Assembly: GCA_964510525.1 (NCBI GenBank)
Contig: CAZECE010000141.1
Location: 9,338-73,337 of the forward strand
Direction of reading: 5' to 3'
Length of the DNA: 64,000 nucleotides
From: an uncultured Pseudomonadales bacterium
Lineage (GTDB): Bacteria; Pseudomonadota; Gammaproteobacteria; Pseudomonadales; JANQJO01
In this document: positions 1-64,000 of the stretch, piece by piece
How positions within the stretch are numbered: position 1 is the stretch's first letter
Layout of the letters: each line of letters begins with the position of its first letter
Notes under the pieces: model-generated
Told to the model about the DNA's origin: nothing
The model's database searches: none
The model's input: the letters and a program-made list of their open reading frames with translations, nothing else
Made by a program: the position numbers and the translations under genes

Positions 1-1
1 G

Positions 2-589
2 CAACGGATAGAAGTCGTTCGTGACGTGATGGGCGACCAAGCGTTATTGATGCTCGATTTATACAATGCCATGGATAATTTAGGGCAAGCGGTTCAATTT
101 GCAGAGATGGCCCAAGCGTATAACCCTTACTGGATAGAAGATCCCTTTAAGCCAGATGATATCGATAATTTTACGCGTTTATCCCAGCGAATCAAAACGC
201 CTTTGGCAACGGGTGAGTTTCATTACAGCCCTCATACTTTTCGTTCCATTATAGATTCTGGAGCTGCTCAAATCATTCAAGCGGAAGCACCTAGAGTGGG
301 TGGTATTACTCAATGGCGTAAAATTGCTGCCTTGGTGTCTGGTAGCGGTGCTGCGGTGAATCCTTGTTGGTTCCATCAATTGCATGCACAGTTGTTGCCT
401 AGTGTGAGCGGTGGTGAATTTGTGGAATATTTCCCTGATAACTCTGTACTGAACTTTAATCGTTTGATTAAAGGAGATGAAATGACCTTGGATAATGGTG
501 TTCTACATCTTAGTAAAAAAGCCGGTATCGGTTTCGATTTTGATGAAGATGTAATCCAATCGTTTGAACATGAAACAATTCGGTTCTAA
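2..589 (+). CDS. Mandelate racemase/muconate lactonizing enzyme (enolase superfamily) protein, 5'-truncated by window edge
   Basis: Frame is open from base 2 (QRIEVVRDVMGD...). Contains the metal-ligand motifs LMLD, WIEDP, LATGE and the QAE..VGGIT segment of the enolase-superfamily barrel. Confidence 0.85.
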   Translation, partial: QRIEVVRDVMGDQALLMLDLYNAMDNLGQAVQFAEMAQAYNPYWIEDPFKPDDIDNFTRLSQRIKTPLATGEFHYSPHTFRSIIDSGAAQIIQAEAPRVGGITQWRKIAALVSGSGAAVNPCWFHQLHAQLLPSVSGGEFVEYFPDNSVLNFNRLIKGDEMTLDNGVLHLSKKAGIGFDFDEDVIQSFEHETIRF

Positions 590-876
590 TTGAAGTGTAA
601 TATTTAATTCGCTCACAACATCTGATCTTTTTGGAAAAACAAGCCAAAGAATATGATCCAACAGGAGCGTTTAGAGCGCAGTGGGCAAACGGGTAACCAT
701 TGAAAATGGCCTTTAAAAATCAATAATCTTCCTTCCAGCTTAATTCAAACCCATCGGCTCCTGAGGTATTTAATTCACTGCACTAGCAATTAATTGATCG
801 AAATAGCGGGCAACTCAGCAAAACTCTCGCATTGAACGTTTCTACAGAGCATAGAATTATCAGTTAGATCAACAGG

Positions 877-1170
877 TTATTTATAGCCTCGACCATAGCC
901 ACCGCCATAGTATCCGCCGTTATCATGGTTGTCGCCTCGGCCATAGCCACCGCCATAGTATCCACCATTATTATGGTTTTGGTTTTCGACTTTATCGGAT
1001 TGGGTAACTGTCTTTGTTGATTCGGGTGACGTTATTAGATTGGCATCTTTAATATTTGCGAGGTTGTTTTTGATGGGTTTTCGTAAGGTAACTCCGGCGG
1101 AAGCTTTGAGTAATCCACCTATGCTAAGCGTCGTCACAGCTCCCGCGACTATCAAGCGAGCTATTTTCAT
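877..1170 (-). CDS. Small secreted Gly/Tyr-rich repeat protein
   Basis: From ATG 1170: signal-peptide-like MKIARLIVAGAVTTLSIGGLLKASA and a C-terminal duplicated NHxNGGYYGGGYGRG. The ORF track starts further upstream, at 1236. Confidence 0.6.
   Translation of the reverse strand: MKIARLIVAGAVTTLSIGGLLKASAGVTLRKPIKNNLANIKDANLITSPESTKTVTQSDKVENQNHNNGGYYGGGYGRGDNHDNGGYYGGGYGRGYK
886..978. repeat. 48-bp near-perfect tandem duplication encoding the GGYYGGGYGRG repeat
   Basis: 886-930 aligns to 934-978 with a few substitutions. Confidence 0.9.
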
Positions 1171-1275
1171 TCTTGAAATGCTTTTAGAATTACTATTTAC
1201 CTCTGCAATATCTTTATAACCTTCCTTTTCCTCCACTTTCCGGGGTTAAAGGCCAATCCAAACCAAGGAAAATGT

Positions 1276-3216
1276 TTGTATCGTTCAGCCGATAAACTCG
1301 GTTTTGACCTTACCAATATTGATACAAGAATCATTACAAAATCACTAATGAGGCAAAGGCATGTAGAAAATATAACGATACCCAAATATTTAGAACTTTT
1401 TGAGGAGCGCAAAGCATTTTTGCTTCGGTGGAATTCAAATGGAAAGATTGACCCTCAAACATTAGGAAACTTTATTGGTCAGAGTTATTTCTATGAATGG
1501 GCTAACCCCATGATCCCCCTTATTAAAAGGGTAGCACCTTCGGAAAACGGTTTTGCTGCAATATTGTTTCATTCTGATGAAATGGATGATATCTATTGGA
1601 AACAAAAACCACCGTTACCTGTTATAACCTATTCGTTGCCGAAGCATTTAAAAAACAGTACAGACTTTATTTTGATACCTAACCCTTATGACATGTGGGG
1701 GATTAGTAAAGAGCAAGTTAGTGCAGCAGCCTACGCAAGGATCCCCTTTAATGAGAGAATTAATAAAATAATATGGCGAGGCGGCCTTCATGGCAATTCC
1801 GAACGAAAAGGTGAGCCCCAGCGGATTGAATTGTTAAGACTAGCTAAATCAGCTAAATCAGCTAAAAATCACGATTGGCTGGATGCATATGAATCGGGGT
1901 CGGGAAATCATCGCCATGGCCTTGAAATAAAAGATCAATTGAAATACAAATATCATATTGATATAGGTGGGGTTTCTGGAACAACCCGGAGCGCGTTGCG
2001 TTGGAAGCTTGCTTCAGGGTCTCTCGTCTTTAAAGTTGATAGTGACAATATGGATTGGTGGCATGATGAATTAAAACCTGGGGTTCACTACATTCCTGTC
2101 AAAAAGGATCTGAGTGATTTACATAGTCAATGGAGATGGGCTGAGGATCATCCCGAACTGGCAGAAAAGATAGCCCAAGCTGGTAAAGAAAAGTGCTTAG
2201 AGAGCTTGACTCATAAAAAAATGTTCGAATTTGCTGTACAAGCGTACCGAAAAGTCCCTGCTCTTTCTGTGAAACAAATCGATGCCGTTTCAACTTTTAT
2301 GCAGACTTATCTACCTAAGTCAAAAAGTGTGCCTAAGAGTACCCAAATACCTACAAACATTGATTTTCTTAAAGAGATTTACAACTCTGAATCGCCTTTG
2401 ACAATTAATAGTAATAACCGATGTTTATCCGATATAATTGATGAAATTGATTTAACTACAAATGTAGGATCATGTGGGCAAACTAAATGTTATTTTCCCA
2501 CGACAAATCCATCTGAAGGTTGGCTTATCTCCAATCATAAAGAACCTCTAAATTTAGATTTGCGATTTTCACTCAACCCTTTTAGTTTGGCTACTACGTG
2601 GCAAGCTAGTTGGATGCTAGCGAAAGCCCTAGAAGAAAAATATGGGATTCGCCACCTTATGCTCGAAGCGCCGGAAATTTTAAATAATGGCGCAGTGCTG
2701 TCTGAATCTGAAAAAGAGCTACTGGATGCTTCTATTCAAAAGAACCCAGAAAGTCCAGAAGGTTTTAGAACGCTAGCCTCGTATCATGGGCCAGTTATTG
2801 TTCAAAAAGTAAAGCCTGCTCCTACACCTTATATACAGCTTAAACCAGAAAACTTTAATTTCGAACCCCATGAAGAAAAATCATTTCGTTATAGCCATAG
2901 TCAAATACTTAGACTTATTCAAAAAATTGACAATGCTGATGAAAAAGAGAGTTTTGCGAAACAGTTTGAAAAAGATATACAGACGACTTTATCCATTCTG
3001 AAAGATAATCCTTTTTTTGCTGAGGATTTTCACATTATCGTCGATAAAACTGGCAAGGTGTATCATTCAGACTTAGACGGACGCTTTGAGTATGCATGGT
3101 GGAGCCCCACTAAAGTAGGAGACCTATCGTCATCCATAATGGTTGATCATGTCAAAACTTATTTAGAGAATTGGTTAGATTATGTAAAGGCCAAGACTAA
3201 ACCAGTTTCGCACTGA
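1276..3216 (+). CDS. GT90 (CAP10/POGLUT-like) glycosyltransferase fused to a C-terminal domain of unknown, possibly kinase-like, function
   Basis: GT90-type motifs IIWRG, KYKYHIDIGG, LKPGVHYIPVKKDLSDL and WAEDHPELAEKIAQAG. The last ~290 aa are unrelated and end in DFHIIVD...YHSDLD. Confidence 0.75.
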   Translation: MYRSADKLGFDLTNIDTRIITKSLMRQRHVENITIPKYLELFEERKAFLLRWNSNGKIDPQTLGNFIGQSYFYEWANPMIPLIKRVAPSENGFAAILFHSDEMDDIYWKQKPPLPVITYSLPKHLKNSTDFILIPNPYDMWGISKEQVSAAAYARIPFNERINKIIWRGGLHGNSERKGEPQRIELLRLAKSAKSAKNHDWLDAYESGSGNHRHGLEIKDQLKYKYHIDIGGVSGTTRSALRWKLASGSLVFKVDSDNMDWWHDELKPGVHYIPVKKDLSDLHSQWRWAEDHPELAEKIAQAGKEKCLESLTHKKMFEFAVQAYRKVPALSVKQIDAVSTFMQTYLPKSKSVPKSTQIPTNIDFLKEIYNSESPLTINSNNRCLSDIIDEIDLTTNVGSCGQTKCYFPTTNPSEGWLISNHKEPLNLDLRFSLNPFSLATTWQASWMLAKALEEKYGIRHLMLEAPEILNNGAVLSESEKELLDASIQKNPESPEGFRTLASYHGPVIVQKVKPAPTPYIQLKPENFNFEPHEEKSFRYSHSQILRLIQKIDNADEKESFAKQFEKDIQTTLSILKDNPFFAEDFHIIVDKTGKVYHSDLDGRFEYAWWSPTKVGDLSSSIMVDHVKTYLENWLDYVKAKTKPVSH

Positions 3217-3260
3217 ATTAATTGGTTGTGAGCAGCAGAGCCCGCGTATGTATGTCCTGT

Positions 3261-4214
3261 CTATTGTCTCAATGATTTTTTTGCCATTATCTTTTTTTGC
3301 AGGCGTTTTTGGTATGAATTGAGTGATTCTTGGTTAATACTTGAAAGGTCAAAAATGTCTACTTGTTTGTTTGGGTTAAACAAATAACCCGCAATTATTT
3401 TATACGCATCGCGATCTAGCAGCGCTTGCTCAAAAAGTGAAATATTATTGGGTGAATGCTTAGGTGCTGTGCCAATGAGTTGCCAGTTTTCAATGATGTT
3501 TAAGGTGTCAGGGTTGCTGTGCTCGATGACGCCAATCGTCCCTGAATACGGCCATGCTTTGATAATGTGGTGCTCTATCGCTTTTTCAAGGCGCTTATTG
3601 TACTCGGCGATAGGTTCTAGTTTGAGACAGGTGCCAGGACACTTTTTTAATTGATAACCAAAACACCCGCGCTTGGTTTTTTCGAGTCCGAGTATTTTTT
3701 TACACAGTTGATGCTTGTCGGCCAGCGTACACAAATGTTTCTCTGCGTGAGTTTTTGATCGATACCATCCAAATGTATCAGTGCCGAAAGTATCAGAGCC
3801 AAAGTTATCCTTGATGGGGTTAGGGGGCCAGGGCGCTTCACCCAAATATGGTATCAATAACGCTTCCCCCGTTTGTGTATCTTGCTTTGTCTTTAAGTGC
3901 CAAGTATAAACTTTTTGAGTTTTGCGCAGTCGACGATTAAAGAGTGGGTTCAGTTGTTTTATGCGCATGCTTTCAAGCAGCAGAGCGCTCAACTCGCTGG
4001 GCGTTTCTTCGTAGGTGATGGATTGTGTGGCGTTGATAATTTTACGTTCTTTGAGGTCTGTTTTTGCATCATAAATATGACTTAACACTCGCTTTCGAAT
4101 GTTAATGCTTTTGCCAATATAGACTGGGCGCTCGTCTCGGCCGCGAAAAAAATAAATGCCGGTACTGTCTGGCAGCGATTGGGTATCAAGAGACTTGCTT
4201 GTTGGTGTGGTCAT
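3261..4214 (-). CDS. cho: UvrC-homolog excinuclease (Cho-like GIY-YIG nuclease)
   Basis: GIYFF...VYIGKSINIRKRVLSH GIY-YIG motif, ALLLES, PLFNRRLR and Cys cluster C..CFGYQLKKCPGTC. Confidence 0.8.
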   Translation of the reverse strand: MTTPTSKSLDTQSLPDSTGIYFFRGRDERPVYIGKSINIRKRVLSHIYDAKTDLKERKIINATQSITYEETPSELSALLLESMRIKQLNPLFNRRLRKTQKVYTWHLKTKQDTQTGEALLIPYLGEAPWPPNPIKDNFGSDTFGTDTFGWYRSKTHAEKHLCTLADKHQLCKKILGLEKTKRGCFGYQLKKCPGTCLKLEPIAEYNKRLEKAIEHHIIKAWPYSGTIGVIEHSNPDTLNIIENWQLIGTAPKHSPNNISLFEQALLDRDAYKIIAGYLFNPNKQVDIFDLSSINQESLNSYQKRLQKKIMAKKSLRQ

Positions 4215-4670
4215 TTACCAGCTGCCATGGTTTGGCATGGTATTCCAAGGCGCTTGAGGGGGCAGGGCGTCGCTTTTTTGCAGCAGTTCAATGGAAACGC
4301 CATCTGGGGATTTAATGAACGCCATGTGCCCATCTCGAGGTGGGCGGTTAATAATAATGCCGGCATCCATTAGTTTTTGGCAGGTCTCGTAAATGTTGTC
4401 GACTCGATAAGCCAAATGCCCAAAATTGCGTCCAGAGGTTAAGTCTTCCTGTTGCCCTTCCTCATCAGGCCAATTGTAGGTGAGCTCCAGCAAGGGGGTC
4501 TTGCGGCTGTTGGCGGTATCGGCGTGATGAGGGTCGGATAAAAAAATGAGGGTAAATCGACCTTTTTCGTAGGCTTTTCGTGATATTTCTACCATACCTA
4601 AATGTTCGCAAAAGAACGTTAATGAGTCTTCTAAATTCGTGATACGCAACATCGTATGCAAATATTCCAT
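4215..4670 (-). CDS. gloA: Lactoylglutathione lyase (glyoxalase I)
   Basis: YLHTMLRI, LLELTYNW, NFGHLAYRVDNIY, AFIKSPDGVSIELLQ. Confidence 0.92.
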   Translation of the reverse strand: MEYLHTMLRITNLEDSLTFFCEHLGMVEISRKAYEKGRFTLIFLSDPHHADTANSRKTPLLELTYNWPDEEGQQEDLTSGRNFGHLAYRVDNIYETCQKLMDAGIIINRPPRDGHMAFIKSPDGVSIELLQKSDALPPQAPWNTMPNHGSW

Positions 4671-4815
4671 GTGTATTCCTTGGTTTCTTTACTGGAGTGA
4701 GCCAATAGGCTGTTGTGCTAAACAACCTCTATACTACTAAATCTATACTACTAAAGTCTGTGATCGAATAAAGTTTGTATTAAAAAAACGACGGTACGGT
4801 TTGTAATACCGTGTT

Positions 4816-5727
4816 TTGAGAAATCATGATATGTCGATAGAGTTGAGAGATCTGTTTCTGGAATTAGCCACCTTGGTTGAGTCGGGCATTTCCGTGCAAG
4901 AAGCTTGGCAGCGATCCCGATTTTCAGCGCGTTACCCTCAGGTGTTATCAAAATTAAATCGTGGTGAGTCTTTGTCTCATGCGTTAGAAACCGCTGAGAT
5001 TGTCAGTCGAGGGGATGTGGCGATGATCAGAGCGTCGGAAACCTCGGGGCAACTGAGTCGCGCGCTCAAACAACTTGCATTACAAAGCGAGCAACGCCAG
5101 CGCTTTTTGCAGCAGCTAAAAGCGCGGTTGGTTTTGTTGTATGCGGTGGTCGCGATTGCGGCTTTTGCAGGGGGAGTGCTTTACGTTATGCGGGGGACGG
5201 GCGATTTGGCGGCTTATTTTTTGATGAGTGGCGTTAAGTTGGTTGTTTTTTATTTTTTGATTAAACGACTTTTAACGCTGTTGGCCAAAGATGCGGCGTG
5301 GTGGTGTTCGATCTGTTGGCCGCTGGGTTTGATGAAAGCCAAAAGTCCTCAGCTGCTGTTTTCAGTGGCGTGGTTTAAAGTGTTTGCTTGGCAGTTGCAG
5401 TCAGGGTTGGATGCGGTCGCGGCTGTGCGCAGTCTAAAGCCGATGCTTTCTAATTCGACTTATCAGGCTGCAGTGGATCGAGCGACTCAGCAGCTTGAAA
5501 TGGGGCAACCGATAGCGCAGAGCTTGATGGCATCGGGTTTGGTGTTTCATGCTTCGCTGAAAGCGGCCCTGATCTCAGGGGAAGGGAGCGGGTCTTTGGT
5601 TTCAAGCTTGGATCATCAAGTGGCGTTATTGGAGCAAGAGCTGCAGTTAAAGCGAAAAGAGTTGTTAGTGTGGTTGCCGGGGGTATTGTATGGGGCTACT
5701 CTGTTGTTTGCACTGAGTTTTATATGA
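4816..5727 (+). CDS. Type II secretion system F / PilC-family inner-membrane platform protein (orphan, short)
   Basis: Two T2SSF-like repeats (IRASETSGQLSRAL; LISGEGSGSLVSSL), each followed by a hydrophobic segment. The start may be the ATG at 4831. Confidence 0.75.
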   Translation: MRNHDMSIELRDLFLELATLVESGISVQEAWQRSRFSARYPQVLSKLNRGESLSHALETAEIVSRGDVAMIRASETSGQLSRALKQLALQSEQRQRFLQQLKARLVLLYAVVAIAAFAGGVLYVMRGTGDLAAYFLMSGVKLVVFYFLIKRLLTLLAKDAAWWCSICWPLGLMKAKSPQLLFSVAWFKVFAWQLQSGLDAVAAVRSLKPMLSNSTYQAAVDRATQQLEMGQPIAQSLMASGLVFHASLKAALISGEGSGSLVSSLDHQVALLEQELQLKRKELLVWLPGVLYGATLLFALSFI

Positions 5728-5780
5728 TGACAAATTGATGACAAATTGATGACAGTTTTATCTTGATGACAGTTTTATCG
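5725..5780. repeat. Four direct copies of TGATGACA (two 11-bp units then two 17-bp units)
   Basis: tgatgacaaat x2 followed by tgatgacagttttatc x2, just upstream of mpl. Confidence 0.9.
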
Positions 5781-5821
5781 TTAAGGACCAAAGGCGTTAA
5801 GAATAAAGAGGAGGGCCGGTT

Positions 5822-7207
5822 GTGCACGTACACATTTTAGGAATTGCGGGCACCTTTATGGGGGGCATCGCGGCTTTGGCTAAAAGTTTAGGGCATCGGG
5901 TAACGGGCTGTGATAAGGCGGTTTATCCACCAATGAGTGATCAACTGCAAGCACTCGGTATTGAATTCGTAGAAGGGTTTGATGAGGAGCAGTTAGGCTT
6001 AAATCCTGATGTTTTTATCGTCGGCAATGCGATCAGTCGAGGTAACCCTTTATTGGAAGCGATCTTAAACCAAGGGTTGCGCTACACCAGTGGGCCGGCT
6101 TGGTTGGCCGAGTATGTGTTGCAAGACCGTTGGGTGGTCGCTGTTTCAGGCACTCATGGTAAAACGACAACTTCCAGTATGGTTACGCACATCTTAAGAG
6201 AGGCGGGATTGCAGCCGGGGTATTTGATTGGCGGCGTTGCAAAAGGCTTTGATAAAACCGCTGAGTTGGGCGAAACGCCTTTTTTTGTCATCGAAGCCGA
6301 TGAATACGATACGGCGTTTTTTGATAAACGATCTAAGTTTGTTCACTATCGACCGCGCACGTTGATTATCAACAATCTTGAATTTGATCATGCGGATATC
6401 TTTAACGATTTAGCCGCGATTCAAACCCAGTTTCATCACCTGGTTCGCATCATTCCCAATAACGGGCAGGTGATTTCATTTGAAGGGGTTGAAACGATCG
6501 AAGAGGTCATTGAAAAGGGGTGTTGGACACCCAGACTCAAACTAGCAGAAGTGCCTGAGGGTAATAATAACGTCGGGCCTAATAGTGTGCAGTATCGGAA
6601 AGTCAGTGAGGATGGTCGTGTTTTTGAGGTGATGTCCGCGATGGATGTTGGACGTGTAACATGGTCATTAACGGGGGATCATAATGTTCAAAACGGGGTC
6701 GCCGCGATTGCCGCTGCTCGGCATGTAGGGGTGCCTTTAGCCGATGCGGCTCAAATTCTCGGTCAGTTTGAGGGCGTTAAGCGTCGTATGGAGCTTATTG
6801 CCGAAGGCAATGGGTGTTATGTGTACGATGATTTTGCACATCACCCAACGGCTATTAAAACCACGTTAGAAGGCTTGCGAGCGCACTTGGATCAGGGAGC
6901 TGAAAAGGCGTTTCGTATTTGGTGTGTGATTGAACCATGCTCAAATACCATGAAATCTGGGCTGCATCGTGATGCGTTGTCGAGTGCTGTTCAGGCCGCA
7001 GATAAAGTGCTTTTTTTCTTGCCGCGTGACATGGGGTGGGAGCCGATTGCCGATCCTCATAAACAGCACGTTTTTAAAGAGGCTGAAGCAATTTGTCAGT
7101 TAATAAAGCAAGAAATAGCCGTTGGCGATCATATCGTGTTAATGAGTAACGGCGCTTTTAAAGGGGTGAGAGATACCTTGCCAGGTGTGCTTGGGTTAGC
7201 TTCTTAA
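5822..7207 (+). CDS. mpl: UDP-N-acetylmuramate:L-alanyl-gamma-D-glutamyl-meso-diaminopimelate ligase
   Basis: MHVHILGIAGTFMGG, GTHGKTTT, EADEYDTAFFDKRSKF, DDFAHHPTAI. Confidence 0.97.
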   Translation: MHVHILGIAGTFMGGIAALAKSLGHRVTGCDKAVYPPMSDQLQALGIEFVEGFDEEQLGLNPDVFIVGNAISRGNPLLEAILNQGLRYTSGPAWLAEYVLQDRWVVAVSGTHGKTTTSSMVTHILREAGLQPGYLIGGVAKGFDKTAELGETPFFVIEADEYDTAFFDKRSKFVHYRPRTLIINNLEFDHADIFNDLAAIQTQFHHLVRIIPNNGQVISFEGVETIEEVIEKGCWTPRLKLAEVPEGNNNVGPNSVQYRKVSEDGRVFEVMSAMDVGRVTWSLTGDHNVQNGVAAIAAARHVGVPLADAAQILGQFEGVKRRMELIAEGNGCYVYDDFAHHPTAIKTTLEGLRAHLDQGAEKAFRIWCVIEPCSNTMKSGLHRDALSSAVQAADKVLFFLPRDMGWEPIADPHKQHVFKEAEAICQLIKQEIAVGDHIVLMSNGAFKGVRDTLPGVLGLAS

Positions 7208-7216
7208 GTTAAAACA

Positions 7217-7277
7217 GGGGTAGTAGGGTTAACAGTAGGGTTAACAGTAGGGTTATGAGTAGGGTTAAGGGTTAGGG
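7217..7277 (+). repeat. G-tract tandem repeat (12-bp GGGTTAACAGTA-like units), potential long-loop G-quadruplex
   Basis: GGGG tagta GGG ttaacagta GGG ttaacagta GGG ttatgagta GGG ttaa GGG tta GGG. Confidence 0.8.
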
Positions 7278-7539
7278 AAAGGCATAACGCCCTGTTTTGG
7301 TATACAAAAAACTTTAATATGTATCCTCTGTTACGAAAATGATGCAATTTATACCAACGTTTATTCGAATAGTGTCTATTATGTAGAAATGTCTGGCGTT
7401 TCATGCTGGTTTTGCGAGATTATTGGATTTTCGTCTTGTGGCGAGGTTTGATTTTTTACGCACTCATTTGCTAAAGTGAACGCTCAAATTGAACAGTTTA
7501 AAAACAATTATTGGTCGTATAAAAAAGTGGGGCTCTGAA

Positions 7540-8523
7540 ATGCCAGAAAAAAAGGCTGCGAGTAAATCAACGAAAAAAACGTCTGCCCAAGCGCCTGCGG
7601 CCAAAACAAAAGCACCTGCGGCCAAAACAAAAGCACCTGCTGCTAAAGCCAAAGCCGCGGCAAGCAAATCAACAACCACCAAATCGAAATCCACAGCCAG
7701 CACATCAAAGACAGCTCCAGCTAAGCCAAAAAGCACGAAAGTAAAAGCACCCGCGGCCAAAACCGCAGAAAGCAAAGCCGCAGAAAGTAAGTCAACAACA
7801 ACTAAAACGAAAACAACTAAAGCTAAAAACACAGCAACGAAAACCGCAGCAGTGAAAGCACCAAGCAAAACGGCAGCGGCTAAATCAAAACCAACGGCCA
7901 AATCATCGGCCAATAAGACCACAGCCAAGAGTACGGCTAAGAAGGATGTTATGGAAGATACTGCATTACTTGAGCCTCAAAAATTGACCGAAAAGCCTAA
8001 AAAGAAATCAGCAGCCAAACCTAAAGCAGTAGCCAAATCTAAAGAGACGGCTAAATCAAACGACTCCGCTAAACCAAAAAAAGCAGCGGCCAAAAAATCA
8101 GGCTCTGATTCCACTGAGCCGGTTTTTACTCCCTATGAAACAGCAGTCGATGAAGATTATATGAATGATGAGCAGCTTCAGCACTTTTCAGGGATATTAA
8201 ATGATTGGAAGCAGGAATTGATGCAAGAAGTGGATCGCACGGTCCATCACATGCAAGATGAATCAGCTAACTTGCCCGACCCTGCTGATCGCGCTAGCCA
8301 AGAAGAAGAGTTTACTTTTGAATTGCGCACTCGAGACAGAGAGCGAAAATTAATCAAGAAAATTGATCAGTCACTTGAAGCCATTGAATCCAAAGACTAC
8401 GGGTATTGCGACTCTTGCGGTGTAGAGATTGGGGTCAAGCGCCTCGAAGCGCGCCCTACGGCTACTTTGTGCATTGATTGTAAAACGTTAGATGAAATCA
8501 AAGAGCGTCAATTGAAAGGCTAA
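7540..8523 (+). CDS. dksA: RNA polymerase-binding factor DksA with a long Lys/Ala/Thr/Ser-rich N-terminal extension
   Basis: [18 protein letters not shown] coiled-coil tip and C4 zinc finger CDSC...CIDC. ATG 7540 is preferred over TTG 7489. Confidence 0.92.
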
Positions 8524-8572
8524 GGTTTCTGAGCCTTTCTGACGCCCTCTCCTGTGACATAAATCAAAAGGT

Positions 8573-9454
8573 ATGACCAAAGACGAATCGGAATACGTCG
8601 GTCGGTTTGCTCCTTCACCTTCAGGCCCCTTGCATTTGGGGTCTTTGTATATAGCGTTAGCCAGCTACTTAGATGCCAAAGCATCCGCCGGCCGGTGGTT
8701 GTTGCGTATTGAAGATATTGATCACTTTCGTTGCGACTCTCAGTACCATGATGTCATCTTAAGGTCACTCGAGCAGTTTGGCTTGTTGTGGGATGGGGAA
8801 GTGGCGATTCAAAGTCAGCGCCTCGATGAGTATCAGGCCGCTTTTGATCGTTTAGTAGCTGATGATCGTGTGTACTACTGTGCCTGCACTCGGAAACAAC
8901 TCAAACCTTTTTCAGGTGTTTACCCTGGTTTTTGCCGAAGCAAAGGGCTGATCAGCAGTGAAGAGACATCGGCACGGGTTCGGATTGAAAACAAGGCCAT
9001 CGGTGATGTGTTGATTCGTCGTAAAGATGGTCAGTTTGCGTATCAGTTGGTGGTGGTGGTGGATGATGCCTTGCAAGGGGTCACGCACATTATTAGGGGA
9101 AATGATTTATTAAGTTCACGGCCGGGGCAGCTTTCAATCCAGGCCTTACTGGGTTATCCAAAGCCCCAGTACCGGCATTTTCCAGTATTGGTGGATCGAA
9201 TGGGTATTAAGTTGTCAAAACAAACGGGCGCACGCTCAGTGGCAGATTTTCCGGTTCTGGCGACCCTTTGTTGGCTGCTGGAAGCGCTCGGGTTACCTGA
9301 TGTTCGGATGCGTGATTTTGATTCGGTGTCTGAGGTATTACGGTGGGCTGTTCAGCATTGGCCTGCTGTCGATAGATCGCAACTGGACTCTTTGCAGCTA
9401 AGCTCTTTGCAGGACAATTCGATTGTGGCCGATTGGCCGCCTCTTCATTCTTAA
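8573..9454 (+). CDS. gluQ: Glutamyl-queuosine tRNA(Asp) synthetase
   Basis: [20 protein letters not shown] and KLSKQ, short length with no anticodon-binding domain, conserved position after dksA. Confidence 0.93.
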
Positions 9455-11622
9455 CCCGTAATCATTCTCACCGCATGCTGCAGCTGAGAACCGAGCAGCG
9501 CTAAGTTGTGAGCGGAATCAGCTGATTCAGACGCATTCAAGCTGTTTTTTTCAGCCGATTGGGTGATTAAATCCACGTTGCTGGAAATGGCATGACCGGC
9601 TTTCATTTGAGCCTGAGTCAACTGCACAATTTCTTGGACCATATCAAAGGCGCTGTGTGCTCCTTGGTTGATTTGAGTCAGAGAATCGGCTGCTTTTTGC
9701 ATCATGCCTTCGCCTTTTTGCACCTGTTCATTACAGGCTTCCATTTTGCTGGAAACTTCTGAGGTTTCTGACAAGATCGCATTAATCATTTGGGTGATTT
9801 CAGTGGTTGATGCAGAGGTGCGCTCAGAAAGCTTTTTCACCTCATCGGCAACTACGGCAAAGCCTCTACCATGCTCCCCGGCGCGTGCGGCCTCAATAGT
9901 GGCGTTAAGGGCTAATAGATTGGTTTGTTCGGCAATGTCGCTGATGACTTTAAGAATGCCGCTGATGGAGTTTGAGCGTTCTTGCAATTGCTGCACAACC
10001 GAAGATGAGTCGACGACTAAGTTAGCAATATTCGACATTTCTTTGGCAATCTCTTGTACCAGTTGGCTGCCGTCGCTTGAGAGGGCGCTGGCTGTTTCAC
10101 TGGTTTTTTGAGTGGCTTCGGCCTGATTGGATACGTGCCCGATGTTACCAATCAGTTGCTCAACTTCGGTGGCTGTGTGGTTGGCTGAGCTGTTTTGAGC
10201 AAATGAGCTTTGTGTGACCGAGTCAGTGAGCTCAGATAGGTGTTGTGAGGCATGCGAGACATGATCGGCTACCGACAAAACAGCATCGGTTGCGGTCGCG
10301 GTTCGGTCAATAAAACTGTTGATCCAACGTGATAATTCACCGGTTTCGTCAGGTGGCATTTTATCCGCATCAATACGATTGGTCAGTGGGTCGCCGCACT
10401 CGGCAATTCTCATGAAAAAATGAGACATCTTGCCAAGACGGTCGGCAACGGGTTTTACACCCATTTGATACAGATAGGTTAAGCCACCAAAGAGCATCAC
10501 GCTGGCAAGCCCTAAAAATTCGCCTTTTGACAGATCAAAAAGATGTTCGATGAAGGCCAGTGAGACGCCAAGAGTGCCGAAACTCAAAACAGCATTTTTC
10601 ATGTACTTGTAAGTGGTGGAGCGAAACCAATACACTTCTTCCAGGTCGCCTTCGCACATCATGCCCCACTTGTCGGGTGAGTGCGGCAGTTGGAAGGTGA
10701 CGCCGGCACCAATCACTGGAATATGACGGTAATCAGAATAACCAGGATAGGTCACGAATAAGTTGCTGCCATTTTTCATGGTTTCGCGAACACCTGGATG
10801 CAGTTGCTGGGTCGCAGGGTCCGTAAACAGAATTTCAAATTCGGTGTGGCGTTTGATTTTGACCTGGCCGTAAGCGGTGTTGACACCATTCAGCAGGTTT
10901 TCACCACCGGTGAAACTGTCGTCTTCAAAACGAGAGCGTGATAACGCAATACCTGGTTGAATGCTTTTGTCAAAGTTCGACTCCACCATGAACACATAGT
11001 TGTCACCTGACTCTGGGTATACGTGGCCAGCTTCGCGTTGAATAAGGTCAGACATGACATCGTTAGGGATGCGGCCGCAAATGCAACCTGTTATGTTGGC
11101 GTTGTTATAGATGGGTTGATAAAACATCAAGGTAACGCGGTCGTGGAAATTAGAGCAGGAGCTGCCGATTTCTTCGGTGAGCTCATCCATATAAGGGCCA
11201 TGTAAAAATGGGGCTTTTAAACCCGATTGGACGGCAGCAGGATTGAGGTCAGTTTGCCCTCGGTGTTTGCCGTAACTGCTTTCAACGACTTTGCCGTTGG
11301 TATCAATGACAAAGAGCTCGGAAAACTCTTTGTTGCTTTGCACCATGTCGCTCAATAATTTTCTGATATCTTCATTTTTTTGTTCGTTGCCAGACAGTTT
11401 CTCTGCCATTTTTTCTAGAAATTGCCAACGGTATTGTGCCCACTCAATTAAAATTTTCTTGCGCGTTTCCGCGACGCCCTCAAAGGTTTGCTCTACTTGC
11501 GGGTAACGCCCTTGGTTGATAAAACACGACCAGCCCATTTTTAGTTTACCAGTGGCGCCTAACCAAGGAAGCCATGACTTTTCTTTTGGGGATAAGTTCA
11601 TTGAGGTGCTTTTGAGGGACAT
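9451..11622 (-). CDS. Methyl-accepting chemotaxis protein
   Basis: [40 protein letters not shown] signalling hairpin, with a HAMP-like segment and two TM helices before it. Confidence 0.93.
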
Positions 11623-11915
11623 GGTCTTACTACTCTCTCTATTGCGTTTTCCGTAATGCTAAAATAATTCTATCCAATTGGGTCTTTATCTTAGTGAGCT
11701 ATCTTCTGTGTAAGAATAGAACATAATTGTAAAATTGTGCGGCTGTTTAAGTAACGAAACAGCTAATTAAGTAAGGGGAAGTCCTTATGGGTTTGTTAGA
11801 GAGATTAGACGTGTTCTGCTAATCTACCGTGTTCTACTAGTCTATATAGAAAGTATGAAACCATTTGGCTGAAGTCTTTAGGCCGATCACTCCAATGTCA
11901 TTTTGATCTAGCATT

Positions 11916-12269
11916 ATGCAACCAGTTGGTCGTTCAAGAACGCATAAAAGACGTTACCCCAGGGTGACCTGTTCGTTTGATGGCAGGTTGACAACCACTC
12001 GTAAAGAAGTTCACAAGATCAAGGTCATCAACATCTCATTGGGGGGGGTGGCTCTGTCCGTTCCTGCTCCCCTGGAGAAGGGTGATAAAGTGCTTTTAGA
12101 GTTTCGGGCCGTTGATCATGATGAGGTGATGAAAATCAAAGCCATTGGTCGCGTGGTATTTGTTATTTTTAGGCACTCGGTTCACGAGCTGGGTATTGAG
12201 TTTCAATCCGACATTTCTGTATACGACGCTTTCATTCGCAACTATGTGAATAACCGGTTGCGGGCATAA
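11916..12269 (+). CDS. PilZ-domain c-di-GMP receptor
   Basis: RRYPR (RxxxR) and NISLGG (D/NxSxxG) motifs, ending ...LGIEF. Confidence 0.85.
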   Translation: MQPVGRSRTHKRRYPRVTCSFDGRLTTTRKEVHKIKVINISLGGVALSVPAPLEKGDKVLLEFRAVDHDEVMKIKAIGRVVFVIFRHSVHELGIEFQSDISVYDAFIRNYVNNRLRA

Positions 12270-12453
12270 GTTGCGCGCGTAATACGTGAACCCGTGAGTC
12301 ACATTTGGCTCTGTTCCGTTGATGAATGTTCTTTATACTTCTCGATCAGTTTTGTGCGGGCTAGTGTTTGCTCTCGAATGGCATTACACTGGCGCACATT
12401 CGCCATTATCACATTCGCCATTATTATTAGGGACAAAGAAGGGAGTAGGTTGC

Positions 12454-14604
12454 ATGATTTATCAAGGCAAAGCGTTGTCTGTAGGCAGTCTGGACGATGG
12501 CTTGGTTGAGCTCGTGTTTGATGCGGCAGACGAGTCCGTCAACAAATTTAACCAGGCAACTCTAAAAGAGTTGTCAGAAGCAGTCTCCGCAATTAAAAAC
12601 GCATCAGAGATAAAGGGCGTTATGATCCGCAGTGCTAAAGAAGCCTTTATTGTTGGCGCGGATATTACGGAGTTTCTGGGGTTATTTGCTGCAGACGAAG
12701 CGACCTTAATTGAGTGGGTTAGTAAAGCGAACGAAATTTTTTGTGCACTAGAAGATCTCCCATGCCCAACGGTGTGCTTGATAAACGGCTTTGCATTAGG
12801 GGGCGGTTTGGAAGTGTGTTTGGCGACTGACTATCGGATCATGGCAGAAACCGCCGAGGTTGGCTTACCAGAAGTTAAGCTGGGAATATTCCCGGGGTTT
12901 GGTGGCACCGTGCGCATGCCTCGTGTCATTGGGGTTGATAACGCCGCAGAATGGATTGCGGCAGGGGGGCAGCACAAAGCGCCTAAGGCTTTGGCTGACG
13001 GTGTTGTCGATGCGGTTGTGCCGGCTGAGCAGTTGATTGCTGTGGGTACTCAACTGTTAAAAGACATCAACGCTGGTAAATTAGATTATCAAGCTAAGCG
13101 AGCTGAAAAGCTGTCGCCGTTAAAGCTGACGCCACTGGAAAATATGATGGCGTTTCAGACCTGTACCGCGATGGTGAAACAAAAAGCAGGTAAACATTAC
13201 CCAGCGCCTGTAGCTGCAATGAAAACCATGCAAAAGCACGCTTCCATGAATCGTGATGCGGCGTTAGAGGCCGAAGCCGCAGAGTTTGCCAAGATGGCCA
13301 AAACCGAAGTGGCAAAAAATTTAGTGGGCCTTTTCTTAAGTGACCAACTGTTGAAAAAGCAGGCTTCCAAACTGACCAAGGATGTCGCGCCGATTAAAAA
13401 AGCAGGTGTGCTAGGGGCAGGTATTATGGGCGGTGGGATTGCTTACCAGTCGGCCTATAAAGGCACGCCCATTATCATGAAAGACATCAGTGAAGATTCA
13501 TTGGACTTAGGTATGGCTGAAGCGAGCAAACTGCTCAACAAGCGAGTCAGCCGAGGTCGTATGACCTCTGAAAAAATGGCGGCCGTATTGAGTAAAATTA
13601 CCCCGACCTTGAGTTACGGTGATTTTGCGCAGGTTGATGTGGTGGTTGAGGCCGTTGTTGAAAAGCAAGCGGTTAAAAAAGCGGTGCTTGCTGAAGTCGA
13701 GGATCTGGTGTCAGAGTCGGCGATTTTGGCATCTAACACATCTACGATTTCCATTACTGAATTGGCCAAGGACTTAAAACGCCCTGAGCAATTTGTGGGG
13801 ATGCACTTCTTTAACCCGGTTCATCGTATGCCCTTGGTGGAAGTCATTCGAGGTGAAAAGTCTTCTGAAGCCGCGGTTGCCGCCGTGGTCAGTTACGCCA
13901 AGGCCATGGGGAAAACGCCGATCGTCGTAAATGATTGCCCTGGGTTTTTGGTGAATCGCGTATTATTTCCTTATTTAGCGGGCTTTAACTTATTGCTGAA
14001 AGATGGCGCTGATTTCCAGCAGATCGACAAAGTGATGGAAGGCTTTGGCTGGCCAATGGGCCCGGCGTATTTATTGGATGTGGTGGGTATTGATACGGGT
14101 GTTCATGCTGCAGGTGTGTTGGCTGAAGGTTTTCCCGATCGTATGAAGCCGGATTTTAAAGATGCAACCACCGTACTGTTTGAGCAAGGCCGATTGGGGC
14201 AAAAGTCGGAGCTTGGGTTCTATCAATACACCAAGGATAAAAAAGGCAAACCGAAAAAAGTGGTCGATGAGTCGGTTTATGGCATTTTAGAGTCGCATGT
14301 TGCAGAAAAGCGCGACTTTGAGAAGCAGGACATTATTGACCGCCTAATGGTTCCAATGTGCTTGGAAACCATCCGCTGTCTTGACGAGGGCATTGTGGCG
14401 TCTCCCACGGAGGCGGACATGGCGTTGATTATGGGGCTGGGTTTCCCTCCATTTAGAGGCGGTGCATTAAAGTATGTGGATGATTACGGAGTCAAAGCCT
14501 TTGCTGAGTTGTGTGATCGCTTGAGTGAACTCGGCCCTATGTACCAGGCAACGGATTCTGTGAGAGCCATGGCTGAAAAAGGTGAAACGTTTTACAAAGC
14601 GTAA
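12454..14604 (+). CDS. fadB: Fatty acid oxidation complex subunit alpha
   Basis: Starts MIYQG after an RBS. Enoyl-CoA hydratase motifs ALGGGLE and GLPEVKLG, plus HAD-domain motifs GAGIMGGG and GMHFFNPV. Confidence 0.97.
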
Positions 14605-14696
14605 GTTAATAATCAGCTGAAACGGCCTATTGGCCTTATGATCGAGTTTTTATACTTAGAAACCCCTCCAGTGTTTCTAAGTTATGGAGGAAATGA

Positions 14697-15872
<1,176 letters not shown>

Positions 15873-15889
15873 AGCGAGTTTATTCCATC

Positions 15890-15920
15890 AAAAAAGGGGA
15901 ACGTTTGTTCCCCTTTTTTT
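15890..15920. terminator. Bidirectional intrinsic terminator
   Basis: A-tract, GGGAAC-gttt-GTTCCC hairpin, T-tract, lying between convergent fadA and the response regulator. Confidence 0.85.
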
Positions 15921-15974
15921 AGCCATGTTTGATTTCGTGGTTTAGTTTGATTTCATGGTATTAAAAATACTGAG

Positions 15975-16952
15975 TTAAAAAATACTGATAATAAAACTCA
16001 AGATGGCGATTCCAATGGCTGAGAAGCTGATGGCTTTGTAGGTGTTGAGTGCGGCTTTCAGTTGTTCTTCGTTGTTGAGTTCAATGGTTTTCTTAGTTTC
16101 CACGGATTGTTGTTTAAGTTCTTTTGAAATGATTTTTAGGGCGGTTTCTCTGGCCACGCTTTGAGACGTTTCAATGGCTTGGTGGGTTGCGATAAAACTG
16201 GATTTTTCTTTGGCTTTTTCTAAGATGTCTTTTTCTGTGAGGGATTTACTATTCAATTCCTGTCGGATTTGGCTTTTGAAGGCCTCCATTTCATCTTGGA
16301 TCATCTGGTTGAGCTTGGAATCAAGCCCACCAGGTAGCTCTTCTAATGTTCCGGAAGGTTCTAATGATCCAGATGGTGATACGTTGTTGTTTTTTATTGC
16401 ATGGGCCAGCTTTTTTTCGATCAGATCTTGAAGCGACATTTTAACTTGTACTATTTTATTATTGAGTGCTTCTTGGAGAGAAATCGGAAGAGAATCCCAG
16501 TCTCCAATGGCGTGCTCGCTGCCGGATAATTTGTTTTTGTAGATGTTAGCGGTTTCTAAGGCTTTACCACTTTGATCTTCGCTGAGGTTAGAGAGCATTG
16601 CGCTGATGTCCGAAGCGGATGCTGGCTTTGGTAAAATACCGACCATACCGTGTTCTAAAATTTTGGGTAAGGATTCTTTATTTTCAGTGGCGCTGCACAT
16701 GATGATCGGGATTTGTGTCCAGGCCGTGTGGTCTTGAATGGTTTTCGAGGTTGTATACCCATCCATGCCGGGCATAAGGTTATCCATGAAAATAACATCC
16801 GGTAGCTGGTGCTCTGATTCCGTGAGATAAGATAAAGCGGTTTCTCCTGATTCGACGCAGTCCGTATGAATGCCTAATTTTTCTAACGTTTTTCGAAGGG
16901 AGAATCTGGCAGACCGGGAGTCGTCTACCACTAAGGCTTTTGTTATTTCCAT
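15975..16952 (-). CDS. Response regulator receiver protein with helical C-terminus and terminal TM anchor
   Basis: ALVVDDS, IFMDNLMPGMDGY, CSA and ILPKP receiver motifs; hydrophobic C-terminus AISFSAIGIAILSFIISIF. Confidence 0.8.
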   Translation of the reverse strand: MEITKALVVDDSRSARFSLRKTLEKLGIHTDCVESGETALSYLTESEHQLPDVIFMDNLMPGMDGYTTSKTIQDHTAWTQIPIIMCSATENKESLPKILEHGMVGILPKPASASDISAMLSNLSEDQSGKALETANIYKNKLSGSEHAIGDWDSLPISLQEALNNKIVQVKMSLQDLIEKKLAHAIKNNNVSPSGSLEPSGTLEELPGGLDSKLNQMIQDEMEAFKSQIRQELNSKSLTEKDILEKAKEKSSFIATHQAIETSQSVARETALKIISKELKQQSVETKKTIELNNEEQLKAALNTYKAISFSAIGIAILSFIISIF

Positions 16953-17057
16953 TGAACCCTCGTTTTGAAAGCGTCTAAGACTGTGCGTGAATTTATAACA
17001 CGCGAGATTATACCCTAAGAGTGTATTCAGAGTGTATCAATCTGTTTTAGTTGACTA

Positions 17058-17105
17058 TCAACTTGGGGGTATTGAAGTGTCAACTTGAGTGTATTGAAGT
17101 GTCAA
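17058..17105. repeat. 22-bp tandem duplication
   Basis: tcaacttgggggtattgaagtg / tcaacttgagtgtattgaagtg / tcaa. Confidence 0.85.
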
Positions 17106-17998
17106 ACGGGGTTTTTTAGGCTGTCAAAAGAAGCACTGATCAATACGACCAGTCCAGACAGCCCTAAAACTTGAGCGATTAGGCTTATATTCGGCAGCCG
17201 AACGTCAAAGGTCGTTGCTAACAGGGTAAATATCAACACGATGGGGGCAGCTAGCATAAATATTTCGAAACAGATGTCTTTGTAAGCTAGGAGGTGTTTG
17301 AACGCTGAAAAGCGTTGTTTGGAAGATGATTTTTTGGGGCTGGGCGCATCAGACGAGGAGCGGGGTGATGATAGTCTCTTTTGTTTAGTTTGGCTGTTAC
17401 GTTTGGTTTGGCTGTGACGCTCGGCAGGAAAAGAGGGTTGCGGGGATTCGGATGTGATCATCTTTGCTTTCCTGGTAGGGTGTTTCAGGACTTGAGCAAT
17501 AAACGCGCTGTAGCCTAGTTCGACAAACTTTTGATGTTTGGCGCTGTTTAATGGGTGTACCGAAATCAGGTCAAACTGCTCATGACCCAATTTAAGGCTT
17601 TTGGGTAATGCTGAAAACGTATCTTTTATCTCTGAAAAAAGAACGGAATGAAAGGTGGCATTTTGTTTGTTTTTTGATTTGAATTTTTTTAGTTTTCCGA
17701 CGGCAATCGAATCATTCACCTCACTTTCAGCGCTTAAAGTGCCTAACAGTTTTGCGGTTGCTTTGGGATTATGTTCGCAGCGTGCAATAAAGATTTTTCT
17801 GGATAATATTGGGAGACTGACAATCAGGCTTTGGTGGCCTTGGGGGTTCTTAAAAATCAAAATCGTATAATGCTCAGATACGGATTTGGGAATGGCGATG
17901 CTGATGATTTCTGGGCGTGACGAGAACTCACTGGAGAGCGTTTTAGAAAGCCATTTAGTCAATTTCAGGTGAGTGGGAGTAGGTTTTGGTCGTTGCAT
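17102..17998 (-). CDS. Hypothetical membrane-anchored protein (weakly SUFU-like N-terminal domain)
   Basis: 298-aa ORF with a basic low-complexity linker and two C-terminal TM helices. The SUFU resemblance (FDLISVHPL...ELGYSAF) is weak. Confidence 0.5.
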   Translation of the reverse strand: MQRPKPTPTHLKLTKWLSKTLSSEFSSRPEIISIAIPKSVSEHYTILIFKNPQGHQSLIVSLPILSRKIFIARCEHNPKATAKLLGTLSAESEVNDSIAVGKLKKFKSKNKQNATFHSVLFSEIKDTFSALPKSLKLGHEQFDLISVHPLNSAKHQKFVELGYSAFIAQVLKHPTRKAKMITSESPQPSFPAERHSQTKRNSQTKQKRLSSPRSSSDAPSPKKSSSKQRFSAFKHLLAYKDICFEIFMLAAPIVLIFTLLATTFDVRLPNISLIAQVLGLSGLVVLISASFDSLKNPV

Positions 17999-18162
17999 CT
18001 AATGTTCCAGTCTGGCCAGCTCAGTCAGAGTCTGTTTCCGATTGAGCAGGGTTAAGTTTCAAATTCAGCAGTATTAAGATAGCGAACTTTGAACGCTTAT
18101 AGGATGATTAAACCGTGAAGAATTGTACTATTTGTATCAATTTATATGTCAATCAGTACGGA

Positions 18163-18600
18163 TTAGGCGCATATGTCTTTTAACTGGCCTTTCGTAATGG
18201 AAATTTCAAAGTCGGCATAGCCGTGCTCGGTGGGGATGAGATCGGGGAGCTGAATCCTAACCGATTGATTTTTCTTTAAATGATACAAGGCCTTAACGGC
18301 AGCACCTTGGACTCTGTTTTTTGTGATGGCGCTGATCGGTCCTGAACTATTGGCTTGCTGGGAGACTTGAATGACTAACCAGGCTGTAAACTTTTGTAAC
18401 TGTTTTTGTTCGCTTTGCTGTTGGGTTTGATGGTTACCCGGGGCGAGCAGCGTATTAGATAAGAAGGGGCCGAGCACGGTGATGGCCAGTAGCAGCCCTA
18501 ATAGTGTTGCGATGGTCAGAAGCGTTTCTAAAAACATGACGTGGTTGGCTTGGTTGAATATTGTCCTTTTTGTTGAGTCGCTATACTTTACCACATCCAT
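18163..18600 (-). CDS. Hypothetical single-TM protein
   Basis: 145-aa ORF with one hydrophobic helix and a Gln-rich segment; divergent from the diguanylate cyclase gene. Confidence 0.5.
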   Translation of the reverse strand: MDVVKYSDSTKRTIFNQANHVMFLETLLTIATLLGLLLAITVLGPFLSNTLLAPGNHQTQQQSEQKQLQKFTAWLVIQVSQQANSSGPISAITKNRVQGAAVKALYHLKKNQSVRIQLPDLIPTEHGYADFEISITKGQLKDICA

Positions 18601-18705
18601 GCGTTATCGTAACGAATGGCTTAATAAGGCCTAATAAGCGGATCAGCTCGTATAGTCAGTTTGCTAGTCAGTTTCATAATACTCAGTTTGTAGAATTCTT
18701 AGTTT

Positions 18706-19755
18706 GTGTACAGGATCAGTGAGGTATTGGAGAACATGGAAAGTGGAGTAGGGCAGCCAATCAAGTGTTTAGTGATCTGTACGGATCCAGAGCACAGCCA
18801 ATCCTTGATAGAGAATCTGGAAAAAATGAGCCTCTATCGTGCTACTGTTCAGCCGGCAAGTTCATTGGAAATTGCTGAAAAGTACATTGCGGATCAGCTG
18901 TTCGATCTGATCTTTTTAGATTTGACGACCCATACCTTAACCGAAACCTCAGAGATTGATGTTAAGCCTATCGATTTGTTGTCGCAGCAAGCACCTGGTG
19001 TGCCTTTAGTCGGCTTGTTGCAAGCGGAACAACAAACCCAATACTCAAAAGTCGTGGCCAGGGGCTTGCTGGACTATTTGGTTGTGCCCAACTGGGAAGT
19101 CGGTCTTTTAGAAAGAGTGGTTCGGTACGCACTGACGTCCAAAAAGACTACGGAACAAATATTTCGCCTGCTGCATTTTGATGAGCTGACAGGGTTATCT
19201 AACCGACCGTTATGCAATGATCGTATTTCTCAAGCCATTATTCGTTGTGAGCGCAGTGGTCAGCATGTGGCGGTGTTGTTTATCGATTTGGATAATTTCC
19301 ACGGAATCAACGAAGCCTTGGGGTATAACGTCGGTGATTACCTCCTAAAGCAAATTGCTCAGCGCTTGATTGGGTCGGTACGGCGGCAAGATACCGTGGC
19401 CCGTTTTGGTGGTGATGAATTCGTGGTGGTATTGGAAGGGTTGAGTAATCCGCAGCACACGACGGTGATTGCTAAGCAGATTTTGCGTAATTTTTCGGAA
19501 CCCTTTTTCTATGACAATCAACCCATCTTTATTTCAACCAGTATTGGTATTTCCGTTACGGATACAGATTTAATGGATGGCCAAACATTATTAAAGCAGT
19601 CGGATATTGCACGTTATCGTGCCAAAGAAAATGGCGGTAATAATTTCCAATATTTCGTTCCTGCCATGAATGAGATTGCTCAGAAAAATTTAAACTTAGA
19701 GATTGAGCTGAATCAAGCCTTGAACCGTATTTTTGGTCAAAACTCAAAAGACTAA
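18706..19755 (+). CDS. Receiver-GGDEF diguanylate cyclase
   Basis: DELTGLSNR, FIDLDNF and RRQD I-site five residues before GGDEF. Degenerate N-terminal receiver domain. The start may be ATG 18736. Confidence 0.88.
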   Translation: MYRISEVLENMESGVGQPIKCLVICTDPEHSQSLIENLEKMSLYRATVQPASSLEIAEKYIADQLFDLIFLDLTTHTLTETSEIDVKPIDLLSQQAPGVPLVGLLQAEQQTQYSKVVARGLLDYLVVPNWEVGLLERVVRYALTSKKTTEQIFRLLHFDELTGLSNRPLCNDRISQAIIRCERSGQHVAVLFIDLDNFHGINEALGYNVGDYLLKQIAQRLIGSVRRQDTVARFGGDEFVVVLEGLSNPQHTTVIAKQILRNFSEPFFYDNQPIFISTSIGISVTDTDLMDGQTLLKQSDIARYRAKENGGNNFQYFVPAMNEIAQKNLNLEIELNQALNRIFGQNSKD

Positions 19756-19791
19756 AACTCGTAAGACTCAAGAGGTTATGAGCGCTTAGTT

Positions 19792-20115
19792 TTAAAAGCA
19801 CTGCTTGGGTTTGGGTAGGCCAGCCATTTTGCAGGCAATCGGCGCGGGTTTTCCAGAAAAAAGTTGCATCAAGTAAGGGCTGTTGCCTTTTTGGGGACCC
19901 AGTTGAGTTTTCACCAGTTTTACCAGCGCTCGGGTGTTAGGGCTGATGTGCGTGACTTCGTAAGTACTTCTGAGCAGTTGGATCACTTCCCAGTGCGCTT
20001 CGCCAAGTTGAATGTGGTTTTCTTGTGCTACGAGCATCGCAAAATCAGGGTGCCAGTCGTTAAATTCCCGTAAATACCCTTCATCTGAAGTGGGTGGGTT
20101 ATAAGGTGATGACAT
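19792..20115 (-). CDS. tusE: TusE/DsrC-family sulfur relay protein
   Basis: DEGYL, HWEVI, KGNSPYLMQLF and C-terminal ACKMAGLPKPKQCF. ATG 20115 preferred. Confidence 0.88.
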   Translation of the reverse strand: MSSPYNPPTSDEGYLREFNDWHPDFAMLVAQENHIQLGEAHWEVIQLLRSTYEVTHISPNTRALVKLVKTQLGPQKGNSPYLMQLFSGKPAPIACKMAGLPKPKQCF

Positions 20116-20770
20116 AGTCAGCCGGTTTAAGTAGCTCGATCGCATCTGCATCGGATTGAATAAAACTCATTTGGCCAGCGCCATAGCTGTGGAGGGTGTT
20201 GAGCGCGGATTTGAACTCTGGACTGTGTTGGCTGCTATCCTCGCCTCGTTTGCGAAACAAGACATGAACCTCTTGATCAAAACAGCTCAGAGCCAATGCC
20301 ATATTGGTTAAATAGTGCAGATTCTTTTCATCAGATTGAGAGGATTCAATCAAAGCAAAACGTGCTTTTGAAGGCGGCCTGGCTTTTTCAAATCCTGTCG
20401 CTTCGGGGCGCGTTAATTCCCTGGGTGTTTTATGTTGTCCGAAGTGAATCATTTGATCGGAATCAAGCGTTGCTCGAATCCATTCGCCAAGGCCGGCGAT
20501 TTCATAATGAGGGTTGGGGCATGAGCCGTCGCTGAGTAAATGGATATTCTGTTGAGCGACTGACCCAGAGCAGAGACACAGTTTTTCAGCCAGCTCTGTC
20601 CAGGCTCTTTGATGCTTTTGATGCAGATCTTGAAGAATGTCGACGCCTTCGCCATAAAAAAATACCATGCCTAAGGCGTCACCGAGTTCATCGCGATGTC
20701 GGGCGTAATCTACGGCATATTGGTGCTGTTTGTTATCGGGGCTGCAGCTAATCAGTAGGGTGTAATGCAT
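20099..20770 (-). CDS. TusD(DsrE)-TusC(DsrF)-like fusion protein
   Basis: N-half: VFFYGEGV, LCLCSGS, AGLGEWI...SDQMIHF (TusD-like). C-half: LALSCFDQEVHVLF...ADYVITL (TusC-like). Confidence 0.7.
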   Translation of the reverse strand: MHYTLLISCSPDNKQHQYAVDYARHRDELGDALGMVFFYGEGVDILQDLHQKHQRAWTELAEKLCLCSGSVAQQNIHLLSDGSCPNPHYEIAGLGEWIRATLDSDQMIHFGQHKTPRELTRPEATGFEKARPPSKARFALIESSQSDEKNLHYLTNMALALSCFDQEVHVLFRKRGEDSSQHSPEFKSALNTLHSYGAGQMSFIQSDADAIELLKPADYVITL

Positions 20771-20828
20771 GAAAATAAAATGGGGGAGTCAATAAGGCTC
20801 CCCCAAAGATTATCAATAGTGAGATATA

Positions 20829-21524
20829 TTAGTCGTCGCCACCAAAGGCCGTGAGTAAGTGGAGCAGGCTTAAGAAGATATTGTAAAGCGAGACGTATAG
20901 CGTGATGGTGGCACGAATGTAGTTGGTTTCACCACCGTGAATGATTTCGCTGGTCTGATACAAGATTACGCCAGATGAAAGCAAAATAAACAAAGAGCTC
21001 ACGGTGAGTGCCAATGCTGGGATTTGCAAGAAGATATTGGCAATGGCTGCAACAAAAGCGACTAAAAGTCCAACAAATAAGGCTTTGCCTATGTTAGAGA
21101 AATCGCGCTTGGTAATGAGAGTGAAGGCAGAGAGACCAAAGAAAATAGTTGCCGTGCCGCCTAAGGCCAGCATGACCAGCTCTGAGCCATTAGAGGTAGC
21201 GGTGTACATACTTAAAATAGGCCCTAAGGTTAAGCCCATAAAGCCTGTCAAGGCAAAGATAAACACAAGACCTAGAGCCGACTGACAGGTTTTGTGAACT
21301 GCAAACAATAAACCAAAGTAACCAATGAGTGTAATGAAAGGATTGAGGGGCGGCATGTTCATCGACATGCTAACAAAAGCGGTTAGGCCACTGAAGGCAA
21401 GAGTCAGTGCCAAAAGGGCGTAAGTGTTTTTTAATACTTTTAAAGCGCCGCCAGAGTACTGGGACGTGATAATACCGGCTTGTGCGGTAGTATTTGACTG
21501 ATTAAAAGGGTTGGGTTGGTTCAT
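20829..21524 (-). CDS. yccA: Bax inhibitor-1/YccA family membrane protein
   Basis: VLKNTYALLALTL, YQTSEIIHGGETNYIRATITLYVSLYNIF; seven TM segments; upstream of the tus genes. Confidence 0.93.
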   Translation of the reverse strand: MNQPNPFNQSNTTAQAGIITSQYSGGALKVLKNTYALLALTLAFSGLTAFVSMSMNMPPLNPFITLIGYFGLLFAVHKTCQSALGLVFIFALTGFMGLTLGPILSMYTATSNGSELVMLALGGTATIFFGLSAFTLITKRDFSNIGKALFVGLLVAFVAAIANIFLQIPALALTVSSLFILLSSGVILYQTSEIIHGGETNYIRATITLYVSLYNIFLSLLHLLTAFGGDD

Positions 21525-21683
21525 GATGATCCTCTTTAAACTTTAAGATTGCTCAATATTAAAATTGGTCAGTATTCGTCAAAATGGACTTTCTAAGACC
21601 CGATAATTCTAGTTGAGTTCCCACCAAATTACACCTTAATTCGTTTGTTTGATACCCAAATTTACGCGCTAAGGTAACGTTTT

Positions 21684-23444
21684 TTATAGTTTTTGTTCGG
21701 ATTTGATTATTTTGATCGGGTCTTTTGATCGGGTCTTTTGATTGGGTGATTGGGCTTCGGTGATCCAGTATTCGGTAGCGGCGTCTAGCTGGTCATGTGA
21801 GGTTGAGGGTGAGTTAGGCTGAAGTCTGTTAAATATGGAGCGCCCGAGCGTTTTGCCTAATTCTACGCCCCATTGATCAAACGGGTTGATGTCCCAAATA
21901 ACGCTTTCGGTAAAGGTCTTGTGTTCGTAGAGCGCGATCAAAGCACCCAGCACCTGAGGGGTCAGCTTGTTAAAGACAATTAAATTGGAAGGTCGGTTAC
22001 CGGGCATGAATTTGTGGTGCGCTACTGAGCCGGCTTGCGTTTCAGGTGAGCCTTCTGGGCTGCCGGCCATTAAGGCATAAGCCTGTGCTAAGCAGTTGGC
22101 AACGACTTGGGCGTGGTCTTTTGTTGTCCCAAAACCATTTTCTAAGGGCAATAAAAAATCAATCGGACATAAGCGGGTGCCTTGGTGCAACAGTTGATGA
22201 TAAGAGTGTTGGCTGTCGGTGCCGGCTGTTCCCCAGACAATCTGCCCGGAGTGATGCGTCAGTCTTTGATGTTGTCGGTTGATGGATTTGCCGTTGCTTT
22301 CCATGATCAACTGTTGCAGATAAGCTGGAAATTTACTGAGTTGGGCGGAATATGGAATCACTGCATGTGATTGTGCCCCAAAAAAATGGTTATACCAGAC
22401 GCTGATCAAAGCCAGGGTGGCTGGCATGTTTTGCTGGATTGGGGCGTCAAAAAAGTGTTCGTCTATGATTCGAGCGCCGCTTTTGAATGCATTAAAGCCT
22501 TCCATGCCGATAGCCGCGGCTACGCTGAAGCCGATCGTAGACCAGACGGAGTATCGCCCTCCCACCCAATCCCAAAAAGGCAGTATTTGACTCTCATCAA
22601 TGCCAAACGATTTGGCCGCTTGAGGCGCTGAGGTGACCGCAAAGAAATGCGGTTGGGTATTTTTTATTGATTGTTTGAGCCATGCTGTTGCGTGATGCGC
22701 GTTTTCAAGGGTTTCAAGGGTGGTAAAGGATTTAGAGCAAATAATAAACCCAGTGGTATTAGGGTCTAGATCCGCCACCGTGGTATGAAAATCAGCGGGA
22801 TCAATGTTGCTAACAAAACGAATTTGAATTGGATTCTCTTGACCGGGGTTAGGGTTCTCTTTGGTTAAACTGTTTTGGCGACCAATTGGGTTTAGCGCCT
22901 CGTAAACCATTCGAGGGCCTAAATCGGACCCGCCAATGCCAATATTGACTAAGGTAGTCAGTGCTTGTTGTGAACCGCCTTTATGCTGACCTTGGCGCAA
23001 TTTTTCGACCCAATGGGTCAATTGTTGTGTTGCTGATGTAATGCCGGGTCCATCGGGGTGCTGGGCTAATTGCGCTTCTGAGGCCCGAAGTAGGGGATGT
23101 TTAGCGGGACGGTTTTCTGTGAAGTTAAGGTTGGCGCCGTCTTTAAGTTGTGTGCGTAGCGCATCAAAGCCGCTGTGATGCAGTAGTTGACGCAGACTGG
23201 TTAAAACATCTGTGTTCAGCCAGTTACGGTTAAAGTCCAGCGTTAGGGGGGCGCATGACAGACGGAACTGTTCGGCTCTATTGGGTGTGTTATCGATGTC
23301 GCCCAATAGAGATTGAGTAACGACTTTTTTAGATAACTGAGACAGTGTTTGCCAGGCGCGCTGTTTTTCGGCTGGCCACTCAGTGGGGGCTATCGCCACT
23401 GGGTGTTGATGGATGCCTGGAAAACTCTCTAGGATACTTCTCAT
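21684..23444 (-). CDS. pgi: Glucose-6-phosphate isomerase
   Basis: NIGIGGSDLGP, SKSFTTLET, WVGGRYSVWS, LQQLIMESNGK, FDQWGVELGK. Confidence 0.95.
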   Translation of the reverse strand: MRSILESFPGIHQHPVAIAPTEWPAEKQRAWQTLSQLSKKVVTQSLLGDIDNTPNRAEQFRLSCAPLTLDFNRNWLNTDVLTSLRQLLHHSGFDALRTQLKDGANLNFTENRPAKHPLLRASEAQLAQHPDGPGITSATQQLTHWVEKLRQGQHKGGSQQALTTLVNIGIGGSDLGPRMVYEALNPIGRQNSLTKENPNPGQENPIQIRFVSNIDPADFHTTVADLDPNTTGFIICSKSFTTLETLENAHHATAWLKQSIKNTQPHFFAVTSAPQAAKSFGIDESQILPFWDWVGGRYSVWSTIGFSVAAAIGMEGFNAFKSGARIIDEHFFDAPIQQNMPATLALISVWYNHFFGAQSHAVIPYSAQLSKFPAYLQQLIMESNGKSINRQHQRLTHHSGQIVWGTAGTDSQHSYHQLLHQGTRLCPIDFLLPLENGFGTTKDHAQVVANCLAQAYALMAGSPEGSPETQAGSVAHHKFMPGNRPSNLIVFNKLTPQVLGALIALYEHKTFTESVIWDINPFDQWGVELGKTLGRSIFNRLQPNSPSTSHDQLDAATEYWITEAQSPNQKTRSKDPIKIIKSEQKL

Positions 23445-23481
23445 GGCGATGCCTTACTCTTTTCCTTTTCGAAACTTCTAC

Positions 23482-24492
23482 CTATTTCTTTAGGTAAAAC
23501 GATTTATACCAGTGAACAAAGTTTTCGATGCCTGTTTCAATGGGGGTGTCGGGTTTGTAATGCACGTCTTGGATCAAGGCATCGACATCGGCGTACGTGG
23601 CGGGCACATCGCCGGGCTGCATGGGTAAAAAGTTTTTCTTAGCTGTTTTGCCAAGGGCGTGTTCTAAAGTTTCAATCAGGTGCATCAACTCAACAGGCTG
23701 GTTATTGCCAATGTTATAGAGTCGATAGGGGGCTTTGCTGGTGGCGCCATCTGGGTTTGCGCTGTCCCAGTTTGGGTTGGGAGTCGCGATATTGTCCAGT
23801 GTTTTTACGACACCGGCGACGATGTCATCAATATAGGTAAAGTCTCGTTTGTGTTTGCCATGATTAAAGACGTCAATGGGTTCACCGTTCAAAATTTTTC
23901 GAGTAAAGATAAACAGGGCCATGTCGGGTCGTCCCCAGGGGCCGTAAACGGTGAAAAACCGGAGCCCAGTGGTGGGGAGTTGGTAAAGGTGGCTGTAGGT
24001 ATGGGCCATCAGTTCATTGGATTTTTTGGTCGCGGCGTACAGGCTGACAGGATGGTCGACGTTGTCATGGACCGAAAAGGGCATGGACGTGTTGGCGCCA
24101 TAGACGGAACTGCTGGAGGCGTAAACCAAGTGCTCAACTTGATAATGACGACAGTTTTCCAAAATGTTCATAAAGCCGTGAATGTTGGCGTCGATATAGG
24201 CTTGTGGATTTTCCAGCGAATACCGAACGCCGGCTTGGGCGGCTAAATTCACGACGCGCTCTGGACGGTGTTCTTTGAACACGGCTTCGAGTGCTTGGCT
24301 GTCTTCAAGCTTCCCTTGTATGTGGGTGTAATGGGGGTGATCAATCAACTGATCGCGACGAGCTTCTTTCAGCGAGACATCGTAATAGTCATTTAAACTG
24401 TCAAAGCCGATGACTTCATCACCACGATTGAGTAACACTTGCGCTAAGTGGAAGCCAATAAAGCCTGCGGTGCCTGTGATAAGAACTTTCAT
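23482..24492 (-). CDS. NAD-dependent epimerase (UDP-glucuronate/UDP-hexuronate 4-epimerase type)
   Basis: [43 protein letters not shown]. Confidence 0.9.
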
Positions 24493-24584
24493 AATGTAGA
24501 GACCTTACTTATTTTAAGTTTGAAGCGTTTGAAAATTGGATACTGAGATACTAAACAAGTGGGTTGAAAAAAGTGGGTTGCAAG

Positions 24585-25925
24585 TTAAAGCCTGGCATCC
24601 ACGAGTTCGAGTGGTAGTGCGGACTTAACATCGTAGAGAATGCCGCCCGGTTTTAACAAGCTGCGTATCCATTCGGCTCCTTGCTGGGTGAATTGCTTGT
24701 GTGCCACGCACAGAACCACAGCATCGTAATGGTGTTGTTCCGGAACCGGTGTCAGTTTCAGCCCCAATTCGGCTTGCGCGATCTCCTCATTGATCCAAGG
24801 ATCATGGACATTGATATTGGCATGAAAAGAACGTAAGTGCTCAATAACATCGATGACTCTGGAATTGCGCAGATCCGGGCAATTTTCTTTAAAGGTTAAA
24901 CCTAAGATCAGAATATTGGCGTCTACTACGTGTTTTTTTGCCCTCAACAGCAGTTGGATGACTTGTTGAGCAACGTGAAGGCCCATTTCATCATTAATCC
25001 GACGCCCTGCAAGAATCACATCAGGGTGATGGCCTACTTCCTGGGCTTTGTGAGTGAGGTAATAAGGGTCAACACTGATGCAATGGCCGCCGACCAGCCC
25101 GGGTTTGAATGGCAAAAAATTCCATTTTGTGCCCGCTGCAGCCAATACTTCACTGGTGTCTATGTCTAAACGGTTAAACAGCATGGCCAGTTCGTTGACA
25201 AGGGCAATGTTGACATCTCGCTGGGTATTTTCAATGACTTTAGCCGCCTCAGCGACACGAATGCTGCTGGTCAAGTGGGTGCCGGCGGTGATGATGGTTT
25301 TATAGAGTTGGTCAATCCAAACGCTGGCCTCAGGAGAGGAGCCTGAGGTGACTTTTTTGATGTCGCTGACTTTGTGCTCGGTGTCGCCGGGATTGATGCG
25401 CTCAGGGCTGTAACCAACAAAAAAGTCTTGGTTTAAGGTCAAGCCAGAACCCGCTTCCAGAAGGGGCACGCACACTTCCTCGGTCGCGCCAGGGTAAACA
25501 GTAGATTCGTACACCACCACATCGCCAGGGTTTAAGCGCTGGGCAATCATCTTGGAGGCTTCAATCAGTGGGGTTAACACGGGGCGTTTATGCTGGTCGA
25601 TGGGGGTCGGAACCGTCACGATGAAGGTGTTGGCTCCTGATAGCTGATCGGGGTTGTTGCTGAACCAAATGCCTGAGCTAATGGGGTCTTTGGGGTTGTC
25701 GTCTGAATCAATGGGCAAGCTGAGCGATTTAAGTGATTCAGCGTCAACTTCTAATGTGTTATCGATGCCTTGTTTGAGTTCTAAAATACGTTGCTCACTG
25801 ATATCAAATCCAAGGGTATGAAACACTTTACCGAATGCGACCGCTAAGGGAAGGCCCACATACCCCAAGCCAATAATGCCAAGTCTCACCTGTTCAAAAG
25901 GGCGGAGTTGAGCCACTTGATTCAT
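24585..25925 (-). CDS. UDP-N-acetylhexosamine 6-dehydrogenase (TviB/WbpO type)
   Basis: GLGYVGLPLA, YSPERINPGD, KVIENTQRDVNIAL, PGLVGGHCI, GLTFKENCPDLRNS. ATG 25925 has an RBS. Confidence 0.92.
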   Translation of the reverse strand: MNQVAQLRPFEQVRLGIIGLGYVGLPLAVAFGKVFHTLGFDISEQRILELKQGIDNTLEVDAESLKSLSLPIDSDDNPKDPISSGIWFSNNPDQLSGANTFIVTVPTPIDQHKRPVLTPLIEASKMIAQRLNPGDVVVYESTVYPGATEEVCVPLLEAGSGLTLNQDFFVGYSPERINPGDTEHKVSDIKKVTSGSSPEASVWIDQLYKTIITAGTHLTSSIRVAEAAKVIENTQRDVNIALVNELAMLFNRLDIDTSEVLAAAGTKWNFLPFKPGLVGGHCISVDPYYLTHKAQEVGHHPDVILAGRRINDEMGLHVAQQVIQLLLRAKKHVVDANILILGLTFKENCPDLRNSRVIDVIEHLRSFHANINVHDPWINEEIAQAELGLKLTPVPEQHHYDAVVLCVAHKQFTQQGAEWIRSLLKPGGILYDVKSALPLELVDARL

Positions 25926-26282
25926 ATATGCATCCCTCAAATTAAACATGAATAGCTGTGTCCGGCGCGATTCTAACCCAAGTTCGGTATTTTTTGTGGT
26001 TTTTGCAGCTTTCTGCCTTTATCAAGCTGGTCTACTCTGTAGTAATTGTGATGTTAAGTGTCGTTAACCCACTGATTTTTAGAGGGTAACAGGCCGTTTA
26101 GTGTTTGAAAAAAGATTATGATTTAAACATCTGTAGCCTTGCTATATAATCTGGCCCGTTTTTAAACTGGTTTACAATATCGTGTGTTGCAAAATACGTG
26201 TTGTTGCAAAATACGGTGTATTGAAATAAACAGTCAACAACGCCGTCGGTACTTTTTAAGATTTTAAGAAAAAATATCAAAG

Positions 26283-26320
26283 AAAAGTATTAAAGAGATA
26301 TAAAAGTATTAAAGAGATAT
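26283..26320. repeat. Perfect 19-bp tandem duplication in the EPS operon leader
   Basis: aaaagtattaaagagatat x2, immediately before the start codon. Confidence 0.9.
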
Positions 26321-26324
26321 AGTT

Positions 26325-27728
26325 GTGGGGCATATCAGAGTTTTTCGACATTATTTTCATGTGCCCTTTTTGTTATTAGGGGCGCTTGAAGCGGTTATCC
26401 TCATCGCTTCTGTTTATTTAGCTGTCTGGTTAAGATTCGAAGACAGTGCGCGTTTAGCGGAAGTGTTGTCAGGTCTTTGGACACAAGGCCTCTTATTTTC
26501 TTTTGTGATGTTAATTGCGATGACGGCGATGAGTGTCTACCCCTCTTACCTTCGTGAGGGTATGACCGGTGTCATGTTGCGCACGGCGGTGAGTTATTTT
26601 ATCGGGTCGGCCGTTTTGGCCATGACGTTTTACTTTTTCCCTCAAATGGCGCTTGGACGTGGCATTTTCTTTATTGCGGCAGCGATTTCTTTTTGCGCAC
26701 TGTTTTTTGGCCGCCTGTTGTTTTCTCGTTTTCTATCTGAAGATATTTTAAAAAGTCGTGTTTTGGTGTTGGGTGCTGGTGAGAAAGCACGAGCCGTTTG
26801 GGACCGGGTGGTGGAGTCTAATTCGGCATTAAGTTATGTGGTTGTGGGCTTCATTCCAATAGAAGGCGAGCCAGTTTGTATTGAAAAAGGACGCTTGATT
26901 CAAGATCAGGAGGCTTCTTTAGAACAGATTGCGCATCGTTTGGGTATTAATGAAATTTTGGTGGCCCCAGATGACCGTCGGTGCAACTTTCCTGTCCGCC
27001 AACTGCTCGATGCCAAGCTCAGCGGCATTGATGTGTTAGACATTTTGAATTTTTTTGAGCGTGAATCGAACAAAATTGAAGTGGATTGGTTGAGCCCTGG
27101 CTGGCTGGTATTTGCAGACGGCTTTTCTTACAGTCAGGCTAGGTTGGTTTTTGAACGGTTTTTTGATGTTTGCGTGAGCCTAGCAATGCTTTTGCTTGCC
27201 TGGCCAATCATGTTGTTTACGGCGTTGGCCATTATGGCTGAGGATGGCTTTAAAGCGAGTGTGTTTTATCGTCAAACCCGAGTCGGGATGAACCAACGAC
27301 CCTTTTCGATTTATAAGTTTCGCAGTATGCGAGAGGATGCCGAAAAAGAGGGCGCTCAGTGGGCTGCTCAGGCGGACAACAGAATTACTCGGGTAGGTCG
27401 CTTTATTCGTAAGTATCGCATTGATGAGTTACCGCAAATTTTAAATGTTTTAAAAGGCGACATGGCGATTGTGGGTCCGAGGCCCGAAAGACCGGAATTT
27501 GTGTCCTCTTTAGCGTCTTCAATTCCTTATTTTCAGGAGCGGCATCGAGTGAAGCCAGGGATCACCGGTTGGGCACAGTTGCGTTACCCCTATGGTGCCT
27601 CTGTCGACGATTCGAAAGTAAAATTGAAATACGACCTGTATTACGTCAAAAACCACAGCTTATTGTTGGACAGCTTGATTGTGCTACAAACGATTGAGGT
27701 GGTGCTGTTTGGCAAGGGCGCTAGGTAG
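26325..27728 (+). CDS. Undecaprenyl-phosphate glycosyl-1-phosphate transferase (XrtA/PEP-CTERM-system type)
   Basis: Four N-terminal TMs, YKFRSM, RKYRIDELPQ, VGPRPERP, VKPGITGWAQ, YDLYY. N-terminus HIRVFRHY is typical of the exosortase-associated family. Confidence 0.9.
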   Translation: MGHIRVFRHYFHVPFLLLGALEAVILIASVYLAVWLRFEDSARLAEVLSGLWTQGLLFSFVMLIAMTAMSVYPSYLREGMTGVMLRTAVSYFIGSAVLAMTFYFFPQMALGRGIFFIAAAISFCALFFGRLLFSRFLSEDILKSRVLVLGAGEKARAVWDRVVESNSALSYVVVGFIPIEGEPVCIEKGRLIQDQEASLEQIAHRLGINEILVAPDDRRCNFPVRQLLDAKLSGIDVLDILNFFERESNKIEVDWLSPGWLVFADGFSYSQARLVFERFFDVCVSLAMLLLAWPIMLFTALAIMAEDGFKASVFYRQTRVGMNQRPFSIYKFRSMREDAEKEGAQWAAQADNRITRVGRFIRKYRIDELPQILNVLKGDMAIVGPRPERPEFVSSLASSIPYFQERHRVKPGITGWAQLRYPYGASVDDSKVKLKYDLYYVKNHSLLLDSLIVLQTIEVVLFGKGAR

Positions 27729-27748
27729 CGTACTAAATTTTTACATAA

Positions 27749-27794
27749 TGTGACGCACTTCAAATTGTGTGTTTAATCAGGAGTCCACTATAAT
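27749..27794 (+). promoter_or_regulatory. Candidate sigma70 promoter with an upstream CRP/Vfr-like site
   Basis: TGTGA-N6-TCAAA (27749-64), TTGTGT (27765-70), 18-bp spacer, perfect TATAAT (27789-94). Confidence 0.4.
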
Positions 27795-27895
27795 TCAGCG
27801 TGTTTTTCATTAAATTGGCTTTATTTAATGAAATTCTCAGTTAAATCAATGGGTTTTTAAAATTACAGAACGGGTTTTAAAATTACAGAGCAATT

Positions 27896-28687
27896 ATGGT
27901 CTTTTTTTATTCTTTGATTTCCTCAAACAGCTTTAATACGTTAAAAAACGTTCAAGACGTTGCTGTTACGGCCTTTATGGCCATGATTCTACTCACGACC
28001 GGCTGCACCTTTGTGCCTGATAAACCTGAAGGAGCGTCGACGGTAGAGCCATCGGCTCAGGCGCCTTTTGAAACACAAGATAATACGTTAACTGGCGCTG
28101 ATCAGGAAAAGCAATATGTCCAGCAGAGCCAGATCACATCATCTGACTCTTCCTCAGCGCCTAAGCAAGCGACCGAACAAAAGGATTACATCATTGGTAA
28201 TGATGATCAGGTTATGGTTAGCGTTTGGCGAAATGCCGATTTGTCCATCACGGTTCCGGTACGGCCGGATGGCAACATTTCCACCCCTCTAGTTGGCGAC
28301 ATTAAAGCCGCGGGACGTACCCCGATGCAGTTGGCAAAAGCGATTGAAGCGCGATTAGGTTATTTTATTAAAGATCCTCATGTCACGGTGATCATTACGG
28401 GCTTAACCAGTCATGAGTATGTGAATCGTGTTCGAATTACCGGTGCCGTGCAGAATCCGCAATCCATTCCATTTCGGGAGGGTATGACGGTGCTTGATCT
28501 GGTTTTGGCATCCGGCAGCATTACGGAGTTTGCTGCTGGTAACCGTTCGGTGTTGTATCGGCAGCACAATGGTAAAACGGTTTCAAAGCGCATACGGTTA
28601 GAAAAAATGCTGGATAAAGGCGATTTATCCGATAACTATCGCTTGCGACCAGGCGATGTATTAACTGTTCCTGAGAGTTTGTTTTAG
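27896..28687 (+). CDS. Polysaccharide export lipoprotein (Wza/Poly_export, XrtA-system type)
   Basis: Lipobox-like LTTGC, YIIGNDD...VPVRPDGNISTPLVG, SLBB domain, LRPGDVLTVPES. Confidence 0.88.
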   Translation: MVFFYSLISSNSFNTLKNVQDVAVTAFMAMILLTTGCTFVPDKPEGASTVEPSAQAPFETQDNTLTGADQEKQYVQQSQITSSDSSSAPKQATEQKDYIIGNDDQVMVSVWRNADLSITVPVRPDGNISTPLVGDIKAAGRTPMQLAKAIEARLGYFIKDPHVTVIITGLTSHEYVNRVRITGAVQNPQSIPFREGMTVLDLVLASGSITEFAAGNRSVLYRQHNGKTVSKRIRLEKMLDKGDLSDNYRLRPGDVLTVPESLF

Positions 28688-28701
28688 ATTTAGAGTGTAA
28701 A

Positions 28702-30261
28702 GTGAACATAACTTACGTTTTAGAATTATTAAAAGCCATGTATCGGGAGTACAACAATTATGCTCCCTGGTGTTGGTTGGTGTTTGTTTTGATTGCTACC
28801 GCGGTCATTATTCTGGGCTATCGTTGGCCCCAGATATATGAATCTTCAACCGATATCATGGCGGTTGAAAGCAGTGTTGGCGATTTAATGCGTGGCCATG
28901 TCGTTGGTATTGAAATCAATGAGCGCAATGCAAAAGAGGATCTATTCAGTCGCAGTATTATTCGTTCGGTGATCGAAGCAGGGGGTTGGACGGGACCGGA
29001 TGGAGAGCCTCTGACACCCATTCAGTTGCAGCTTTTGGGGCAAAGTGTTCGTCGTAATACCAAGGTGAAAAAGGTCGGCGCTGGGATTTTGAGGATCAGC
29101 TATCAAGACGCCGATGCTCAAAGAGCGTTTCTTGTGGCTTCAAAATACGCAGAGATGTTTGTCGCTGAAACAACCGAAAGGCAAAAGAGTGAAAGTCAGG
29201 CCGCTTATGATTTCATCGACAAACAAGTAGCGGCTTATCATAAAAAGTTACAAGAAGCCGAAACAAACTTAAAACAGTATCGCGCCAGAAACCTAGGGGT
29301 AAACGCGGGCGGAGAAAATGAAGTATTTGGGCATTTATCCAATCTACAGCAGCGCTTAGAGCAGACCGAGTTAGCTCTAAAAGAGGCCTTAATTCGTAAG
29401 CACTCTTTGGAAGGTCAGCTGTCCGGTGAGATATCGCAAAGCCGAGTGGCCATGAGAACCTTGTCATTGCAGCAAAAGGCCCAAGAACTTCAAGCTAAGC
29501 TGGATACGATGCGTTTAACCTACCACGATACCTACCCGGATATTGTGCAAATCAAACAACAAATAGCCGAGATCAAAGCCTCGATTCGACGCGGAGGGTC
29601 GTCTGATGATAGGTATCTTGTGCCTTCTTCCGATTCAAAAGAAGATCAATATTCGCCTCTCTATCAACAGTTGCGCGGTGATTTGGCTGCGGTCAATACA
29701 GAAATCGACCTGCATCGTGTTCGTATTGACGAGGTCAATAAGCTGATTCAACAAGTGCGAGGCAAGATGGTATCTATTAATGAAAGCGCTGTAATTGAAG
29801 CGGAAATGGTGCGCGATTACGAAGTGAATCAGGGCATTTATCAAAGTTTGTTACAAAAACGCGAAAACGCTCGCTTGTCCATGGATGTCGACAAAGAGGG
29901 CAAAGGCGTGACCTATAAAGTGCGTCAACCCGCCAATCTGCCGCTCTTACCTACGGGCATGCGTTTTCTGTATTTTTTGGTGATTGGGCCTATTTTAGGG
30001 GTATTGGTGCCTATTGGGTGTTTGTTTGCGCTGGTGCAATTTGATGGGCGGATACGCAACCTCAGCATAATCTCCAAAGTGCTGAGCCCTCCTATCATGA
30101 TGTCAATGACTTTGAGTGATGAGCAAATGGCTTTTCGGTACAAGCCTGTAATGGTTGGTTTGGGGGCGGTATTGTTGATTTATGGAGTCATGATCGCACT
30201 TCGTTTAAGTGGTTTTGATGTTGCAGGTTCTGCATTAGACATAATCGGAGGGGCGCGCTGA
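28702..30261 (+). CDS. Polysaccharide chain-length determinant (Wzz/Wzc N-terminal part)
   Basis: Two TMs flanking a long coiled coil, YHDTYPDIV, RDYEVN...Y..LL.KRE.A. Confidence 0.85.
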   Translation: MNITYVLELLKAMYREYNNYAPWCWLVFVLIATAVIILGYRWPQIYESSTDIMAVESSVGDLMRGHVVGIEINERNAKEDLFSRSIIRSVIEAGGWTGPDGEPLTPIQLQLLGQSVRRNTKVKKVGAGILRISYQDADAQRAFLVASKYAEMFVAETTERQKSESQAAYDFIDKQVAAYHKKLQEAETNLKQYRARNLGVNAGGENEVFGHLSNLQQRLEQTELALKEALIRKHSLEGQLSGEISQSRVAMRTLSLQQKAQELQAKLDTMRLTYHDTYPDIVQIKQQIAEIKASIRRGGSSDDRYLVPSSDSKEDQYSPLYQQLRGDLAAVNTEIDLHRVRIDEVNKLIQQVRGKMVSINESAVIEAEMVRDYEVNQGIYQSLLQKRENARLSMDVDKEGKGVTYKVRQPANLPLLPTGMRFLYFLVIGPILGVLVPIGCLFALVQFDGRIRNLSIISKVLSPPIMMSMTLSDEQMAFRYKPVMVGLGAVLLIYGVMIALRLSGFDVAGSALDIIGGAR

Positions 30262-31070
30262 TGAATACCGTCGATTTTAAGAAAGATTCGGTTATAAAAA
30301 GTTCTGGTTTTCAAGATCAGGCGAAAGAGCCTGCAGACGCAGTGACGATCAACCTCAAGTCATCCTCTTCAAACCTAACCTCAGCGAATCCATCTCCCCC
30401 AATAAAGTCGATGGTCGAGCCAAACTATTTAAGCTTTGAACAATTAAAATCGCATAATATTATTTATCCATTTTCAGAAAACACGAAAATGGTGGATCAG
30501 TATCGAGAATTGAGAACGTCGTTACTTGAGCTTTACGGCAATAAAAACAAGATTACGATGGTGTGTTCGGTCTTGCCAGGAGGCGGGAGCACGCATGTTG
30601 CCGTGAATTTAGCGGCAGCTTTTGCTTTTGATGAGATGAAAACGGCGCTCTTGATGGATTGTAACTTGAGAAATTCAGCATTGGCTGAGCGTTTGTATGT
30701 CGATGCGGATGCGGGCTTAACGGATTTTCTGCACGAAGAGGTTATGGGGATCGATAACATTATTTACCCGACGGGTATTGCGCGTTTGCGATTGATCCCA
30801 ACAGGTAAAAGCACCAACATCGCGCCCGAGCACTTCACCTCGAATAGAATGAGGGACTTGTTGGATCTGTTAAAGGATCGTTATCAAGATCGGTATATTT
30901 TTCTCGATGCGCCGCCACTAACCTATTCTGCGGACGCTAAAATTTTGGCGGGCTTGTGTGATCATATTTTATTGGTGGTACCTTATGGTCGAGTTTTAGA
31001 GTCGCAGCTAGAAGCTACGTTGAATGTGATTGGCAAGGATAAAATAGCGGGTGTGATTTTAAATCAATAA
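30261..31070 (+). CDS. BY-kinase-like (CpsD/Wzc C-terminal) protein with degenerate Walker A
   Basis: YRELRTSL, SVLPGGGST, LLMDCNLR, YIFLDAPP; translationally coupled to the chain-length gene. Confidence 0.8.
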   Translation: MNTVDFKKDSVIKSSGFQDQAKEPADAVTINLKSSSSNLTSANPSPPIKSMVEPNYLSFEQLKSHNIIYPFSENTKMVDQYRELRTSLLELYGNKNKITMVCSVLPGGGSTHVAVNLAAAFAFDEMKTALLMDCNLRNSALAERLYVDADAGLTDFLHEEVMGIDNIIYPTGIARLRLIPTGKSTNIAPEHFTSNRMRDLLDLLKDRYQDRYIFLDAPPLTYSADAKILAGLCDHILLVVPYGRVLESQLEATLNVIGKDKIAGVILNQ

Positions 31071-31940
31071 CCAGTTATTGAGATTCATTGTTTCGCCCCA
31101 CAAAAAATAACCCCAACCGGCCGCAGCTAAAAACGGACCAAATGGAATAGCGTGGTTTCTGTTGTGTTTGACGATCAGTATCATCCCAATGCCGATAACA
31201 GACCCGACCAACGACGACCATAAAATAATACTTGGGATGGCTTCCCAGCCCATCCAGGCGCCCAATGCGGCCAATAATTTGAAATCACCGTAACCCATGC
31301 CTTCTTTCCCGGTGATCAATTTAAACGCCCAATACACAGACCATAAGCACAAGTAGCCGGCAACAGCGCCAATCACCGCACTTTCCAATGGCACGAAGGT
31401 GCCGTTCAGATTTAACAACAAACCTAACCAAAGCAACGGCAGGGTGATTTGATCAGGTAACAATTTATGATCGTAATCGATCAGCGATAATGTCCATAAA
31501 GACCAACTGAAGAGCAGCGCCCACAGAAGGCTCATACTGACGCCAAGCTGTTGTGCGACAACCAGGCTGATCAGTGCTGTGATGCTTTCAACAATGGGGT
31601 AGCGTGCTGAGATTGGCGCTTTGCAGTGGTGACATTGGCCTTTTAGAAACAAGTAACTGAAGACTGGAATGTTGCACCAGGGTTTGATTCGGTTATCGCA
31701 CGTTGGGCAAGTGGAGGGCGGCCAAATAAGGTTGAAGCGTTCGGGTTTTGTATCGGGAGAGTCCGAGTTTTCCAAAATATCACGAGCACTTTGCTCCCAT
31801 TCGATAAACATCATCTTTGGTAGGCGGTACACCACGACGTTTAGAAAACTCCCAACCATCAAACCTAACAAAACCACACTGAAATAAAACAGCGGCGGTA
31901 TCTGGTCAAGTTGGTAAAAAAAGTCCGAGAGTATAAGCAC
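31059..31940 (-). CDS. pilD: Prepilin peptidase/N-methyltransferase
   Basis: GSFLNVVVYRLP, CPTC...CHHC, IDYDHKLLPD, GMGYGDFKL. Confidence 0.96.
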   Translation of the reverse strand: MLILSDFFYQLDQIPPLFYFSVVLLGLMVGSFLNVVVYRLPKMMFIEWEQSARDILENSDSPDTKPERFNLIWPPSTCPTCDNRIKPWCNIPVFSYLFLKGQCHHCKAPISARYPIVESITALISLVVAQQLGVSMSLLWALLFSWSLWTLSLIDYDHKLLPDQITLPLLWLGLLLNLNGTFVPLESAVIGAVAGYLCLWSVYWAFKLITGKEGMGYGDFKLLAALGAWMGWEAIPSIILWSSLVGSVIGIGMILIVKHNRNHAIPFGPFLAAAGWGYFLWGETMNLNNWLLI

Positions 31941-32006
31941 GTTAGTTAAGCCTCAACATGAATACGAACATGATTAGTTTCACGCTTTTACACCAGGCAT
32001 AGTGTA

Positions 32007-32181
32007 CATCATTCCAGACATCGGGCACGTCATTCCAGATATCGGGCACGTCATTCCAGATATCGGCTTCGTCATTCCAGACTTGATCTGGAATCCAGGG
32101 GTAAAATCTCCCAATTAAAATAACAGTAGGACTCACTTCAGTGCCTCCAGCTCTGGATCCCAGGTCAAGCCTGGGATGACG
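32007..32181. repeat. CGTC-type REP-like inverted doublet preceded by three 21-bp partial copies
   Basis: CGTC-ATTCCAGA-cttga-TCTGGAAT-CCAG at 32070-98 and an inverted copy (stem ATCCCAGG/CCTGGGAT) at 32153-81. 21-bp cgtcattccagatatcgggca-like units at 32007, 32028 and 32049. Confidence 0.8.
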
Positions 32182-32211
32182 TTCCTACTTATCGTTTTAT
32201 CGTTACGAGGA

Positions 32212-33489
32212 TTAAACCACGGAACCCATTTGGAAAATAGGCAAGTACATGGCGGTAATCAAACCACCGACCACCACGCCAAGAACCGCCATGATCATGG
32301 GTTCCATCAGACTGGTGATGCCATCGACCGCATTATCCACTTCTTCTTCGTAATAGTTAGCGACTTTATCCAACATGTTATCCAATGCGCCAGACTCTTC
32401 CCCAATGGAGACCATTTGAATCGCCATGGGTGGAAACACGCCGGTTGATTTCATCGCAAACTGTAACTGCTGGCCCGACGACACATCTTCTTTAATACTG
32501 GCAACCGCGCGCTTATAAACGATGTTGCCGGTAGCGCCGGCTACAGAATCCAAGGCCTCGACCAGCGGAACCCCGGCGGCAAAGGTGGTGGAGAGGGTGC
32601 GAGCGTAACGTGCTACTGTTGCTTGAAACACAATATTCCCAATAACGGGTGCCTTCAACGCAAATCTATCCAGCAATTCACAAAACGCCGATGATCGCAG
32701 TTTGGCTTGTTTGAAACCGATTATGGTGCCGACAATGGCAAGAATCAGAATCCACCAATATTGTTGCATCCATTCAGAAATGCCAATCACAAATTGGGTG
32801 AATGCAGGCAGATCCGCACCGAAACCTTCAAAAAGCTCCTGAAAAGTAGGCACCACCTTGATCAGCAGGATCACTGTGACGATGAATGCAATAGTCACCA
32901 CGGCAATGGGGTATTTCATGGCTTTTTTGATTTTTGATTTTAATGCTTCGGATTTCTCTTTGTAGGTGGCCACTCGATCCAACATGCTTTCCAGCGCACC
33001 GGATTGCTCCCCTGAGGCAACGAGGCTGCAAAACAAATCATCGAAGTACTGTGGGTAATTGGTTAAAGACGTAGCCAGATTATTACCCGCTTCGACATCG
33101 GCTTTTATTTCCATGACCAGCTTTTGCATCGAGGCTTTTTCAAGACCATCTGCGACAATTTCGAAAGATTGCACCAAAGGCACACCGGCTTTCATCATAG
33201 TGGCCAGTTGCCGGACAAAAACGGCAATGTCCATGGGGGTGATTTTTTGGCTGCCGGAACCAAACAGCGGTTGTGGTTTCTTTTTAATTTTAGAGGTACT
33301 GATGCCTTGTTTGCGCAACTCGGCTTTAGCCAGTGCGGTATTGTCACTGGTGATTTCACCATTGGTGCGGTTGCCGCGTTTATCAGTACCCTCATAAACA
33401 TAAAGCGTTTTACCGCTTTTTTTCGCTTTAGACGCCTTCGATGCTTTTACTGGCTTTTTCGCTCGAGTTTTGGTTTTTGCTACTGCCAT
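32212..33489 (-). CDS. pilC: Type IV pilus inner-membrane platform protein
   Basis: RQLATMMKAGVPL, GEQSGAL, KIKKAMKYP, GEESGAL, AMYLPIF. Confidence 0.96.
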   Translation of the reverse strand: MAVAKTKTRAKKPVKASKASKAKKSGKTLYVYEGTDKRGNRTNGEITSDNTALAKAELRKQGISTSKIKKKPQPLFGSGSQKITPMDIAVFVRQLATMMKAGVPLVQSFEIVADGLEKASMQKLVMEIKADVEAGNNLATSLTNYPQYFDDLFCSLVASGEQSGALESMLDRVATYKEKSEALKSKIKKAMKYPIAVVTIAFIVTVILLIKVVPTFQELFEGFGADLPAFTQFVIGISEWMQQYWWILILAIVGTIIGFKQAKLRSSAFCELLDRFALKAPVIGNIVFQATVARYARTLSTTFAAGVPLVEALDSVAGATGNIVYKRAVASIKEDVSSGQQLQFAMKSTGVFPPMAIQMVSIGEESGALDNMLDKVANYYEEEVDNAVDGITSLMEPMIMAVLGVVVGGLITAMYLPIFQMGSVV

Positions 33490-33491
33490 GG

Positions 33492-35195
33492 TTAATGCCC
33501 TGATGTGACTCTATCGACTTCTTCAATGCTGGTAACGCCGGCTTTGATCTTCTCTAATCCAGAGGCCCTTAAATCATTAAAGCCTTCTTTTTGACAGGCG
33601 TCAGCAATTTCAATGGAATTGCCATCTTGCATGATGATTCGTGCGATTGGGTCGGTGATTTGAACCACCTCATAAATCCCTACCCGACCTTTATAGCCGG
33701 CATTGCACTTTTCACAGCCGACGGGCCCATAGACCACAGCCTCTTCGAGATCCTCCTCATCAAATCCCAGTTCGATGAGTGATTCAGGCGGAATATCAAC
33801 CGGTTCTTTACAGTTACTGCATAACCTTCTGGCCAGCCGCTGAGCGATAATCAAGGAAACGGACGTGGCGATATTAAATGAGGGCACGCCCATGTTTCTT
33901 AGGCGGGTTAGGGTTTCAGGCGCACTGTTGGTGTGTAAGGTGGATAAGACCAAATGGCCCGTTTGAGCCGCCTTGATGGCGATTGAAGCCGTTTCTAAAT
34001 CGCGAATCTCACCCACCATCACGATATCTGGATCCTGACGTAAGAAGGCTCGTAACGCTGAGCTGAAATCCAGGCCAACCTTGGGGTTTACGTTGACCTG
34101 ATTAATGCCTTCTAAGTTAATCTCAACGGGATCTTCCGCCGTCGAGATATTCCGCTCAGGGGTATTCAGAATATTCAAGCCGGTATACAACGAAACGGTT
34201 TTACCACTGCCGGTTGGGCCGGTGACCAGAATCATGCCCTGGGGTTGTTCCAGCGCATTTAAATACATGGCTTTTTGATCTTCCTCATAGCCGAGCATAT
34301 CAATACCCAGTTTGGCACTGTCTGGATCCAGAATCCGCAAACAGATTTTCTCCCCCCAGAGCGTGGGAAGGGTATTGACCCGAAAATCAATGGCTTTCTT
34401 GGCGGAAACTTTCAATTTAATCCGCCCGTCTTGCGGAATTCGGCGCTCTGAGATGTTCATTGAGGACATCACTTTTAAACGCGCCGCTATTTTGCTGGCC
34501 GTATTAACGGGAGGTCGGGTGATTTCTTTTAAAATACCATCCGATCGAAAGCGTACTCGGTAGGCTTTTTCATAGGGTTCAAAGTGAATATCGGAAGCCC
34601 CGATTTTGATGGCATCAAATAAGACTTTATTGACGAATTTAACAATGGGGGCATCTTCAGCGCCATCATCATCAACGTCACCTCCGCCATCAACATGGAC
34701 GTCGCCATCCAGCTCGACCAGTTCGTCGTCATCAATGTCTAAGCCGCCGCTGCTGCTATCAAAGAGTTGTTCGATGGTGTCGCTCAGTTTATCGAAGGCC
34801 ACCACAACGGGATCGATGTTCAGTCCGGTATTAAATTTGATGTCATCGAGGGCTTGTATGTTACTCGGATCCGCCAGAGCCACATAGAGGATGCTGCCAC
34901 GCTTAAATAAGGGCAGAACCAAATGCTTTTTGATCAGTTGTTCTTGAACCAAATCGACCGGCATGTGGCTGGGGTCGATCGATTCAAGTAACAGCAGGGG
35001 AGTACCGAACTCTTCACTGGCGGCTTTAGCGACTTTTTTAGCCGCAACCAAATTATTGGTAACCAAATGCTCGACGAGAGAGACTTTTTCTTTACGCGCC
35101 GCCTCTTCAGCCTCAGCCAAAGTGCTCTCTTCGATGATCTCTTCTGCGACTAAACGCATACCGAGCGCACTGAACGTTTTTGAACTGGCTACCAT
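33492..35195 (-). CDS. pilB: Type IV pilus assembly ATPase
   Basis: GPTGSGKT, AEDPVE, LRQDPD, TGHLVLSTLHTN, Zn-binding CSNC/CEKC. Confidence 0.97.
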   Translation of the reverse strand: MVASSKTFSALGMRLVAEEIIEESTLAEAEEAARKEKVSLVEHLVTNNLVAAKKVAKAASEEFGTPLLLLESIDPSHMPVDLVQEQLIKKHLVLPLFKRGSILYVALADPSNIQALDDIKFNTGLNIDPVVVAFDKLSDTIEQLFDSSSGGLDIDDDELVELDGDVHVDGGGDVDDDGAEDAPIVKFVNKVLFDAIKIGASDIHFEPYEKAYRVRFRSDGILKEITRPPVNTASKIAARLKVMSSMNISERRIPQDGRIKLKVSAKKAIDFRVNTLPTLWGEKICLRILDPDSAKLGIDMLGYEEDQKAMYLNALEQPQGMILVTGPTGSGKTVSLYTGLNILNTPERNISTAEDPVEINLEGINQVNVNPKVGLDFSSALRAFLRQDPDIVMVGEIRDLETASIAIKAAQTGHLVLSTLHTNSAPETLTRLRNMGVPSFNIATSVSLIIAQRLARRLCSNCKEPVDIPPESLIELGFDEEDLEEAVVYGPVGCEKCNAGYKGRVGIYEVVQITDPIARIIMQDGNSIEIADACQKEGFNDLRASGLEKIKAGVTSIEEVDRVTSGH

Positions 35196-35296
35196 AGTGA
35201 TATCGTTTTAATAAAAAGAGTCGGCTTTTTAAGGTGTTAACACCAACAGTTTAGTCGGTAATTTTGGAGGTGGCTTGGTAAAAGTCGTTTTAAGGA

Positions 35297-35316
35297 GGGC
35301 AGGGCTGGGTTTAGGG
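35297..35316 (+). other. Canonical G-quadruplex motif upstream of pilB
   Basis: GGG ca GGG ct GGG ttta GGG. Confidence 0.55.
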
Positions 35317-35660
35317 TACAGCGGATGTAAACGTTTTTTTTGCTCGTGATGATGAAACGATTTGAATTTAGCGTATTGAAGACCATTGGGATGTGAGATT
35401 GTGTGAGTTTATGTGAGATTTACCTCATAAAACCAAATCAGCGGCTTCAAAGAAACGCAACAAGCGGTGGTTTTCGGTTCTATGATGGCTTTCTTGGCCG
35501 CCATAGATAACAGTTGGCATCTCACAAGAATTCCATAGTTTGTTGCTTGCAGCATAAGTAAAATAAGTAACAGGGGTTTCTTAAGTGGCTATGATTAATA
35601 AGTAACTATCAAAGACTTATAACCTTGTAGGCTTTAAAAATCTTAAATGGATGTTTTTAA

Positions 35661-37550
35661 ATGTGCGGTATCGCGTTCATTTACAATGATTCGGGGAATG
35701 CCGCTGAATGCTCGCATCGGATATCCGAAGCATTAAAAAAAATGCAGCACCGTGGTCCAGACGGTTCTGGTACATTTCAATATCAAAATGCCTTTCTAGG
35801 GCATGTTCGACTGTCAATTATTGATCTCGACTTATCTATACAACCGTTTATTTCAAATGATGAGCGATATGCTCTGATTTTCAACGGTGAAATTTACAAC
35901 TATAAAGCGCTTAGAAACAGCTTTGAAGGTCGTTGGGCATTTAGAACGGGTGGTGATACAGAAGTATTATTAGCCGGCTTAATTTTGGAAGGTACCCATT
36001 TCTTAAACAAAATGGAGGGTATGTGGGCTTTTTGTTATTGGGATAACCATACGGAAACGGCGCTGTTGTGTAGAGACAGGAGCGGCAAAAAACCATTATT
36101 TTTTCGTCAAAACCAGAAAAAGCTGACGTGTGCCTCAGAACTGCCCGCTTTACGCCAATTGGATGCAGATAGCTGGCAAGTCTCGCCAGAAAGCCAGGTT
36201 AATTATTTTAAATACGGTTATTGTTCCCCAGGAAAAACGTTTTATCAAGAAATTCAAGAAATTAAGCCTGGCCATTATCTCTATTGGAAAAAAAACGCGG
36301 TCCCTCAACAAGAGCGATATTGGTCTATTGAAACACAACGGTTTACGGGATCAAAAGTTGAGGCGGCTGAAAAGATTCGTGAGTTGTTTAAAAGTTCCGT
36401 TAAAAAACGTTTGGTCAGTGATGTAGAGGTGGGTACCTTTCTTTCGGGCGGTATTGATTCCTCATTAGTAACAGCTCAAGCTTCTAAACTAACAACGGAT
36501 CCCATTAAGGCCTTTACCATTGGGTATGATGATCAGGTGAGTGATGAGCGCCCTTTTGCTAAAGTCATTGCTGAGAATTTGAATATTGACCATCAAACTT
36601 ATTGTTTGAAGCAGTGGAACCCTAATATTTTAGAGAAGCTATTGAATTCTAGTATTGGTCAACCCTTTGCGGATTCATCAATTTTACCTTCTTATGAAGT
36701 TTCAAAGATGGCAGCAAAATATGTAAAGGTAGCTTTGTCGGGAGATGGGAGTGATGAGCTTTTTTGTGGCTATACCAGATATAAAGTTCGAGCAATTTTA
36801 AAATGGTACTTGCATGCTCCAAACTTTTTTCGTAAGAAATTTAAGTTGCTACTATCGAGAAGTGTATCGGATCATTTTCAACGAAAAAGGTTTTACAGTT
36901 TCATTTATCGCATACTGAATGTGATTGAATGTTTAGAAGATGAAACACCCTATAAAGGTGGTAGAGTTTTTTCAAATCAAAAAATTTTGTCGCTTTTAAA
37001 TACATATCAATCTATACAAAATGGCGTATCGAAAAATGAAGAGGTTTTACAAAGTTTCGATGAAGTCGCTTCTATGATGAAATCGGATTTTTTAAACTAC
37101 TTACCGCAAGATATACACCAAAAAGTGGATCGTGCTTCCATGTTTTGTTCATTAGAAATACGCGCTCCATTTTTGGATTCTGAATTGATTCAGCATGCCT
37201 TCTCTTTACCAGAATCCTGGCATTACGGTAATACACAAAATAAACCCATGCTGCGTTTAGCGTTTAAAAATTTGCTACCACAAGTAATTTGGAATCGTAA
37301 AAAACAAGGCTTTGTCCCGCCTGTTCAAGAGTGGTTAATGGGAGATTTAGGGGGAGAGTTGCGTGCACTGCTCTATTCAGACCGTGAATCTTTACTTAAT
37401 CGTGGTGTGGTAGATCAGATGTTAAATGACCATAAAGCAGGAGTTCTAAATCATACGTATCGTTTGTGGTTGGTATATGTTTATTTGCTATGGAACAATA
37501 AACACCTATCCAGTTTCTCAACCTCTTTAAATGTTGCCAATAAAGTATGA
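35661..37550 (+). CDS. AsnB-family glutamine amidotransferase (glycan amidation type), copy 1
   Basis: MCG N-terminal nucleophile, HRGPD, RLSIIDL, FNGEIYN, LSGGIDSS, SGDGSDELF. Confidence 0.9.
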   Translation: MCGIAFIYNDSGNAAECSHRISEALKKMQHRGPDGSGTFQYQNAFLGHVRLSIIDLDLSIQPFISNDERYALIFNGEIYNYKALRNSFEGRWAFRTGGDTEVLLAGLILEGTHFLNKMEGMWAFCYWDNHTETALLCRDRSGKKPLFFRQNQKKLTCASELPALRQLDADSWQVSPESQVNYFKYGYCSPGKTFYQEIQEIKPGHYLYWKKNAVPQQERYWSIETQRFTGSKVEAAEKIRELFKSSVKKRLVSDVEVGTFLSGGIDSSLVTAQASKLTTDPIKAFTIGYDDQVSDERPFAKVIAENLNIDHQTYCLKQWNPNILEKLLNSSIGQPFADSSILPSYEVSKMAAKYVKVALSGDGSDELFCGYTRYKVRAILKWYLHAPNFFRKKFKLLLSRSVSDHFQRKRFYSFIYRILNVIECLEDETPYKGGRVFSNQKILSLLNTYQSIQNGVSKNEEVLQSFDEVASMMKSDFLNYLPQDIHQKVDRASMFCSLEIRAPFLDSELIQHAFSLPESWHYGNTQNKPMLRLAFKNLLPQVIWNRKKQGFVPPVQEWLMGDLGGELRALLYSDRESLLNRGVVDQMLNDHKAGVLNHTYRLWLVYVYLLWNNKHLSSFSTSLNVANKV

Positions 37551-38662
37551 CCGAAAACGATCACGCCATTATTTTCGTGTTCCCGAGGCTGGTCTCAGGT
37601 GGAGCAGAAGGCGTTTTGAATCTATTAGCAACAAAGCTTGCAAAAGAGAACAATGTGATTTTACTGACGACTCAAAGAGTACAGGATATTCCTCTAGATT
37701 TTTCAGCTAGCTATTCAATTTTTCAATGCTCAAATTTGATTCAGTTTTTTATGCAATTAAAGAGTTTATATAAATCCTATAAAAAGCTGACTGTTATCAG
37801 CTCTTTTACGGATATTAATATTCTATTGTGTTTATTTAAGAAAATTCGATTTAAAAACATCAGGCTTATCTTAAGGGAAGCCATTCATCCATTTTGGCAT
37901 TTGAATGAAACAAAACTAGGGTTGCTTTATAAGTTGGGGTATCGGTTATATTCGGAAGCAGATGAGGTCATTTGTTTAACGGATGAAATGAAAGAAGATT
38001 TAAAGAAGCTTATCCCTCCTACAGTCAATTCTGTTCATGTTATACCTAATTTTTTCGACACTGATTTAGATCTTTCATGGAGCCCACCTAAGGACGAAAT
38101 TATTATCACGACGGTTGGTCGCCTTTGTTATCAAAAAGGGTATGATCAATTAATTAAAGCGTTTTATCGATTAACTCATCAATACGAAGATGTGAAGTTA
38201 AGAATGATTGGTGATGGACCTGAAAAACGGAATCTTAAAAATCTTACACGTGGATTAGGAATTGAAAAAAGTATCATATTTGAAGGTTGGGTCGAAAATC
38301 CATTTGAATATGTATCAAAATCTTCATTCTATGTGATGAGTTCAAGATACGAAGGATTTTCTAATGCTATGTTTGAAACTCTATATTGTGGTGTACCTGT
38401 GCTTGCAACGGCTCAATATACGGGCGCTACTCAAATAAATCACTTTGAAGAAGTTGGCCACCTTGTTTCAAGCTGCTCCGAAGCGGATTTATCTAAGGGT
38501 TTGGCTTATATGTACGAGAACATTAATGAGTTTAAAGCAGAAAAAATTCAAAATTTGGCGCATGAACTGATCAATTTAACTAGAACTATTGATCAATACA
38601 TGAACTTGATTCTGAATCTTAGCAATCATTCAAATGATTTCAAAAAAGATGCAAAACGATAA
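37547..38662 (+). CDS. GT4 glycosyltransferase
   Basis: SGGAE, VGRLCYQKG, IGDGPE, SSRYEGFSNAMFE. Confidence 0.9.
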   Translation: MTENDHAIIFVFPRLVSGGAEGVLNLLATKLAKENNVILLTTQRVQDIPLDFSASYSIFQCSNLIQFFMQLKSLYKSYKKLTVISSFTDINILLCLFKKIRFKNIRLILREAIHPFWHLNETKLGLLYKLGYRLYSEADEVICLTDEMKEDLKKLIPPTVNSVHVIPNFFDTDLDLSWSPPKDEIIITTVGRLCYQKGYDQLIKAFYRLTHQYEDVKLRMIGDGPEKRNLKNLTRGLGIEKSIIFEGWVENPFEYVSKSSFYVMSSRYEGFSNAMFETLYCGVPVLATAQYTGATQINHFEEVGHLVSSCSEADLSKGLAYMYENINEFKAEKIQNLAHELINLTRTIDQYMNLILNLSNHSNDFKKDAKR

Positions 38663-39740
38663 AGTTAATCATTCTGTTATTTTTTTTGTACCGTCATTAG
38701 CAATCGGAGGCGCGGAAAAAGTGATGGTTCGATTAGCCAATGGTTTAGTCAAGAAAGGCATTGACTGTTACTTTATTAGTTTTTTTGATGGGAGCATGAA
38801 ATCTGAAATAGACGATAATATACCTGTTTCTATTCTCAGTAATAAACTAAAGTTTAGCGTGGTAAGTTTTATAAAAAGTCTAATCAAACTTATTTTGGTA
38901 GTGCGCAGTATTCATCCAAATTCAATTGTATCAACGGTCACAGGAGCGAATCTAGTTCTGTGTGCGTTTAAGTTTTTTTTGCCGAAAAAAACACGAGTTA
39001 TTATCAGGGAAGCAACAACGCTGCAGAACTATTCGAAAATAAAGTTTTTTCTTGCTTTACTGTTGTACCGAAATGCAGACACTGCTATATGTGTTTCTAA
39101 TGTAGTAAAAAAAGGCTTAAAAAACCATCGAATTGTTAGTGAAAAGCAGTTACGTGTTATCTACAACCCCGCTTCGATTCCCATAAAGCGTCAAAAAAAA
39201 GAAATGAATAAGGTGGATGGCCCTTTTATTTTCCTATCCGTTGGTCGTTTAGTTCACGTCAAAGGGTTAGATGTATTGATCAATGCTTTTTTAAAGTTCC
39301 AAGAAAAAACACAAGGTAAAGGCAAGCTGTATATTGTCGGTGACGGCCCTGAACGACATTCTCTAGAAAAAATACTTGAAGGCCAACTCTATAAAATGGA
39401 CGTTAATTTTGTCGGCATGTCTCCAACCCCAGAAGAGTATTACGAACTGGCAGATTGCTATGTAATGGCTTCTCGATGGGAAGGGTTTCCTAATGCCCTC
39501 TTGGATGCGATAAGCTATCAGCTTCCAATCATTTCTTCTGATTGCGATGCTGCATTAGAAATATTAAATAAAAATCAGGAAAATAGAATTTTTCCCATGA
39601 ATGACTCATGTACTTTAGCAAGAGAGATGTTAGAAGTTTATGAGAAAAGAGTAAATTTTAAACCTGGTGAAATTCCATCGTTATTTAATATGTCTGAAAT
39701 TTTAGAGCAGTATTGTGAAGAATTGATACCTAGGTACTAA
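38634..39740 (+). CDS. GT4 glycosyltransferase
   Basis: IGGAEK, VGRLVHVKG, VGDGPE, SRWEGFPNALLD. Confidence 0.9.
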   Translation: MISKKMQNDKVNHSVIFFVPSLAIGGAEKVMVRLANGLVKKGIDCYFISFFDGSMKSEIDDNIPVSILSNKLKFSVVSFIKSLIKLILVVRSIHPNSIVSTVTGANLVLCAFKFFLPKKTRVIIREATTLQNYSKIKFFLALLLYRNADTAICVSNVVKKGLKNHRIVSEKQLRVIYNPASIPIKRQKKEMNKVDGPFIFLSVGRLVHVKGLDVLINAFLKFQEKTQGKGKLYIVGDGPERHSLEKILEGQLYKMDVNFVGMSPTPEEYYELADCYVMASRWEGFPNALLDAISYQLPIISSDCDAALEILNKNQENRIFPMNDSCTLAREMLEVYEKRVNFKPGEIPSLFNMSEILEQYCEELIPRY

Positions 39741-41672
39741 CTAAATATTTAAAAGGCTGTATTCTGTCTTTTCAATTAACATTTGGTATATTTTTTTCTG
39801 ATTGGCGTTTAATTTTTCGACATTTAATTGTTGGAGTAATTCCTTGCTTTTGTTAAGTTTATTTGATTGAAAGAGCATGATTGCCATTTCTAGTTGGTGA
39901 GAATAATTATTTGGTTCAGTGTTAATGGCTTTTTTTAAGTAGTGTAAGGCTATCTCCGGAGTACCTTGAGATTCTATGTAATGCGCAATTTGAGAATAGA
40001 TGTGAGCTTTAAAATAAGGCAGAACTGTTGGATTATCTTCAAAAGCCAACACAATTTTATTGATAAGAGCAGTTTTTGTTTTGCAGGCCTGATTAATGTT
40101 ACAAATAAAAAATTCCTGGATGCGCTTCATGTTTTCGCGCTCTATTTGGACGGTTTTTATTCTGAAAAGTAGTTCTTCAACCCAGGCGTCTTCGGGGGGA
40201 GCACCTACTGATTCATTCAACCTAAGCAGAGCAAAAAGTCCGGATAAGTCGATGTCCAAGTTTAGGTATGTTTGTTCGAAAGCCTCTTTAGCCCGTATGT
40301 AGTTTTCAGATCTGGCGGAGGGCGATTCTTCAAACTGTAACGATAAATAATACCATCTCCCAGCATTGTGTTGTGTGCGATTTGAGCTTGGATTCTTTAG
40401 TGCTTCTGATGCTACAAGGCTTGGCATGTCTTTCCAGTGTTGAGCTCTGAGTGCAGTTGCGCTCAGTAAAATGAGAAAAATAATAGGTAGAATGATGTTG
40501 GCCTTCAAGTTCATATGTGTTATTTCACATGCCTTGATAAGCAGGCCTGAAACTGCTAATAAAATCCCTATCATTGGGAAATAATTTCGATGTTCGTGTA
40601 CGAGTTCGAGAGATAGAATACTGGATTCTATGCTGTGGCTGGTAAGAAACCACAGAGTTCCGAAAAAGAACAATGGTACTGATTTCCGGAATTTAAATGC
40701 TCCTAAGATGACAAAAATCCAAGCAAAAATAGAGAAAGCGGTCGTAGGCTCAAGTAAACTGACAGACTTTTTTATATCATCGTGAAAAAGACTCATTTTT
40801 AGAATATTGGGCAATATTATTTGGTATACGTAAAACCAGAGAACCCTTGTTTGGGTCATGAGTCTTTCATAGATGGTGTAACCACGATTGCTGTAGATAT
40901 TGACCCACCAATCCCAGTTGAAAGCAATACTGATCAATAGGATTGCTATGATCAGCCAGCAACTGCTAACTATACAAGTTAATATAGAGCGCTGTTTGGG
41001 ATCTTTGGTTTCTTTTTTAAAGAAAACGGTTTCTGTTGCCAAGATAATAAAGCCGATAACCACACCATTTTCTTTGCATAGAATGGCGCATATACCAAAA
41101 ATCAAGCACAAGAAAAATGGAAATAAATGATAGCCTTGGTGGTTGATTAAAGTTATACGCCACTTTAAATAAAAGCTGTAGCTCAATACCATAAAGAAAA
41201 AGCACATAGTGGCCATGCGTTGGACAACATAAAGTACTGATGTGAGATTAAAGGGGTGGGCGGCCCAAACAATAGCAAGAAAAATGGGCAGCTTATTTCT
41301 TGCGAAAATTAAGTGTGATTGGTTCTCATCTCTGAAAACTATTCTCATTAACAGAGTCAAACACCAAGCAAGCGCAAAGGTATTAGCCAAGTGTATGATT
41401 AGATTCGTTACTTTGAAGGGGAATGGGTCAAGGCCAAAGTAATATTTTGTAATGGCTAAGGACAAAATGGGAATCGGTCTGCCAAGGGGACCAGTTTCTG
41501 AAAGAAATGCTATTTCTGCTAGTGAGCTGGGGCTTATGTTTTTAAGTATGATGTCTTCGTTTTCTACTAGCGTAGGAAAATCATCGAAAACATAAGGGCC
41601 GTTGAGGGCTGGGGCGTATGCAATTAAAACTAATATTAAAAATGGAAGTAATCTAAGGAGTGTGAGCTTCAC
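39741..41672 (-). CDS. GT-C multi-TM glycosyltransferase with TPR-like tail (TfpW/TMTC-like), directly downstream of pilA
   Basis: YVFDDF acidic motif after TM1, GRPI, HPFNLTSVLYVVQR, KENG, EHRNYFP; about 11 TMs then helical repeats. Confidence 0.75.
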   Translation of the reverse strand: MKLTLLRLLPFLILVLIAYAPALNGPYVFDDFPTLVENEDIILKNISPSSLAEIAFLSETGPLGRPIPILSLAITKYYFGLDPFPFKVTNLIIHLANTFALAWCLTLLMRIVFRDENQSHLIFARNKLPIFLAIVWAAHPFNLTSVLYVVQRMATMCFFFMVLSYSFYLKWRITLINHQGYHLFPFFLCLIFGICAILCKENGVVIGFIILATETVFFKKETKDPKQRSILTCIVSSCWLIIAILLISIAFNWDWWVNIYSNRGYTIYERLMTQTRVLWFYVYQIILPNILKMSLFHDDIKKSVSLLEPTTAFSIFAWIFVILGAFKFRKSVPLFFFGTLWFLTSHSIESSILSLELVHEHRNYFPMIGILLAVSGLLIKACEITHMNLKANIILPIIFLILLSATALRAQHWKDMPSLVASEALKNPSSNRTQHNAGRWYYLSLQFEESPSARSENYIRAKEAFEQTYLNLDIDLSGLFALLRLNESVGAPPEDAWVEELLFRIKTVQIERENMKRIQEFFICNINQACKTKTALINKIVLAFEDNPTVLPYFKAHIYSQIAHYIESQGTPEIALHYLKKAINTEPNNYSHQLEMAIMLFQSNKLNKSKELLQQLNVEKLNANQKKIYQMLIEKTEYSLLNI

Positions 41673-41791
41673 AAAGTTTGTTTCTCAATAGAAAGATGGG
41701 ACTTCTTCTTATGATATCTGTCTAAGGTGCTGTTGATTTAGATATTTATTAAGTGTTCCATATTAATTATATTTAACCGAAAATTAAAAAC

Positions 41792-41827
41792 AAAACAGGC
41801 TCCATAGCACGCTATGGAGCCTGTTTT
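41792..41827 (-). terminator. Intrinsic terminator after pilA
   Basis: Perfect 16-bp inverted repeat aaaacaggctccatag-cacg-ctatggagcctgtttt. Confidence 0.9.
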
Positions 41828-41838
41828 ATTAAGAGCTA

Positions 41839-42318
41839 TTAGATTCGACAATCAGTTGGTAAATACCGATCAGGGATGGTTGTGTTATCTGTCGCAGCTC
41901 CAGCTTGATTGACTCCAGCTGCAGGAAAGGCAGCACCACCACATATCCATACAAGGTTCTGTGCAGTATTTTCAGCAGGGTAGATTGTCAAAGTAGTACC
42001 TGTTATGGCTGCGTTAGCTCTAGCACCCATGGCTACATCGATTTCACCGCTGTCACCAATATCAATTTGGGTTACATAGTTGCCATCATAACTGATAGCT
42101 GTGGCTAAACCTGCAGTGGCGTTATCATTCGGTAAGAAGCCTCGAGCGGCATAATAGTCTGAAATAGCCGTTTTGAACTCACCAGCCATCGCCATAGCTT
42201 CTGTAACTTGAGCTCGTATCGTGTAATCTTTGTATTGCGGTACAGCTACAGCAGCCAAAATGCCGATAATAGCAACAACAATCATTAATTCAATAAGCGT
42301 AAAACCTTTCTGTTTCAT
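41839..42318 (-). CDS. pilA: Type IVa major pilin
   Basis: [29 protein letters not shown] with Glu+5, and a C-terminal disulfide loop (WICG...LPTDC). Confidence 0.97.
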
Positions 42319-42392
42319 TAGAAATACCTCTAAGTTAATGTTAATTTTAAATCATTGACTAATTAAAGCCTGTGAAGACTCAAAGAATAACC

Positions 42393-42410
42393 AAGCAAAT
42401 AATAGACCAA
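42393..42410 (-). promoter_or_regulatory. Sigma54 (-24/-12) promoter of pilA
   Basis: Minus strand TTGGTCTATTATTTGCTT: GG-N10-GC spacing, about 75 bp upstream of the pilA ATG. pilA is typically RpoN-dependent. Confidence 0.65.
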
Positions 42411-42827
42411 AATACAATATTGTCTGAAGATCCTTATCTTATTGATGCATAATGATTATTTGTATTGGGACAACATAGCTTTGGATTTAGTGTGGATATA
42501 AATTTACAAAAATTGTCCTAAAGTTGTTTTTTTTTGCGGGTTTTGACATAGTTCTATCAAAACAGCTCAACTGTTAAATGCACTCTACCCTATTTAATCG
42601 AGGCAGTATTATTATTGCTTTTTTTTCCTCGTTAGTATGAGTTAGTTTAGGCCTAATCCGACAGATATGAGATCAAACTACCATTACAAAATCTATCAGT
42701 CTCAATTTGATATGAACCTAAAAAAATTAACGTATATATGTAAAATGATCAAATGCCCTGAATTAGTCGGGTAAAAATAGAGGGATTGCCAGGTGGCTGT
42801 AGATATTATTTTTAGGGTGTTTATTAA

Positions 42828-43976
42828 ATGAAAAGAGAATTTCTACTTTTTGCTAGCAGTACAGTTATTTGCTTACTACTAACTGGAATAGTAATCAAAA
42901 GTTTTTTTCCACAACTTGTATCTACAAATACTGATTTACAGTTAGTACAAATTGATAAAAAAGTCCCCGCTTATTTTGAACATATATTTAGGCTTTCTGA
43001 TTACAACGCTCAAAAATTTATATTACAAGATCCAATAACTCGTGTCAGGGCTGCACCTCTTTTTGATATTGGGCCGAATGCATCGATGGGTCCAAATGAT
43101 CTTTTAGGGTTTCGGAATAAATCTATCCCTAATAAGGCTGATGTTGTTTTTATTGGCGATAGTCAAACTTATGGGAATAACGCATCTATTAATGAAAATT
43201 GGCCAGCCCATTTTTTAAAGAATTCTGTTGCACATTCTTCTGGTTATTCAATGTCAGTAGGGGGTTGGGCTGCTTTACAATATTTTTATATGTCTAAATT
43301 TACAGTCGTTTTTAATCCTAAAACGGTGATAATTGCTTTTTACTCAGGAAATGATTCATTAGAAAGTTTTGGTTTAGCCTATGCTTCGGCATATTGGCAA
43401 GATTTTCGTATTGACCCTAATTTAACAAGCGATGCCATGCCAAAAGTAAATTTTCCACCAAAAGAAGAAGAAATTTGGGGGGTGAGGTTTGACGAAGGGG
43501 ATCCTATTGCTTTTACCCCTACACTCCGACTGTCTTCAAATGCAAACACCCCGGCAGCGATGACGGGTTGGAAAATCATGATGAATACTATGCAAGTATT
43601 GGATGATAGCTTAAAAGGCCTGGGTTCTAGCTTAAAAACAGATTTTTTCGTTACCGTTATTCCTACTAAAGAGTTGACTTATTCGGAACGTATTAAGCGT
43701 GATTTTGGACAAAAACAACTAATTGATCCAATATACCAAACATTAGTTGAGCGTGAGCAAGCTAACATTGAGCTGTTCCAGCAATCAATGCAGTCTTTAA
43801 CTGTGATTAAATTCATCGATGTAGTTGAACCCCTAAAAAATGCGGCCCTTTTGTCCTTAGATTTATACCCTAGAAATCCAGATGGGCATCCATTACCTGA
43901 AGGTTATCAAGTGATTGGTCGCTCTCTTGCTAGAGAAGTTTATTCATTAAAAAATCTTGAGGCTGAAACTAAATAG
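42828..43976 (+). CDS. Membrane-anchored SGNH-family protein
   Basis: N-terminal TM, GDSQTYG, GGW, YSGND and DGHP catalytic blocks. Confidence 0.8.
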   Translation: MKREFLLFASSTVICLLLTGIVIKSFFPQLVSTNTDLQLVQIDKKVPAYFEHIFRLSDYNAQKFILQDPITRVRAAPLFDIGPNASMGPNDLLGFRNKSIPNKADVVFIGDSQTYGNNASINENWPAHFLKNSVAHSSGYSMSVGGWAALQYFYMSKFTVVFNPKTVIIAFYSGNDSLESFGLAYASAYWQDFRIDPNLTSDAMPKVNFPPKEEEIWGVRFDEGDPIAFTPTLRLSSNANTPAAMTGWKIMMNTMQVLDDSLKGLGSSLKTDFFVTVIPTKELTYSERIKRDFGQKQLIDPIYQTLVEREQANIELFQQSMQSLTVIKFIDVVEPLKNAALLSLDLYPRNPDGHPLPEGYQVIGRSLAREVYSLKNLEAETK

Positions 43977-45019
43977 TGCGTTTCAAGATGGTTTCGATAA
44001 GCATACTGATTAAGAATATATTGACCTCGTGCTTATCTTTATTGCTTATAGTTGCCGTAATTGAAATTTTGCTGCAACTCATGCCATTCGTTTCCCATGC
44101 TCCTGAGACGATCTCTATTAATATGGATCAGCCTATTAAGCGCTATAAAGTGCATGATGAGTTTGTTTATGCAAAAGGTCGATTTGGAGACATTGTACAA
44201 AAACATAAAACTAATGAACTGGGTTTCAATACGCCTATCTCTTTTATAAAAGATAAACCGACTCATTGTATGATTGGAGATTCCTATGTAGAGGCGATGC
44301 AGGTAAGCTCAGATGACTCTTTTCATGGTCTATTGAATCAAAATGATGTGTCTGTTTATCCAATAGCATCCAGTGGATCGCCTTTAAGTCAATACATTGC
44401 TTATGCAAAGTGGGCTATAAGAGAATTTAATTGCCAAAAATTGTTTTTTTTCATTATTGAAAATGATTTTGATGAGAGTTTAATATCCGTTAAAAATGCA
44501 CCAGGTTTCCATTACTTTAATGAAAAAGGGCTGCTTACTTTGGTGGAGCACAAAAAGTCTCAATTAAAGGATGGTTTGAAAAACCTTGCTTTAATTAATT
44601 ACTTGCACACAAACCTCGAAATTTCTCGGCTTATTTCGCAGAATCAATCGAGTGACAACAGTTTTGATTCAGACTCTCTAGATAGAAAAGTAAAGAATTC
44701 AATTCACGCCATAGATTTTTTTTTCGAGCATCTACTAAGAATTTCTTTTTCGTTGCAGGATGTAGTTATGGTGTTGGATGGTGATAGGCACTCTATTTAT
44801 AACAATTACACTGATAGGCAAGGGTATAACGCTGTAGTTTATGATTACTTTAAGGACAAGCTAGATGCGTTAAACATCGAAAAGATCGACTTGCACCCCA
44901 TTTTTTTTCAACATTACAAAGAAAATAATAATCAGTTTAACTTTAAGACCGACTATCATTGGAATGAAGTGGGCCACGAGGTTGTCTCTAAAGCATTATT
45001 GACATCAAATCTGATGTAA
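43976..45019 (+). CDS. Membrane-anchored SGNH/AlgX-like protein
   Basis: N-terminal TM, GDSYVEA, ENDF, DYHWN. Confidence 0.8.
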   Translation: MRFKMVSISILIKNILTSCLSLLLIVAVIEILLQLMPFVSHAPETISINMDQPIKRYKVHDEFVYAKGRFGDIVQKHKTNELGFNTPISFIKDKPTHCMIGDSYVEAMQVSSDDSFHGLLNQNDVSVYPIASSGSPLSQYIAYAKWAIREFNCQKLFFFIIENDFDESLISVKNAPGFHYFNEKGLLTLVEHKKSQLKDGLKNLALINYLHTNLEISRLISQNQSSDNSFDSDSLDRKVKNSIHAIDFFFEHLLRISFSLQDVVMVLDGDRHSIYNNYTDRQGYNAVVYDYFKDKLDALNIEKIDLHPIFFQHYKENNNQFNFKTDYHWNEVGHEVVSKALLTSNLM

Positions 45020-45057
45020 TAATGATTTTAAGCTGAATGATGTACATTTATTTAAGG

Positions 45058-46893
45058 TTAATCCAATTCGTATTGGGTTTCATATCTGGTGCTTAATGCC
45101 GGGTTTTGGTCATCTTTATACATGACATGGTTACCTATAACCAATACATCTAAGCCTGTTCCCATGAAACATTTAAAGGCATCTTCAGGGGATTCAACAA
45201 TGGGCTCACCTCTAACATTAAAAGAGGTATTCACTAAAATTGGACATTCTGTCAAGTCATAAAATTTTTGCAGTAAACTATGATACATCGGGTTAGTATC
45301 TTGGTGGACTGTTTGAATACGTGCGCTGTCATCGACATGTGTGATTGCTGGAATTACAGAGTTTTTAATATTAAGTTTGTCGATACCAAACAACAGCTTC
45401 TGGTCTTCTGTGAGCGGTACTTTGTGTTGATCCAAGATTTCAGCGACTAACAGCATATAAGGGCTATCAGTAGTTAAATCAAAGTACTTGTATAAATAAT
45501 CAGCCAAGATCGAGGGCGCGAAGGGCCTAAAAGATTCTCGAAATTTTATTTTTAAGTTTAAATTTTTCTGCATGGTTTCAGATCTTGGGTCAGCCAATAT
45601 AGATCGGCCCCCTAGAGCTCGGGGTCCAAATTCCATACGCCCTTGAAACCAGCCTACGGCCTTTCCTTCTGCAAGTGCTTCAGCCGTTTTTCTGAGCATT
45701 ATCTCGTCTTCAACATAATCAAATTGAGCACCCAGTTGCTCCAGTTGCTGACGGGTGTCTGAGTCACTATATTCTGTTCCCAGATAAGCGCCTTGCATGG
45801 AATCTGGCTTCATAATGTTTCTGGGTTGTGCTTTTTCAAGGTGCCAATAAGCTAGGGCGGCTCCAACAGCTCCTCCGGCATCGCCTGCAGCGGGTTGAAC
45901 CCAAAGAGACTCAATGGGCGTATGTTTTAAAATCTTGCCATTGGCCACACAGTTTAGAGCAACGCCACCTGCCATGCAGAGGTTAGGAATTTTATATTCC
46001 TTATAAAGGTGACTAATCATCTTTATTAAAACAGTTTCAGTGACAGCTTGTACGGATGCGGCTACATCCATATGAAATTGAGAAAGCTCGGACTCTGATT
46101 CTCTAACAGGGTGATTAAATAAAGCTGAGAACCTTTTGTTGGTCATTCTTAGCCCTGTACTGTAATCAAAATAGTGTTGATTTAACCGGAATGAACCATC
46201 TGCTTTGATGTCGATTAGATTATCTAAAATTATATTTTGATAAATAGGGTTACCATAAGGGGCAAGTCCCATGACTTTGTATTCACCGCTGTTAACTTTA
46301 AACCCTAAATAATAAGTAAATGCAGAATACAAAAGCCCCAATGAATGGGGAAAATGTATTTCTTTTTCAATGGAAAGATTGTTGTTATCTCCGATGCACA
46401 GTGCCGTTGTGGTCCACTCACCCACGCCGTCAATAGTGAGAACAAGGGCTTTTTCAAAAGGTGATGGAAAAAAAGCGCTGGCAGCATGGCTAATATGGTG
46501 CTCTGAAAATCGGAGTTTTTCTTCAAAATTGATGTTTGAATCAATTTTTTTTAGAGATTCAATTAGACTTTTTTTTTGGAAGAGTTTTTCTTTGACCCAA
46601 ATAGGAATCGAGTGCGTAAAAGACTTAAAGCCAAAGGGCGCATTAGCAACGTAGGTTTCCAATAGGCGTTCAAATTTTAGAAAGGGTTTGTCATAAAATA
46701 CAATATTATCAATTTCGTTGAGTTTTAGGCTGGTTTCATCAAGTAATCGTATGATGGCATTATGAGGAAAACTAGCATCATGTTTTATTCTGGTAAACCG
46801 TTCTTCTTGTGCAGCAGCAAGAATACTTCCATCTTTAATGATGGCGGCCGCGCTATCGTGATAATAACCAGAAATTCCTAATATGATCGACAT
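45058..46893 (-). CDS. O-carbamoyltransferase (NodU/CmcH/SxtI family)
   Basis: HDSAAA, QEERFTRIKH, HHISHAASAF, EYKVMGLAPYG, GRMEFGPRALGGRS, RESFRPFAP, NTSFNVRGEPI. Confidence 0.95.
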   Translation of the reverse strand: MSIILGISGYYHDSAAAIIKDGSILAAAQEERFTRIKHDASFPHNAIIRLLDETSLKLNEIDNIVFYDKPFLKFERLLETYVANAPFGFKSFTHSIPIWVKEKLFQKKSLIESLKKIDSNINFEEKLRFSEHHISHAASAFFPSPFEKALVLTIDGVGEWTTTALCIGDNNNLSIEKEIHFPHSLGLLYSAFTYYLGFKVNSGEYKVMGLAPYGNPIYQNIILDNLIDIKADGSFRLNQHYFDYSTGLRMTNKRFSALFNHPVRESESELSQFHMDVAASVQAVTETVLIKMISHLYKEYKIPNLCMAGGVALNCVANGKILKHTPIESLWVQPAAGDAGGAVGAALAYWHLEKAQPRNIMKPDSMQGAYLGTEYSDSDTRQQLEQLGAQFDYVEDEIMLRKTAEALAEGKAVGWFQGRMEFGPRALGGRSILADPRSETMQKNLNLKIKFRESFRPFAPSILADYLYKYFDLTTDSPYMLLVAEILDQHKVPLTEDQKLLFGIDKLNIKNSVIPAITHVDDSARIQTVHQDTNPMYHSLLQKFYDLTECPILVNTSFNVRGEPIVESPEDAFKCFMGTGLDVLVIGNHVMYKDDQNPALSTRYETQYELD

Positions 46894-46925
46894 GTCTTAT
46901 GTTTCTTATATTCGTAAAACAGATT

Positions 46926-47075
46926 TTAAAATAATGTGTAAATAAATGGTGCCACTGCCGAGCCTTGAGCTAAGACAATTAAACCACCAAAAACTGAAAT
47001 CACAACAACGATAGGCATCAGCCAATATTTTTTTCGAATTTTTAAAAATTGCCAAAGCTCTTTAATAAAGGACAT
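46926..47075 (-). CDS. 49-aa membrane peptide, DUF5989/SxtK-like (absent from ORF track)
   Basis: Hand translation: MSFIKELWQFLKIRKKYWLMPIVVVISVFGGLIVLAQGSAVAPFIYTLF*. Lies between the sxtJ-like gene and the carbamoyltransferase, same strand. Confidence 0.88.
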   Translation of the reverse strand: MSFIKELWQFLKIRKKYWLMPIVVVISVFGGLIVLAQGSAVAPFIYTLF

Positions 47076-47084
47076 AATTTGACT

Positions 47085-47504
47085 CTAAAATTGATTTTTC
47101 ATGGGCTGGATCGGATGAGTGGATTTGTCTCGTGAGATCCAGTAGCTTTCTAAATTTTTATCATAATGCTGATGTATTAAGTCCCCTTTAATCAGCCTCA
47201 TTAGTAACCCGGTGGGAGTAACCACACAGAAAAAAATGAGTCCCATAATAATTGGAGAAATGATCTTGTGAAGTAACAGGCCAAATTTAAACCAATAATA
47301 ATTTGGCATTCTAAGTATTTTTGGGTAAATAACTGAGATAACAAGAATGATTGCGCCGCAACTTATAGCCCAAAGCCTAATTTGATTTGAATAAAGCAGC
47401 GGCCATAAGCCGATAATCATAAAGACTAGGGTAAAGACGATGCCAAAACTGCGTTCTGATGGCAAAGTGGTATTATTTACTGGTTCAGTACTTTTAGAAT
47501 TCAT
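47085..47504 (-). CDS. SxtJ-family membrane protein
   Basis: ERSFG, two or three TMs, WFKFG.LL...SPIIMG.IFF.V.TP.GLLMR, SYWI.R...MKNQF. Confidence 0.85.
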   Translation of the reverse strand: MNSKSTEPVNNTTLPSERSFGIVFTLVFMIIGLWPLLYSNQIRLWAISCGAIILVISVIYPKILRMPNYYWFKFGLLLHKIISPIIMGLIFFCVVTPTGLLMRLIKGDLIHQHYDKNLESYWISRDKSTHPIQPMKNQF

Positions 47505-47593
47505 AGTAAAAATAATAGCTTGTTGGATTGTTTATTACTAACTTACGTTAAGAGATTGACTAAAATGGTAGAGAGCTAGTAAAGGAATTCTTC

Positions 47594-48487
47594 ATGAGAC
47601 CATTTACAATAATAATTCCCGCTAAAAATGAAGCCAGAGGACTGACTATTTTACTGCCTCAGCTACGTAACTTGTATCCTGATGCACAAGTAATCGTAGT
47701 TAATGATGGCTCAACAGATGAAACTGAAGAAATCTGCCAGAAGAACAAGGTGGAAGTTTGTACCCACCCTTATTCTCAAGGAAATGGAGCAGCTATTAAG
47801 GCCGGTATTAGAGCGGCTAGGCATAGTACTGTTGTCTGTATGGATGCAGATTGCCAGCATCGCTCCGAAGATATTAAGTTTCTTATCGAAGGAATTGAAA
47901 AGGGCTACGACATGGTAGTCGGTGCTCGGAGTCGTTCCTCTCAAGCAGGCTCTCTTAGGGCTTTTGGTAACGGGTTTTACAATAGGCTGGCAACCTGGAT
48001 GGTTGGGCAACCGGTAAAAGATTTAACTTCTGGCTTTAGGGCGGTCAAGACTAACAAATTCAAACAATTTTTAGATTTACTGCCCAATGGTTTTTCTTAT
48101 CCTACCACCATAACCATGTCTTTTTTTCGTTCGGGTTATACCGTCAAATATCATCCCATTGTTGCACCTGAGCGGATTGGTACCAGTCATTTAAATATTT
48201 GGAAAGATGGTACGCGTTTTTTGCTGATTATTTTTAAGATTGGAACACTGTACTCACCATTAAAAATTTTCACGCCCGTCAGCTTTTTAGCTTTTGCACT
48301 GGGGTTACTTCATTATGCAAATACCTATATCACAGCTCGAACCTTTACCAATATGAGTGCTCTGTTATTTGTAACGGCTGTTTTGGTGTTTTTAATGGGG
48401 CTAATATCTGAGCAGATAGCGTCACTTCTTTATACTGTCAGCAGTAAGCAACAAAAGGTGCAAGAGCTAGAATCTGATGACCGATAA
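47594..48487 (+). CDS. GT2 polyprenol-phosphate glycosyltransferase (DPM-synthase-like)
   Basis: IIPAKNE, VNDGSTD, GNGAAIKAG, DADCQH, DLTSGFRA, two C-terminal TMs. Confidence 0.88.
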   Translation: MRPFTIIIPAKNEARGLTILLPQLRNLYPDAQVIVVNDGSTDETEEICQKNKVEVCTHPYSQGNGAAIKAGIRAARHSTVVCMDADCQHRSEDIKFLIEGIEKGYDMVVGARSRSSQAGSLRAFGNGFYNRLATWMVGQPVKDLTSGFRAVKTNKFKQFLDLLPNGFSYPTTITMSFFRSGYTVKYHPIVAPERIGTSHLNIWKDGTRFLLIIFKIGTLYSPLKIFTPVSFLAFALGLLHYANTYITARTFTNMSALLFVTAVLVFLMGLISEQIASLLYTVSSKQQKVQELESDDR

Positions 48488-49664
48488 AATCAAGATCGGT
48501 GTAATGACAACTTCGTACCCTATTGAGCCATCTTCCGTGAGTGGTGTCTTTGTAAAGCATTTATGTGATGCGCTTGAGGCGCTAGGAAAATTTGAATTAA
48601 CGATCGTTACTCCTTCATACCAAGTGGTTGAAAGAGACAATAGCAGCGTTAAGTTTGTTAGGTATGCCCCAAAAGAGCTAGAGAATATAGCCCACTCTCC
48701 CGGAGGGCTTCCTGCGGCCCTAAACCGCTCTAAATGGAATTTGGTATGGTTGATTAGTATGTTTCTAATGCTATTTTTATCAGGTTTTAATTTAGCAAAA
48801 AAAAGTGATGTATTACATGCTCATTGGAGTTTAAGTGGTGTGTTATTGGTTTTTTGGAGTTGTGTTTTTAGAAGGAAATTGGTTGTGACATTAAGAGGGC
48901 AAGACGTAAATCTTGCGAAGAAAAAAAAAGTATTTAAAATTCTTTTAGATATTGTCATTCGCTATGCAGATGTTGTTGTTTGTGTAAGTCAGAATCAAGT
49001 TGACTATTTGAGAAATTCCTATTCTTTTGCAGTTAAAAAAATAATATTAATCCCCAATGGTGTTGAGAAAGTATTTTTTGAGATTGGGTCTCGAAGAAAA
49101 AAACTGAATTTTAAAAAAAAGAAAAAAATAAAACTACTCACCTCTTCGTCATTAATTCCAATTAAAAAGAATGAGGTATTAATTCGTAGTCTGTTATTTT
49201 TAGATAAAAAGTTTGAACTGGTTTTATTAGGGGATGGCCCTGAACGTATGAATTTAGAGAGGCTAGTAGCGGAATTAAAATTACAAGATCGAGTGTTATT
49301 TACTGGACAAATGACAGGTAATGAAAAATTAAACTATTGGGAAGATGCGGATATTTTTGTGTTTGCCAGTGAAAGTGAAGGTCGGCCTAATGTTTTGTAT
49401 GAAGCTTATGCATCTAGGTTGCCTGCTGTAGTGAGTGACATACCTGGAAATCGGGAAATAATGGGTGTAGAAGCGCTTTACTTTCCAGTAGGCAATGTAG
49501 ATAAATTAGTAGAAAATATTATGACCATTGAAGAGCAAAGTGTTCAGAAAAAACAACACTTTGAACAGGACCAACTATTTAATGAATTGCTATCTTGGAG
49601 GCAGTCTGCAGAAAGGCACAGCAAATTATATTTTGATATGCTTCAGAGAAGGGTTACTGAGTAG
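48477..49664 (+). CDS. GT4 glycosyltransferase
   Basis: TTSYP, HAHW, IPNGV, GDGPE, SESEGRPNVLYEA. Confidence 0.88.
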   Translation: MTDKIKIGVMTTSYPIEPSSVSGVFVKHLCDALEALGKFELTIVTPSYQVVERDNSSVKFVRYAPKELENIAHSPGGLPAALNRSKWNLVWLISMFLMLFLSGFNLAKKSDVLHAHWSLSGVLLVFWSCVFRRKLVVTLRGQDVNLAKKKKVFKILLDIVIRYADVVVCVSQNQVDYLRNSYSFAVKKIILIPNGVEKVFFEIGSRRKKLNFKKKKKIKLLTSSSLIPIKKNEVLIRSLLFLDKKFELVLLGDGPERMNLERLVAELKLQDRVLFTGQMTGNEKLNYWEDADIFVFASESEGRPNVLYEAYASRLPAVVSDIPGNREIMGVEALYFPVGNVDKLVENIMTIEEQSVQKKQHFEQDQLFNELLSWRQSAERHSKLYFDMLQRRVTE

Positions 49665-50553
49665 CTTGTTTCTTCTTAAAAAGAAACTCATTACAGCCTA
49701 GCCCTCCAGACATTGTTTTCATTTTTATTAATTCGAATTGATGCTGATGGAAAATATCAAAAATATCTTCCGGTTTGGCAACTTCGAAAGGATAACCTCC
49801 GACCCAGTCGATCCAGTCATATATTTTTGACATACCTCTTTCCTGAATACTTTTTTTATAGCGAATTTTTGGGTTTTTAAGCATGACAATGTCTCTTACA
49901 AACCCCTTAACTACTTGTGAGGCAATATAGATGGCTAGAATTAGAGCGCTCAGTATTTTAGGTGATCGGATATAGGCTTGTTTCATAATTTTATAGAGCT
50001 TTGACCAGTAGGGTTGGTAGTTATATATTGAAATATAAAGTAGGCCACCTTCTTTGACTAAAGGCATTACATTAATAAGTGCTTTTTTCATGTCTCCAGT
50101 ATGGTGTAAAACTCCCCATGAATAGACTATATCAAATGAGCCTAGGCTAGAAATATACGTTTCATCTAGAGCACTACCACTTTCAATTTGCCAACATTCA
50201 TCATCTGAAAAGTATCTGTTTTTTAGACCTAGAGTGCAGTTGACTGATTCAGGGTCGTAGTCAAATGAAAAGACTTTTGCACCAAGTTGGCGTGCTACCA
50301 GGCTAGAAAGGCCACTGCCACAGCCAACATCTATAAAGGTGAATCCTGATAGAGACTCTTTTCCTAAAAAAAATTTGAGATATGACTTGGCGTTATCAAT
50401 TTGCTGCTCATTTAAATTTGTTAGAAATTGAGACCAGTTTTTTCCAAATTTAAAACGACTATTATTGTCGATCTCGTTTTTAAATGATGTTACATAAACA
50501 TTACTGCCGCGATGACTTTCGGTATTATTTGAAGATTGATAATGATTTGACAT
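49654..50553 (-). CDS. Class I SAM-dependent methyltransferase
   Basis: RFKFGKNW, IDVGCGSG, YSWGVLHHTG, DWIDWVGGYPFE. Start uncertain (50553 or 50607). Confidence 0.85.
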   Translation of the reverse strand: MSNHYQSSNNTESHRGSNVYVTSFKNEIDNNSRFKFGKNWSQFLTNLNEQQIDNAKSYLKFFLGKESLSGFTFIDVGCGSGLSSLVARQLGAKVFSFDYDPESVNCTLGLKNRYFSDDECWQIESGSALDETYISSLGSFDIVYSWGVLHHTGDMKKALINVMPLVKEGGLLYISIYNYQPYWSKLYKIMKQAYIRSPKILSALILAIYIASQVVKGFVRDIVMLKNPKIRYKKSIQERGMSKIYDWIDWVGGYPFEVAKPEDIFDIFHQHQFELIKMKTMSGGLGCNEFLFKKKQATQ

Positions 50554-50683
50554 ACAAATTAGTATTTGGCGATTAAAGATCTTTGTTAATGAAGCAATAC
50601 AAGTCATAGATAAAAATTTACTATATTAATTAAGCAAATATTGATTTGGATTTCAATAGCTATGGAATAAAGAAGCATTATTT

Positions 50684-51931
50684 TTGTTATATTATAACTT
50701 TTCTTCGAAATTAAGGGTATTGATGCTTTCTGATGTATGGCTTTCTACCATTGGAAATTTGGTGGGTAGATTTTTTAATCTATTACTACCTTTTTTTATT
50801 ATTGGTATAATTGGGGTTTCAGAAACATCAGATTTCATTATTTTGTGTTTGACGGTAATACAGATTTGTGGAGTTACTCTAGCTAATTCCTATACTGATG
50901 CGACCATTGCTCATATTCGTAATAATCTTAATTTGATAAGGTTTTCTTCAAGAGAGCTTTGCCTTCTTATATTTGTCAGTATCTTTCCGGTGCTCATGAC
51001 ATTTTTAAGTCCCGATACTTTTCAAATTAGTTTGGGTGTTGCAGTACTTCTTTTCTTATTAAACTTTGTGGGTTTATTAAATGGAAGGTATGCTGCATAC
51101 GTTTTAAAAAATAAAAACTTTTTACTTCCAGGTCTTTTGTGGGCCTATAGAGCCATTCCTATTTTTTTTATATTTTTATTATCTGAAATAGAAAATATCA
51201 TTGAGTGGTTCTTGTTTTCTCTTTTAATTTCTGATTCGTTGAGGTTGATACATTATAAAATGACTTTGAATAGGTATGGGGTGTATTCGACTATAAGTAA
51301 AAATAGCTATTCGAACTTTATCTTTTTTATAATGCTGGCATCCTACATTTTTGGTTTTAATCCAATGATTGATAGGCTAATTGCAAGCATCCAAGGTGTT
51401 GGTGGGATATCTGTGTATGAAATTGCTGATAGGATTTATAGCGTTTTTGCTACCATAATTTCAGTTGGATTATCTACCGTTGCTTTAGTAAATTTCTCTG
51501 GTGCTGATAATGAAATAATAAGAAAAAAAATGTTTTTTAAAAGTTTAAAGTTGTCTTTTATTCTTGGTATGGGAGGCGTGATCGTTGGAAATGCTATTTT
51601 GTATTTTTTTAATGAGCTTTTTATTGATATTTATCATCAGCAGATTTTGATTACTAAAATCATTGTAATACAGTTATTTATTCTACCTTTTTTTTTAATT
51701 GGAATCGTTTCGGCGAAGTTTTTAGTTGCAAAGCTTAGATACGATTTAATTCTATGGTCCGGGATTATAGGAATAATAGTGAATTCTCTAACAAGCTTTC
51801 TTGGCTTTAAATTATTTGGATTACCTGGTATTGCGTTTGGTACTTTGGTCATGTACGTGTTTAACTCTGCTTATGTAACTTACTGGGCTGTAAACTTTAG
51901 TCTTCAAAATTATGAAGGTACTTTCAAATGA
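50684..51931 (+). CDS. MOP-superfamily (MurJ/Wzx-like) flippase
   Basis: About 12 TMs; DRLIAS...GGISVYEIADRI resembles a MurJ-type motif. Confidence 0.6.
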   Translation: MLYYNFSSKLRVLMLSDVWLSTIGNLVGRFFNLLLPFFIIGIIGVSETSDFIILCLTVIQICGVTLANSYTDATIAHIRNNLNLIRFSSRELCLLIFVSIFPVLMTFLSPDTFQISLGVAVLLFLLNFVGLLNGRYAAYVLKNKNFLLPGLLWAYRAIPIFFIFLLSEIENIIEWFLFSLLISDSLRLIHYKMTLNRYGVYSTISKNSYSNFIFFIMLASYIFGFNPMIDRLIASIQGVGGISVYEIADRIYSVFATIISVGLSTVALVNFSGADNEIIRKKMFFKSLKLSFILGMGGVIVGNAILYFFNELFIDIYHQQILITKIIVIQLFILPFFLIGIVSAKFLVAKLRYDLILWSGIIGIIVNSLTSFLGFKLFGLPGIAFGTLVMYVFNSAYVTYWAVNFSLQNYEGTFK

Positions 51932-52704
51932 GCCAAATCAAAAAACTAATGAAATTCATAAAAATGGTAGGTTCTAGAAATCCTCTAATTAGATTTGAGA
52001 TACTGGTTTGGCTGGGAAAAAAGATATTTCCTCTATATCGGTTTAGTTGGTTTCAAATGGATTGGTGGGAAAATAAGAGCTTTAATCATTATCTTGATGA
52101 TTTTGAAGAGCAAAATGGTTTTAATATGGAACGTCGATGGATGTTGTATCAATTGCTTAGATTGACATACGCTATTAAGGGTGACACTGCAGAATGTGGT
52201 GTATATAAGGGAGCTTCTTCCTATTTAATATGTTTAATGAACGAAAAATATGATGACCTTAATATTGAAAAAGAACATTTCATGTTTGATTCTTTTGAAG
52301 GTTTGTCAAGACCTCTTACGCTTGATGGTCGACACTGGTCAGAAGGTGATTTGAGCTATGAATTATCATCATTGAAAGATGCTATGTCGTCTTTCAAAAA
52401 TGTGCATTATTTAAAAGGATGGATTCCTGAAAGGTTTGATGATGTTCAAGATAGGGCATTTAGCTTTGTTCACATAGATGTTGATTTATTTCAACCGACT
52501 TTTGATAGTGTTAGTTTCTTTTATCCTCGTTTGTCGCAAGGGGCAGTGCTTCTTTGTGATGATTATGGGTGTACTACATGTCCCGGAGCTACAAAAGCTA
52601 TTGATGATTATCTTAAAGATAAAAGTGAAAAAATGATTTCGCTGCCGGATGGCGGCGGTTTTTTGATTAAAGGTGTGCATACATCGCCTGATTTTATAAT
52701 TTGA
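51928..52704 (+). CDS. TylF/NovP/MycF-family sugar O-methyltransferase
   Basis: GDTAECGVYKG, FDSFEG, KGWIPE, HIDVDL, DDYG. Confidence 0.88.
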   Translation: MSQIKKLMKFIKMVGSRNPLIRFEILVWLGKKIFPLYRFSWFQMDWWENKSFNHYLDDFEEQNGFNMERRWMLYQLLRLTYAIKGDTAECGVYKGASSYLICLMNEKYDDLNIEKEHFMFDSFEGLSRPLTLDGRHWSEGDLSYELSSLKDAMSSFKNVHYLKGWIPERFDDVQDRAFSFVHIDVDLFQPTFDSVSFFYPRLSQGAVLLCDDYGCTTCPGATKAIDDYLKDKSEKMISLPDGGGFLIKGVHTSPDFII

Positions 52705-52727
52705 ATCATCTGACATCATGAAAAGAG

Positions 52728-54572
52728 TTATTGCGTACGTTCTTGTTCAAACCAAATAAAATAGCAGTAAATTAACCATAACTGTAAGCCGTAATCCTGT
52801 TGCCCTGTTTGGTGTTTCTTAATCAAGTTTTGAAGAGAATTACTGTTTACATAATGCGTATCGAGCTGACTCATTTCTAATAGCTTTTTACCAAGCCTGC
52901 CTTTAAACCAGTTGCCTATTGGTACGGCGAACCCTTGTTTTTTTCTAGCAAGAAAATTTTTAGGGAAATGATTGGTATAGGTATCTTTTAAAATGTGTTT
53001 TCCATGCAGTAATTTTTGTTTGTAGTGAATAGGCAGACTGTTAACAAAGCGTATAACGGACTTATCTAGAAAGGGAGCTCTGGGCTCGACAGAGTTTGCC
53101 ATGGCGGCACGATCTACTTTGAGTAATATGTCTTCAGGTAAATAGTGAGTTTGATCACAAAACTGCATTTTGCTGACAGGGTTGGTATTAAAATCATTAA
53201 GCGGGTAGGGGCGTAGCTCAGCATGTGGAAAAAGTGCTTGAAAGATTCCCTTTTCGAATTGCTCGGGTGCGAATTGTTGATGGTTTTGCCGTGTACGTTC
53301 ACAAAAATTGGCGAGCAGCCGAAGTCTGCGCTTTATACTGCCACTGTGGTGTTTAGTTGTATCGCCCAACAAGGCGGATAGTTTATTTAGAGTGAATCGA
53401 AATAAGGGGTTGCCTAGGTGCAGAGTGTCGTAAACATATCGTGCTTGATATCGTCGGTAGCCTGAAAATAGCTCATCCGCGCCATCACCACTTAATACAA
53501 CTTTTACGTGCTGGCTTGCTAACTGAAACGCAAGGAATGTGGGGAGTATAGAAATATCGGCGAAGGGTTCACCTATGTGCTGCAATATCAACTTCGTTAA
53601 ACGCTCTTGATCAAAATCTTGCAGTGTGATTTCAGAGTGATCTGAGCCAATTTGGTTTGCAATGATTCGGGCATGTCGGCTTTCATCGTAACTTTTTTCA
53701 TCAAAACCAATGCAAAAGGTTTTTAAAGGCTTAGAGCTTTGTTTTGCGGCTAGGCAAGCAACTATGGATGAATCCACTCCTCCAGAGAGTAAGCACCCTA
53801 CTTCAACGTCAGATACTAGGCGTTTCTTAACTGATTCTTCTAATTCTATTTTTAGTTGATCCTTCGCTTCGTCATAGGTACCCTGAAATGGCGTAATTGA
53901 TTCAATCGGTGACCAATAAGGCTGAATATCTATCTGTGCTTGTGGCTGCCATGTGGCGTAGCATCCAGGGGGCAATTTGTGAATATCTTGGTAAATGGTT
54001 TTATCGGTTGGTGTATAGCCATACTGGAAATAATGGCTTAAAGCACTTTGATTAGTTGCTGGTGAAGATTGTAATATTTTTTTTAAAGCCGGTAACTCTG
54101 AGCTTAGCGCTAACTCATTATTGAGCGTTGTGTAATACAGTGGCTTTTTTCCAATAGGGTCTCGAGCGAGAAAAACGCTGTTTTCTTGATGATTAACAAA
54201 TGCAAAAGCCCACATACCATTTAATTTTGTAAGGAAAGCGGGTCCTTCCAACATGAGGCCTGCCAATAGCACTTCAGTATCGCCATGGGTTTTGAATGAC
54301 CATCTTGGGCTGAGCTGGGTTCTAAGGGCTTTGTAATTATAAATTTCGCCGTTGTAGGTGAGGGTGTGGTTTTTATCCGGGGATTGTATTGGTTGATTAC
54401 TGGTCGATAAATCAATAATTGAGAGTCGAGTGTGTCCAATATAAAAAGGCGACATGAATAAGCTATTTTGAGCGTCAGGGCCGCGGTGAGTCAAGCTGCG
54501 CAAGGCTGAAGAAAAGTGTTGTTGCTTTTCTTCAGAAGGTTTTGTTGTGTATTGGAGAAGAATACCGCACAT
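52728..54572 (-). CDS. AsnB-family glutamine amidotransferase (glycan amidation type), copy 2
   Basis: MCG start at 54572, HRGPD, RLSIIDL, LSGGVDSS, SGDGADELFSGY, KVDRAAMANSVE.R.PFLD. Confidence 0.9.
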   Translation of the reverse strand: MCGILLQYTTKPSEEKQQHFSSALRSLTHRGPDAQNSLFMSPFYIGHTRLSIIDLSTSNQPIQSPDKNHTLTYNGEIYNYKALRTQLSPRWSFKTHGDTEVLLAGLMLEGPAFLTKLNGMWAFAFVNHQENSVFLARDPIGKKPLYYTTLNNELALSSELPALKKILQSSPATNQSALSHYFQYGYTPTDKTIYQDIHKLPPGCYATWQPQAQIDIQPYWSPIESITPFQGTYDEAKDQLKIELEESVKKRLVSDVEVGCLLSGGVDSSIVACLAAKQSSKPLKTFCIGFDEKSYDESRHARIIANQIGSDHSEITLQDFDQERLTKLILQHIGEPFADISILPTFLAFQLASQHVKVVLSGDGADELFSGYRRYQARYVYDTLHLGNPLFRFTLNKLSALLGDTTKHHSGSIKRRLRLLANFCERTRQNHQQFAPEQFEKGIFQALFPHAELRPYPLNDFNTNPVSKMQFCDQTHYLPEDILLKVDRAAMANSVEPRAPFLDKSVIRFVNSLPIHYKQKLLHGKHILKDTYTNHFPKNFLARKKQGFAVPIGNWFKGRLGKKLLEMSQLDTHYVNSNSLQNLIKKHQTGQQDYGLQLWLIYCYFIWFEQERTQ

Positions 54573-54707
54573 TTGATTCATTATACTACAGGCTGATTAA
54601 GTAAAGTCGTTGTTTTTATTATATATATCCTATACTTGAAAGGTTTTCTCGGTAAATAGGTTGGGCTTTTAAAAGATAACGAGGGAAAACCTTAATTAAC
54701 TAGGAAA

Positions 54708-55700
54708 ATGCACATGAAAAAAGTGCAAACTAAGGCGGCTTTATTTGGTTTAGTAGCTATTGTGGCTGGTTTTTCGCTGTACTTATTCGGCGTACTTCTT
54801 GGGCCTATCCGATTGCTTTTGGGTAACCCGGAATTTATAAAGGCCATCAACGAATTCATTGTTTGGTATAGCGGTGTGCCAGTAGTCATAGGTATTGCGC
54901 TCATTGTTTTTGATTTTTTGACTAAGGTAAATTGGCATCGGGCAACCAGACATATTCGGTACCAGAAATTATTCAATCCCAGTATTTCGGTCGCCTTAAC
55001 AGCATATAACGATGAGTTAAGTATCGCTGATTCTGTAAAAGACTTTCTAAAACAACCCAATGTTAAGCGAGTCATTGTCGTTAGTAATAATAGTACTGAT
55101 GGCACAATGGAAAAGGCTGAACAAGCTGGTGCAATAGTGCTCAATGAATCTCAGCAAGGGTATGGTGCTTGTGTGTATCGCGCCTTGACAGAAGCCTGTC
55201 AGTATGAAGATTCCGAATTGGTATTGTTGTGTGAGGGCGATTGTACGTTTTCAGCAGAAGATATCCCGAAATTTTTATCTTACATTGATCATGCGGATAT
55301 TGTGAATGGCACTCGCATTGTTGAAAAACTTCAAGAAAGCCAAACTCAGTTATCAACTTTTATGCATTATGGTAATTTATTTGTTGGGAAATTATTAGAA
55401 GCAAAATATTTAGGACAGGTAACGCTAACAGATGTGGGAACCACATACAAGGTGTGTCGGAAAGAACCATTACGTGCATTGCTACCAAAATTGAATTCTG
55501 CCTTTAATTTAACATTTAATCCTTATTTTCTAGATCAAGCACTGTTAAATGGAATGACGATTGTTGAATGTCCGATTGCTTTTTTACCCAGAGTCGGTGA
55601 AAGCAAAGGCGGCAATATCAATAATAAAGTCGCTTTTCGATTAGGGGTGGGCATGATTTTAGGTATCTTGTCTGATTGGAGGTTTTCACGCCATGGGTAA
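54708..55700 (+). CDS. GT2 glycosyltransferase with N-terminal TMs (polyprenol-phosphate sugar synthase-like)
   Basis: LTAYNDE, NNSTDGT, QGYG, EGD (DxD variant), TDVGTTYK, RVGESK. Confidence 0.82.
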   Translation: MHMKKVQTKAALFGLVAIVAGFSLYLFGVLLGPIRLLLGNPEFIKAINEFIVWYSGVPVVIGIALIVFDFLTKVNWHRATRHIRYQKLFNPSISVALTAYNDELSIADSVKDFLKQPNVKRVIVVSNNSTDGTMEKAEQAGAIVLNESQQGYGACVYRALTEACQYEDSELVLLCEGDCTFSAEDIPKFLSYIDHADIVNGTRIVEKLQESQTQLSTFMHYGNLFVGKLLEAKYLGQVTLTDVGTTYKVCRKEPLRALLPKLNSAFNLTFNPYFLDQALLNGMTIVECPIAFLPRVGESKGGNINNKVAFRLGVGMILGILSDWRFSRHG

Positions 55701-56331
55701 TGAGTACCATGAATCACGTTTAACGTATGATCCAAAGCGAGAAATTTTATGGAAGACATTGGTAACATACTATTTCCAGAAAATGATTTCTGAAGATGCG
55801 CATGTGTTAGAGTTAGGGGCCGGTTATTGTGATTTTATTAATCATGTTAAAGCAAACAAAAAAATGGCTTTGGATCTCTGGCCTGGGGTAGTTGATTATG
55901 CAGCTAATGATGTTGAGTGTGTGGTTTCGGATATTGCTGGAGAATTAGATATTTCAGACAACACTTTGGATTTTGTGTTTGCGAGTAATATTTTTGAACA
56001 TATTTCACAGGAAAAGTTAGCTGAAACGCTGTTAAATTTGAAAAAAAAATTAAAGAAAACGAGTACTCTTTGTATTTTGCAACCAAATTATCGATTTGCT
56101 TACAAAGAGTATTTTGATGATTATACGCATGTATCTATTTGGTCGGATGTTTCATTAAGTGATTTTTTACACGTTAATGGCTTCAGAGTTAGGCGTATTC
56201 ACCCTGGTTTTTTGCCATTATCAATAAAGTCCCGTCTGCCAACGCACCCTTGGTTGATTCGAGCGTATCTAAAAAGCCCCATTAAACCCTTAGCTAAACA
56301 GATGTTATTGTTTGCGGAGCCAGTTTCGTGA
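55693..56331 (+). CDS. Class I SAM-dependent methyltransferase
   Basis: LELGAGYCDF, FASNIFEH, QPNYR.AY.EYFDDYTH. Confidence 0.85.
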   Translation: MGNEYHESRLTYDPKREILWKTLVTYYFQKMISEDAHVLELGAGYCDFINHVKANKKMALDLWPGVVDYAANDVECVVSDIAGELDISDNTLDFVFASNIFEHISQEKLAETLLNLKKKLKKTSTLCILQPNYRFAYKEYFDDYTHVSIWSDVSLSDFLHVNGFRVRRIHPGFLPLSIKSRLPTHPWLIRAYLKSPIKPLAKQMLLFAEPVS

Positions 56332-58115
56332 ATGTATTAAGTCTATTTAACAGCAATAGGCGTTTTATAAATGTTGTGGCTATTGTATTTTTGGTTTTTT
56401 ACACGATCTGGCTATATTATCCAACAATTTATTTTGATTTTGTTTATTTTGATGACGATCGTTTGCTGTTGAGGCATTCGATGTTATACGAATGCACAAC
56501 GCTTAGTGCGTGCTTTAATGCTTTCTTAACTCATATTCCGGAGTGTGAAGAACCACTGGTTATCAGAAATTTAACTTGGTTGTTGGATGCGAAGATATTT
56601 GGGTTTCAGAACCCGATGGGGTATCACATATCAAATATACTTTACCATGCATCTGTAGTAGTTCTGGCATTTGTTTTTCTTCTTAGATTTACCCGTCACT
56701 TTTATCTTTCTTTTCTTGTGACTTTTTTATATTCATCTCTAGCTATTCACACTGAATCTGTTGGGTGGATCATGGGAAGAAAGGATATTTTGTCTGGTGT
56801 TTTTTTATTTCTCCTTCTAAATACAGAAATATCTTATTCAAAAGCAGTTAATTATAAAAATAAGTACTCTTTATATTTTATAACCATTTTGTTAGTAACA
56901 ATGGCCTGTTTATCTAAAATATCTTCACTTTCTTTTTGCTTTGTTTTATTGATGTTTAAATTGATAACAAATAAAGATGCTTGTCATGATTATTTTTTCA
57001 GAAGATCAATTTTAGAAGTCATACCACATTTTACAATATCATTATTCTTGTACGTGTGGTATGCCTCGATTTTAGAGCCTATTGTGCTTAATAAAACCGC
57101 AGAGTTTTCTTATTTTGAAAAAATTTATATTTTACTTTTTGTAAATCCATTAGTATTTCTAAAATACTTAATGTTAATACTCAGTCCAGCTAAGCTTTCT
57201 GTAGTTTATAGTTGGCAGGGTATCCATGAAGTTAATAGTGCCTTTGATTGCGTTCTATCTGCAGCAGTACTATTTACACTTTCTGGATTTTTGATTTTCC
57301 TATTTAAAAAGAGGTTCTACAAGTCTGTTTTCTGTTTTTTATCTGTGTTGGCTTTGCTTGCTCCATATTCTAATCTTGTAAATTTTGGATGGTGGTATGC
57401 TAATAGATATATATACGTGGCTTCATTTTTTTTAATTGCAGCAATCGGTATAGCTATAAAAAAAATAGCTAATAGTCGCGTTAGAAAAATATTGGTTAAT
57501 ACTTTTTTTATTTGTATTCTTTTGATAAATACCGTGCAAGCAAAACTACATATTCCTGCATGGAAAAATATTGATAACTTTTGTGATCACCATCTGGCCG
57601 TCTCTCAAACTAAACAGGCTACAATTAGCTGGTGTATTAAAATTGTCGAAAATTACTCTAATTATTATCCTGATGAAAAAAGGCAAGCCATTTTAAAGAG
57701 ATGGTTAGAGATCGCATTAGAATCTTCAAAAGAAGTTTTTGATAATGATTTAAGAATTAGAAAAGATTATGCATTACTAAATTACAGTATTGGGCGCTTA
57801 TATTTTTTGTTAGGCGTATCGTTAGATAAGCAACTTTACTATTACAAACGATCCTTTGAATTAGATTCAGATTATTTAGAATCAAGCTTTACATTAGCTC
57901 AAGCTTATTTAGAAAAAATCAGATTAAATAATGGAGAACATAAAAATAATAAAGAGTGGATTGAATTGTCGGCAATGTACTTCGTACACTATTTTAAAGA
58001 GGTGGATTGGAATTTAGAGGTGCAAAATCAATATGACTTATTTTTTCCTATGTTCTCAAATTATCCAGAAGTACAAAAAAGACTTGAAGATGTAAGAAGC
58101 GAAAGAGTTAGGTGA
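56328..58115 (+). CDS. TMTC-like GT-C glycosyltransferase, paralog A
   Basis: FVYFDDD, YHISN, HTESVGWIMGRKDIL, SKIS, ANRYIY; multi-TM with helical C-terminal tail. Confidence 0.75.
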   Translation: MNVLSLFNSNRRFINVVAIVFLVFYTIWLYYPTIYFDFVYFDDDRLLLRHSMLYECTTLSACFNAFLTHIPECEEPLVIRNLTWLLDAKIFGFQNPMGYHISNILYHASVVVLAFVFLLRFTRHFYLSFLVTFLYSSLAIHTESVGWIMGRKDILSGVFLFLLLNTEISYSKAVNYKNKYSLYFITILLVTMACLSKISSLSFCFVLLMFKLITNKDACHDYFFRRSILEVIPHFTISLFLYVWYASILEPIVLNKTAEFSYFEKIYILLFVNPLVFLKYLMLILSPAKLSVVYSWQGIHEVNSAFDCVLSAAVLFTLSGFLIFLFKKRFYKSVFCFLSVLALLAPYSNLVNFGWWYANRYIYVASFFLIAAIGIAIKKIANSRVRKILVNTFFICILLINTVQAKLHIPAWKNIDNFCDHHLAVSQTKQATISWCIKIVENYSNYYPDEKRQAILKRWLEIALESSKEVFDNDLRIRKDYALLNYSIGRLYFLLGVSLDKQLYYYKRSFELDSDYLESSFTLAQAYLEKIRLNNGEHKNNKEWIELSAMYFVHYFKEVDWNLEVQNQYDLFFPMFSNYPEVQKRLEDVRSERVR

Positions 58116-58166
58116 GTATTAGAATACTAATGATTTTTTTATTGCATATATATTCTTTTTTTTAAA

Positions 58167-59972
58167 ATGAATAAATTAACTCAACTAATTAGAAGTAATC
58201 AAATATTAAGTATGGTAGTTGTTGCTTTTTTATTTGGTTACTCTATTTTCTTGTATCTTCCAAGCATCCAATTCGATTTTGTTTATTTTGATGATGATCG
58301 CTTGGTATTAAGGCAGGGTGTTTTTTATGACTGTGGAGGTTTTAGTGATTGTGTTAAGGCGTTTATTAATTACATTCCTACCGCAGAAGAGCCTTTAATA
58401 TTTAGAAATGTAACATGGTTAGTGGATGCCAAAATCTTTGGTCATGAAAATCCATTTGGTTATCATTTAGGAAATGTTGTATACCATGCTTTGGTAATCG
58501 TATTCGCTTTTATTTTTCTTTACCGTTTTACAAAAAAAATCATTCCATCTTTTCTAGCTGTTTTCTTATACGCCTCTCTGGCTATTCATACCGAGTCAGT
58601 GGGTTGGATTATGGGTCGTAAGGATATTTTATCAGCTCTTTTTTTATTTTTACTATTAAACGTGGAGCTTTATTATTTTAAAGCTAAAAAATTAAGAAAC
58701 AAAAGTACATATTACTCTCTGACTCTGCTGCTTATTTCTCTGGCTTGTTTGTCGAAAATTTCAGCCATTACTTTTTGTATTATCTTATTTCTATTTAAGA
58801 TATTGCTTAATATACAAGAGAATAAAATTCTTTTAAAAAAATCTCTGTTAGAGACTTTACCTCACATATTCGTGTCTGTTTTGATTTATCAATGGTATAG
58901 CGGGGTTCTGGAAGTCAGTGGTGTACTAAAAATTTCGACACAATTTTCGTTGATGGAAAAGCTGTACATTCTGTTTGTCATAGATCCGCTGGTTTTGATC
59001 AAATACATTTTTTTAGTTTTAAGCCCACATAAATTATCAGTTTCATATCAGTGGTTGGGTATTGAAGAAAAGCTTAGCGTTTACGATTATGGGCTTTCTT
59101 TTTTGGTTATTATAACCTGCTTGTTAATATTGTGTCATTTAGTGATAAAGAAAAAGTATAGAATTAGTTTCTTTTTTCTCTCTTTATTTTTTTTACTCAT
59201 TCCTTATTCGAATATGGTTAATTATGGTTGGTGGTATGCCAATCGATATTTTTACGTAGCCTCATTTTTTCTGATTTCTTCGGCTGTGATTTTTTTAAGT
59301 GATTTTACTTTTAGTCGAATAGCTAAAATAGCAATGTCTTTTCTTTATATTAGTTTAATTGTCATTAATGTTGTACAAATAAAAGCACATTTACCTGTTT
59401 GGAAAGATTCAGATTCACTTTGTAATCATCATTTGTCCATTTCAAGATTTAAGAAAGGGACTGTTAAATGGTGTATGAAAATAATAGAAAATCACTCTTA
59501 TGATTTGCCTAAAGAACAAAAGAATAAGATGCTCTCTAAATGGTTATCGTTGGGTATTAAGGCTTTAGAATTTGAAAATGATGATGAATATAGTGTCACT
59601 AAAACGGATTTCATACTTAATTATCGTGTGGGGCGGTATTTGTATTTGTTGAAAGCTCCTTTGGATCAGCAAATACATTATTTCCAACGTTCTTTTGAAT
59701 TAAATCCAAAATTTCCAGATGCGAGTTTTGCCTTAGCTCAGTCTTATTTTGGGTTGGTAAGTATAAATAGCGATTCACTAGTGGCTAATAAATTTGCAGA
59801 GATCTCTGGTCAGTATTTTATGCGGTATTTTGAAAATGTAGTATGGAACCCATCGGCTGAAGCTCAGTTTGAACCAATTTATTTGGCGTTTTCGGATCAT
59901 CCGGAAATTCAAAGTAATCTCTTAAAGATAAAAAATGTAAAAACACAAAAAGTAAAAAATGGTTTTCACTAG
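58167..59972 (+). CDS. TMTC-like GT-C glycosyltransferase, paralog B
   Basis: Same motifs as paralog A, aligned by eye over the full length (FVYFDDD, EEPL, HTESVGWIMGRKDIL, GWWYANRY). Confidence 0.75.
   Translation: MNKLTQLIRSNQILSMVVVAFLFGYSIFLYLPSIQFDFVYFDDDRLVLRQGVFYDCGGFSDCVKAFINYIPTAEEPLIFRNVTWLVDAKIFGHENPFGYHLGNVVYHALVIVFAFIFLYRFTKKIIPSFLAVFLYASLAIHTESVGWIMGRKDILSALFLFLLLNVELYYFKAKKLRNKSTYYSLTLLLISLACLSKISAITFCIILFLFKILLNIQENKILLKKSLLETLPHIFVSVLIYQWYSGVLEVSGVLKISTQFSLMEKLYILFVIDPLVLIKYIFLVLSPHKLSVSYQWLGIEEKLSVYDYGLSFLVIITCLLILCHLVIKKKYRISFFFLSLFFLLIPYSNMVNYGWWYANRYFYVASFFLISSAVIFLSDFTFSRIAKIAMSFLYISLIVINVVQIKAHLPVWKDSDSLCNHHLSISRFKKGTVKWCMKIIENHSYDLPKEQKNKMLSKWLSLGIKALEFENDDEYSVTKTDFILNYRVGRYLYLLKAPLDQQIHYFQRSFELNPKFPDASFALAQSYFGLVSINSDSLVANKFAEISGQYFMRYFENVVWNPSAEAQFEPIYLAFSDHPEIQSNLLKIKNVKTQKVKNGFH

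Positions 59973-64000: not shown

Follow-up and report, generated by a model that had tools for sequence, protein, structure and literature searches.

To our knowledge, acyl groups are added to envelope polymers outside the cytoplasm by two routes, MBOAT–SGNH (the Dlt pathway included) and AT3–SGNH, both of which proceed via an acyl-tyrosine. As for O-carbamoylation, all characterised enzymes of the NodU family that we know of modify the final acceptor directly in the cytoplasm, where members of this family convert ATP and carbamoyl phosphate into carbamoyl-AMP. The FxYxxF acyl-shuttle motif, in which the acylated tyrosine is the donor for SGNH transferases, has been defined and is carried by DltX and by the C-termini of bacterial MBOATs such as PatA (PMC12148441). 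In the list of saxitoxin (sxt) genes, sxtI, sxtJ, sxtK and the GDSL-type sxtL are consecutive and have a single phylogenetic origin (PMC2684587). The sxt literature terms SxtJ and SxtK unknown or ‘regulatory’ and describes SxtL as a GDSL-type protein of about 430 amino acids. Our literature searches found no report connecting a carbamoyltransferase with an SGNH protein, an MBOAT or a microprotein, and no paper on ‘DUF5989’.

The window, by which we mean the entire 64-kb stretch of DNA analysed, contains a module of five genes within positions 42828–47504. Three (−) strand genes, which encode SxtJ (PF19588), DUF5989 (PF19451) and a full-length NodU/TobZ-type O-carbamoyltransferase (CT), converge on two (+) strand SGNH genes. 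The original prediction had placed all five genes at coordinates that agree with the open reading frames of the window. The features of the module and its surroundings are as follows:

47085..47504, (−) strand: SxtJ, 139 aa, PF19588 (38.3 bits; cut-off 24.4)
46926..47075, (−) strand: DUF5989 (SxtK-like) microprotein, 49 aa, PF19451 (94.5 bits; cut-off 27)
46929..46946, (−) strand: C-terminal FIYTLF of DUF5989 (residues 44–49, Tyr46), an FxYxxF motif
45058..46893, (−) strand: CT of the NodU/CmcH/TobZ family, 611 aa, Carbam_trans_N and Carbam_trans_C
43976..45019, (+) strand: SGNH2, AlgX/AlgJ-like and signal-anchored, 347 aa, Pfam ALGX
42828..43976, (+) strand: SGNH1, signal-anchored, 382 aa, weak Lipase_GDSL_2 match and SGNH fold model
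41839–42318, (−) strand: pilA, 510 bp upstream of SGNH1 and divergent from it
47594..48487, (+) strand: GT2 glycosyltransferase (context), divergent from SxtJ across a 90-bp gap
59959–61332, (+) strand: MBOAT (context), MBOAT 6e-32, C-terminal FLYFQF at nt 61312–61329
61332–62459, (+) strand: AlgX-like SGNH3 (context), ALGX 4.6e-23, coupled to the MBOAT

The convergent CT and SGNH2 genes are separated by 38 bp, the start of SGNH2 overlaps the stop of SGNH1 by 1 nt, and DUF5989 starts 9 nt past the SxtJ stop in the same frame. As judged from gene order, the five-gene arrangement is not a product of chance, because both the triplet order and the adjacency to SGNH genes recur across phyla. A scan of the module for promoters and terminators found sites no commoner than in shuffled sequence, except for the terminator of pilA, which is strong and its own. 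Surrounding the module is a glycan island of low GC content, 27 kb long, which has been inserted into the pil region and whose products include GT2, GT4, Wzx-like, GT-C/TPR and methyltransferase proteins. The neighboring GT2 (Glycos_transf_2, 3e-28) resembles polyprenyl-phosphate-hexose synthases, with AglJ, dolichyl-P-hexose transferase, PpgS and ArnC-like families as its best NCBIfam matches, all under the cut-off, and may supply a lipid-linked sugar for periplasmic glycosylation. Its arrangement with SxtJ and DUF5989 recurs on four metagenome contigs of 2 kb, the only sequences on which the window's own SxtJ turned up. The same island carries, 15 kb downstream of the module, an MBOAT and the AlgX-like SGNH3, which the original prediction had overlooked and which, by their sequences, are a canonical acetyl-shuttle pair and an internal comparison for the module.

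The module has four protein families in common with sxtI-sxtJ-sxtK-sxtL of cyanobacterial saxitoxin clusters, and the I-J-K-L order itself is found in two related loci (L086 and L087), whereas the window displays the order J-K-I with convergent SGNH genes in a surface glycan setting. The window has 60 ORFs of 110 aa or more, and a Pfam search that covered about 45 of them, all but the smaller ones in 1–26 kb, detected glycan, pilus and housekeeping genes only; core sxt genes, such as those for an SxtA-type PKS-like enzyme or an amidinotransferase, were not among them. With no other sxt-type genes among the ORFs searched, this is therefore not a toxin cluster. The gene content looks gammaproteobacterial in character.

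The CT belongs to the NodU/CmcH/TobZ O-carbamoyltransferases. It consists of an N-terminal Kae1-like and a C-terminal YrdC-like domain, matches Carbam_trans_N (7e-108, 361.5 bits) and Carbam_trans_C (4.5e-72, 241.6 bits) far above their Pfam cut-offs, and aligns over its full length with the structures of NovN (3e-91), GdmN (2e-80) and TobZ (1e-70). A transmembrane scan found no helix or hydrophobic segment, as expected of a soluble protein. The two-domain organization and full-length alignment are shared with NodU/NolO, CmcH, NovN, GdmN and TobZ. These enzymes, however, work alone and on soluble acceptors in the cytoplasm, whereas the CT subfamily of the window is nearly always encoded together with SxtJ and DUF5989.

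The DUF5989 microprotein, matched by PF19451 over positions 1–49 of 49, has a basic amphipathic N-terminus (KIRKK), a single transmembrane helix (residues 18–36) and an uncharged C-terminal tail, and is predicted to have its N-terminus inside and its C-terminus outside. In its length of about 50 residues, its single helix and this predicted N-in/C-out topology it matches the DltX type of microprotein. The parallel extends to both ends of the chain: DltX of B. thuringiensis, with 48 residues, reads MERLKEIW...TM...FIYNEF and the window DUF5989 reads MSFIKELW...TM...FIYTLF, so that the two share a size of about 48–49 residues, an N-terminal xxKE[IL]W, one transmembrane helix and a C-terminal FIYxxF with its invariant tyrosine. 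An hhalign comparison in global mode gave a marginal similarity (45 columns, 27% identity, P = 0.022), and DUF5989, when used as a query for Pfam (E ≤ 10) and PDB sequence searches, gave one chance match to a light-harvesting protein and no DltX-related match, the DUF3687 family included. The tyrosine is present in 77/77 copies of DUF5989 in related loci; 73 of these copies have the exact FxYxxF end, as do 116 of 120 relatives from the database. Among the roughly 1,300 genes of the 80 loci described below, such C-termini are found in DUF5989 and MBOATs only; 3 of 990 frames in the window end in this manner, and the motif of its MBOAT is FLYFQF. One DltX trait, an MBOAT partner that loads the tyrosine, is missing, as an MBOAT is present in only 5 of 80 loci and the constant partners of DUF5989 are SxtJ and the CT. 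The original prediction had drawn an analogy to the Dlt and MBOAT pathways while overlooking this C-terminus, which fits the analogy independently in size, predicted topology and the exact tyrosine motif.

SxtJ is a small membrane protein with three hydrophobic helices (residues 17–37, 44–59 and 61–105 in an AF2 model with a pLDDT of 80) and a C-terminal tail that is conserved yet disordered and finishes with M[KR]xQF. It is assigned to its family by a PF19588 match over the gathering score and by the CT alongside, which is found in 78 of 80 related loci. The residues kept in at least 90% of 264 relatives are S16, R18, F20, G21, F24, F28, P35 and W45 in the N-terminal part and L64, N68, W71, G75, L78, P84, P97, D108, Y121, W122, Q138 and F139 in the rest. 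The sole candidate for a natural SxtJ–DUF5989 fusion among the 150 best SxtJ representatives (P0415) was judged to be a gene-calling artefact, because its junction, ...KNQF-W-GKQ-L-SFLKE..., fits a TGA stop read as Trp and an internal start read as Leu. A Foldseek search of the PDB with SxtJ returned nothing below E = 2, and hhalign found no similarity to the MBOAT of the window. SxtJ has no conserved charged residue within its membrane helices, and topologies derived from charge counts over the 264 relatives conflict because the loop 60–75 and the C-terminal tail are both basic. Of the membrane relay through SxtJ and SxtK that had been envisaged, the DUF5989 part thus gains from the C-terminal shuttle motif, and the SxtJ part is left without support for want of fold relatives, conserved membrane charge and a clear topology.

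Both SGNH proteins carry the intact GDS and DxH residues that had been predicted. In SGNH1, these are GDS at 110–112 (nt 43155–43163) and DGHP at 352–355 (nt 43881–43892), with GND at 174–176 between them. An alignment of its family (A4) shows invariant G110, D111, S112, G145, G174, N175, D176 and H354, so that blocks I (GDS), II (G), III (GxND) and V (His) of the SGNH superfamily are all present; the block V acid, two residues ahead of the histidine, is D or N and hence variable. The only Pfam match of SGNH1 is a weak one to Lipase_GDSL_2 (E = 0.008), and its AF2 model (pLDDT 87) matches GDSL/SGNH esterases with a Foldseek probability of 1.0; the closest folds are those of esterases and thioesterases in a search that cannot separate transferases from hydrolases. 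SGNH2 carries GDS at 101–103 (nt 44276–44284) and DYHW at 326–329 (nt 44951–44962). It is of the AlgX/AlgJ type, a group known as transferases, by its D-x-H-W motif, its membrane anchor and an ALGX match of 29.7 bits against a cut-off of 26.5 that covers only model positions 46–126 of 268. A single N-terminal hydrophobic helix was found in each protein (residues 5–23 in SGNH1 and 15–33 in SGNH2).

We surveyed 80 genome loci (about 1,300 genes) from Alpha-, Beta- and Gammaproteobacteria, Acidobacteriota, Gemmatimonadota, Nitrospirota and Binatia. The order SxtJ>DUF5989>CT is kept in 76–78 of the 80, and the genes upstream of the triplet are unrelated housekeeping genes. An SGNH-like gene follows the CT directly in 21 of 69 loci, compared with 4 of 529 genes (0.8%) at distant positions, a 57-fold enrichment by odds ratio (p = 9e-18) that bears out the association between such triplets and SGNH genes for which the original prediction had proposed a survey. 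Pfam annotation of 35 same-strand downstream genes agrees, with Lipase_GDSL_2 in 12 and ALGX in 3. SGNH2-like genes come next after the CT in L059 and L064, tandem SGNH paralogs recur across loci, with a maximum of five in L064, and 46 of 48 SGNH-like neighbors have an N-terminal hydrophobic segment. MBOAT and AT3 genes are uncommon, with only four and one, respectively, among 37 multi-TM neighbors. Looking in the reverse direction, a direct junction with the triplet is seen for 2 of 6 SGNH1 relatives on long contigs and for 16 of 80 from metagenomes. Two tight CT-SxtJ-DUF5989-SGNH operons, one in Zooshikella and one in a Desulfobulbaceae genome, contain close SGNH1 relatives at a distance of 2 and 13 nt, respectively, from DUF5989, and are surrounded by housekeeping genes with no glycan or MBOAT genes nearby. 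The link is not obligate: about 60% of triplets have no SGNH gene within two genes, and about 80% of SGNH1-family genes do not adjoin a triplet.

We propose that carbamoylation of an exported sugar polymer of the cell surface is the probable function of the module, because its CT is locked to two membrane-protein genes, one of them with a tyrosine shuttle motif, beside anchored SGNH enzymes. That the five genes constitute one envelope O-carbamoylation machine, built on the Dlt/MBOAT–SGNH logic without an MBOAT, has in our estimate an even chance of being correct. In such a machine, the soluble CT would form carbamoyl-AMP from ATP and carbamoyl phosphate in the cytoplasm, as is known for its family, and would be held at the inner membrane by SxtJ and DUF5989, as the near-obligate gene linkage suggests. 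The carbamoyl group would then be placed on the invariant tyrosine of the extracytoplasmic FxYxxF of DUF5989, in the way that acyl groups are placed on DltX and the PatA C-terminus, a step to which the motif, the size and the predicted topology point. Gene adjacency, membrane anchors and intact catalytic residues suggest that the serine of an anchored SGNH protein would accept the group and transfer it to an exported glycan at a hydroxyl. SGNH1 and SGNH2 may serve separate positions or pair in the manner of AlgJ and AlgX, and the acceptor in the window would likely be the polysaccharide or glycan whose synthesis the low-GC island encodes. The weakest step is the membrane crossing of the carbamoyl group: there is no evident route from the cytoplasmic CT to the periplasmic tyrosine, and SxtJ is small and not MBOAT-like, which argues against the machine, as do the direct action of the characterised NodU-family enzymes in the cytoplasm, the incomplete linkage between triplets and SGNH genes, the esterase and thioesterase matches of the SGNH1 model, the generally slow turnover of carbamoyl-serine enzymes and the lack of a Pfam or PDB match between DUF5989 and DltX. 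We give slightly less than even credence to the more specific supposition that DUF5989/SxtK is a carbamoyl-tyrosine shuttle which, with SxtJ and the NodU-type CT, forms the first acyl-type machine to lead from the cytoplasm to a periplasmic SGNH protein independently of MBOAT and AT3. The trans-envelope carbamoylation of the original prediction is nevertheless strengthened by the invariant tyrosine of the DUF5989 FxYxxF motif, by the SGNH enrichment and by the MBOAT-free four-gene operons; the pilin, one of the two acceptors it had named, is not.

It is conceivable, though on balance unlikely, that the CT directly carbamoylates a lipid-linked (Und-P/Und-PP) or nucleotide sugar in the cytoplasm, with SxtJ and DUF5989 merely tethering or orienting it at the inner leaflet and the SGNH proteins being unrelated O-acetyl esterases or transferases of glycan loci. 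The homologous NovN, GdmN, TobZ and NodU all act on the acceptor directly, the CT has no transmembrane helix, so that attaching it to the membrane would be a simple task for SxtJ and DUF5989, most triplet loci have no adjoining SGNH gene, and a GT2 resembling polyprenyl-P-sugar synthases is divergently adjacent. This leaves unexplained why a tether should have an invariant FxYxxF tyrosine at an uncharged, predicted extracytoplasmic C-terminus, why SGNH genes are 57-fold enriched directly after the CT, and why tight four-gene operons occur without glycan genes. We consider it improbable that SGNH1 and SGNH2 act in the periplasm as decarbamoylases or editing esterases, trimming or regulating a modification installed in the cytoplasm. 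SxtL has been proposed to cleave the carbamoyl group (PMC2885083), a role that this reading matches, and the SGNH1 model is closest to esterases and thioesterases and retains the catalytic Ser, His, Gly and Asn; yet SGNH2 and several partners elsewhere are of the AlgX/AlgJ type of known transferases, the shuttle motif in the operon suggests a donor rather than a hydrolase substrate, and two to five paralogous hydrolases beside the installing enzyme are hard to rationalise.

A somewhat smaller probability still attaches to SGNH1 and SGNH2 being extra AlgJ/AlgX-like partners of the island MBOAT (59959–61332), their proximity to the CT being incidental. That MBOAT has its own FLYFQF motif, alginate-type systems employ several SGNH-like proteins, and SGNH1-family genes sometimes adjoin an MBOAT, but this is the case in 2 of 80 (L105 and L136) as against 16 of 80 joined to the triplet. 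Furthermore, the MBOAT is already translationally coupled to SGNH3 and lies 15 kb from SGNH1 and SGNH2, which are 38 bp from the CT. Least probable of all is that the module specifically modifies the type IV pilin, which the original prediction had named as an acceptor besides a surface glycan, or the glycan of that pilin. SGNH1 and pilA are 510 bp apart, and pilA is followed by a multi-TM and TPR protein that is a possible pilin glycosyltransferase. However, a pilin gene near the triplet is absent from all 80 related loci, pilA is closed off by its terminator, and the module sits in a glycan island that was inserted in the pil region. The island glycan is thus a likelier acceptor than the pilin.

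Compared with teichoic acid D-alanylation by DltA/DltC/DltB/DltX/DltD, the module would have in common the cytoplasmic activation as an adenylate, and has in common the DltX-like microprotein and membrane-anchored SGNH-type proteins as putative final transferases, but has no MBOAT and no carrier protein: its activator is a Kae1/YrdC-type carbamoyltransferase, its membrane partner is a three-helix protein without similarity to DltB, and its cargo would be carbamoyl. With the MBOAT–SGNH pairs PatA/PatB, AlgI/AlgJ/AlgX and WssH/WssI it shares the C-terminal FxYxxF tyrosine motif, signal-anchored SGNH or AlgX-like partners and the setting in a glycan locus. Here, however, the motif resides on a free microprotein instead of being fused to an MBOAT, the donor would be made from ATP and carbamoyl phosphate instead of acetyl-CoA, and most loci that combine the triplet with an SGNH gene have neither MBOAT nor AT3.

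When surface glycans carry O-carbamoyl groups, their charge, hydrogen bonding and antigenicity change. Such groups are easily overlooked beside acetyl, from which they differ by only about 1 Da in mass, and knowledge of the genes would thus guide analysts to them. If our proposal is true, thousands of protein clusters from hundreds of species would represent a widespread third acylation route for envelope polymers, adding to those known (i) an adenylate-forming carbamoyltransferase as the driving enzyme, (ii) a free tyrosine-shuttle microprotein, and (iii) carbamoyl as a new group. The genes sxtJ and sxtK, long without an assigned role, would then find an explanation, and two very widespread families would gain a testable function: DUF5989 comprises 2,402 database clusters at 90% identity, nearly all of them exactly 49 aa long, and SxtJ 14,056 representatives at E ≤ 0.001, abundant marine Pelagibacter included.

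Profile searches and the open reading frame listing confirmed the module's gene calls exactly as the original prediction had them. All of its parts belong to known families, namely a NodU/TobZ-type O-carbamoyltransferase (CT), SxtJ, the SxtK-like microprotein DUF5989 and two SGNH/AlgX proteins:

47085–47504, minus strand: SxtJ, 139 aa (PF19588, 38.3 bits)
46926–47075, minus strand: DUF5989, 49 aa (PF19451, 94.5 bits)
45058–46893, minus strand: CT, 611 aa, with both Carbam_trans domains
42828–43976, plus strand: SGNH1, with GDS 110–112, GND 174–176 and DGHP 352–355
43976–45019, plus strand: SGNH2, with GDS 101–103 and DYHW 326–329; Pfam ALGX above cut-off

The SxtJ stop codon lies 9 nt from the DUF5989 start in one shared frame (window 47075–47087). 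This spacing recurs in a distant SxtJ relative (P0415), where the pair is called as a fusion, probably through a TGA read as Trp, which suggests that translational coupling is conserved. CT aligns over its full length with the solved O-carbamoyltransferases NovN (3e-91), GdmN and TobZ. SGNH1 and SGNH2 overlap by 1 nt (stop and start codons) and converge on CT across a 38-bp gap. Each carries one N-terminal hydrophobic helix; DUF5989 has one hydrophobic helix, SxtJ three and CT none. The pilA gene is divergent from SGNH1, 510 bp upstream, and has a strong terminator of its own (19-bp stem at 41830–41789).

DUF5989 ends in FIYTLF. At an extracytoplasmic C-terminus, the motif FxYxxF acts as an 'acyl shuttle' whose tyrosine is loaded by an MBOAT and unloaded by SGNH transferases such as DltD and PatB; the Dlt pathway carries it on a microprotein, DltX, and other pathways have it fused to the MBOAT itself (PMC12148441). 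The tyrosine is invariant in the 77 DUF5989 copies from the surveyed loci, 73 of which end exactly in FxYxxF, as do 116 of 120 database relatives, nearly all exactly 49 aa long. Such a C-terminus is rare and specific in these loci: among 990 reading frames of the window it occurs in only three (an MBOAT ending in FLYFQF, DUF5989 and one antisense frame), and among about 1,300 selected genes of 80 loci only in DUF5989 and the five MBOATs. The 48-aa DltX of B. thuringiensis starts with MERLKEIWSRP, continues into a transmembrane (TM) helix and ends in FIYNEF (PMC5541007), a layout shared by DUF5989, which runs from MSFIKELW through a TM helix to FIYTLF. DUF5989 is predicted to lie N-in, C-out like DltX, since a run of basic residues (KIRKK) precedes its helix and the tail that follows is uncharged. 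A global profile alignment of the two (45 columns, 27% identity, P = 0.022) suggests, short of proof, that they are homologous; the link is absent from Pfam and PDB searches. Our literature search found no paper naming DUF5989 and none tying carbamoylation to an acyl-shuttle mechanism.

A search with an SxtJ alignment matched 558 stretches of species-representative genomes, and we analysed the best 80 loci with flanks of up to 10 kb. CT is present in 78 and DUF5989 in 76 of these, nearly always in the order SxtJ, DUF5989, CT. The genes upstream of SxtJ are heterogeneous (RsmB, TPP enzymes and GT4, for example), and the unit therefore begins at SxtJ. The same-strand genes directly after CT (n = 35) include 12 Lipase_GDSL_2, 8 Lipase_GDSL and 3 ALGX members by Pfam. 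An iterated HMM search, seeded with the BLAST cluster containing SGNH1 and SGNH3 (the AlgX-like partner of the window's MBOAT) plus SGNH2, returned 48 SGNH-like genes in 31 of the 80 loci, 46 of them with an N-terminal hydrophobic segment. Many stand in tandem, with five in locus L064 and three each in L076 and L039. Of the 37 multi-TM neighbours in the 80 loci, only 4 are MBOATs and 1 is AT3. SGNH-like genes make up 21 of 69 genes at position +1 from CT versus 4 of 529 at more than four positions (odds ratio 57, p = 9e-18). In five loci (approximately L003, L009, L040, L073 and L075), CT is followed by a heparinase II/III-like gene rather than an SGNH gene. The module is widespread, with Magnetospirillum gryphiswaldense, Zooshikella ganghwensis and a Ruegeria sp. 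among its cultivable carriers, and the functions of SxtJ and SxtK, which the sxt literature consulted gives as unknown or 'regulatory', are directly testable through it.

The reverse survey started from the SGNH1 family (365 relatives, typically about 445 aa). Six relatives are on long contigs, and two of these, one from Zooshikella ganghwensis and the other from a Desulfobulbaceae genome, lie in tight CT–SxtJ–DUF5989–SGNH operons with DUF5989–SGNH gaps of 2 and 13 nt, respectively, set among glycolysis or other housekeeping genes. The gene order is that of sxtI-J-K-L. Among 80 metagenome loci, the triplet (SxtJ, DUF5989 and CT) joins the SGNH gene in 16 and an MBOAT is adjacent in 2; the remaining genes surveyed are solitary. 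The link between triplet and SGNH is thus strong, yet not obligate. The cases with an adjacent MBOAT are L105 7500–8897 and L136 295–1692. L136 has the CT triplet as well as its MBOAT, so either kind of shuttle may serve as donor to one SGNH family. The SGNH1 of the window lacks a C-terminal domain of about 65 aa present in most family members.

The module lies inside a low-GC island (about 35.6–62.5 kb, 35600–62500; 31–39% GC versus 45–48% in the backbone) that interrupts the pilBCD/pilA region, with pilBCD on one side and housekeeping genes on the other. The island is rich in glycan genes:

35661–37550 and 52728–54581: two AsnB-like amidotransferases
47594–48487, divergent from SxtJ: GT2, polyprenyl-phosphate-hexose-synthase-like
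59959–61332: MBOAT with the C-terminus SPFLYFQF (FxYxxF, nt 61312–61329)
61332–62459: SGNH3, AlgX-like, signal-anchored, with GDS at 107 and DTHW at 344
elsewhere in the island: several GT4 glycosyltransferases, a Wzx/MurJ-like flippase and three methyltransferases
three large multi-TM proteins: 643 aa and 601 aa (weak TPR matches) and 595 aa (weak TMTC match)

The 643-aa protein, encoded after pilA (the two genes spanning 39741–42318), has 8 or more TM helices with a TPR region at its C-terminus and may be a pilin glycosyltransferase of the TfpW type. The 595-aa and 601-aa proteins (56328–59972) are adjacent paralogs, 46% identical and with about 9 TM helices each; their sole matches are a weak TMTC_DUF1736 and a weak TPR, respectively. 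They are possibly GT-C enzymes of the periplasm that depend on polyprenyl-phosphate sugars supplied by the GT2.

We consider the chances even that the module is a carbamoyl version of the Dlt/MBOAT–SGNH relay. It would work like those systems but has no MBOAT among its genes. In this relay, CT would pass the carbamoyl group to SxtJ and DUF5989, forming Tyr46-O-carbamoyl (Tyr46 being the tyrosine of FIYTLF), from which it would move to the SGNH serine and on to a glycan hydroxyl. The acceptor is likely to be the exported glycan of the island, part of which may be assembled in the periplasm by GT-C-like enzymes, where a periplasmic modification route would be useful. The weakest step is the loading of a periplasmic tyrosine by a cytoplasmic, ATP-dependent CT, because SxtJ offers little to explain it. 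Its model consists of three helices (17–37, 44–59 and a long 61–105) and a conserved but disordered tail ending in M[KR]xQF; a structure search gave no fold relatives, a profile comparison no similarity to MBOAT, and the helices no charged residue at 90% conservation or above. SxtJ topology is ambiguous, since the C-terminal tail is basic and so is loop 60–75, and no reliable fusion able to fix it was found. That CT is tethered to the membrane but works in the cytoplasm, the SGNH proteins being unrelated esterases, is unlikely, though the most probable of the four rival readings.

It is improbable that the SGNH protein acts instead as a decarbamoylase, as proposed for SxtL (PMC2885083). The AF2 model of SGNH1 (pLDDT 87) has the SGNH fold, which does not separate a transferase from a hydrolase, but SGNH2 and several SGNH partners in other loci are of the AlgX/AlgJ type. 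The MBOAT and SGNH3, translationally coupled and overlooked in the original prediction, make up a canonical acetyl-shuttle pair that shares the island with the carbamoyl module, which makes service of SGNH1 and SGNH2 to that MBOAT an obvious rival; we rate it slightly less probable again. Least probable is a pilin-specific role, one of the two targets first envisaged together with a surface glycan: pilA adjoins the module in the window, but comparison gives no support, the 80 loci being without a pilin gene close to the triplet.

A saxitoxin cluster was rejected for the window, where a scan of most larger reading frames gave only glycan, pilus and housekeeping genes. Among the Foldseek matches of the SGNH1 model (m6d82651c0890), the top query-normalised TM-score, 0.44, belongs to CgnD of the crocagin pathway (8a2n). 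The juxtamembrane region of SGNH1 (residues ~28–100) is strongly conserved and of low confidence in the model, as would be expected of a partner-binding segment. Just upstream of pilD, in DNA of backbone GC content, lies an exopolysaccharide initiation and export set (26325–31070) comprising Bac_transf, Poly_export/SLBB, a GNVR-like chain-length protein and an AAA_31 kinase-like protein.

Follow-up and report, generated by a model that had tools for sequence, protein, structure and literature searches.

A 49-residue membrane protein of the DUF5989/SxtK type, referred to here as K, may be a covalent carbamoyl shuttle that serves as the mobile arm of an envelope carbamoylation machine composed of a carbamoyltransferase (CT), SxtJ, K and an SGNH protein. 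We put the probability of this reading at about one half. K was found in a window of 64,000 nucleotides, by which we mean the whole stretch of DNA analysed, from an uncultured Pseudomonadales bacterium. The GC content of the window is 41.6%. The features on which the analysis draws are the following, with positions counted in the window.

46926..47075, (-): K, DUF5989/SxtK-type microprotein, 49 aa (Pfam DUF5989 match)
47085..47504, (-): J, SxtJ-family small membrane protein, 139 aa (Pfam SxtJ, E 2e-9)
45058..46893, (-): CT, NodU/CmcH/TobZ-type O-carbamoyltransferase, 611 aa (Carbam_trans_N, E 7e-108; Carbam_trans_C, E 5e-72)
43976..45019, (+): SG2, membrane-anchored AlgX-type SGNH protein, 347 aa (Pfam ALGX, E 7e-7)
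42828..43976, (+): SG1, membrane-anchored SGNH protein, 382 aa (weak Lipase_GDSL_2 match)
59959..61332, (+): AlgI/PatA-type MBOAT with its own shuttle tail SPFLYFQF* (Pfam MBOAT, E 6e-32)
61332..62459, (+): AlgX-type SGNH partner of the MBOAT, 375 aa (ALGX, E 5e-23)

The K gene and its C-terminal tail

Translation of 46926-47075 (-) yields MSFIKELWQFLKIRKKYWLMPIVVVISVFGGLIVLAQGSAVAPFIYTLF, a protein with the C-terminus APFIYTLF in which the codon of Tyr46 occupies positions 46938-46940. By direct reading, the N-terminal part is basic and amphipathic (K5, K12, R14, K15, K16), the sole hydrophobic span runs from about W18 to A36, and a Gly/Ser/Ala linker joins this transmembrane helix to the C-terminal hexapeptide F44-I-Y46-T-L-F49. 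The description in the earlier note of a small ORF with an amphipathic N-terminus, one transmembrane segment and this end was thereby confirmed. Its assignment to a DUF5989-like family was borne out by a Pfam DUF5989 (PF19451) match covering the full length of the protein (1-49/49) with E 4e-27 and 94.5 bits at a cutoff of 27. The net charge is +4 ahead of the transmembrane helix and 0 behind it, the tail being without charge, and from this distribution the positive-inside rule predicts an N-in/tail-out topology. An AF2 model of P0154, the J-K read-through chain of a homolog used only as a vehicle, also shows a short helix ahead of the transmembrane helix of K and leaves the K tail unplaced (pLDDT <50, unpaired MSA). 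Many public plasmid records list no feature under the homologous ORF, in a collection whose gene table is incomplete.

The motif alone could mislead. Among 548 stop-to-stop ORFs of at least 40 aa in the window, three end in F.Y..F, namely K, the MBOAT and, at 34102-34278, an antisense ORF that is spurious, with 0.07-0.12 expected from shuffling or from the internal frequency of the motif. Since a spurious ORF ends in the same way, which might also be held in favour of K being a chance open frame that is not translated, the terminal motif in one ORF is weak evidence, and the weight of the motif evidence rests on family-wide conservation. For K itself, nucleotide diversity at the three codon positions was 0.24/0.09/0.58 among 73 orthologous copies, a sample partly selected by the motif, and synonymous single-base codon differences outnumbered nonsynonymous ones by 7.1:1 in this set. 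Residues 38-47 and 49 were invariant in the same partly motif-selected copies despite saturated third positions. A chance frame is excluded by the Pfam family match, by matches in 3167 cluster representatives from a library of 1.8 billion proteins, by the diversity of 0.58 at third against 0.09 at second codon positions and by synteny kept across phyla, and we give this explanation practically no credence. The K ORF is a real gene under purifying selection, and the tail, predicted to be extracytoplasmic, is its most constrained part.

Conservation of the tyrosine had been set beforehand as a refuting test of the shuttle idea, and the idea was not refuted, as the residue turned out to be effectively invariant across DUF5989 homologs. 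The end F[IV]Y..F* was present in 116/120 close K homologs and in 119 of the best 150 of the representatives at 50% identity; most of the remaining 31 keep the motif, followed by an apparent read-through or a frameshifted extension. All K proteins from Cyanobacteria, Planctomycetota, Bacteroidota, Acidobacteriota, Gemmatimonadota, Nitrospirota, Omnitrophota, Parcubacteria and others end in APFIYTxF*, as do all intact members of the family in a sampling of more than 15 phyla, a comparison for which part of the sequences had been fetched by the APFIYTxF* motif itself. The variant APFIYT[LI]F* is found in K of a cyanobacterial plasmid, of planctomycete plasmids, of Methylosinus and of Sinorhizobium. 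As an independent record of family conservation, point mutants of K were scored against the Pfam DUF5989 model, in which the wild type reaches 94.5 bits. Losses amounted to 8.4 bits for Y46A, 5.6 for Y46F, 4.9 for I45A and 4.6 for P43A, followed by W8A (3.8), F44A (3.4), G38A (3.1), F49A (3.0) and T47A (2.0). The two Tyr46 mutants thus carry the largest penalties, and Tyr46 is the most informative among the nine positions tested in this model.

The tail FIYTLF* is a literal match to the published FXYXXF acyl-shuttle hexapeptide (PMC12148441). In DltX, D-alanine is carried on the invariant Tyr of this C-terminal hexapeptide and then given to the SGNH protein DltD; AlgI/PatA-type MBOATs carry the same hexapeptide fused at the C-terminus, PatA auto-acetylates its Tyr, and PatB accepts an acetylated FIYANF peptide as donor (PMC12148441). 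The earlier statement that DltX and AlgI/PatA-type MBOATs share a Tyr shuttle motif agrees with published work. The spacing agrees as well, since 9-10 residues separate the end of the helix from the Tyr in K, in DltX and in the MBOAT of the window by direct reading.

Recognition of the hexapeptide by SGNH transferases, including the use of acetylated FIYANF by PatB (PMC12148441), would also suit a tail that is never loaded and acts as a non-covalent docking or pseudo-substrate peptide recruiting or gating an SGNH protein, and the SGNH linkage described below fits docking as well as catalysis. We nevertheless consider such a role quite improbable. The Tyr hydroxyl is the chemically active atom in every characterised case (PMC12148441), and the penalty of 5.6 bits for the exchange of Tyr46 to Phe in the Pfam model suggests that the hydroxyl is required in addition to the aromatic ring.

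The J-K-CT module and its neighbours

J lies upstream of K on the same strand with a gap of 9 nt, and CT starts 32 nt downstream of K. Three hydrophobic segments were recognised in J together with the conserved motifs SERSFG, WPL, WFKFG, YWI and a C-terminal KNQF*; SERSFG, WFKFG, YWI and KNQF* are located mostly at predicted cytoplasmic interfaces. The SxtJ family has no invariant His and only about three hydrophobic segments, and the module contains no channel of MBOAT or AT3 size. AF2 modelled the J part of the homolog with a pLDDT of 85-95. The topology of J is ambiguous, as a re-entrant third segment is favoured by the distribution of charges but one long helix appears in the AF2 model. 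A Foldseek search of the J-K model against the PDB gave no structural analogue at E <1. Natural J-K fusions, which would have spoken for a complex, appeared to be represented by P0154 and P0233; these candidates were rejected, because a Trp occupies the expected J stop codon in both and they look like TGA read-through in gene calling.

CT consists of a Kae1-like N domain with the HHxxH-type metal motif EHHISH and a YrdC-like C domain, and it has neither a signal peptide nor a transmembrane segment. Its nearest solved relatives are NovN, GdmN and TobZ (E 1e-70 to 3e-91), which act directly on small-molecule hydroxyls. Convergent to CT at a distance of 38 nt is SG2, which has an N-terminal transmembrane segment and GDS, ND and D-Y-H-W blocks, and whose start overlaps the stop of SG1 with its blocks GDSQ, GNDS and D-G-H. 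Two membrane-anchored SGNH genes therefore converge on the J-K-CT unit of the window, and both belong to the SGNH set that recurs beside such modules. The surrounding island contains polysaccharide genes (an initiating sugar transferase, a Wza-like exporter, glycosyltransferases, methyltransferases, asparagine-synthase-like genes and a flippase-like gene) as well as type IV pilus genes, pilin included.

The linkage of the three genes was evaluated in three samples. In the first, comprising the 80 genome loci closest to K of the window and 6 plasmid loci, J, K and CT occurred together in 79/80 genome loci, almost always in the order J-K-CT; the exception (L079) ends 124 nt upstream of K. The second sample consisted of 120 eight-kilobase blocks with incomplete flanks, fetched by the APFIYTxF* DNA pattern from Cyanobacteria, Bacteroidota, Acidobacteriota, Planctomycetota, Gemmatimonadota, Nitrospirota, Myxococcota, Omnitrophota, Parcubacteria, Chloroflexota and other phyla. 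K was present in 114 of these blocks, accompanied within the incomplete flanks by CT in 93, J in 90 and an SGNH gene in 56, and more than 25 gene orders were observed. The third sample was fetched with several cyanobacterial K proteins and comprised 80 loci with 10-kb flanks, 52 of which have at least 5 kb on both sides; J was found in 51, CT in 48 and SGNH in 32 of these 52 full-flank loci. Partner rates of K are thus 79-98% for J and 82-92% for CT, which bears out the earlier statement that the partner of K is a carbamoyltransferase, in place of an MBOAT. Linkage that persists while gene order is shuffled is typical of a functional unit; CT, J and K are the core of the module, with SGNH as a frequent fourth member. 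About 8-10% of K genes were without J or CT in the sequence examined, which argues against the relay.

SGNH genes were collected in the first sample with an iterated profile seeded with the SGNH proteins of the window and one from Planktothrix, which converged on a single set of about 48 ORFs in 40 loci. Pfam recognised Lipase_GDSL_2 in 38/50, Lipase_GDSL in 21/50 and ALGX in 9/50 of the SGNH set. These SGNH proteins are anchored in the membrane by an N-terminal segment and have their catalytic blocks intact, and the basic N-termini ahead of the anchor predict that the catalytic domain lies outside. An SGNH ORF was located less than 500 bp from the module in approximately 33 of the 86 loci of the first sample, and inside or directly beside the module in 50/114 loci of the second, where it stood between module genes 11 times. 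In the third sample, a distance-decay table gave an SGNH density of 0.18 per kb next to the module, which dropped to 0.018 per kb at a distance of 5-10 kb. In filamentous cyanobacteria, CT-J-K is followed by 2-5 tandem SGNH genes, the first of which often starts just past the K stop. Across the family, SGNH genes are inside or adjoining the module in 44-62% of loci. Against the relay, about 40-55% of modules have no nearby SGNH gene, and the SGNH-less loci of the first sample sit among unrelated housekeeping genes. The SGNH genes next to the module, both in the window and in roughly half of the loci, like the GDSL/SGNH gene sxtL, are support that was absent from the earlier note.

In Planktothrix, a plasmid carries J-K-SGNH together with transposase genes in the same stretch. 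It was considered as a CT-independent system and rejected as such, as a related contig has CT 4 kb downstream behind two MATE genes, in the order FA-hydroxylase, SxtJ, DUF5989, SGNH, MatE, MatE, CT. The plasmid copy is probably a decayed version of the module. On pSymB of Sinorhizobium meliloti 1021 the arrangement is SGNH(-)/J/K/CT, with K at 484417-484563, and SxtJ is also encoded in Magnetospirillum gryphiswaldense.

The MBOAT of the window ends in ...GTNTSPFLYFQF, so that the shared end PF[IL]YxxF reported for it and K could be verified (SPFLYFQF* and APFIYTLF*, respectively). With its MBOAT domain, the C-terminal FxYxxF and the adjacent AlgX-type SGNH, which has an N-terminal transmembrane segment and GDS and D-T-H-W blocks, the stretch 59959-62459 is an AlgI/PatA-type pair, and the MBOAT belongs to a separate, parallel acylation system. 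MBOATs beside K modules elsewhere all keep their own PF[LIV]YFQF* tail; a single MBOAT (locus L236) has a K-type tail, AAPFIYTKF*. Since the MBOATs beside K modules keep their own tails, K is not a detached MBOAT tail. A function of K as helper of the MBOAT of the window was likewise rejected, because that MBOAT and all module-side MBOATs carry a tail of their own. Nor is there a tail-less partner MBOAT that would load K in the style of DltB; the partners of K are CT and SxtJ.

These neighbourhoods bear on the question of whether K might shuttle another group, for instance acetyl or aminoacyl, from another donor, with CT co-located but mechanistically separate. MBOAT-SGNH pairs are often co-located with modules, and in one Methylosinus locus SGNH-J-K-CT is immediately preceded by genes for an AMP-binding enzyme and a 79-aa protein. 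On the other hand, 82-92% of K loci include CT, in compact operons whose genes often overlap, no other activating enzyme recurs, and the neighbouring MBOATs own their tails. A different cargo therefore appears very improbable.

Proposed carbamoyl relay and its meaning

The relay is proposed on the basis of which genes occur and how they are linked, of the invariant motif and of the predicted sidedness of the SGNH proteins and K, all read from sequence; from these we infer every chemical step that involves K, the role of SxtJ as conduit and the nature of the acceptor. The cytoplasmic TobZ-type CT would make carbamoyl-AMP from carbamoyl phosphate and ATP, a reaction established for the TobZ family, and would dock on a small membrane complex of SxtJ and K. 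The carbamoyl group would then be placed on the phenol of Tyr46, which is held on a flexible linker of 9-10 residues on the outer side of the membrane. The resulting aryl carbamate would carbamoylate the catalytic Ser of a membrane-anchored SGNH protein, in the window SG2 and/or SG1, which in turn would deliver the group to an exported glycan, at one of its hydroxyls; where the module belongs to a biosynthetic cluster, an exported small molecule would be the acceptor. Since aryl carbamates are standard carbamoylating agents of serine hydrolases, the step from Tyr46 to the SGNH Ser fits known chemistry. With CT inside and both the K tail and the SGNH domain predicted outside, the system would span the membrane like MBOAT-SGNH systems. 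The weak point of the relay is that no route is evident from the soluble cytoplasmic CT to the predicted extracytoplasmic Tyr46. SxtJ, to which the earlier note assigned no part, is a near-obligate third partner and the only candidate membrane conduit.

This weak point gives room to a simpler arrangement in which J and K are a membrane anchor or adaptor, CT directly carbamoylates a lipid-linked sugar or a membrane-proximal small molecule, and the SGNH proteins are independent. The tail would then serve J-K assembly, and the SGNH neighbours might be, for example, esterases or decarbamoylases, as proposed for SxtL. Several findings agree with such an anchor: the relatives of CT move the carbamoyl group straight to substrate hydroxyls, about half of the modules are without an SGNH neighbour, the best conserved motifs of J are at predicted cytoplasmic interfaces, and the literature has SxtI acting with SxtJ and SxtK, and SxtL as decarbamoylase (PMC2679770, PMC2885083). 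Three observations, however, find no explanation in such an anchor: conservation in K peaks in an uncharged tail predicted to lie across the membrane from CT, this tail coincides with the catalytic shuttle hexapeptide and keeps its spacing from the helix, and SGNH genes occur in between the module genes. For these reasons we regard the anchor as unlikely and favour the covalent shuttle. The proposal of a free-standing Tyr shuttle made in the earlier note is supported in part, by motif, invariance and pairing with CT, whereas the likeness to DltX on which it drew is limited to motif and architecture.

If the relay is true, DUF5989, with its 3167 representatives at 50% identity, and SxtJ, two widespread families, would gain a function. 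The principle of the Tyr acyl shuttle would reach carbamates and an unrelated loading enzyme, beyond MBOAT/AT3 and ester chemistry. The presence of two tiny membrane proteins beside carbamoyltransferases in envelope-glycan islands and in saxitoxin-type gene sets would be explained, and an overlooked extracytoplasmic O-carbamoylation of the envelope would be predicted for abundant marine and soil bacteria. SxtL-type GDSL proteins would then transfer carbamoyl groups instead of removing them. A Tyr relay to SGNH proteins is known as such; plausibly new are the loading enzyme, the chemistry and the free-standing arm together with SxtJ. In the literature searched, 'DUF5989' was found in no paper, and no paper linked an acyl shuttle with carbamoyl groups or SxtJ/SxtK with DltX.

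Comparison with known systems

The closest match in gene content is the saxitoxin cluster, in which sxtI (carbamoylation), sxtJ (405 bp), sxtK (165 bp) and sxtL (a GDSL lipase and proposed decarbamoylase) have been described (PMC2679770, PMC2885083). SxtI-SxtJ-SxtK(-SxtL) resembles the unit of the window in the SxtJ and carbamoyltransferase Pfam families, in the small ORF between them and in the GDSL/SGNH gene; it differs in context, as it belongs to an alkaloid pathway, whereas the module of the window lies in a polysaccharide and type IV pilin island. The adjacency of the carbamoyltransferase gene, sxtJ and sxtK has been noted before, with no function assigned. From family membership, SxtK (ABI75101.1, cited in PMC2679770) is predicted to have a K-type tail. 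No sxt producer was among the 6 matches of a homolog search with a Planktothrix K, and a motif scan together with an alignment scan with cyanobacterial K returned Microcoleus, Lyngbya, Trichodesmium and Komarekiella, with no recognisable sxt cluster.

TobZ, NovN and GdmN share the two-domain architecture of CT and match it strongly in sequence. These enzymes carbamoylate soluble antibiotics directly, and to our knowledge their genes have not been described with SxtJ/DUF5989 partners.

Like K, DltX is a single-pass microprotein (43-52 aa) whose N-terminus is basic and whose Gly/Ser-rich linker leads to a terminal FxYxxF (FIYNEF in DltX, FIYTLF in K), and it too has an SGNH-family partner, DltD. 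For a direct comparison, 54 distinct DltX sequences of 43-52 aa were recovered from genomes via the FIYNEF* DNA pattern. Using hhalign, K and DltX were aligned with a probability of 57% (P 1e-4), with transmembrane helix, linker and FIY in register; the probability dropped to 1% when the last six columns were omitted and was 0.1-11% against column-shuffled DltX. Since the similarity vanishes without the last six residues, the likeness is one of architecture and motif and gives no evidence of homology, which for peptides so short such alignments would neither show nor exclude. The alignment of DUF5989 tails with DltX suggested in the earlier note thus holds for the hexapeptide and the Tyr spacing but not for the remainder of the protein. 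Consistent with this, no DltX family match at E up to 10 was obtained when K, a cyanobacterial counterpart of it and the MBOAT tail were compared with Pfam; against PDB sequences, the K profile gave only chance matches to transmembrane helices, and a DltX-like query found nothing. DltX also differs in its loading enzyme, the MBOAT DltB fed from a carrier-protein thioester, where K has a TobZ-type CT and SxtJ as partners. Its cargo is D-alanyl, whereas that of K would be carbamoyl, and it was sampled here from Bacillota, whereas DUF5989 occurs in more than 15 mostly Gram-negative phyla.

MBOATs of the AlgI/PatA/WssH type carry the same hexapeptide at the same terminal position as K and hand their group to an SGNH protein of the AlgX/AlgJ/PatB type. 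In these systems the tail is fused to the loading enzyme, which supplies the transmembrane tunnel, whereas K is free-standing and its module is without an MBOAT. The AT3-SGNH acetyltransferases of the OatA type follow the same logic, with a Tyr near the outer face that receives the group and passes it to the SGNH Ser. They differ in that this Tyr belongs to a loop within a large AT3 membrane domain to which the SGNH domain is fused, with neither a microprotein nor carbamoyl chemistry. Set beside these systems, CT-SxtJ-DUF5989(-SGNH) might, as a tentative suggestion that we hold somewhat less firmly than the shuttle itself, constitute a fourth class among the Tyr-based transmembrane relays, one that depends on neither MBOAT nor AT3 and carbamoylates glycans or exported metabolites in more than 15 phyla.

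Conservation of the DUF5989 microprotein and its apparent fusions

The DUF5989/SxtK-type microprotein of 49 aa (K; C-terminus APFIYTLF*) shares 73–86% identity with its 120 closest database homologs, compared to only 45–57% between the SxtJ-family membrane protein encoded beside it (J) and its best matches. Thus, K is far better conserved than its partner J. The nearest named homologs of K are mostly from Pelagibacter, the genomes of which have a GC content of ~30%; at 41.6%, the GC content of the window lies above this value. A canonical SAR11 is an improbable host.

Apparent fusions of K with its neighbours were also found in the protein database. However, the SxtJ-K entries P0154 and P0233 carry a Trp at the expected position of the J stop codon, and the entries P0123 and P0253, in which K is joined to the carbamoyltransferase (CT), continue through the K stop. 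All four look like artefacts of gene calling or genetic code rather than fusions that occur in nature.

Two envelope-modification systems and the terminal motif

The island in the window carries two parallel envelope-modification systems with 13 kb between them:

42828–47504: CT-K-J module with two SGNH genes
59959–62459: MBOAT with its own shuttle tail and an AlgX-type SGNH gene

MBOAT-SGNH pairs adjoin K modules elsewhere as well (sampled loci L005, L029, L370, and L398–L400), and acetylation and carbamoylation may act on one common polymer. A Bryobacteraceae MBOAT (L236, 1–1278) ends in AAPFIYTKF*, a K-type tail, whereas the usual tail in the other sampled MBOATs is PF[LIV]YFQF*. The terminal motif is not diagnostic by itself, since a 58-aa ORF lying antisense within the PilB-like ATPase gene (34102–34278, + strand) ends in FKYMAF* and represents a chance case of F.Y..F.

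Large ORFs without family match

For several large island ORFs, of 643, 595, 601, 519, and 269 aa, no Pfam match was obtained (E up to 1e-4). The regions without a match include:

39741–41672, – strand: 643-aa ORF, adjoining the type IV pilin gene (41839–42318)
56328–58115 and 58167–59972, + strand: pair of 595- and 601-aa ORFs, directly upstream of the MBOAT
28702–31070, + strand: further region of the island

Unusual K loci

Approximately 8% of the K genes have neither SxtJ nor CT inside the 8-kb block (L216, L218, L261, L287, L292, L302, L308, L313, and L317); judged by ORF reading, their neighbours are apparently unrelated, and the partners may be encoded elsewhere. Two K genes per locus were present in an Acidobacteriaceae and a Gemmatimonadaceae MAG (L225, 2521–4297; L400, 3602–3748 and 9989–10135), each with its own SGNH gene beside it in the order SG-K-SG-K-CT. 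A single carbamoyltransferase may serve several shuttle/transferase pairs. On a plasmid of Methylosinus sp. C49 (L085, 3932–9994), two genes directly precede the order SGNH-SxtJ-DUF5989-CT: one codes for an AMP-binding enzyme, the other for a hypothetical protein of 79 aa. The two are reminiscent of a DltA/DltC-like pair of adenylase and carrier and could represent a hybrid or second donor system for the same proposed shuttle.

Follow-up and report, generated by a model that had tools for sequence, protein, structure and literature searches.

A tandem pair of predicted GT-C glycosyltransferases in a conserved GT2–methyltransferase cassette of an uncultured Pseudomonadales bacterium

What do two adjacent, similar membrane proteins of an uncultured Pseudomonadales bacterium transfer, and onto what? 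We analysed a 64,000-nucleotide stretch of its DNA (contig CAZECE010000141.1 of assembly GCA_964510525.1; hereafter, the window), in which a first-pass annotation had read the two genes, here called A and B, as tandem TMTC-like GT-C enzymes that duplicated to take different donors or acceptors and are fed by two GT2 proteins. Taking the explanation as a whole, we think it likely that A and B are an active pair of inner-membrane GT-C enzymes sharing one methylated donor supplied by the GT2 enzyme GT2b, with an exported glycan as acceptor. The features on which this reading draws are listed in Table 1.

Table 1 Coordinates and assignments of the window features discussed in the text
Feature	Coordinates	Strand	Description
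pilB, pilC, pilD	31062-35195		
Third GT-C	39741-41672	-	Distant TMTC-like GT-C with C-terminal TPR domain; directly downstream of pilA, outside the A/B operon
pilA	41839-42318	-	Type IVa major pilin gene; Pfam Pilin, N_methyl
GT2a	47594-48487	+	DPM1/GtrB/ArnC-like GT2 with C-terminal TM helices; Pfam GT2
GT2b	54708-55700	+	Family-2 glycosyltransferase with N-terminal TM hairpin; Pfam Glycos_transf_2
Methyltransferase	55693-56331	+	Soluble class-I SAM methyltransferase; Pfam Methyltransf_11/23/25
A	56328-58115	+	GT-C glycosyltransferase paralogue; 595 aa, GTG start, 11 TM helices (residues 9-412), TPR-like domain (residues 415-594)
B	58167-59972	+	GT-C glycosyltransferase paralogue; 601 aa, A-like architecture predicted from homology to A
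MBOAT	59959-61332	+	AlgI/DltB-like membrane O-acyltransferase; Pfam MBOAT 6e-32
SGNH	61332-62459	+	AlgX/AlgJ-like periplasmic O-acetyltransferase partner; Pfam ALGX 5e-23, Lipase_GDSL

Paralogy and fold of A and B

The description of A and B as adjacent proteins of about 600 residues with shared motifs was accurate: FVYFDDD (residue 38), EEPL (74) and HTESVGWIMGRKDIL (141) occur at equal residue numbers in both. The two proteins align over their full length with 46% identity and 69% positives (BLASTP, E = 0), and the strand opposite their genes contains no competing open reading frame of 100 aa or more. Identity is 52% across the membrane domain, reaching 69% in TM2-4 and 62% in loop 1, and falls to 36% in the C-terminal domain, so that the divergence claimed for this duplication, which is lineage-specific, is greatest at the C terminus. 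In the comparison of substitution types proposed at the outset, synonymous sites are saturated (pS 0.71) and non-synonymous divergence is far lower. The 15-residue peptide HTESVGWIMGRKDIL is identical in A and B, yet its codons differ at 10 of 15 positions; together with the saturated synonymous sites, this indicates that its identity has been kept by selection. Recent gene conversion as the source of the shared peptide is ruled out by the same two observations. The cysteine pair noted in the first extracytoplasmic loop is present in both proteins as Cys56/Cys62, with Cys73 extra in A, but was not found in their closest outside homologues; Cys194/204 and Cys419/436 are also common to A and B.

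The AF2 models (pLDDT 90 and 84) agree with the GT-C fold that had been proposed. In the model of A (pLDDT 90.2, pTM 0.91), 11 TM helices are followed by helical hairpins spanning residues 415-594; for B, a like build is predicted from its homology to A. When the membrane part alone was compared with the PDB using Foldseek, the best 27 matches were all GT-C proteins, with probability 1.0 for the top matches, and these top matches were AglB, Pmt4, PglB, ArnT and STT3. TM-scores against AglB, Pmt4 and STT3 were 0.53-0.57, the highest being that of Pmt4 (0.57), and the Foldseek E-values were weak (best, 2e-3). The C-terminal domain resembles TPR proteins in structure (TMt about 0.6) and gave sub-threshold TPR matches at the sequence level; it is a degenerate TPR, and the subfamily as a whole does not conserve it. 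Neither Pfam nor NCBIfam had a model that scored above threshold on A or B, and sequence searches with the A/B family detected no solved structure.

D42 and D43, the DD motif reported just past TM1, do not vary among 14 sequences and are kept in at least 90% of 35, and Y280 and P287 (Y-x6-P) are the sole two invariant columns of the 35-sequence alignment. R151 and K197 are conserved in the wider family, in which R360-xx-Y363 is nearly invariant, whereas the invariance of D153 applies within the close subfamily. Every subfamily-invariant residue is retained in B as in A. A, in its model, and B, by homology, combine a multi-span membrane domain of the GT-C fold with an acidic motif in the first extracytoplasmic loop (D42-D43). 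We predict that both are active inner-membrane glycosyltransferases of the GT-C type, forming an as yet uncharacterised variant within a known kind of enzyme.

Relation to TMTC, PMT and TfpW enzymes

The TMTC-like label describes A and B in part. TMTC1-4 (CAZy GT105, Pfam TMTC_DUF1736) are eukaryotic cadherin O-mannosyltransferases with Dol-P-Man as donor, whereas A and B are bacterial, but the build is alike: 11 TM helices and a C-terminal TPR domain, degenerate in A and B, on the non-cytoplasmic side. When compared with the TMTC motif set M1-M7 of Eisenhaber 2021, A and B keep M1 (DD, loop 1) and M3 (H-T-E, with R-x-D nine residues on). The spacing of this HTE...R-x-D segment, in which the first-pass annotation had seen a resemblance to TMTC, is the same as that of T134/R143/D145 in human TMTC3. 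M4 (loop-3 Lys kept, Glu absent), M6 (first Pro only) and M7 (R-xx-Y in loop 5, Asn replacing Glu) are partial; a single Pro is left of M2 (SHKSYRP), and M5 (DW) is absent.

The profile searches suggested at the outset, for PMT_2 and DUF1736, did not favour that label. TMTC_DUF1736 matched the right loop of A (residues 278-318) at 15.1 bits (E 0.023), below the cut-off of 27; it gave no match on B in the Pfam search and none in ten top family representatives sampled. With DUF1736 below threshold or absent and M2 and M5 missing, we did not assign A and B to the TMTC family proper. Neither Pfam PMT nor PMT_2 matched A or B; PMT_2 matched 6 of 35 aligned relatives and 4 of the 10 sampled representatives, two of those ten above the cut-off. 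A and B share the GT-C fold with the PMT/PMT_2 enzymes (GT39), among which Pmt4 was the best TM-score match of the membrane part of A, but lack a MIR domain. This group also offers a precedent for a tandem pair in the Pmt1-Pmt2 heterodimers, in which paralogues act together.

Among characterised bacterial enzymes, TfpW comes closest as an analogue. This type IV pilin O-D-arabinofuranosyltransferase of Pseudomonas aeruginosa group IV has 646 aa and 11 TM helices, a TPR domain in the periplasm, a DDX motif that is essential and a Y-x6-P motif in loop 4 (bioRxiv 10.1101/2020.04.19.049825). A and B correspond in D42-D43-D44 (the loop-1 DDX), Y280-x6-P287 and the C-terminal TPR-like domain. TfpW uses a polyprenyl-phosphate monosaccharide made by DPPR synthase, DprE1 and DprE2, not by a GT2 and a methyltransferase. 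Its gene directly follows pilA, a place that the third GT-C occupies in the window, whereas A and B begin 14 kb from pilA. The link between TfpW and A/B is remote, running through the placement of the third GT-C, its FDD and Y-x6-P motifs and its hhalign match to the A/B family (probability 99.3%, E 2e-20) rather than through direct sequence comparison.

In three other loci (L043, L044 and L046), a homologue of the third GT-C lies between a pilin gene and a GT2 gene, in that order; in L045, the homologue is preceded by a 162-aa gene and the GT2 lies one gene further on. In L004, a 58%-identical homologue of GT2a lies beside a homologue of the third GT-C. NCBIfam matches of GT2a itself (AglJ, PpgS, PgfS and ArnC) are all below cut-off. 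The first-pass annotation had both GT2 enzymes feeding A and B; conserved synteny supports that role for GT2b, but GT2a more likely partners the pilin-adjacent GT-C. The methyltransferase, the co-operonic O-acetylation genes and the third, pilin-adjacent GT-C had not featured in that annotation.

The cassette and its probable donor pathway

The gene order around A and B is conserved. Among 28 subfamily loci, a GT2b homologue adjoins the GT-C gene in 27, with 56-65% identity where the order is GT2-MT-GT-C, and a methyltransferase homologue lies between the two in 25, giving the full three-gene cassette; in L016, the GT2 and the methyltransferase are fused in one ORF. These loci span at least five phyla (Verrucomicrobiota, Lentisphaerae, Myxococcota, Bacteroidota and Gammaproteobacteria). 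In Verrucomicrobiota, housekeeping genes in conserved synteny surround the cassette, which has a second PMT_2-like GT-C next to it and is not part of a polysaccharide locus. The best NCBIfam matches of GT2b (AglJ, Dol-P-hexose transferase and PpgS) are below cut-off, and the best solved relatives of its family profile are the Dol-P-Man synthase 5mlz (6e-11) and ArnC (~1e-5). On the strength of the conserved adjacency of this DPMS/ArnC-like GT2, GT2b is a putative synthase of the donor, which would be a polyprenyl-phosphate sugar.

GT2 synthase, flip and GT-C transfer to an exported acceptor follow one another in the same way in the GtrA/B/C, ArnC/ArnE-F/ArnT and GT136 systems. The general mechanism of three-component periplasmic glycosylation, including the GT136 system, is established (PMC11127046). 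Here too, a GT2 gene with predicted synthase activity lies two genes upstream of A, but a constant methyltransferase gene sits between synthase and GT-C, and the GT-C, duplicated in the window, has a TPR-like domain instead of a CBM or an ArnT-type periplasmic domain. A dedicated small flippase gene of the GtrA, ArnE/F or MprF type was not found in the window's island; candidates in related cassettes are an EamA protein (ArnE/F-like) in L027 and an LPG_synthase_TM protein in L004.

In the pathway that we propose, GT2b would load a monosaccharide onto polyprenyl (undecaprenyl) phosphate at the cytoplasmic face. The methyltransferase, whose sequence has no TM segment or signal peptide, would most likely methylate the sugar, our conjectured substrate, before it is flipped. 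A and B, with catalytic loops and TPR-like C-terminal domains predicted to face the periplasm, would then pass it on to periplasmic acceptors. Most likely, A and B act on different periplasmic targets, to which they pass a sugar, possibly methylated, taken from a polyprenyl-phosphate donor. Conservation within the pair is highest in the donor-side loops and lowest in the C-terminal domain; a common donor is therefore probable, with the difference between A and B lying in the acceptor or the acceptor position.

The operon runs on beyond B. Overlaps of 4-14 nt connect GT2b, the methyltransferase and A (8 nt between the first two; 4 nt between the methyltransferase stop and the start codon of A), and likewise B, MBOAT and SGNH (14 nt between B and MBOAT). 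MBOAT also matches NCBIfam DltB (9e-53, below cut-off), and in the Oleiphilaceae locus L027 an MBOAT homologue adjoins the cassette, with an SGNH homologue also there. Because the operon continues into this O-acetylation pair, the six genes from GT2b to SGNH look like a module for post-export decoration, and A and B probably act in late sugar decoration outside the cytoplasm.

Candidate acceptors and alternative readings

The weakest step of the proposed pathway is its last. The most likely acceptor is an exported glycan, either the surface polysaccharide of the island or a pilin-borne glycan, in preference to bare protein. The TPR domains and the TfpW/TMTC homology, which point towards protein acceptors, were counted against it.

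It is a serious, if somewhat improbable, alternative that A and B are TMTC/TfpW-like protein O-glycosyltransferases that attach a single sugar from a polyprenyl-phosphate donor to Ser/Thr of proteins in the periplasm or at the surface, for example type IV pilin, with the TPR-like domain binding the protein; a protein acceptor was also the reading of the first-pass annotation. The island's own pilin is a possible glycosylation target, and a distant paralogue of A and B lies right after its gene, as do homologues behind pilin genes in at least three other genomes, but A and B themselves are not beside pilA, and a pilin neighbour was found in 0 of 28 cassette loci. The build shared with TMTC and TfpW, with DD and Y280-x6-P287 in place, argues for a protein acceptor, as does the housekeeping setting in Verrucomicrobiota; against one stand the lack of TPR conservation across the subfamily and the sharing of an operon with polysaccharide-type O-acetylation genes.

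The two proteins might also be obligate partners, like Pmt1-Pmt2 or POMT1-POMT2, rather than independent enzymes with different acceptors. PMTs are described as functioning as dimers (PMC7759382), and self-interaction has been reported for TfpW (bioRxiv 10.1101/2020.04.19.049825). A heterodimer is nevertheless unlikely: the GT-C is single-copy in nearly all cassette-bearing genomes, and therefore a homomer or monomer suffices, even though A and B are tandem genes of one operon with all conserved residues in both, and a second, independent tandem duplication occurred in the Taylorina symbiont.

In a third reading, which we consider quite unlikely, A and B would act like ArnC/ArnT systems on a conserved part of the envelope, either a lipid or a wall component, such as lipid A, LPS core or peptidoglycan. 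Parallels are RgtE/RgtA-D of Rhizobium and FlmF2/FlmK of Francisella. Against such an acceptor weigh the setting of the window cassette, a surface-glycan island of low GC that is apparently mobile, the absence of nearby lipid A genes, and the lack of TPR domains in ArnT-type enzymes. For it speak ArnC and ArnT as solved relatives of GT2b and the membrane domain, the ArnE/F-like flippase candidate of L027 and the Verrucomicrobiota synteny with its second PMT_2-like GT-C. That A and B are non-enzymatic TPR scaffold or membrane proteins with superficial GT-C similarity is highly improbable: no curated model exceeds threshold and Foldseek E-values are above 1e-3, but the top membrane-domain fold matches are all GT-C at probability 1.0, a family of more than 100,000 cluster representatives conserves the positions DD, R-x-D, K and R-xx-Y, and linkage of the genes to a GT2 of the donor-synthase type is strict.

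As a rather doubtful extension, we tentatively suggest that the cassette is a so-far undescribed cross-phylum pathway carrying a methylated sugar from polyprenyl-phosphate to envelope proteins or glycans, part of the core genome in Verrucomicrobiota and mobile in Gammaproteobacteria, with A and B its duplicated, acceptor-diversified version. If so, A and B would offer tractable bacterial models of the TMTC enzymes, whose structures are unsolved. A well-behaved homologue could also stand in structurally for the human TMTC O-mannosyltransferases. The defined synthase-methyltransferase-transferase cassette gives a concrete handle on sugar and acceptor, and the natural tandem pair could test how TPR GT-C enzymes shift acceptor specificity. 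Our literature search found a single bacterial TPR GT-C enzyme that had been studied experimentally, TfpW. The bacterial family is very large: the membrane-domain profile alone retrieved more than 136,000 cluster representatives.

Sequence, family and predicted fold of A and B

The first-pass annotation described two adjacent GT-C genes, A and B, which are present on the same strand (table), and the paralogy that it claimed is borne out by 46% identity and 69% similarity over the full length of the proteins. The three motifs that it quoted begin at residues 38, 74 and 141 of A and likewise in B, and the cysteine pair of the first loop, Cys56/Cys62, is common to both, as are Cys194/204 and Cys419/436. 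In the 15-residue HTESVGWIMGRKDIL that is identical between the two, 10 of the 15 codons differ, and gene conversion was rejected as its cause on these differences; synonymous sites are saturated (pS 0.71), with a dN of 0.43. The identity is therefore due to selection rather than to a recent conversion event. A dN/dS comparison, which had been proposed as a check, indicates purifying selection but yields no usable figure, because saturation makes any numeric ratio meaningless beyond that. TM2-4 (69% identity), loop 1 (62%) and loop 4 (56%) are the segments best preserved between A and B, and the C-terminal domain (36%) has diverged most, a pattern in the sequences that would fit a common donor and diverged acceptor recognition.

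Across three alignments, with 11, 14 and 35 members of the family, conservation is strong at F38, D42, D43, P76, H100, H107, V145, R151, K197, Y280, P287, P346, R360 and Y363, and D153 is invariant across five close relatives. A and B each retain the full set, so neither has the look of a dead copy. A neighbour-joining tree built on the membrane domain, in which the two are 52% identical, groups them as sisters. A gammaproteobacterial Taylorina symbiont (locus L004) carries its own, younger tandem pair of this type, with membrane domains 79% identical; this pair is separate from A/B, and tandem duplication has therefore occurred independently at least twice.

Family searches placed A and B only broadly. 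In Pfam, both the TMTC_DUF1736 match of A (15 bits versus a threshold of 27; residues 278-318) and the TPR match of B fell below threshold, and NCBIfam assigned none of A, B and the neighbouring methyltransferase to a family. Searching the PDB with the sequence of A returned weak TPR matches only; with a full-length profile of the family, TPR proteins overwhelmed the results, and a membrane-only profile found no match in the PDB. Close relatives are rare (three proteins, 28-34% identity) and are followed by a long tail of membrane proteins bearing TPRs, part of which matches PMT_2 or carries the JGI name 'protein O-mannosyl-transferase'. A profile restricted to the membrane domain matched 136,389 cluster representatives (threshold E ≤ 1e-3); among ten top matches sampled, all had canonical C-terminal TPRs, four matched PMT_2 and none matched DUF1736. 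This breadth, with the TPRs of the sampled matches, places A and B, as a divergent branch, in a bacterial 'GT-C plus TPR' superfamily of very large size whose build is TMTC-like. The TMTC likeness proposed in the first-pass annotation is real at the superfamily level, but A and B fall short of the TMTC family itself.

Structure prediction upheld the GT-C assignment. The AlphaFold2 model of A, built with a 35-sequence alignment (pLDDT 90.2, pTM 0.91), has eleven membrane helices in residues 9-412, juxtamembrane helices in loops 1 and 4, and helical hairpins at residues 415-594 that resemble TPR proteins (TMt ~0.6). The best non-TPR matches of the full model in the PDB were PglB, STT3, AftA, Pmt4, Pmt1/2 and DPY19. 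For a membrane-only model (pLDDT 84), the first 27 matches in a row were GT-C enzymes, including AglB (TMq 0.53), Pmt4 (TMq 0.57), PglB, AftA, ArnT, STT3, DPY19 and EmbB; the best of these had a probability of 1.0, but the best E-value was only 2e-3. The predicted fold of A is therefore GT-C, and the refuting outcome named in the first-pass annotation, a fold of another type, did not occur.

In the eleven-helix topology, the conserved residues map to extracytoplasmic loops 1-5, the loops in which Eisenhaber et al. located TMTC motifs M1-M7. A and B have M1 (DD) and M3 (RxD), and the spacing from the threonine of H-T-E to the arginine, nine residues, equals that of human TMTC3 (T134 to R143). 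They retain only the lysine of M4 and the first proline of M6, have M7 as N-R-xx-Y, and lack M2 and M5. Y280-x6-P287, the sole two fully invariant columns among 35 sequences, matches the Y-x6-P 'proline-rich' motif in loop 4 of TfpW, and D42-D43-D44 matches its loop-1 DDX motif (bioRxiv 10.1101/2020.04.19.049825).

Coordinates of the features discussed, in the window and in related loci
Feature	Sequence	Coordinates	Strand	Description
EPS-type export locus	window	26325-31070		upstream of pilD
Low-GC island	window	35600-62500		between pilBCD and sthA; separates pilA from pilBCD
Third GT-C paralogue	window	39741-41672	-	643 aa, no Pfam match
Third paralogue plus pilin gene	window	39741-42318	-	
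382-aa and AlgX-like SGNH proteins	window	42828-45019		stop/start overlapping
Carbamoyltransferase trio	window	45058-47504	-	
Carbamoyltransferase	window	45058-46893	-	part of trio
Hydrophobic ORF	window	46926-47075	-	49 aa, MSFIKELWQFLKIRKKYW...
SxtJ-like membrane protein	window	47085-47504	-	part of trio
Other GT2	window	47594		
Antisense ORF	window	54692-55144	-	150 aa
GT2b	window	54708		family-2 glycosyltransferase
Methyltransferase	window	55693		SAM-dependent
A	window	56328-58115	+	595 aa, GTG start
B	window	58167-59972	+	601 aa
MBOAT	window	59959		
AlgX-like SGNH protein	window	61332		
Second GT-C	L004	5312-7138		
Tandem A/B-type pair	L004	8101-11731		Taylorina symbiont
Candidate flippase	L004	12395-13381		LPG_synthase_TM (MprF-type)
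Fused ORF	L016	6918-8879		653 aa
Candidate flippase	L027	5312-5698		128 aa, EamA/ArnE-F-like
TfpW-like GT-C locus	L045	2592-6599		Endothiovibrio

Operon, island and a cassette shared across phyla

GT2b, the methyltransferase, A, B, the MBOAT gene and the AlgX-like SGNH gene follow one another in this order; neighbours overlap by 1 to 14 nt except at a single 51-nt gap, an arrangement that indicates one operon. Promoter and terminator scans of the region performed no better than on shuffled sequence; no RNA sequencing runs containing the region were found, and the DNA runs that contain it all come from one biofilm metagenome. An ORF antisense to the start of GT2b is almost certainly spurious.

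The operon lies in a low-GC island (36%, versus 45.6% over the first 35 kb; A/B ~31%) that is rich in surface-glycan genes and was probably acquired horizontally. It encodes three GT4s, two AsnB-like amidotransferases, a carbamoyltransferase, methyltransferases, a MurJ/Wzx-like flippase and two AlgX-like proteins. The carbamoyltransferase forms a compact trio with a small hydrophobic ORF and an SxtJ-like membrane protein, which suggests O-carbamoylation of a glycan. The second AlgX-like SGNH protein follows a protein without a Pfam match, and the two might form another O-acetylation pair, one whose partner protein is not an MBOAT. Elsewhere in the window, an EPS-type export locus encodes an initiating Bac_transf phosphoglycosyl transferase and a Wza-like Poly_export protein, followed by 519-aa and 269-aa proteins, neither with a Pfam match.

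Scanning 185,579 species genomes with the subfamily-specific peptides V[GAS]WIMGRK and [VA]N[FY]G[WF]WYA retrieved 39 related loci, none identical to the window. The source genome is thus absent from the GTDB representatives, and its organism is placed as a probable gammaproteobacterium. Homologues of GT2b and the methyltransferase adjoin the GT-C gene, with the methyltransferase in the middle, in 25 of 28 close-subfamily loci. Carriers of this cassette belong to Verrucomicrobiota, Lentisphaerae, Kiritimatiellia, Deltaproteobacteria/Myxococcota, Polaribacter and Gammaproteobacteria, and GT2 identity across phyla is 56-65% where the order is GT2-methyltransferase-GT-C. In a Verrucomicrobial MAG (L016), the GT2b-like and methyltransferase-like parts form one ORF; this reflects a natural fusion or else a frameshift in the assembly. 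MBOAT and AlgX-like genes also adjoin the cassette in Oleiphilaceae (L027), and in Verrucomicrobiota the cassette has a conserved neighbourhood of housekeeping genes, among them those for aspartate kinase and LeuA. In 13 Verrucomicrobial loci (L006-L028), the cassette is accompanied downstream by another GT-C, distinct from the first, which has ~585-608 aa and matches PMT_2 weakly. L004 also has this second GT-C beside the cassette; no homologue of it is present in the window. Candidate donor flippases occur inside the cassette in two gammaproteobacterial loci, L027 and L004; no small flippase gene was found in the island, and neither candidate is present in the window.

The enzyme class of A and B and the overall pathway logic are already known. 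Our literature search, which covered the GT2-methyltransferase-GT-C cassette, bacterial TMTC homologues and GT105, found the system described nowhere, and the cross-phylum cassette and its tandemly duplicated form appear to be undescribed in the literature found.

Proposed pathway and acceptor

The best solved relatives of the GT2b family profile are Dol-P-Man synthase (5mlz, 6e-11) and ArnC, and the best NCBIfam matches of GT2b, all sub-threshold, are AglJ, Dol-P-hexose transferase and PpgS. In a pathway following the general three-component-type scheme (PMC11127046), GT2b would make a polyprenyl-phosphate monosaccharide, and the soluble methyltransferase would probably methylate this lipid-linked sugar. 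Carrying neither a membrane nor an export signal, the methyltransferase must work in the cytoplasm, where SAM is found. The sugar would then be flipped and transferred by A and B in the periplasm, and the MBOAT/SGNH pair would add O-acetyl groups.

We lean towards an exported glycan as the acceptor, because the O-acetylation genes are co-operonic and the operon lies in a polysaccharide island. A bare protein, the kind of acceptor used by TfpW and TMTC, is nearly as likely, given the TPR-type domain of A and B and their homology to TfpW. Lipid A, core or a wall component is a further rival to the exported glycan. By analogy with Pmt1-Pmt2, A and B might act as a heterodimer. The Caldicellulosiruptor GT39 protein glycosyltransferase was rejected as a close analogue, as it has no TPR domain.

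A TfpW-like GT-C beside the pilin gene

Next to the type IVa pilin gene, on its downstream side, lies a third paralogue. It matches the A/B family profile (99.3% probability, E 2e-20); its sequence contains the motifs FDD, K-E and Y-x6-P, with a TPR at the C terminus. Its position and build are the same as those of P. aeruginosa TfpW. Among homologues read from loci L043, L044, L045 and L046, those of Marinobacter xestospongiae and a metagenome contig come after a pilin gene and are directly followed by a GT2; in Endothiovibrio, a 162-aa gene lies upstream of the homologue and a GT2 one gene further on. This arrangement is a TfpW-like cassette for pilin glycosylation.

The first-pass annotation had two DPM-synthase-like GT2s (47594 and 54708) feeding A and B. 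In the Taylorina symbiont, a homologue of the third paralogue stands beside a GT2 58% identical to that at 47594, and this synteny indicates that the latter more plausibly serves the pilin-adjacent GT-C, not A/B.

In the Endothiovibrio locus, the genes after the TfpW-like GT-C encode, in order, a protein of 673 aa matching TMEM260_N, the other O-mannosyltransferase family of eukaryotes, a GT2 fused to GtrA_DPMS_TM, and a separate LPG_synthase_TM protein.
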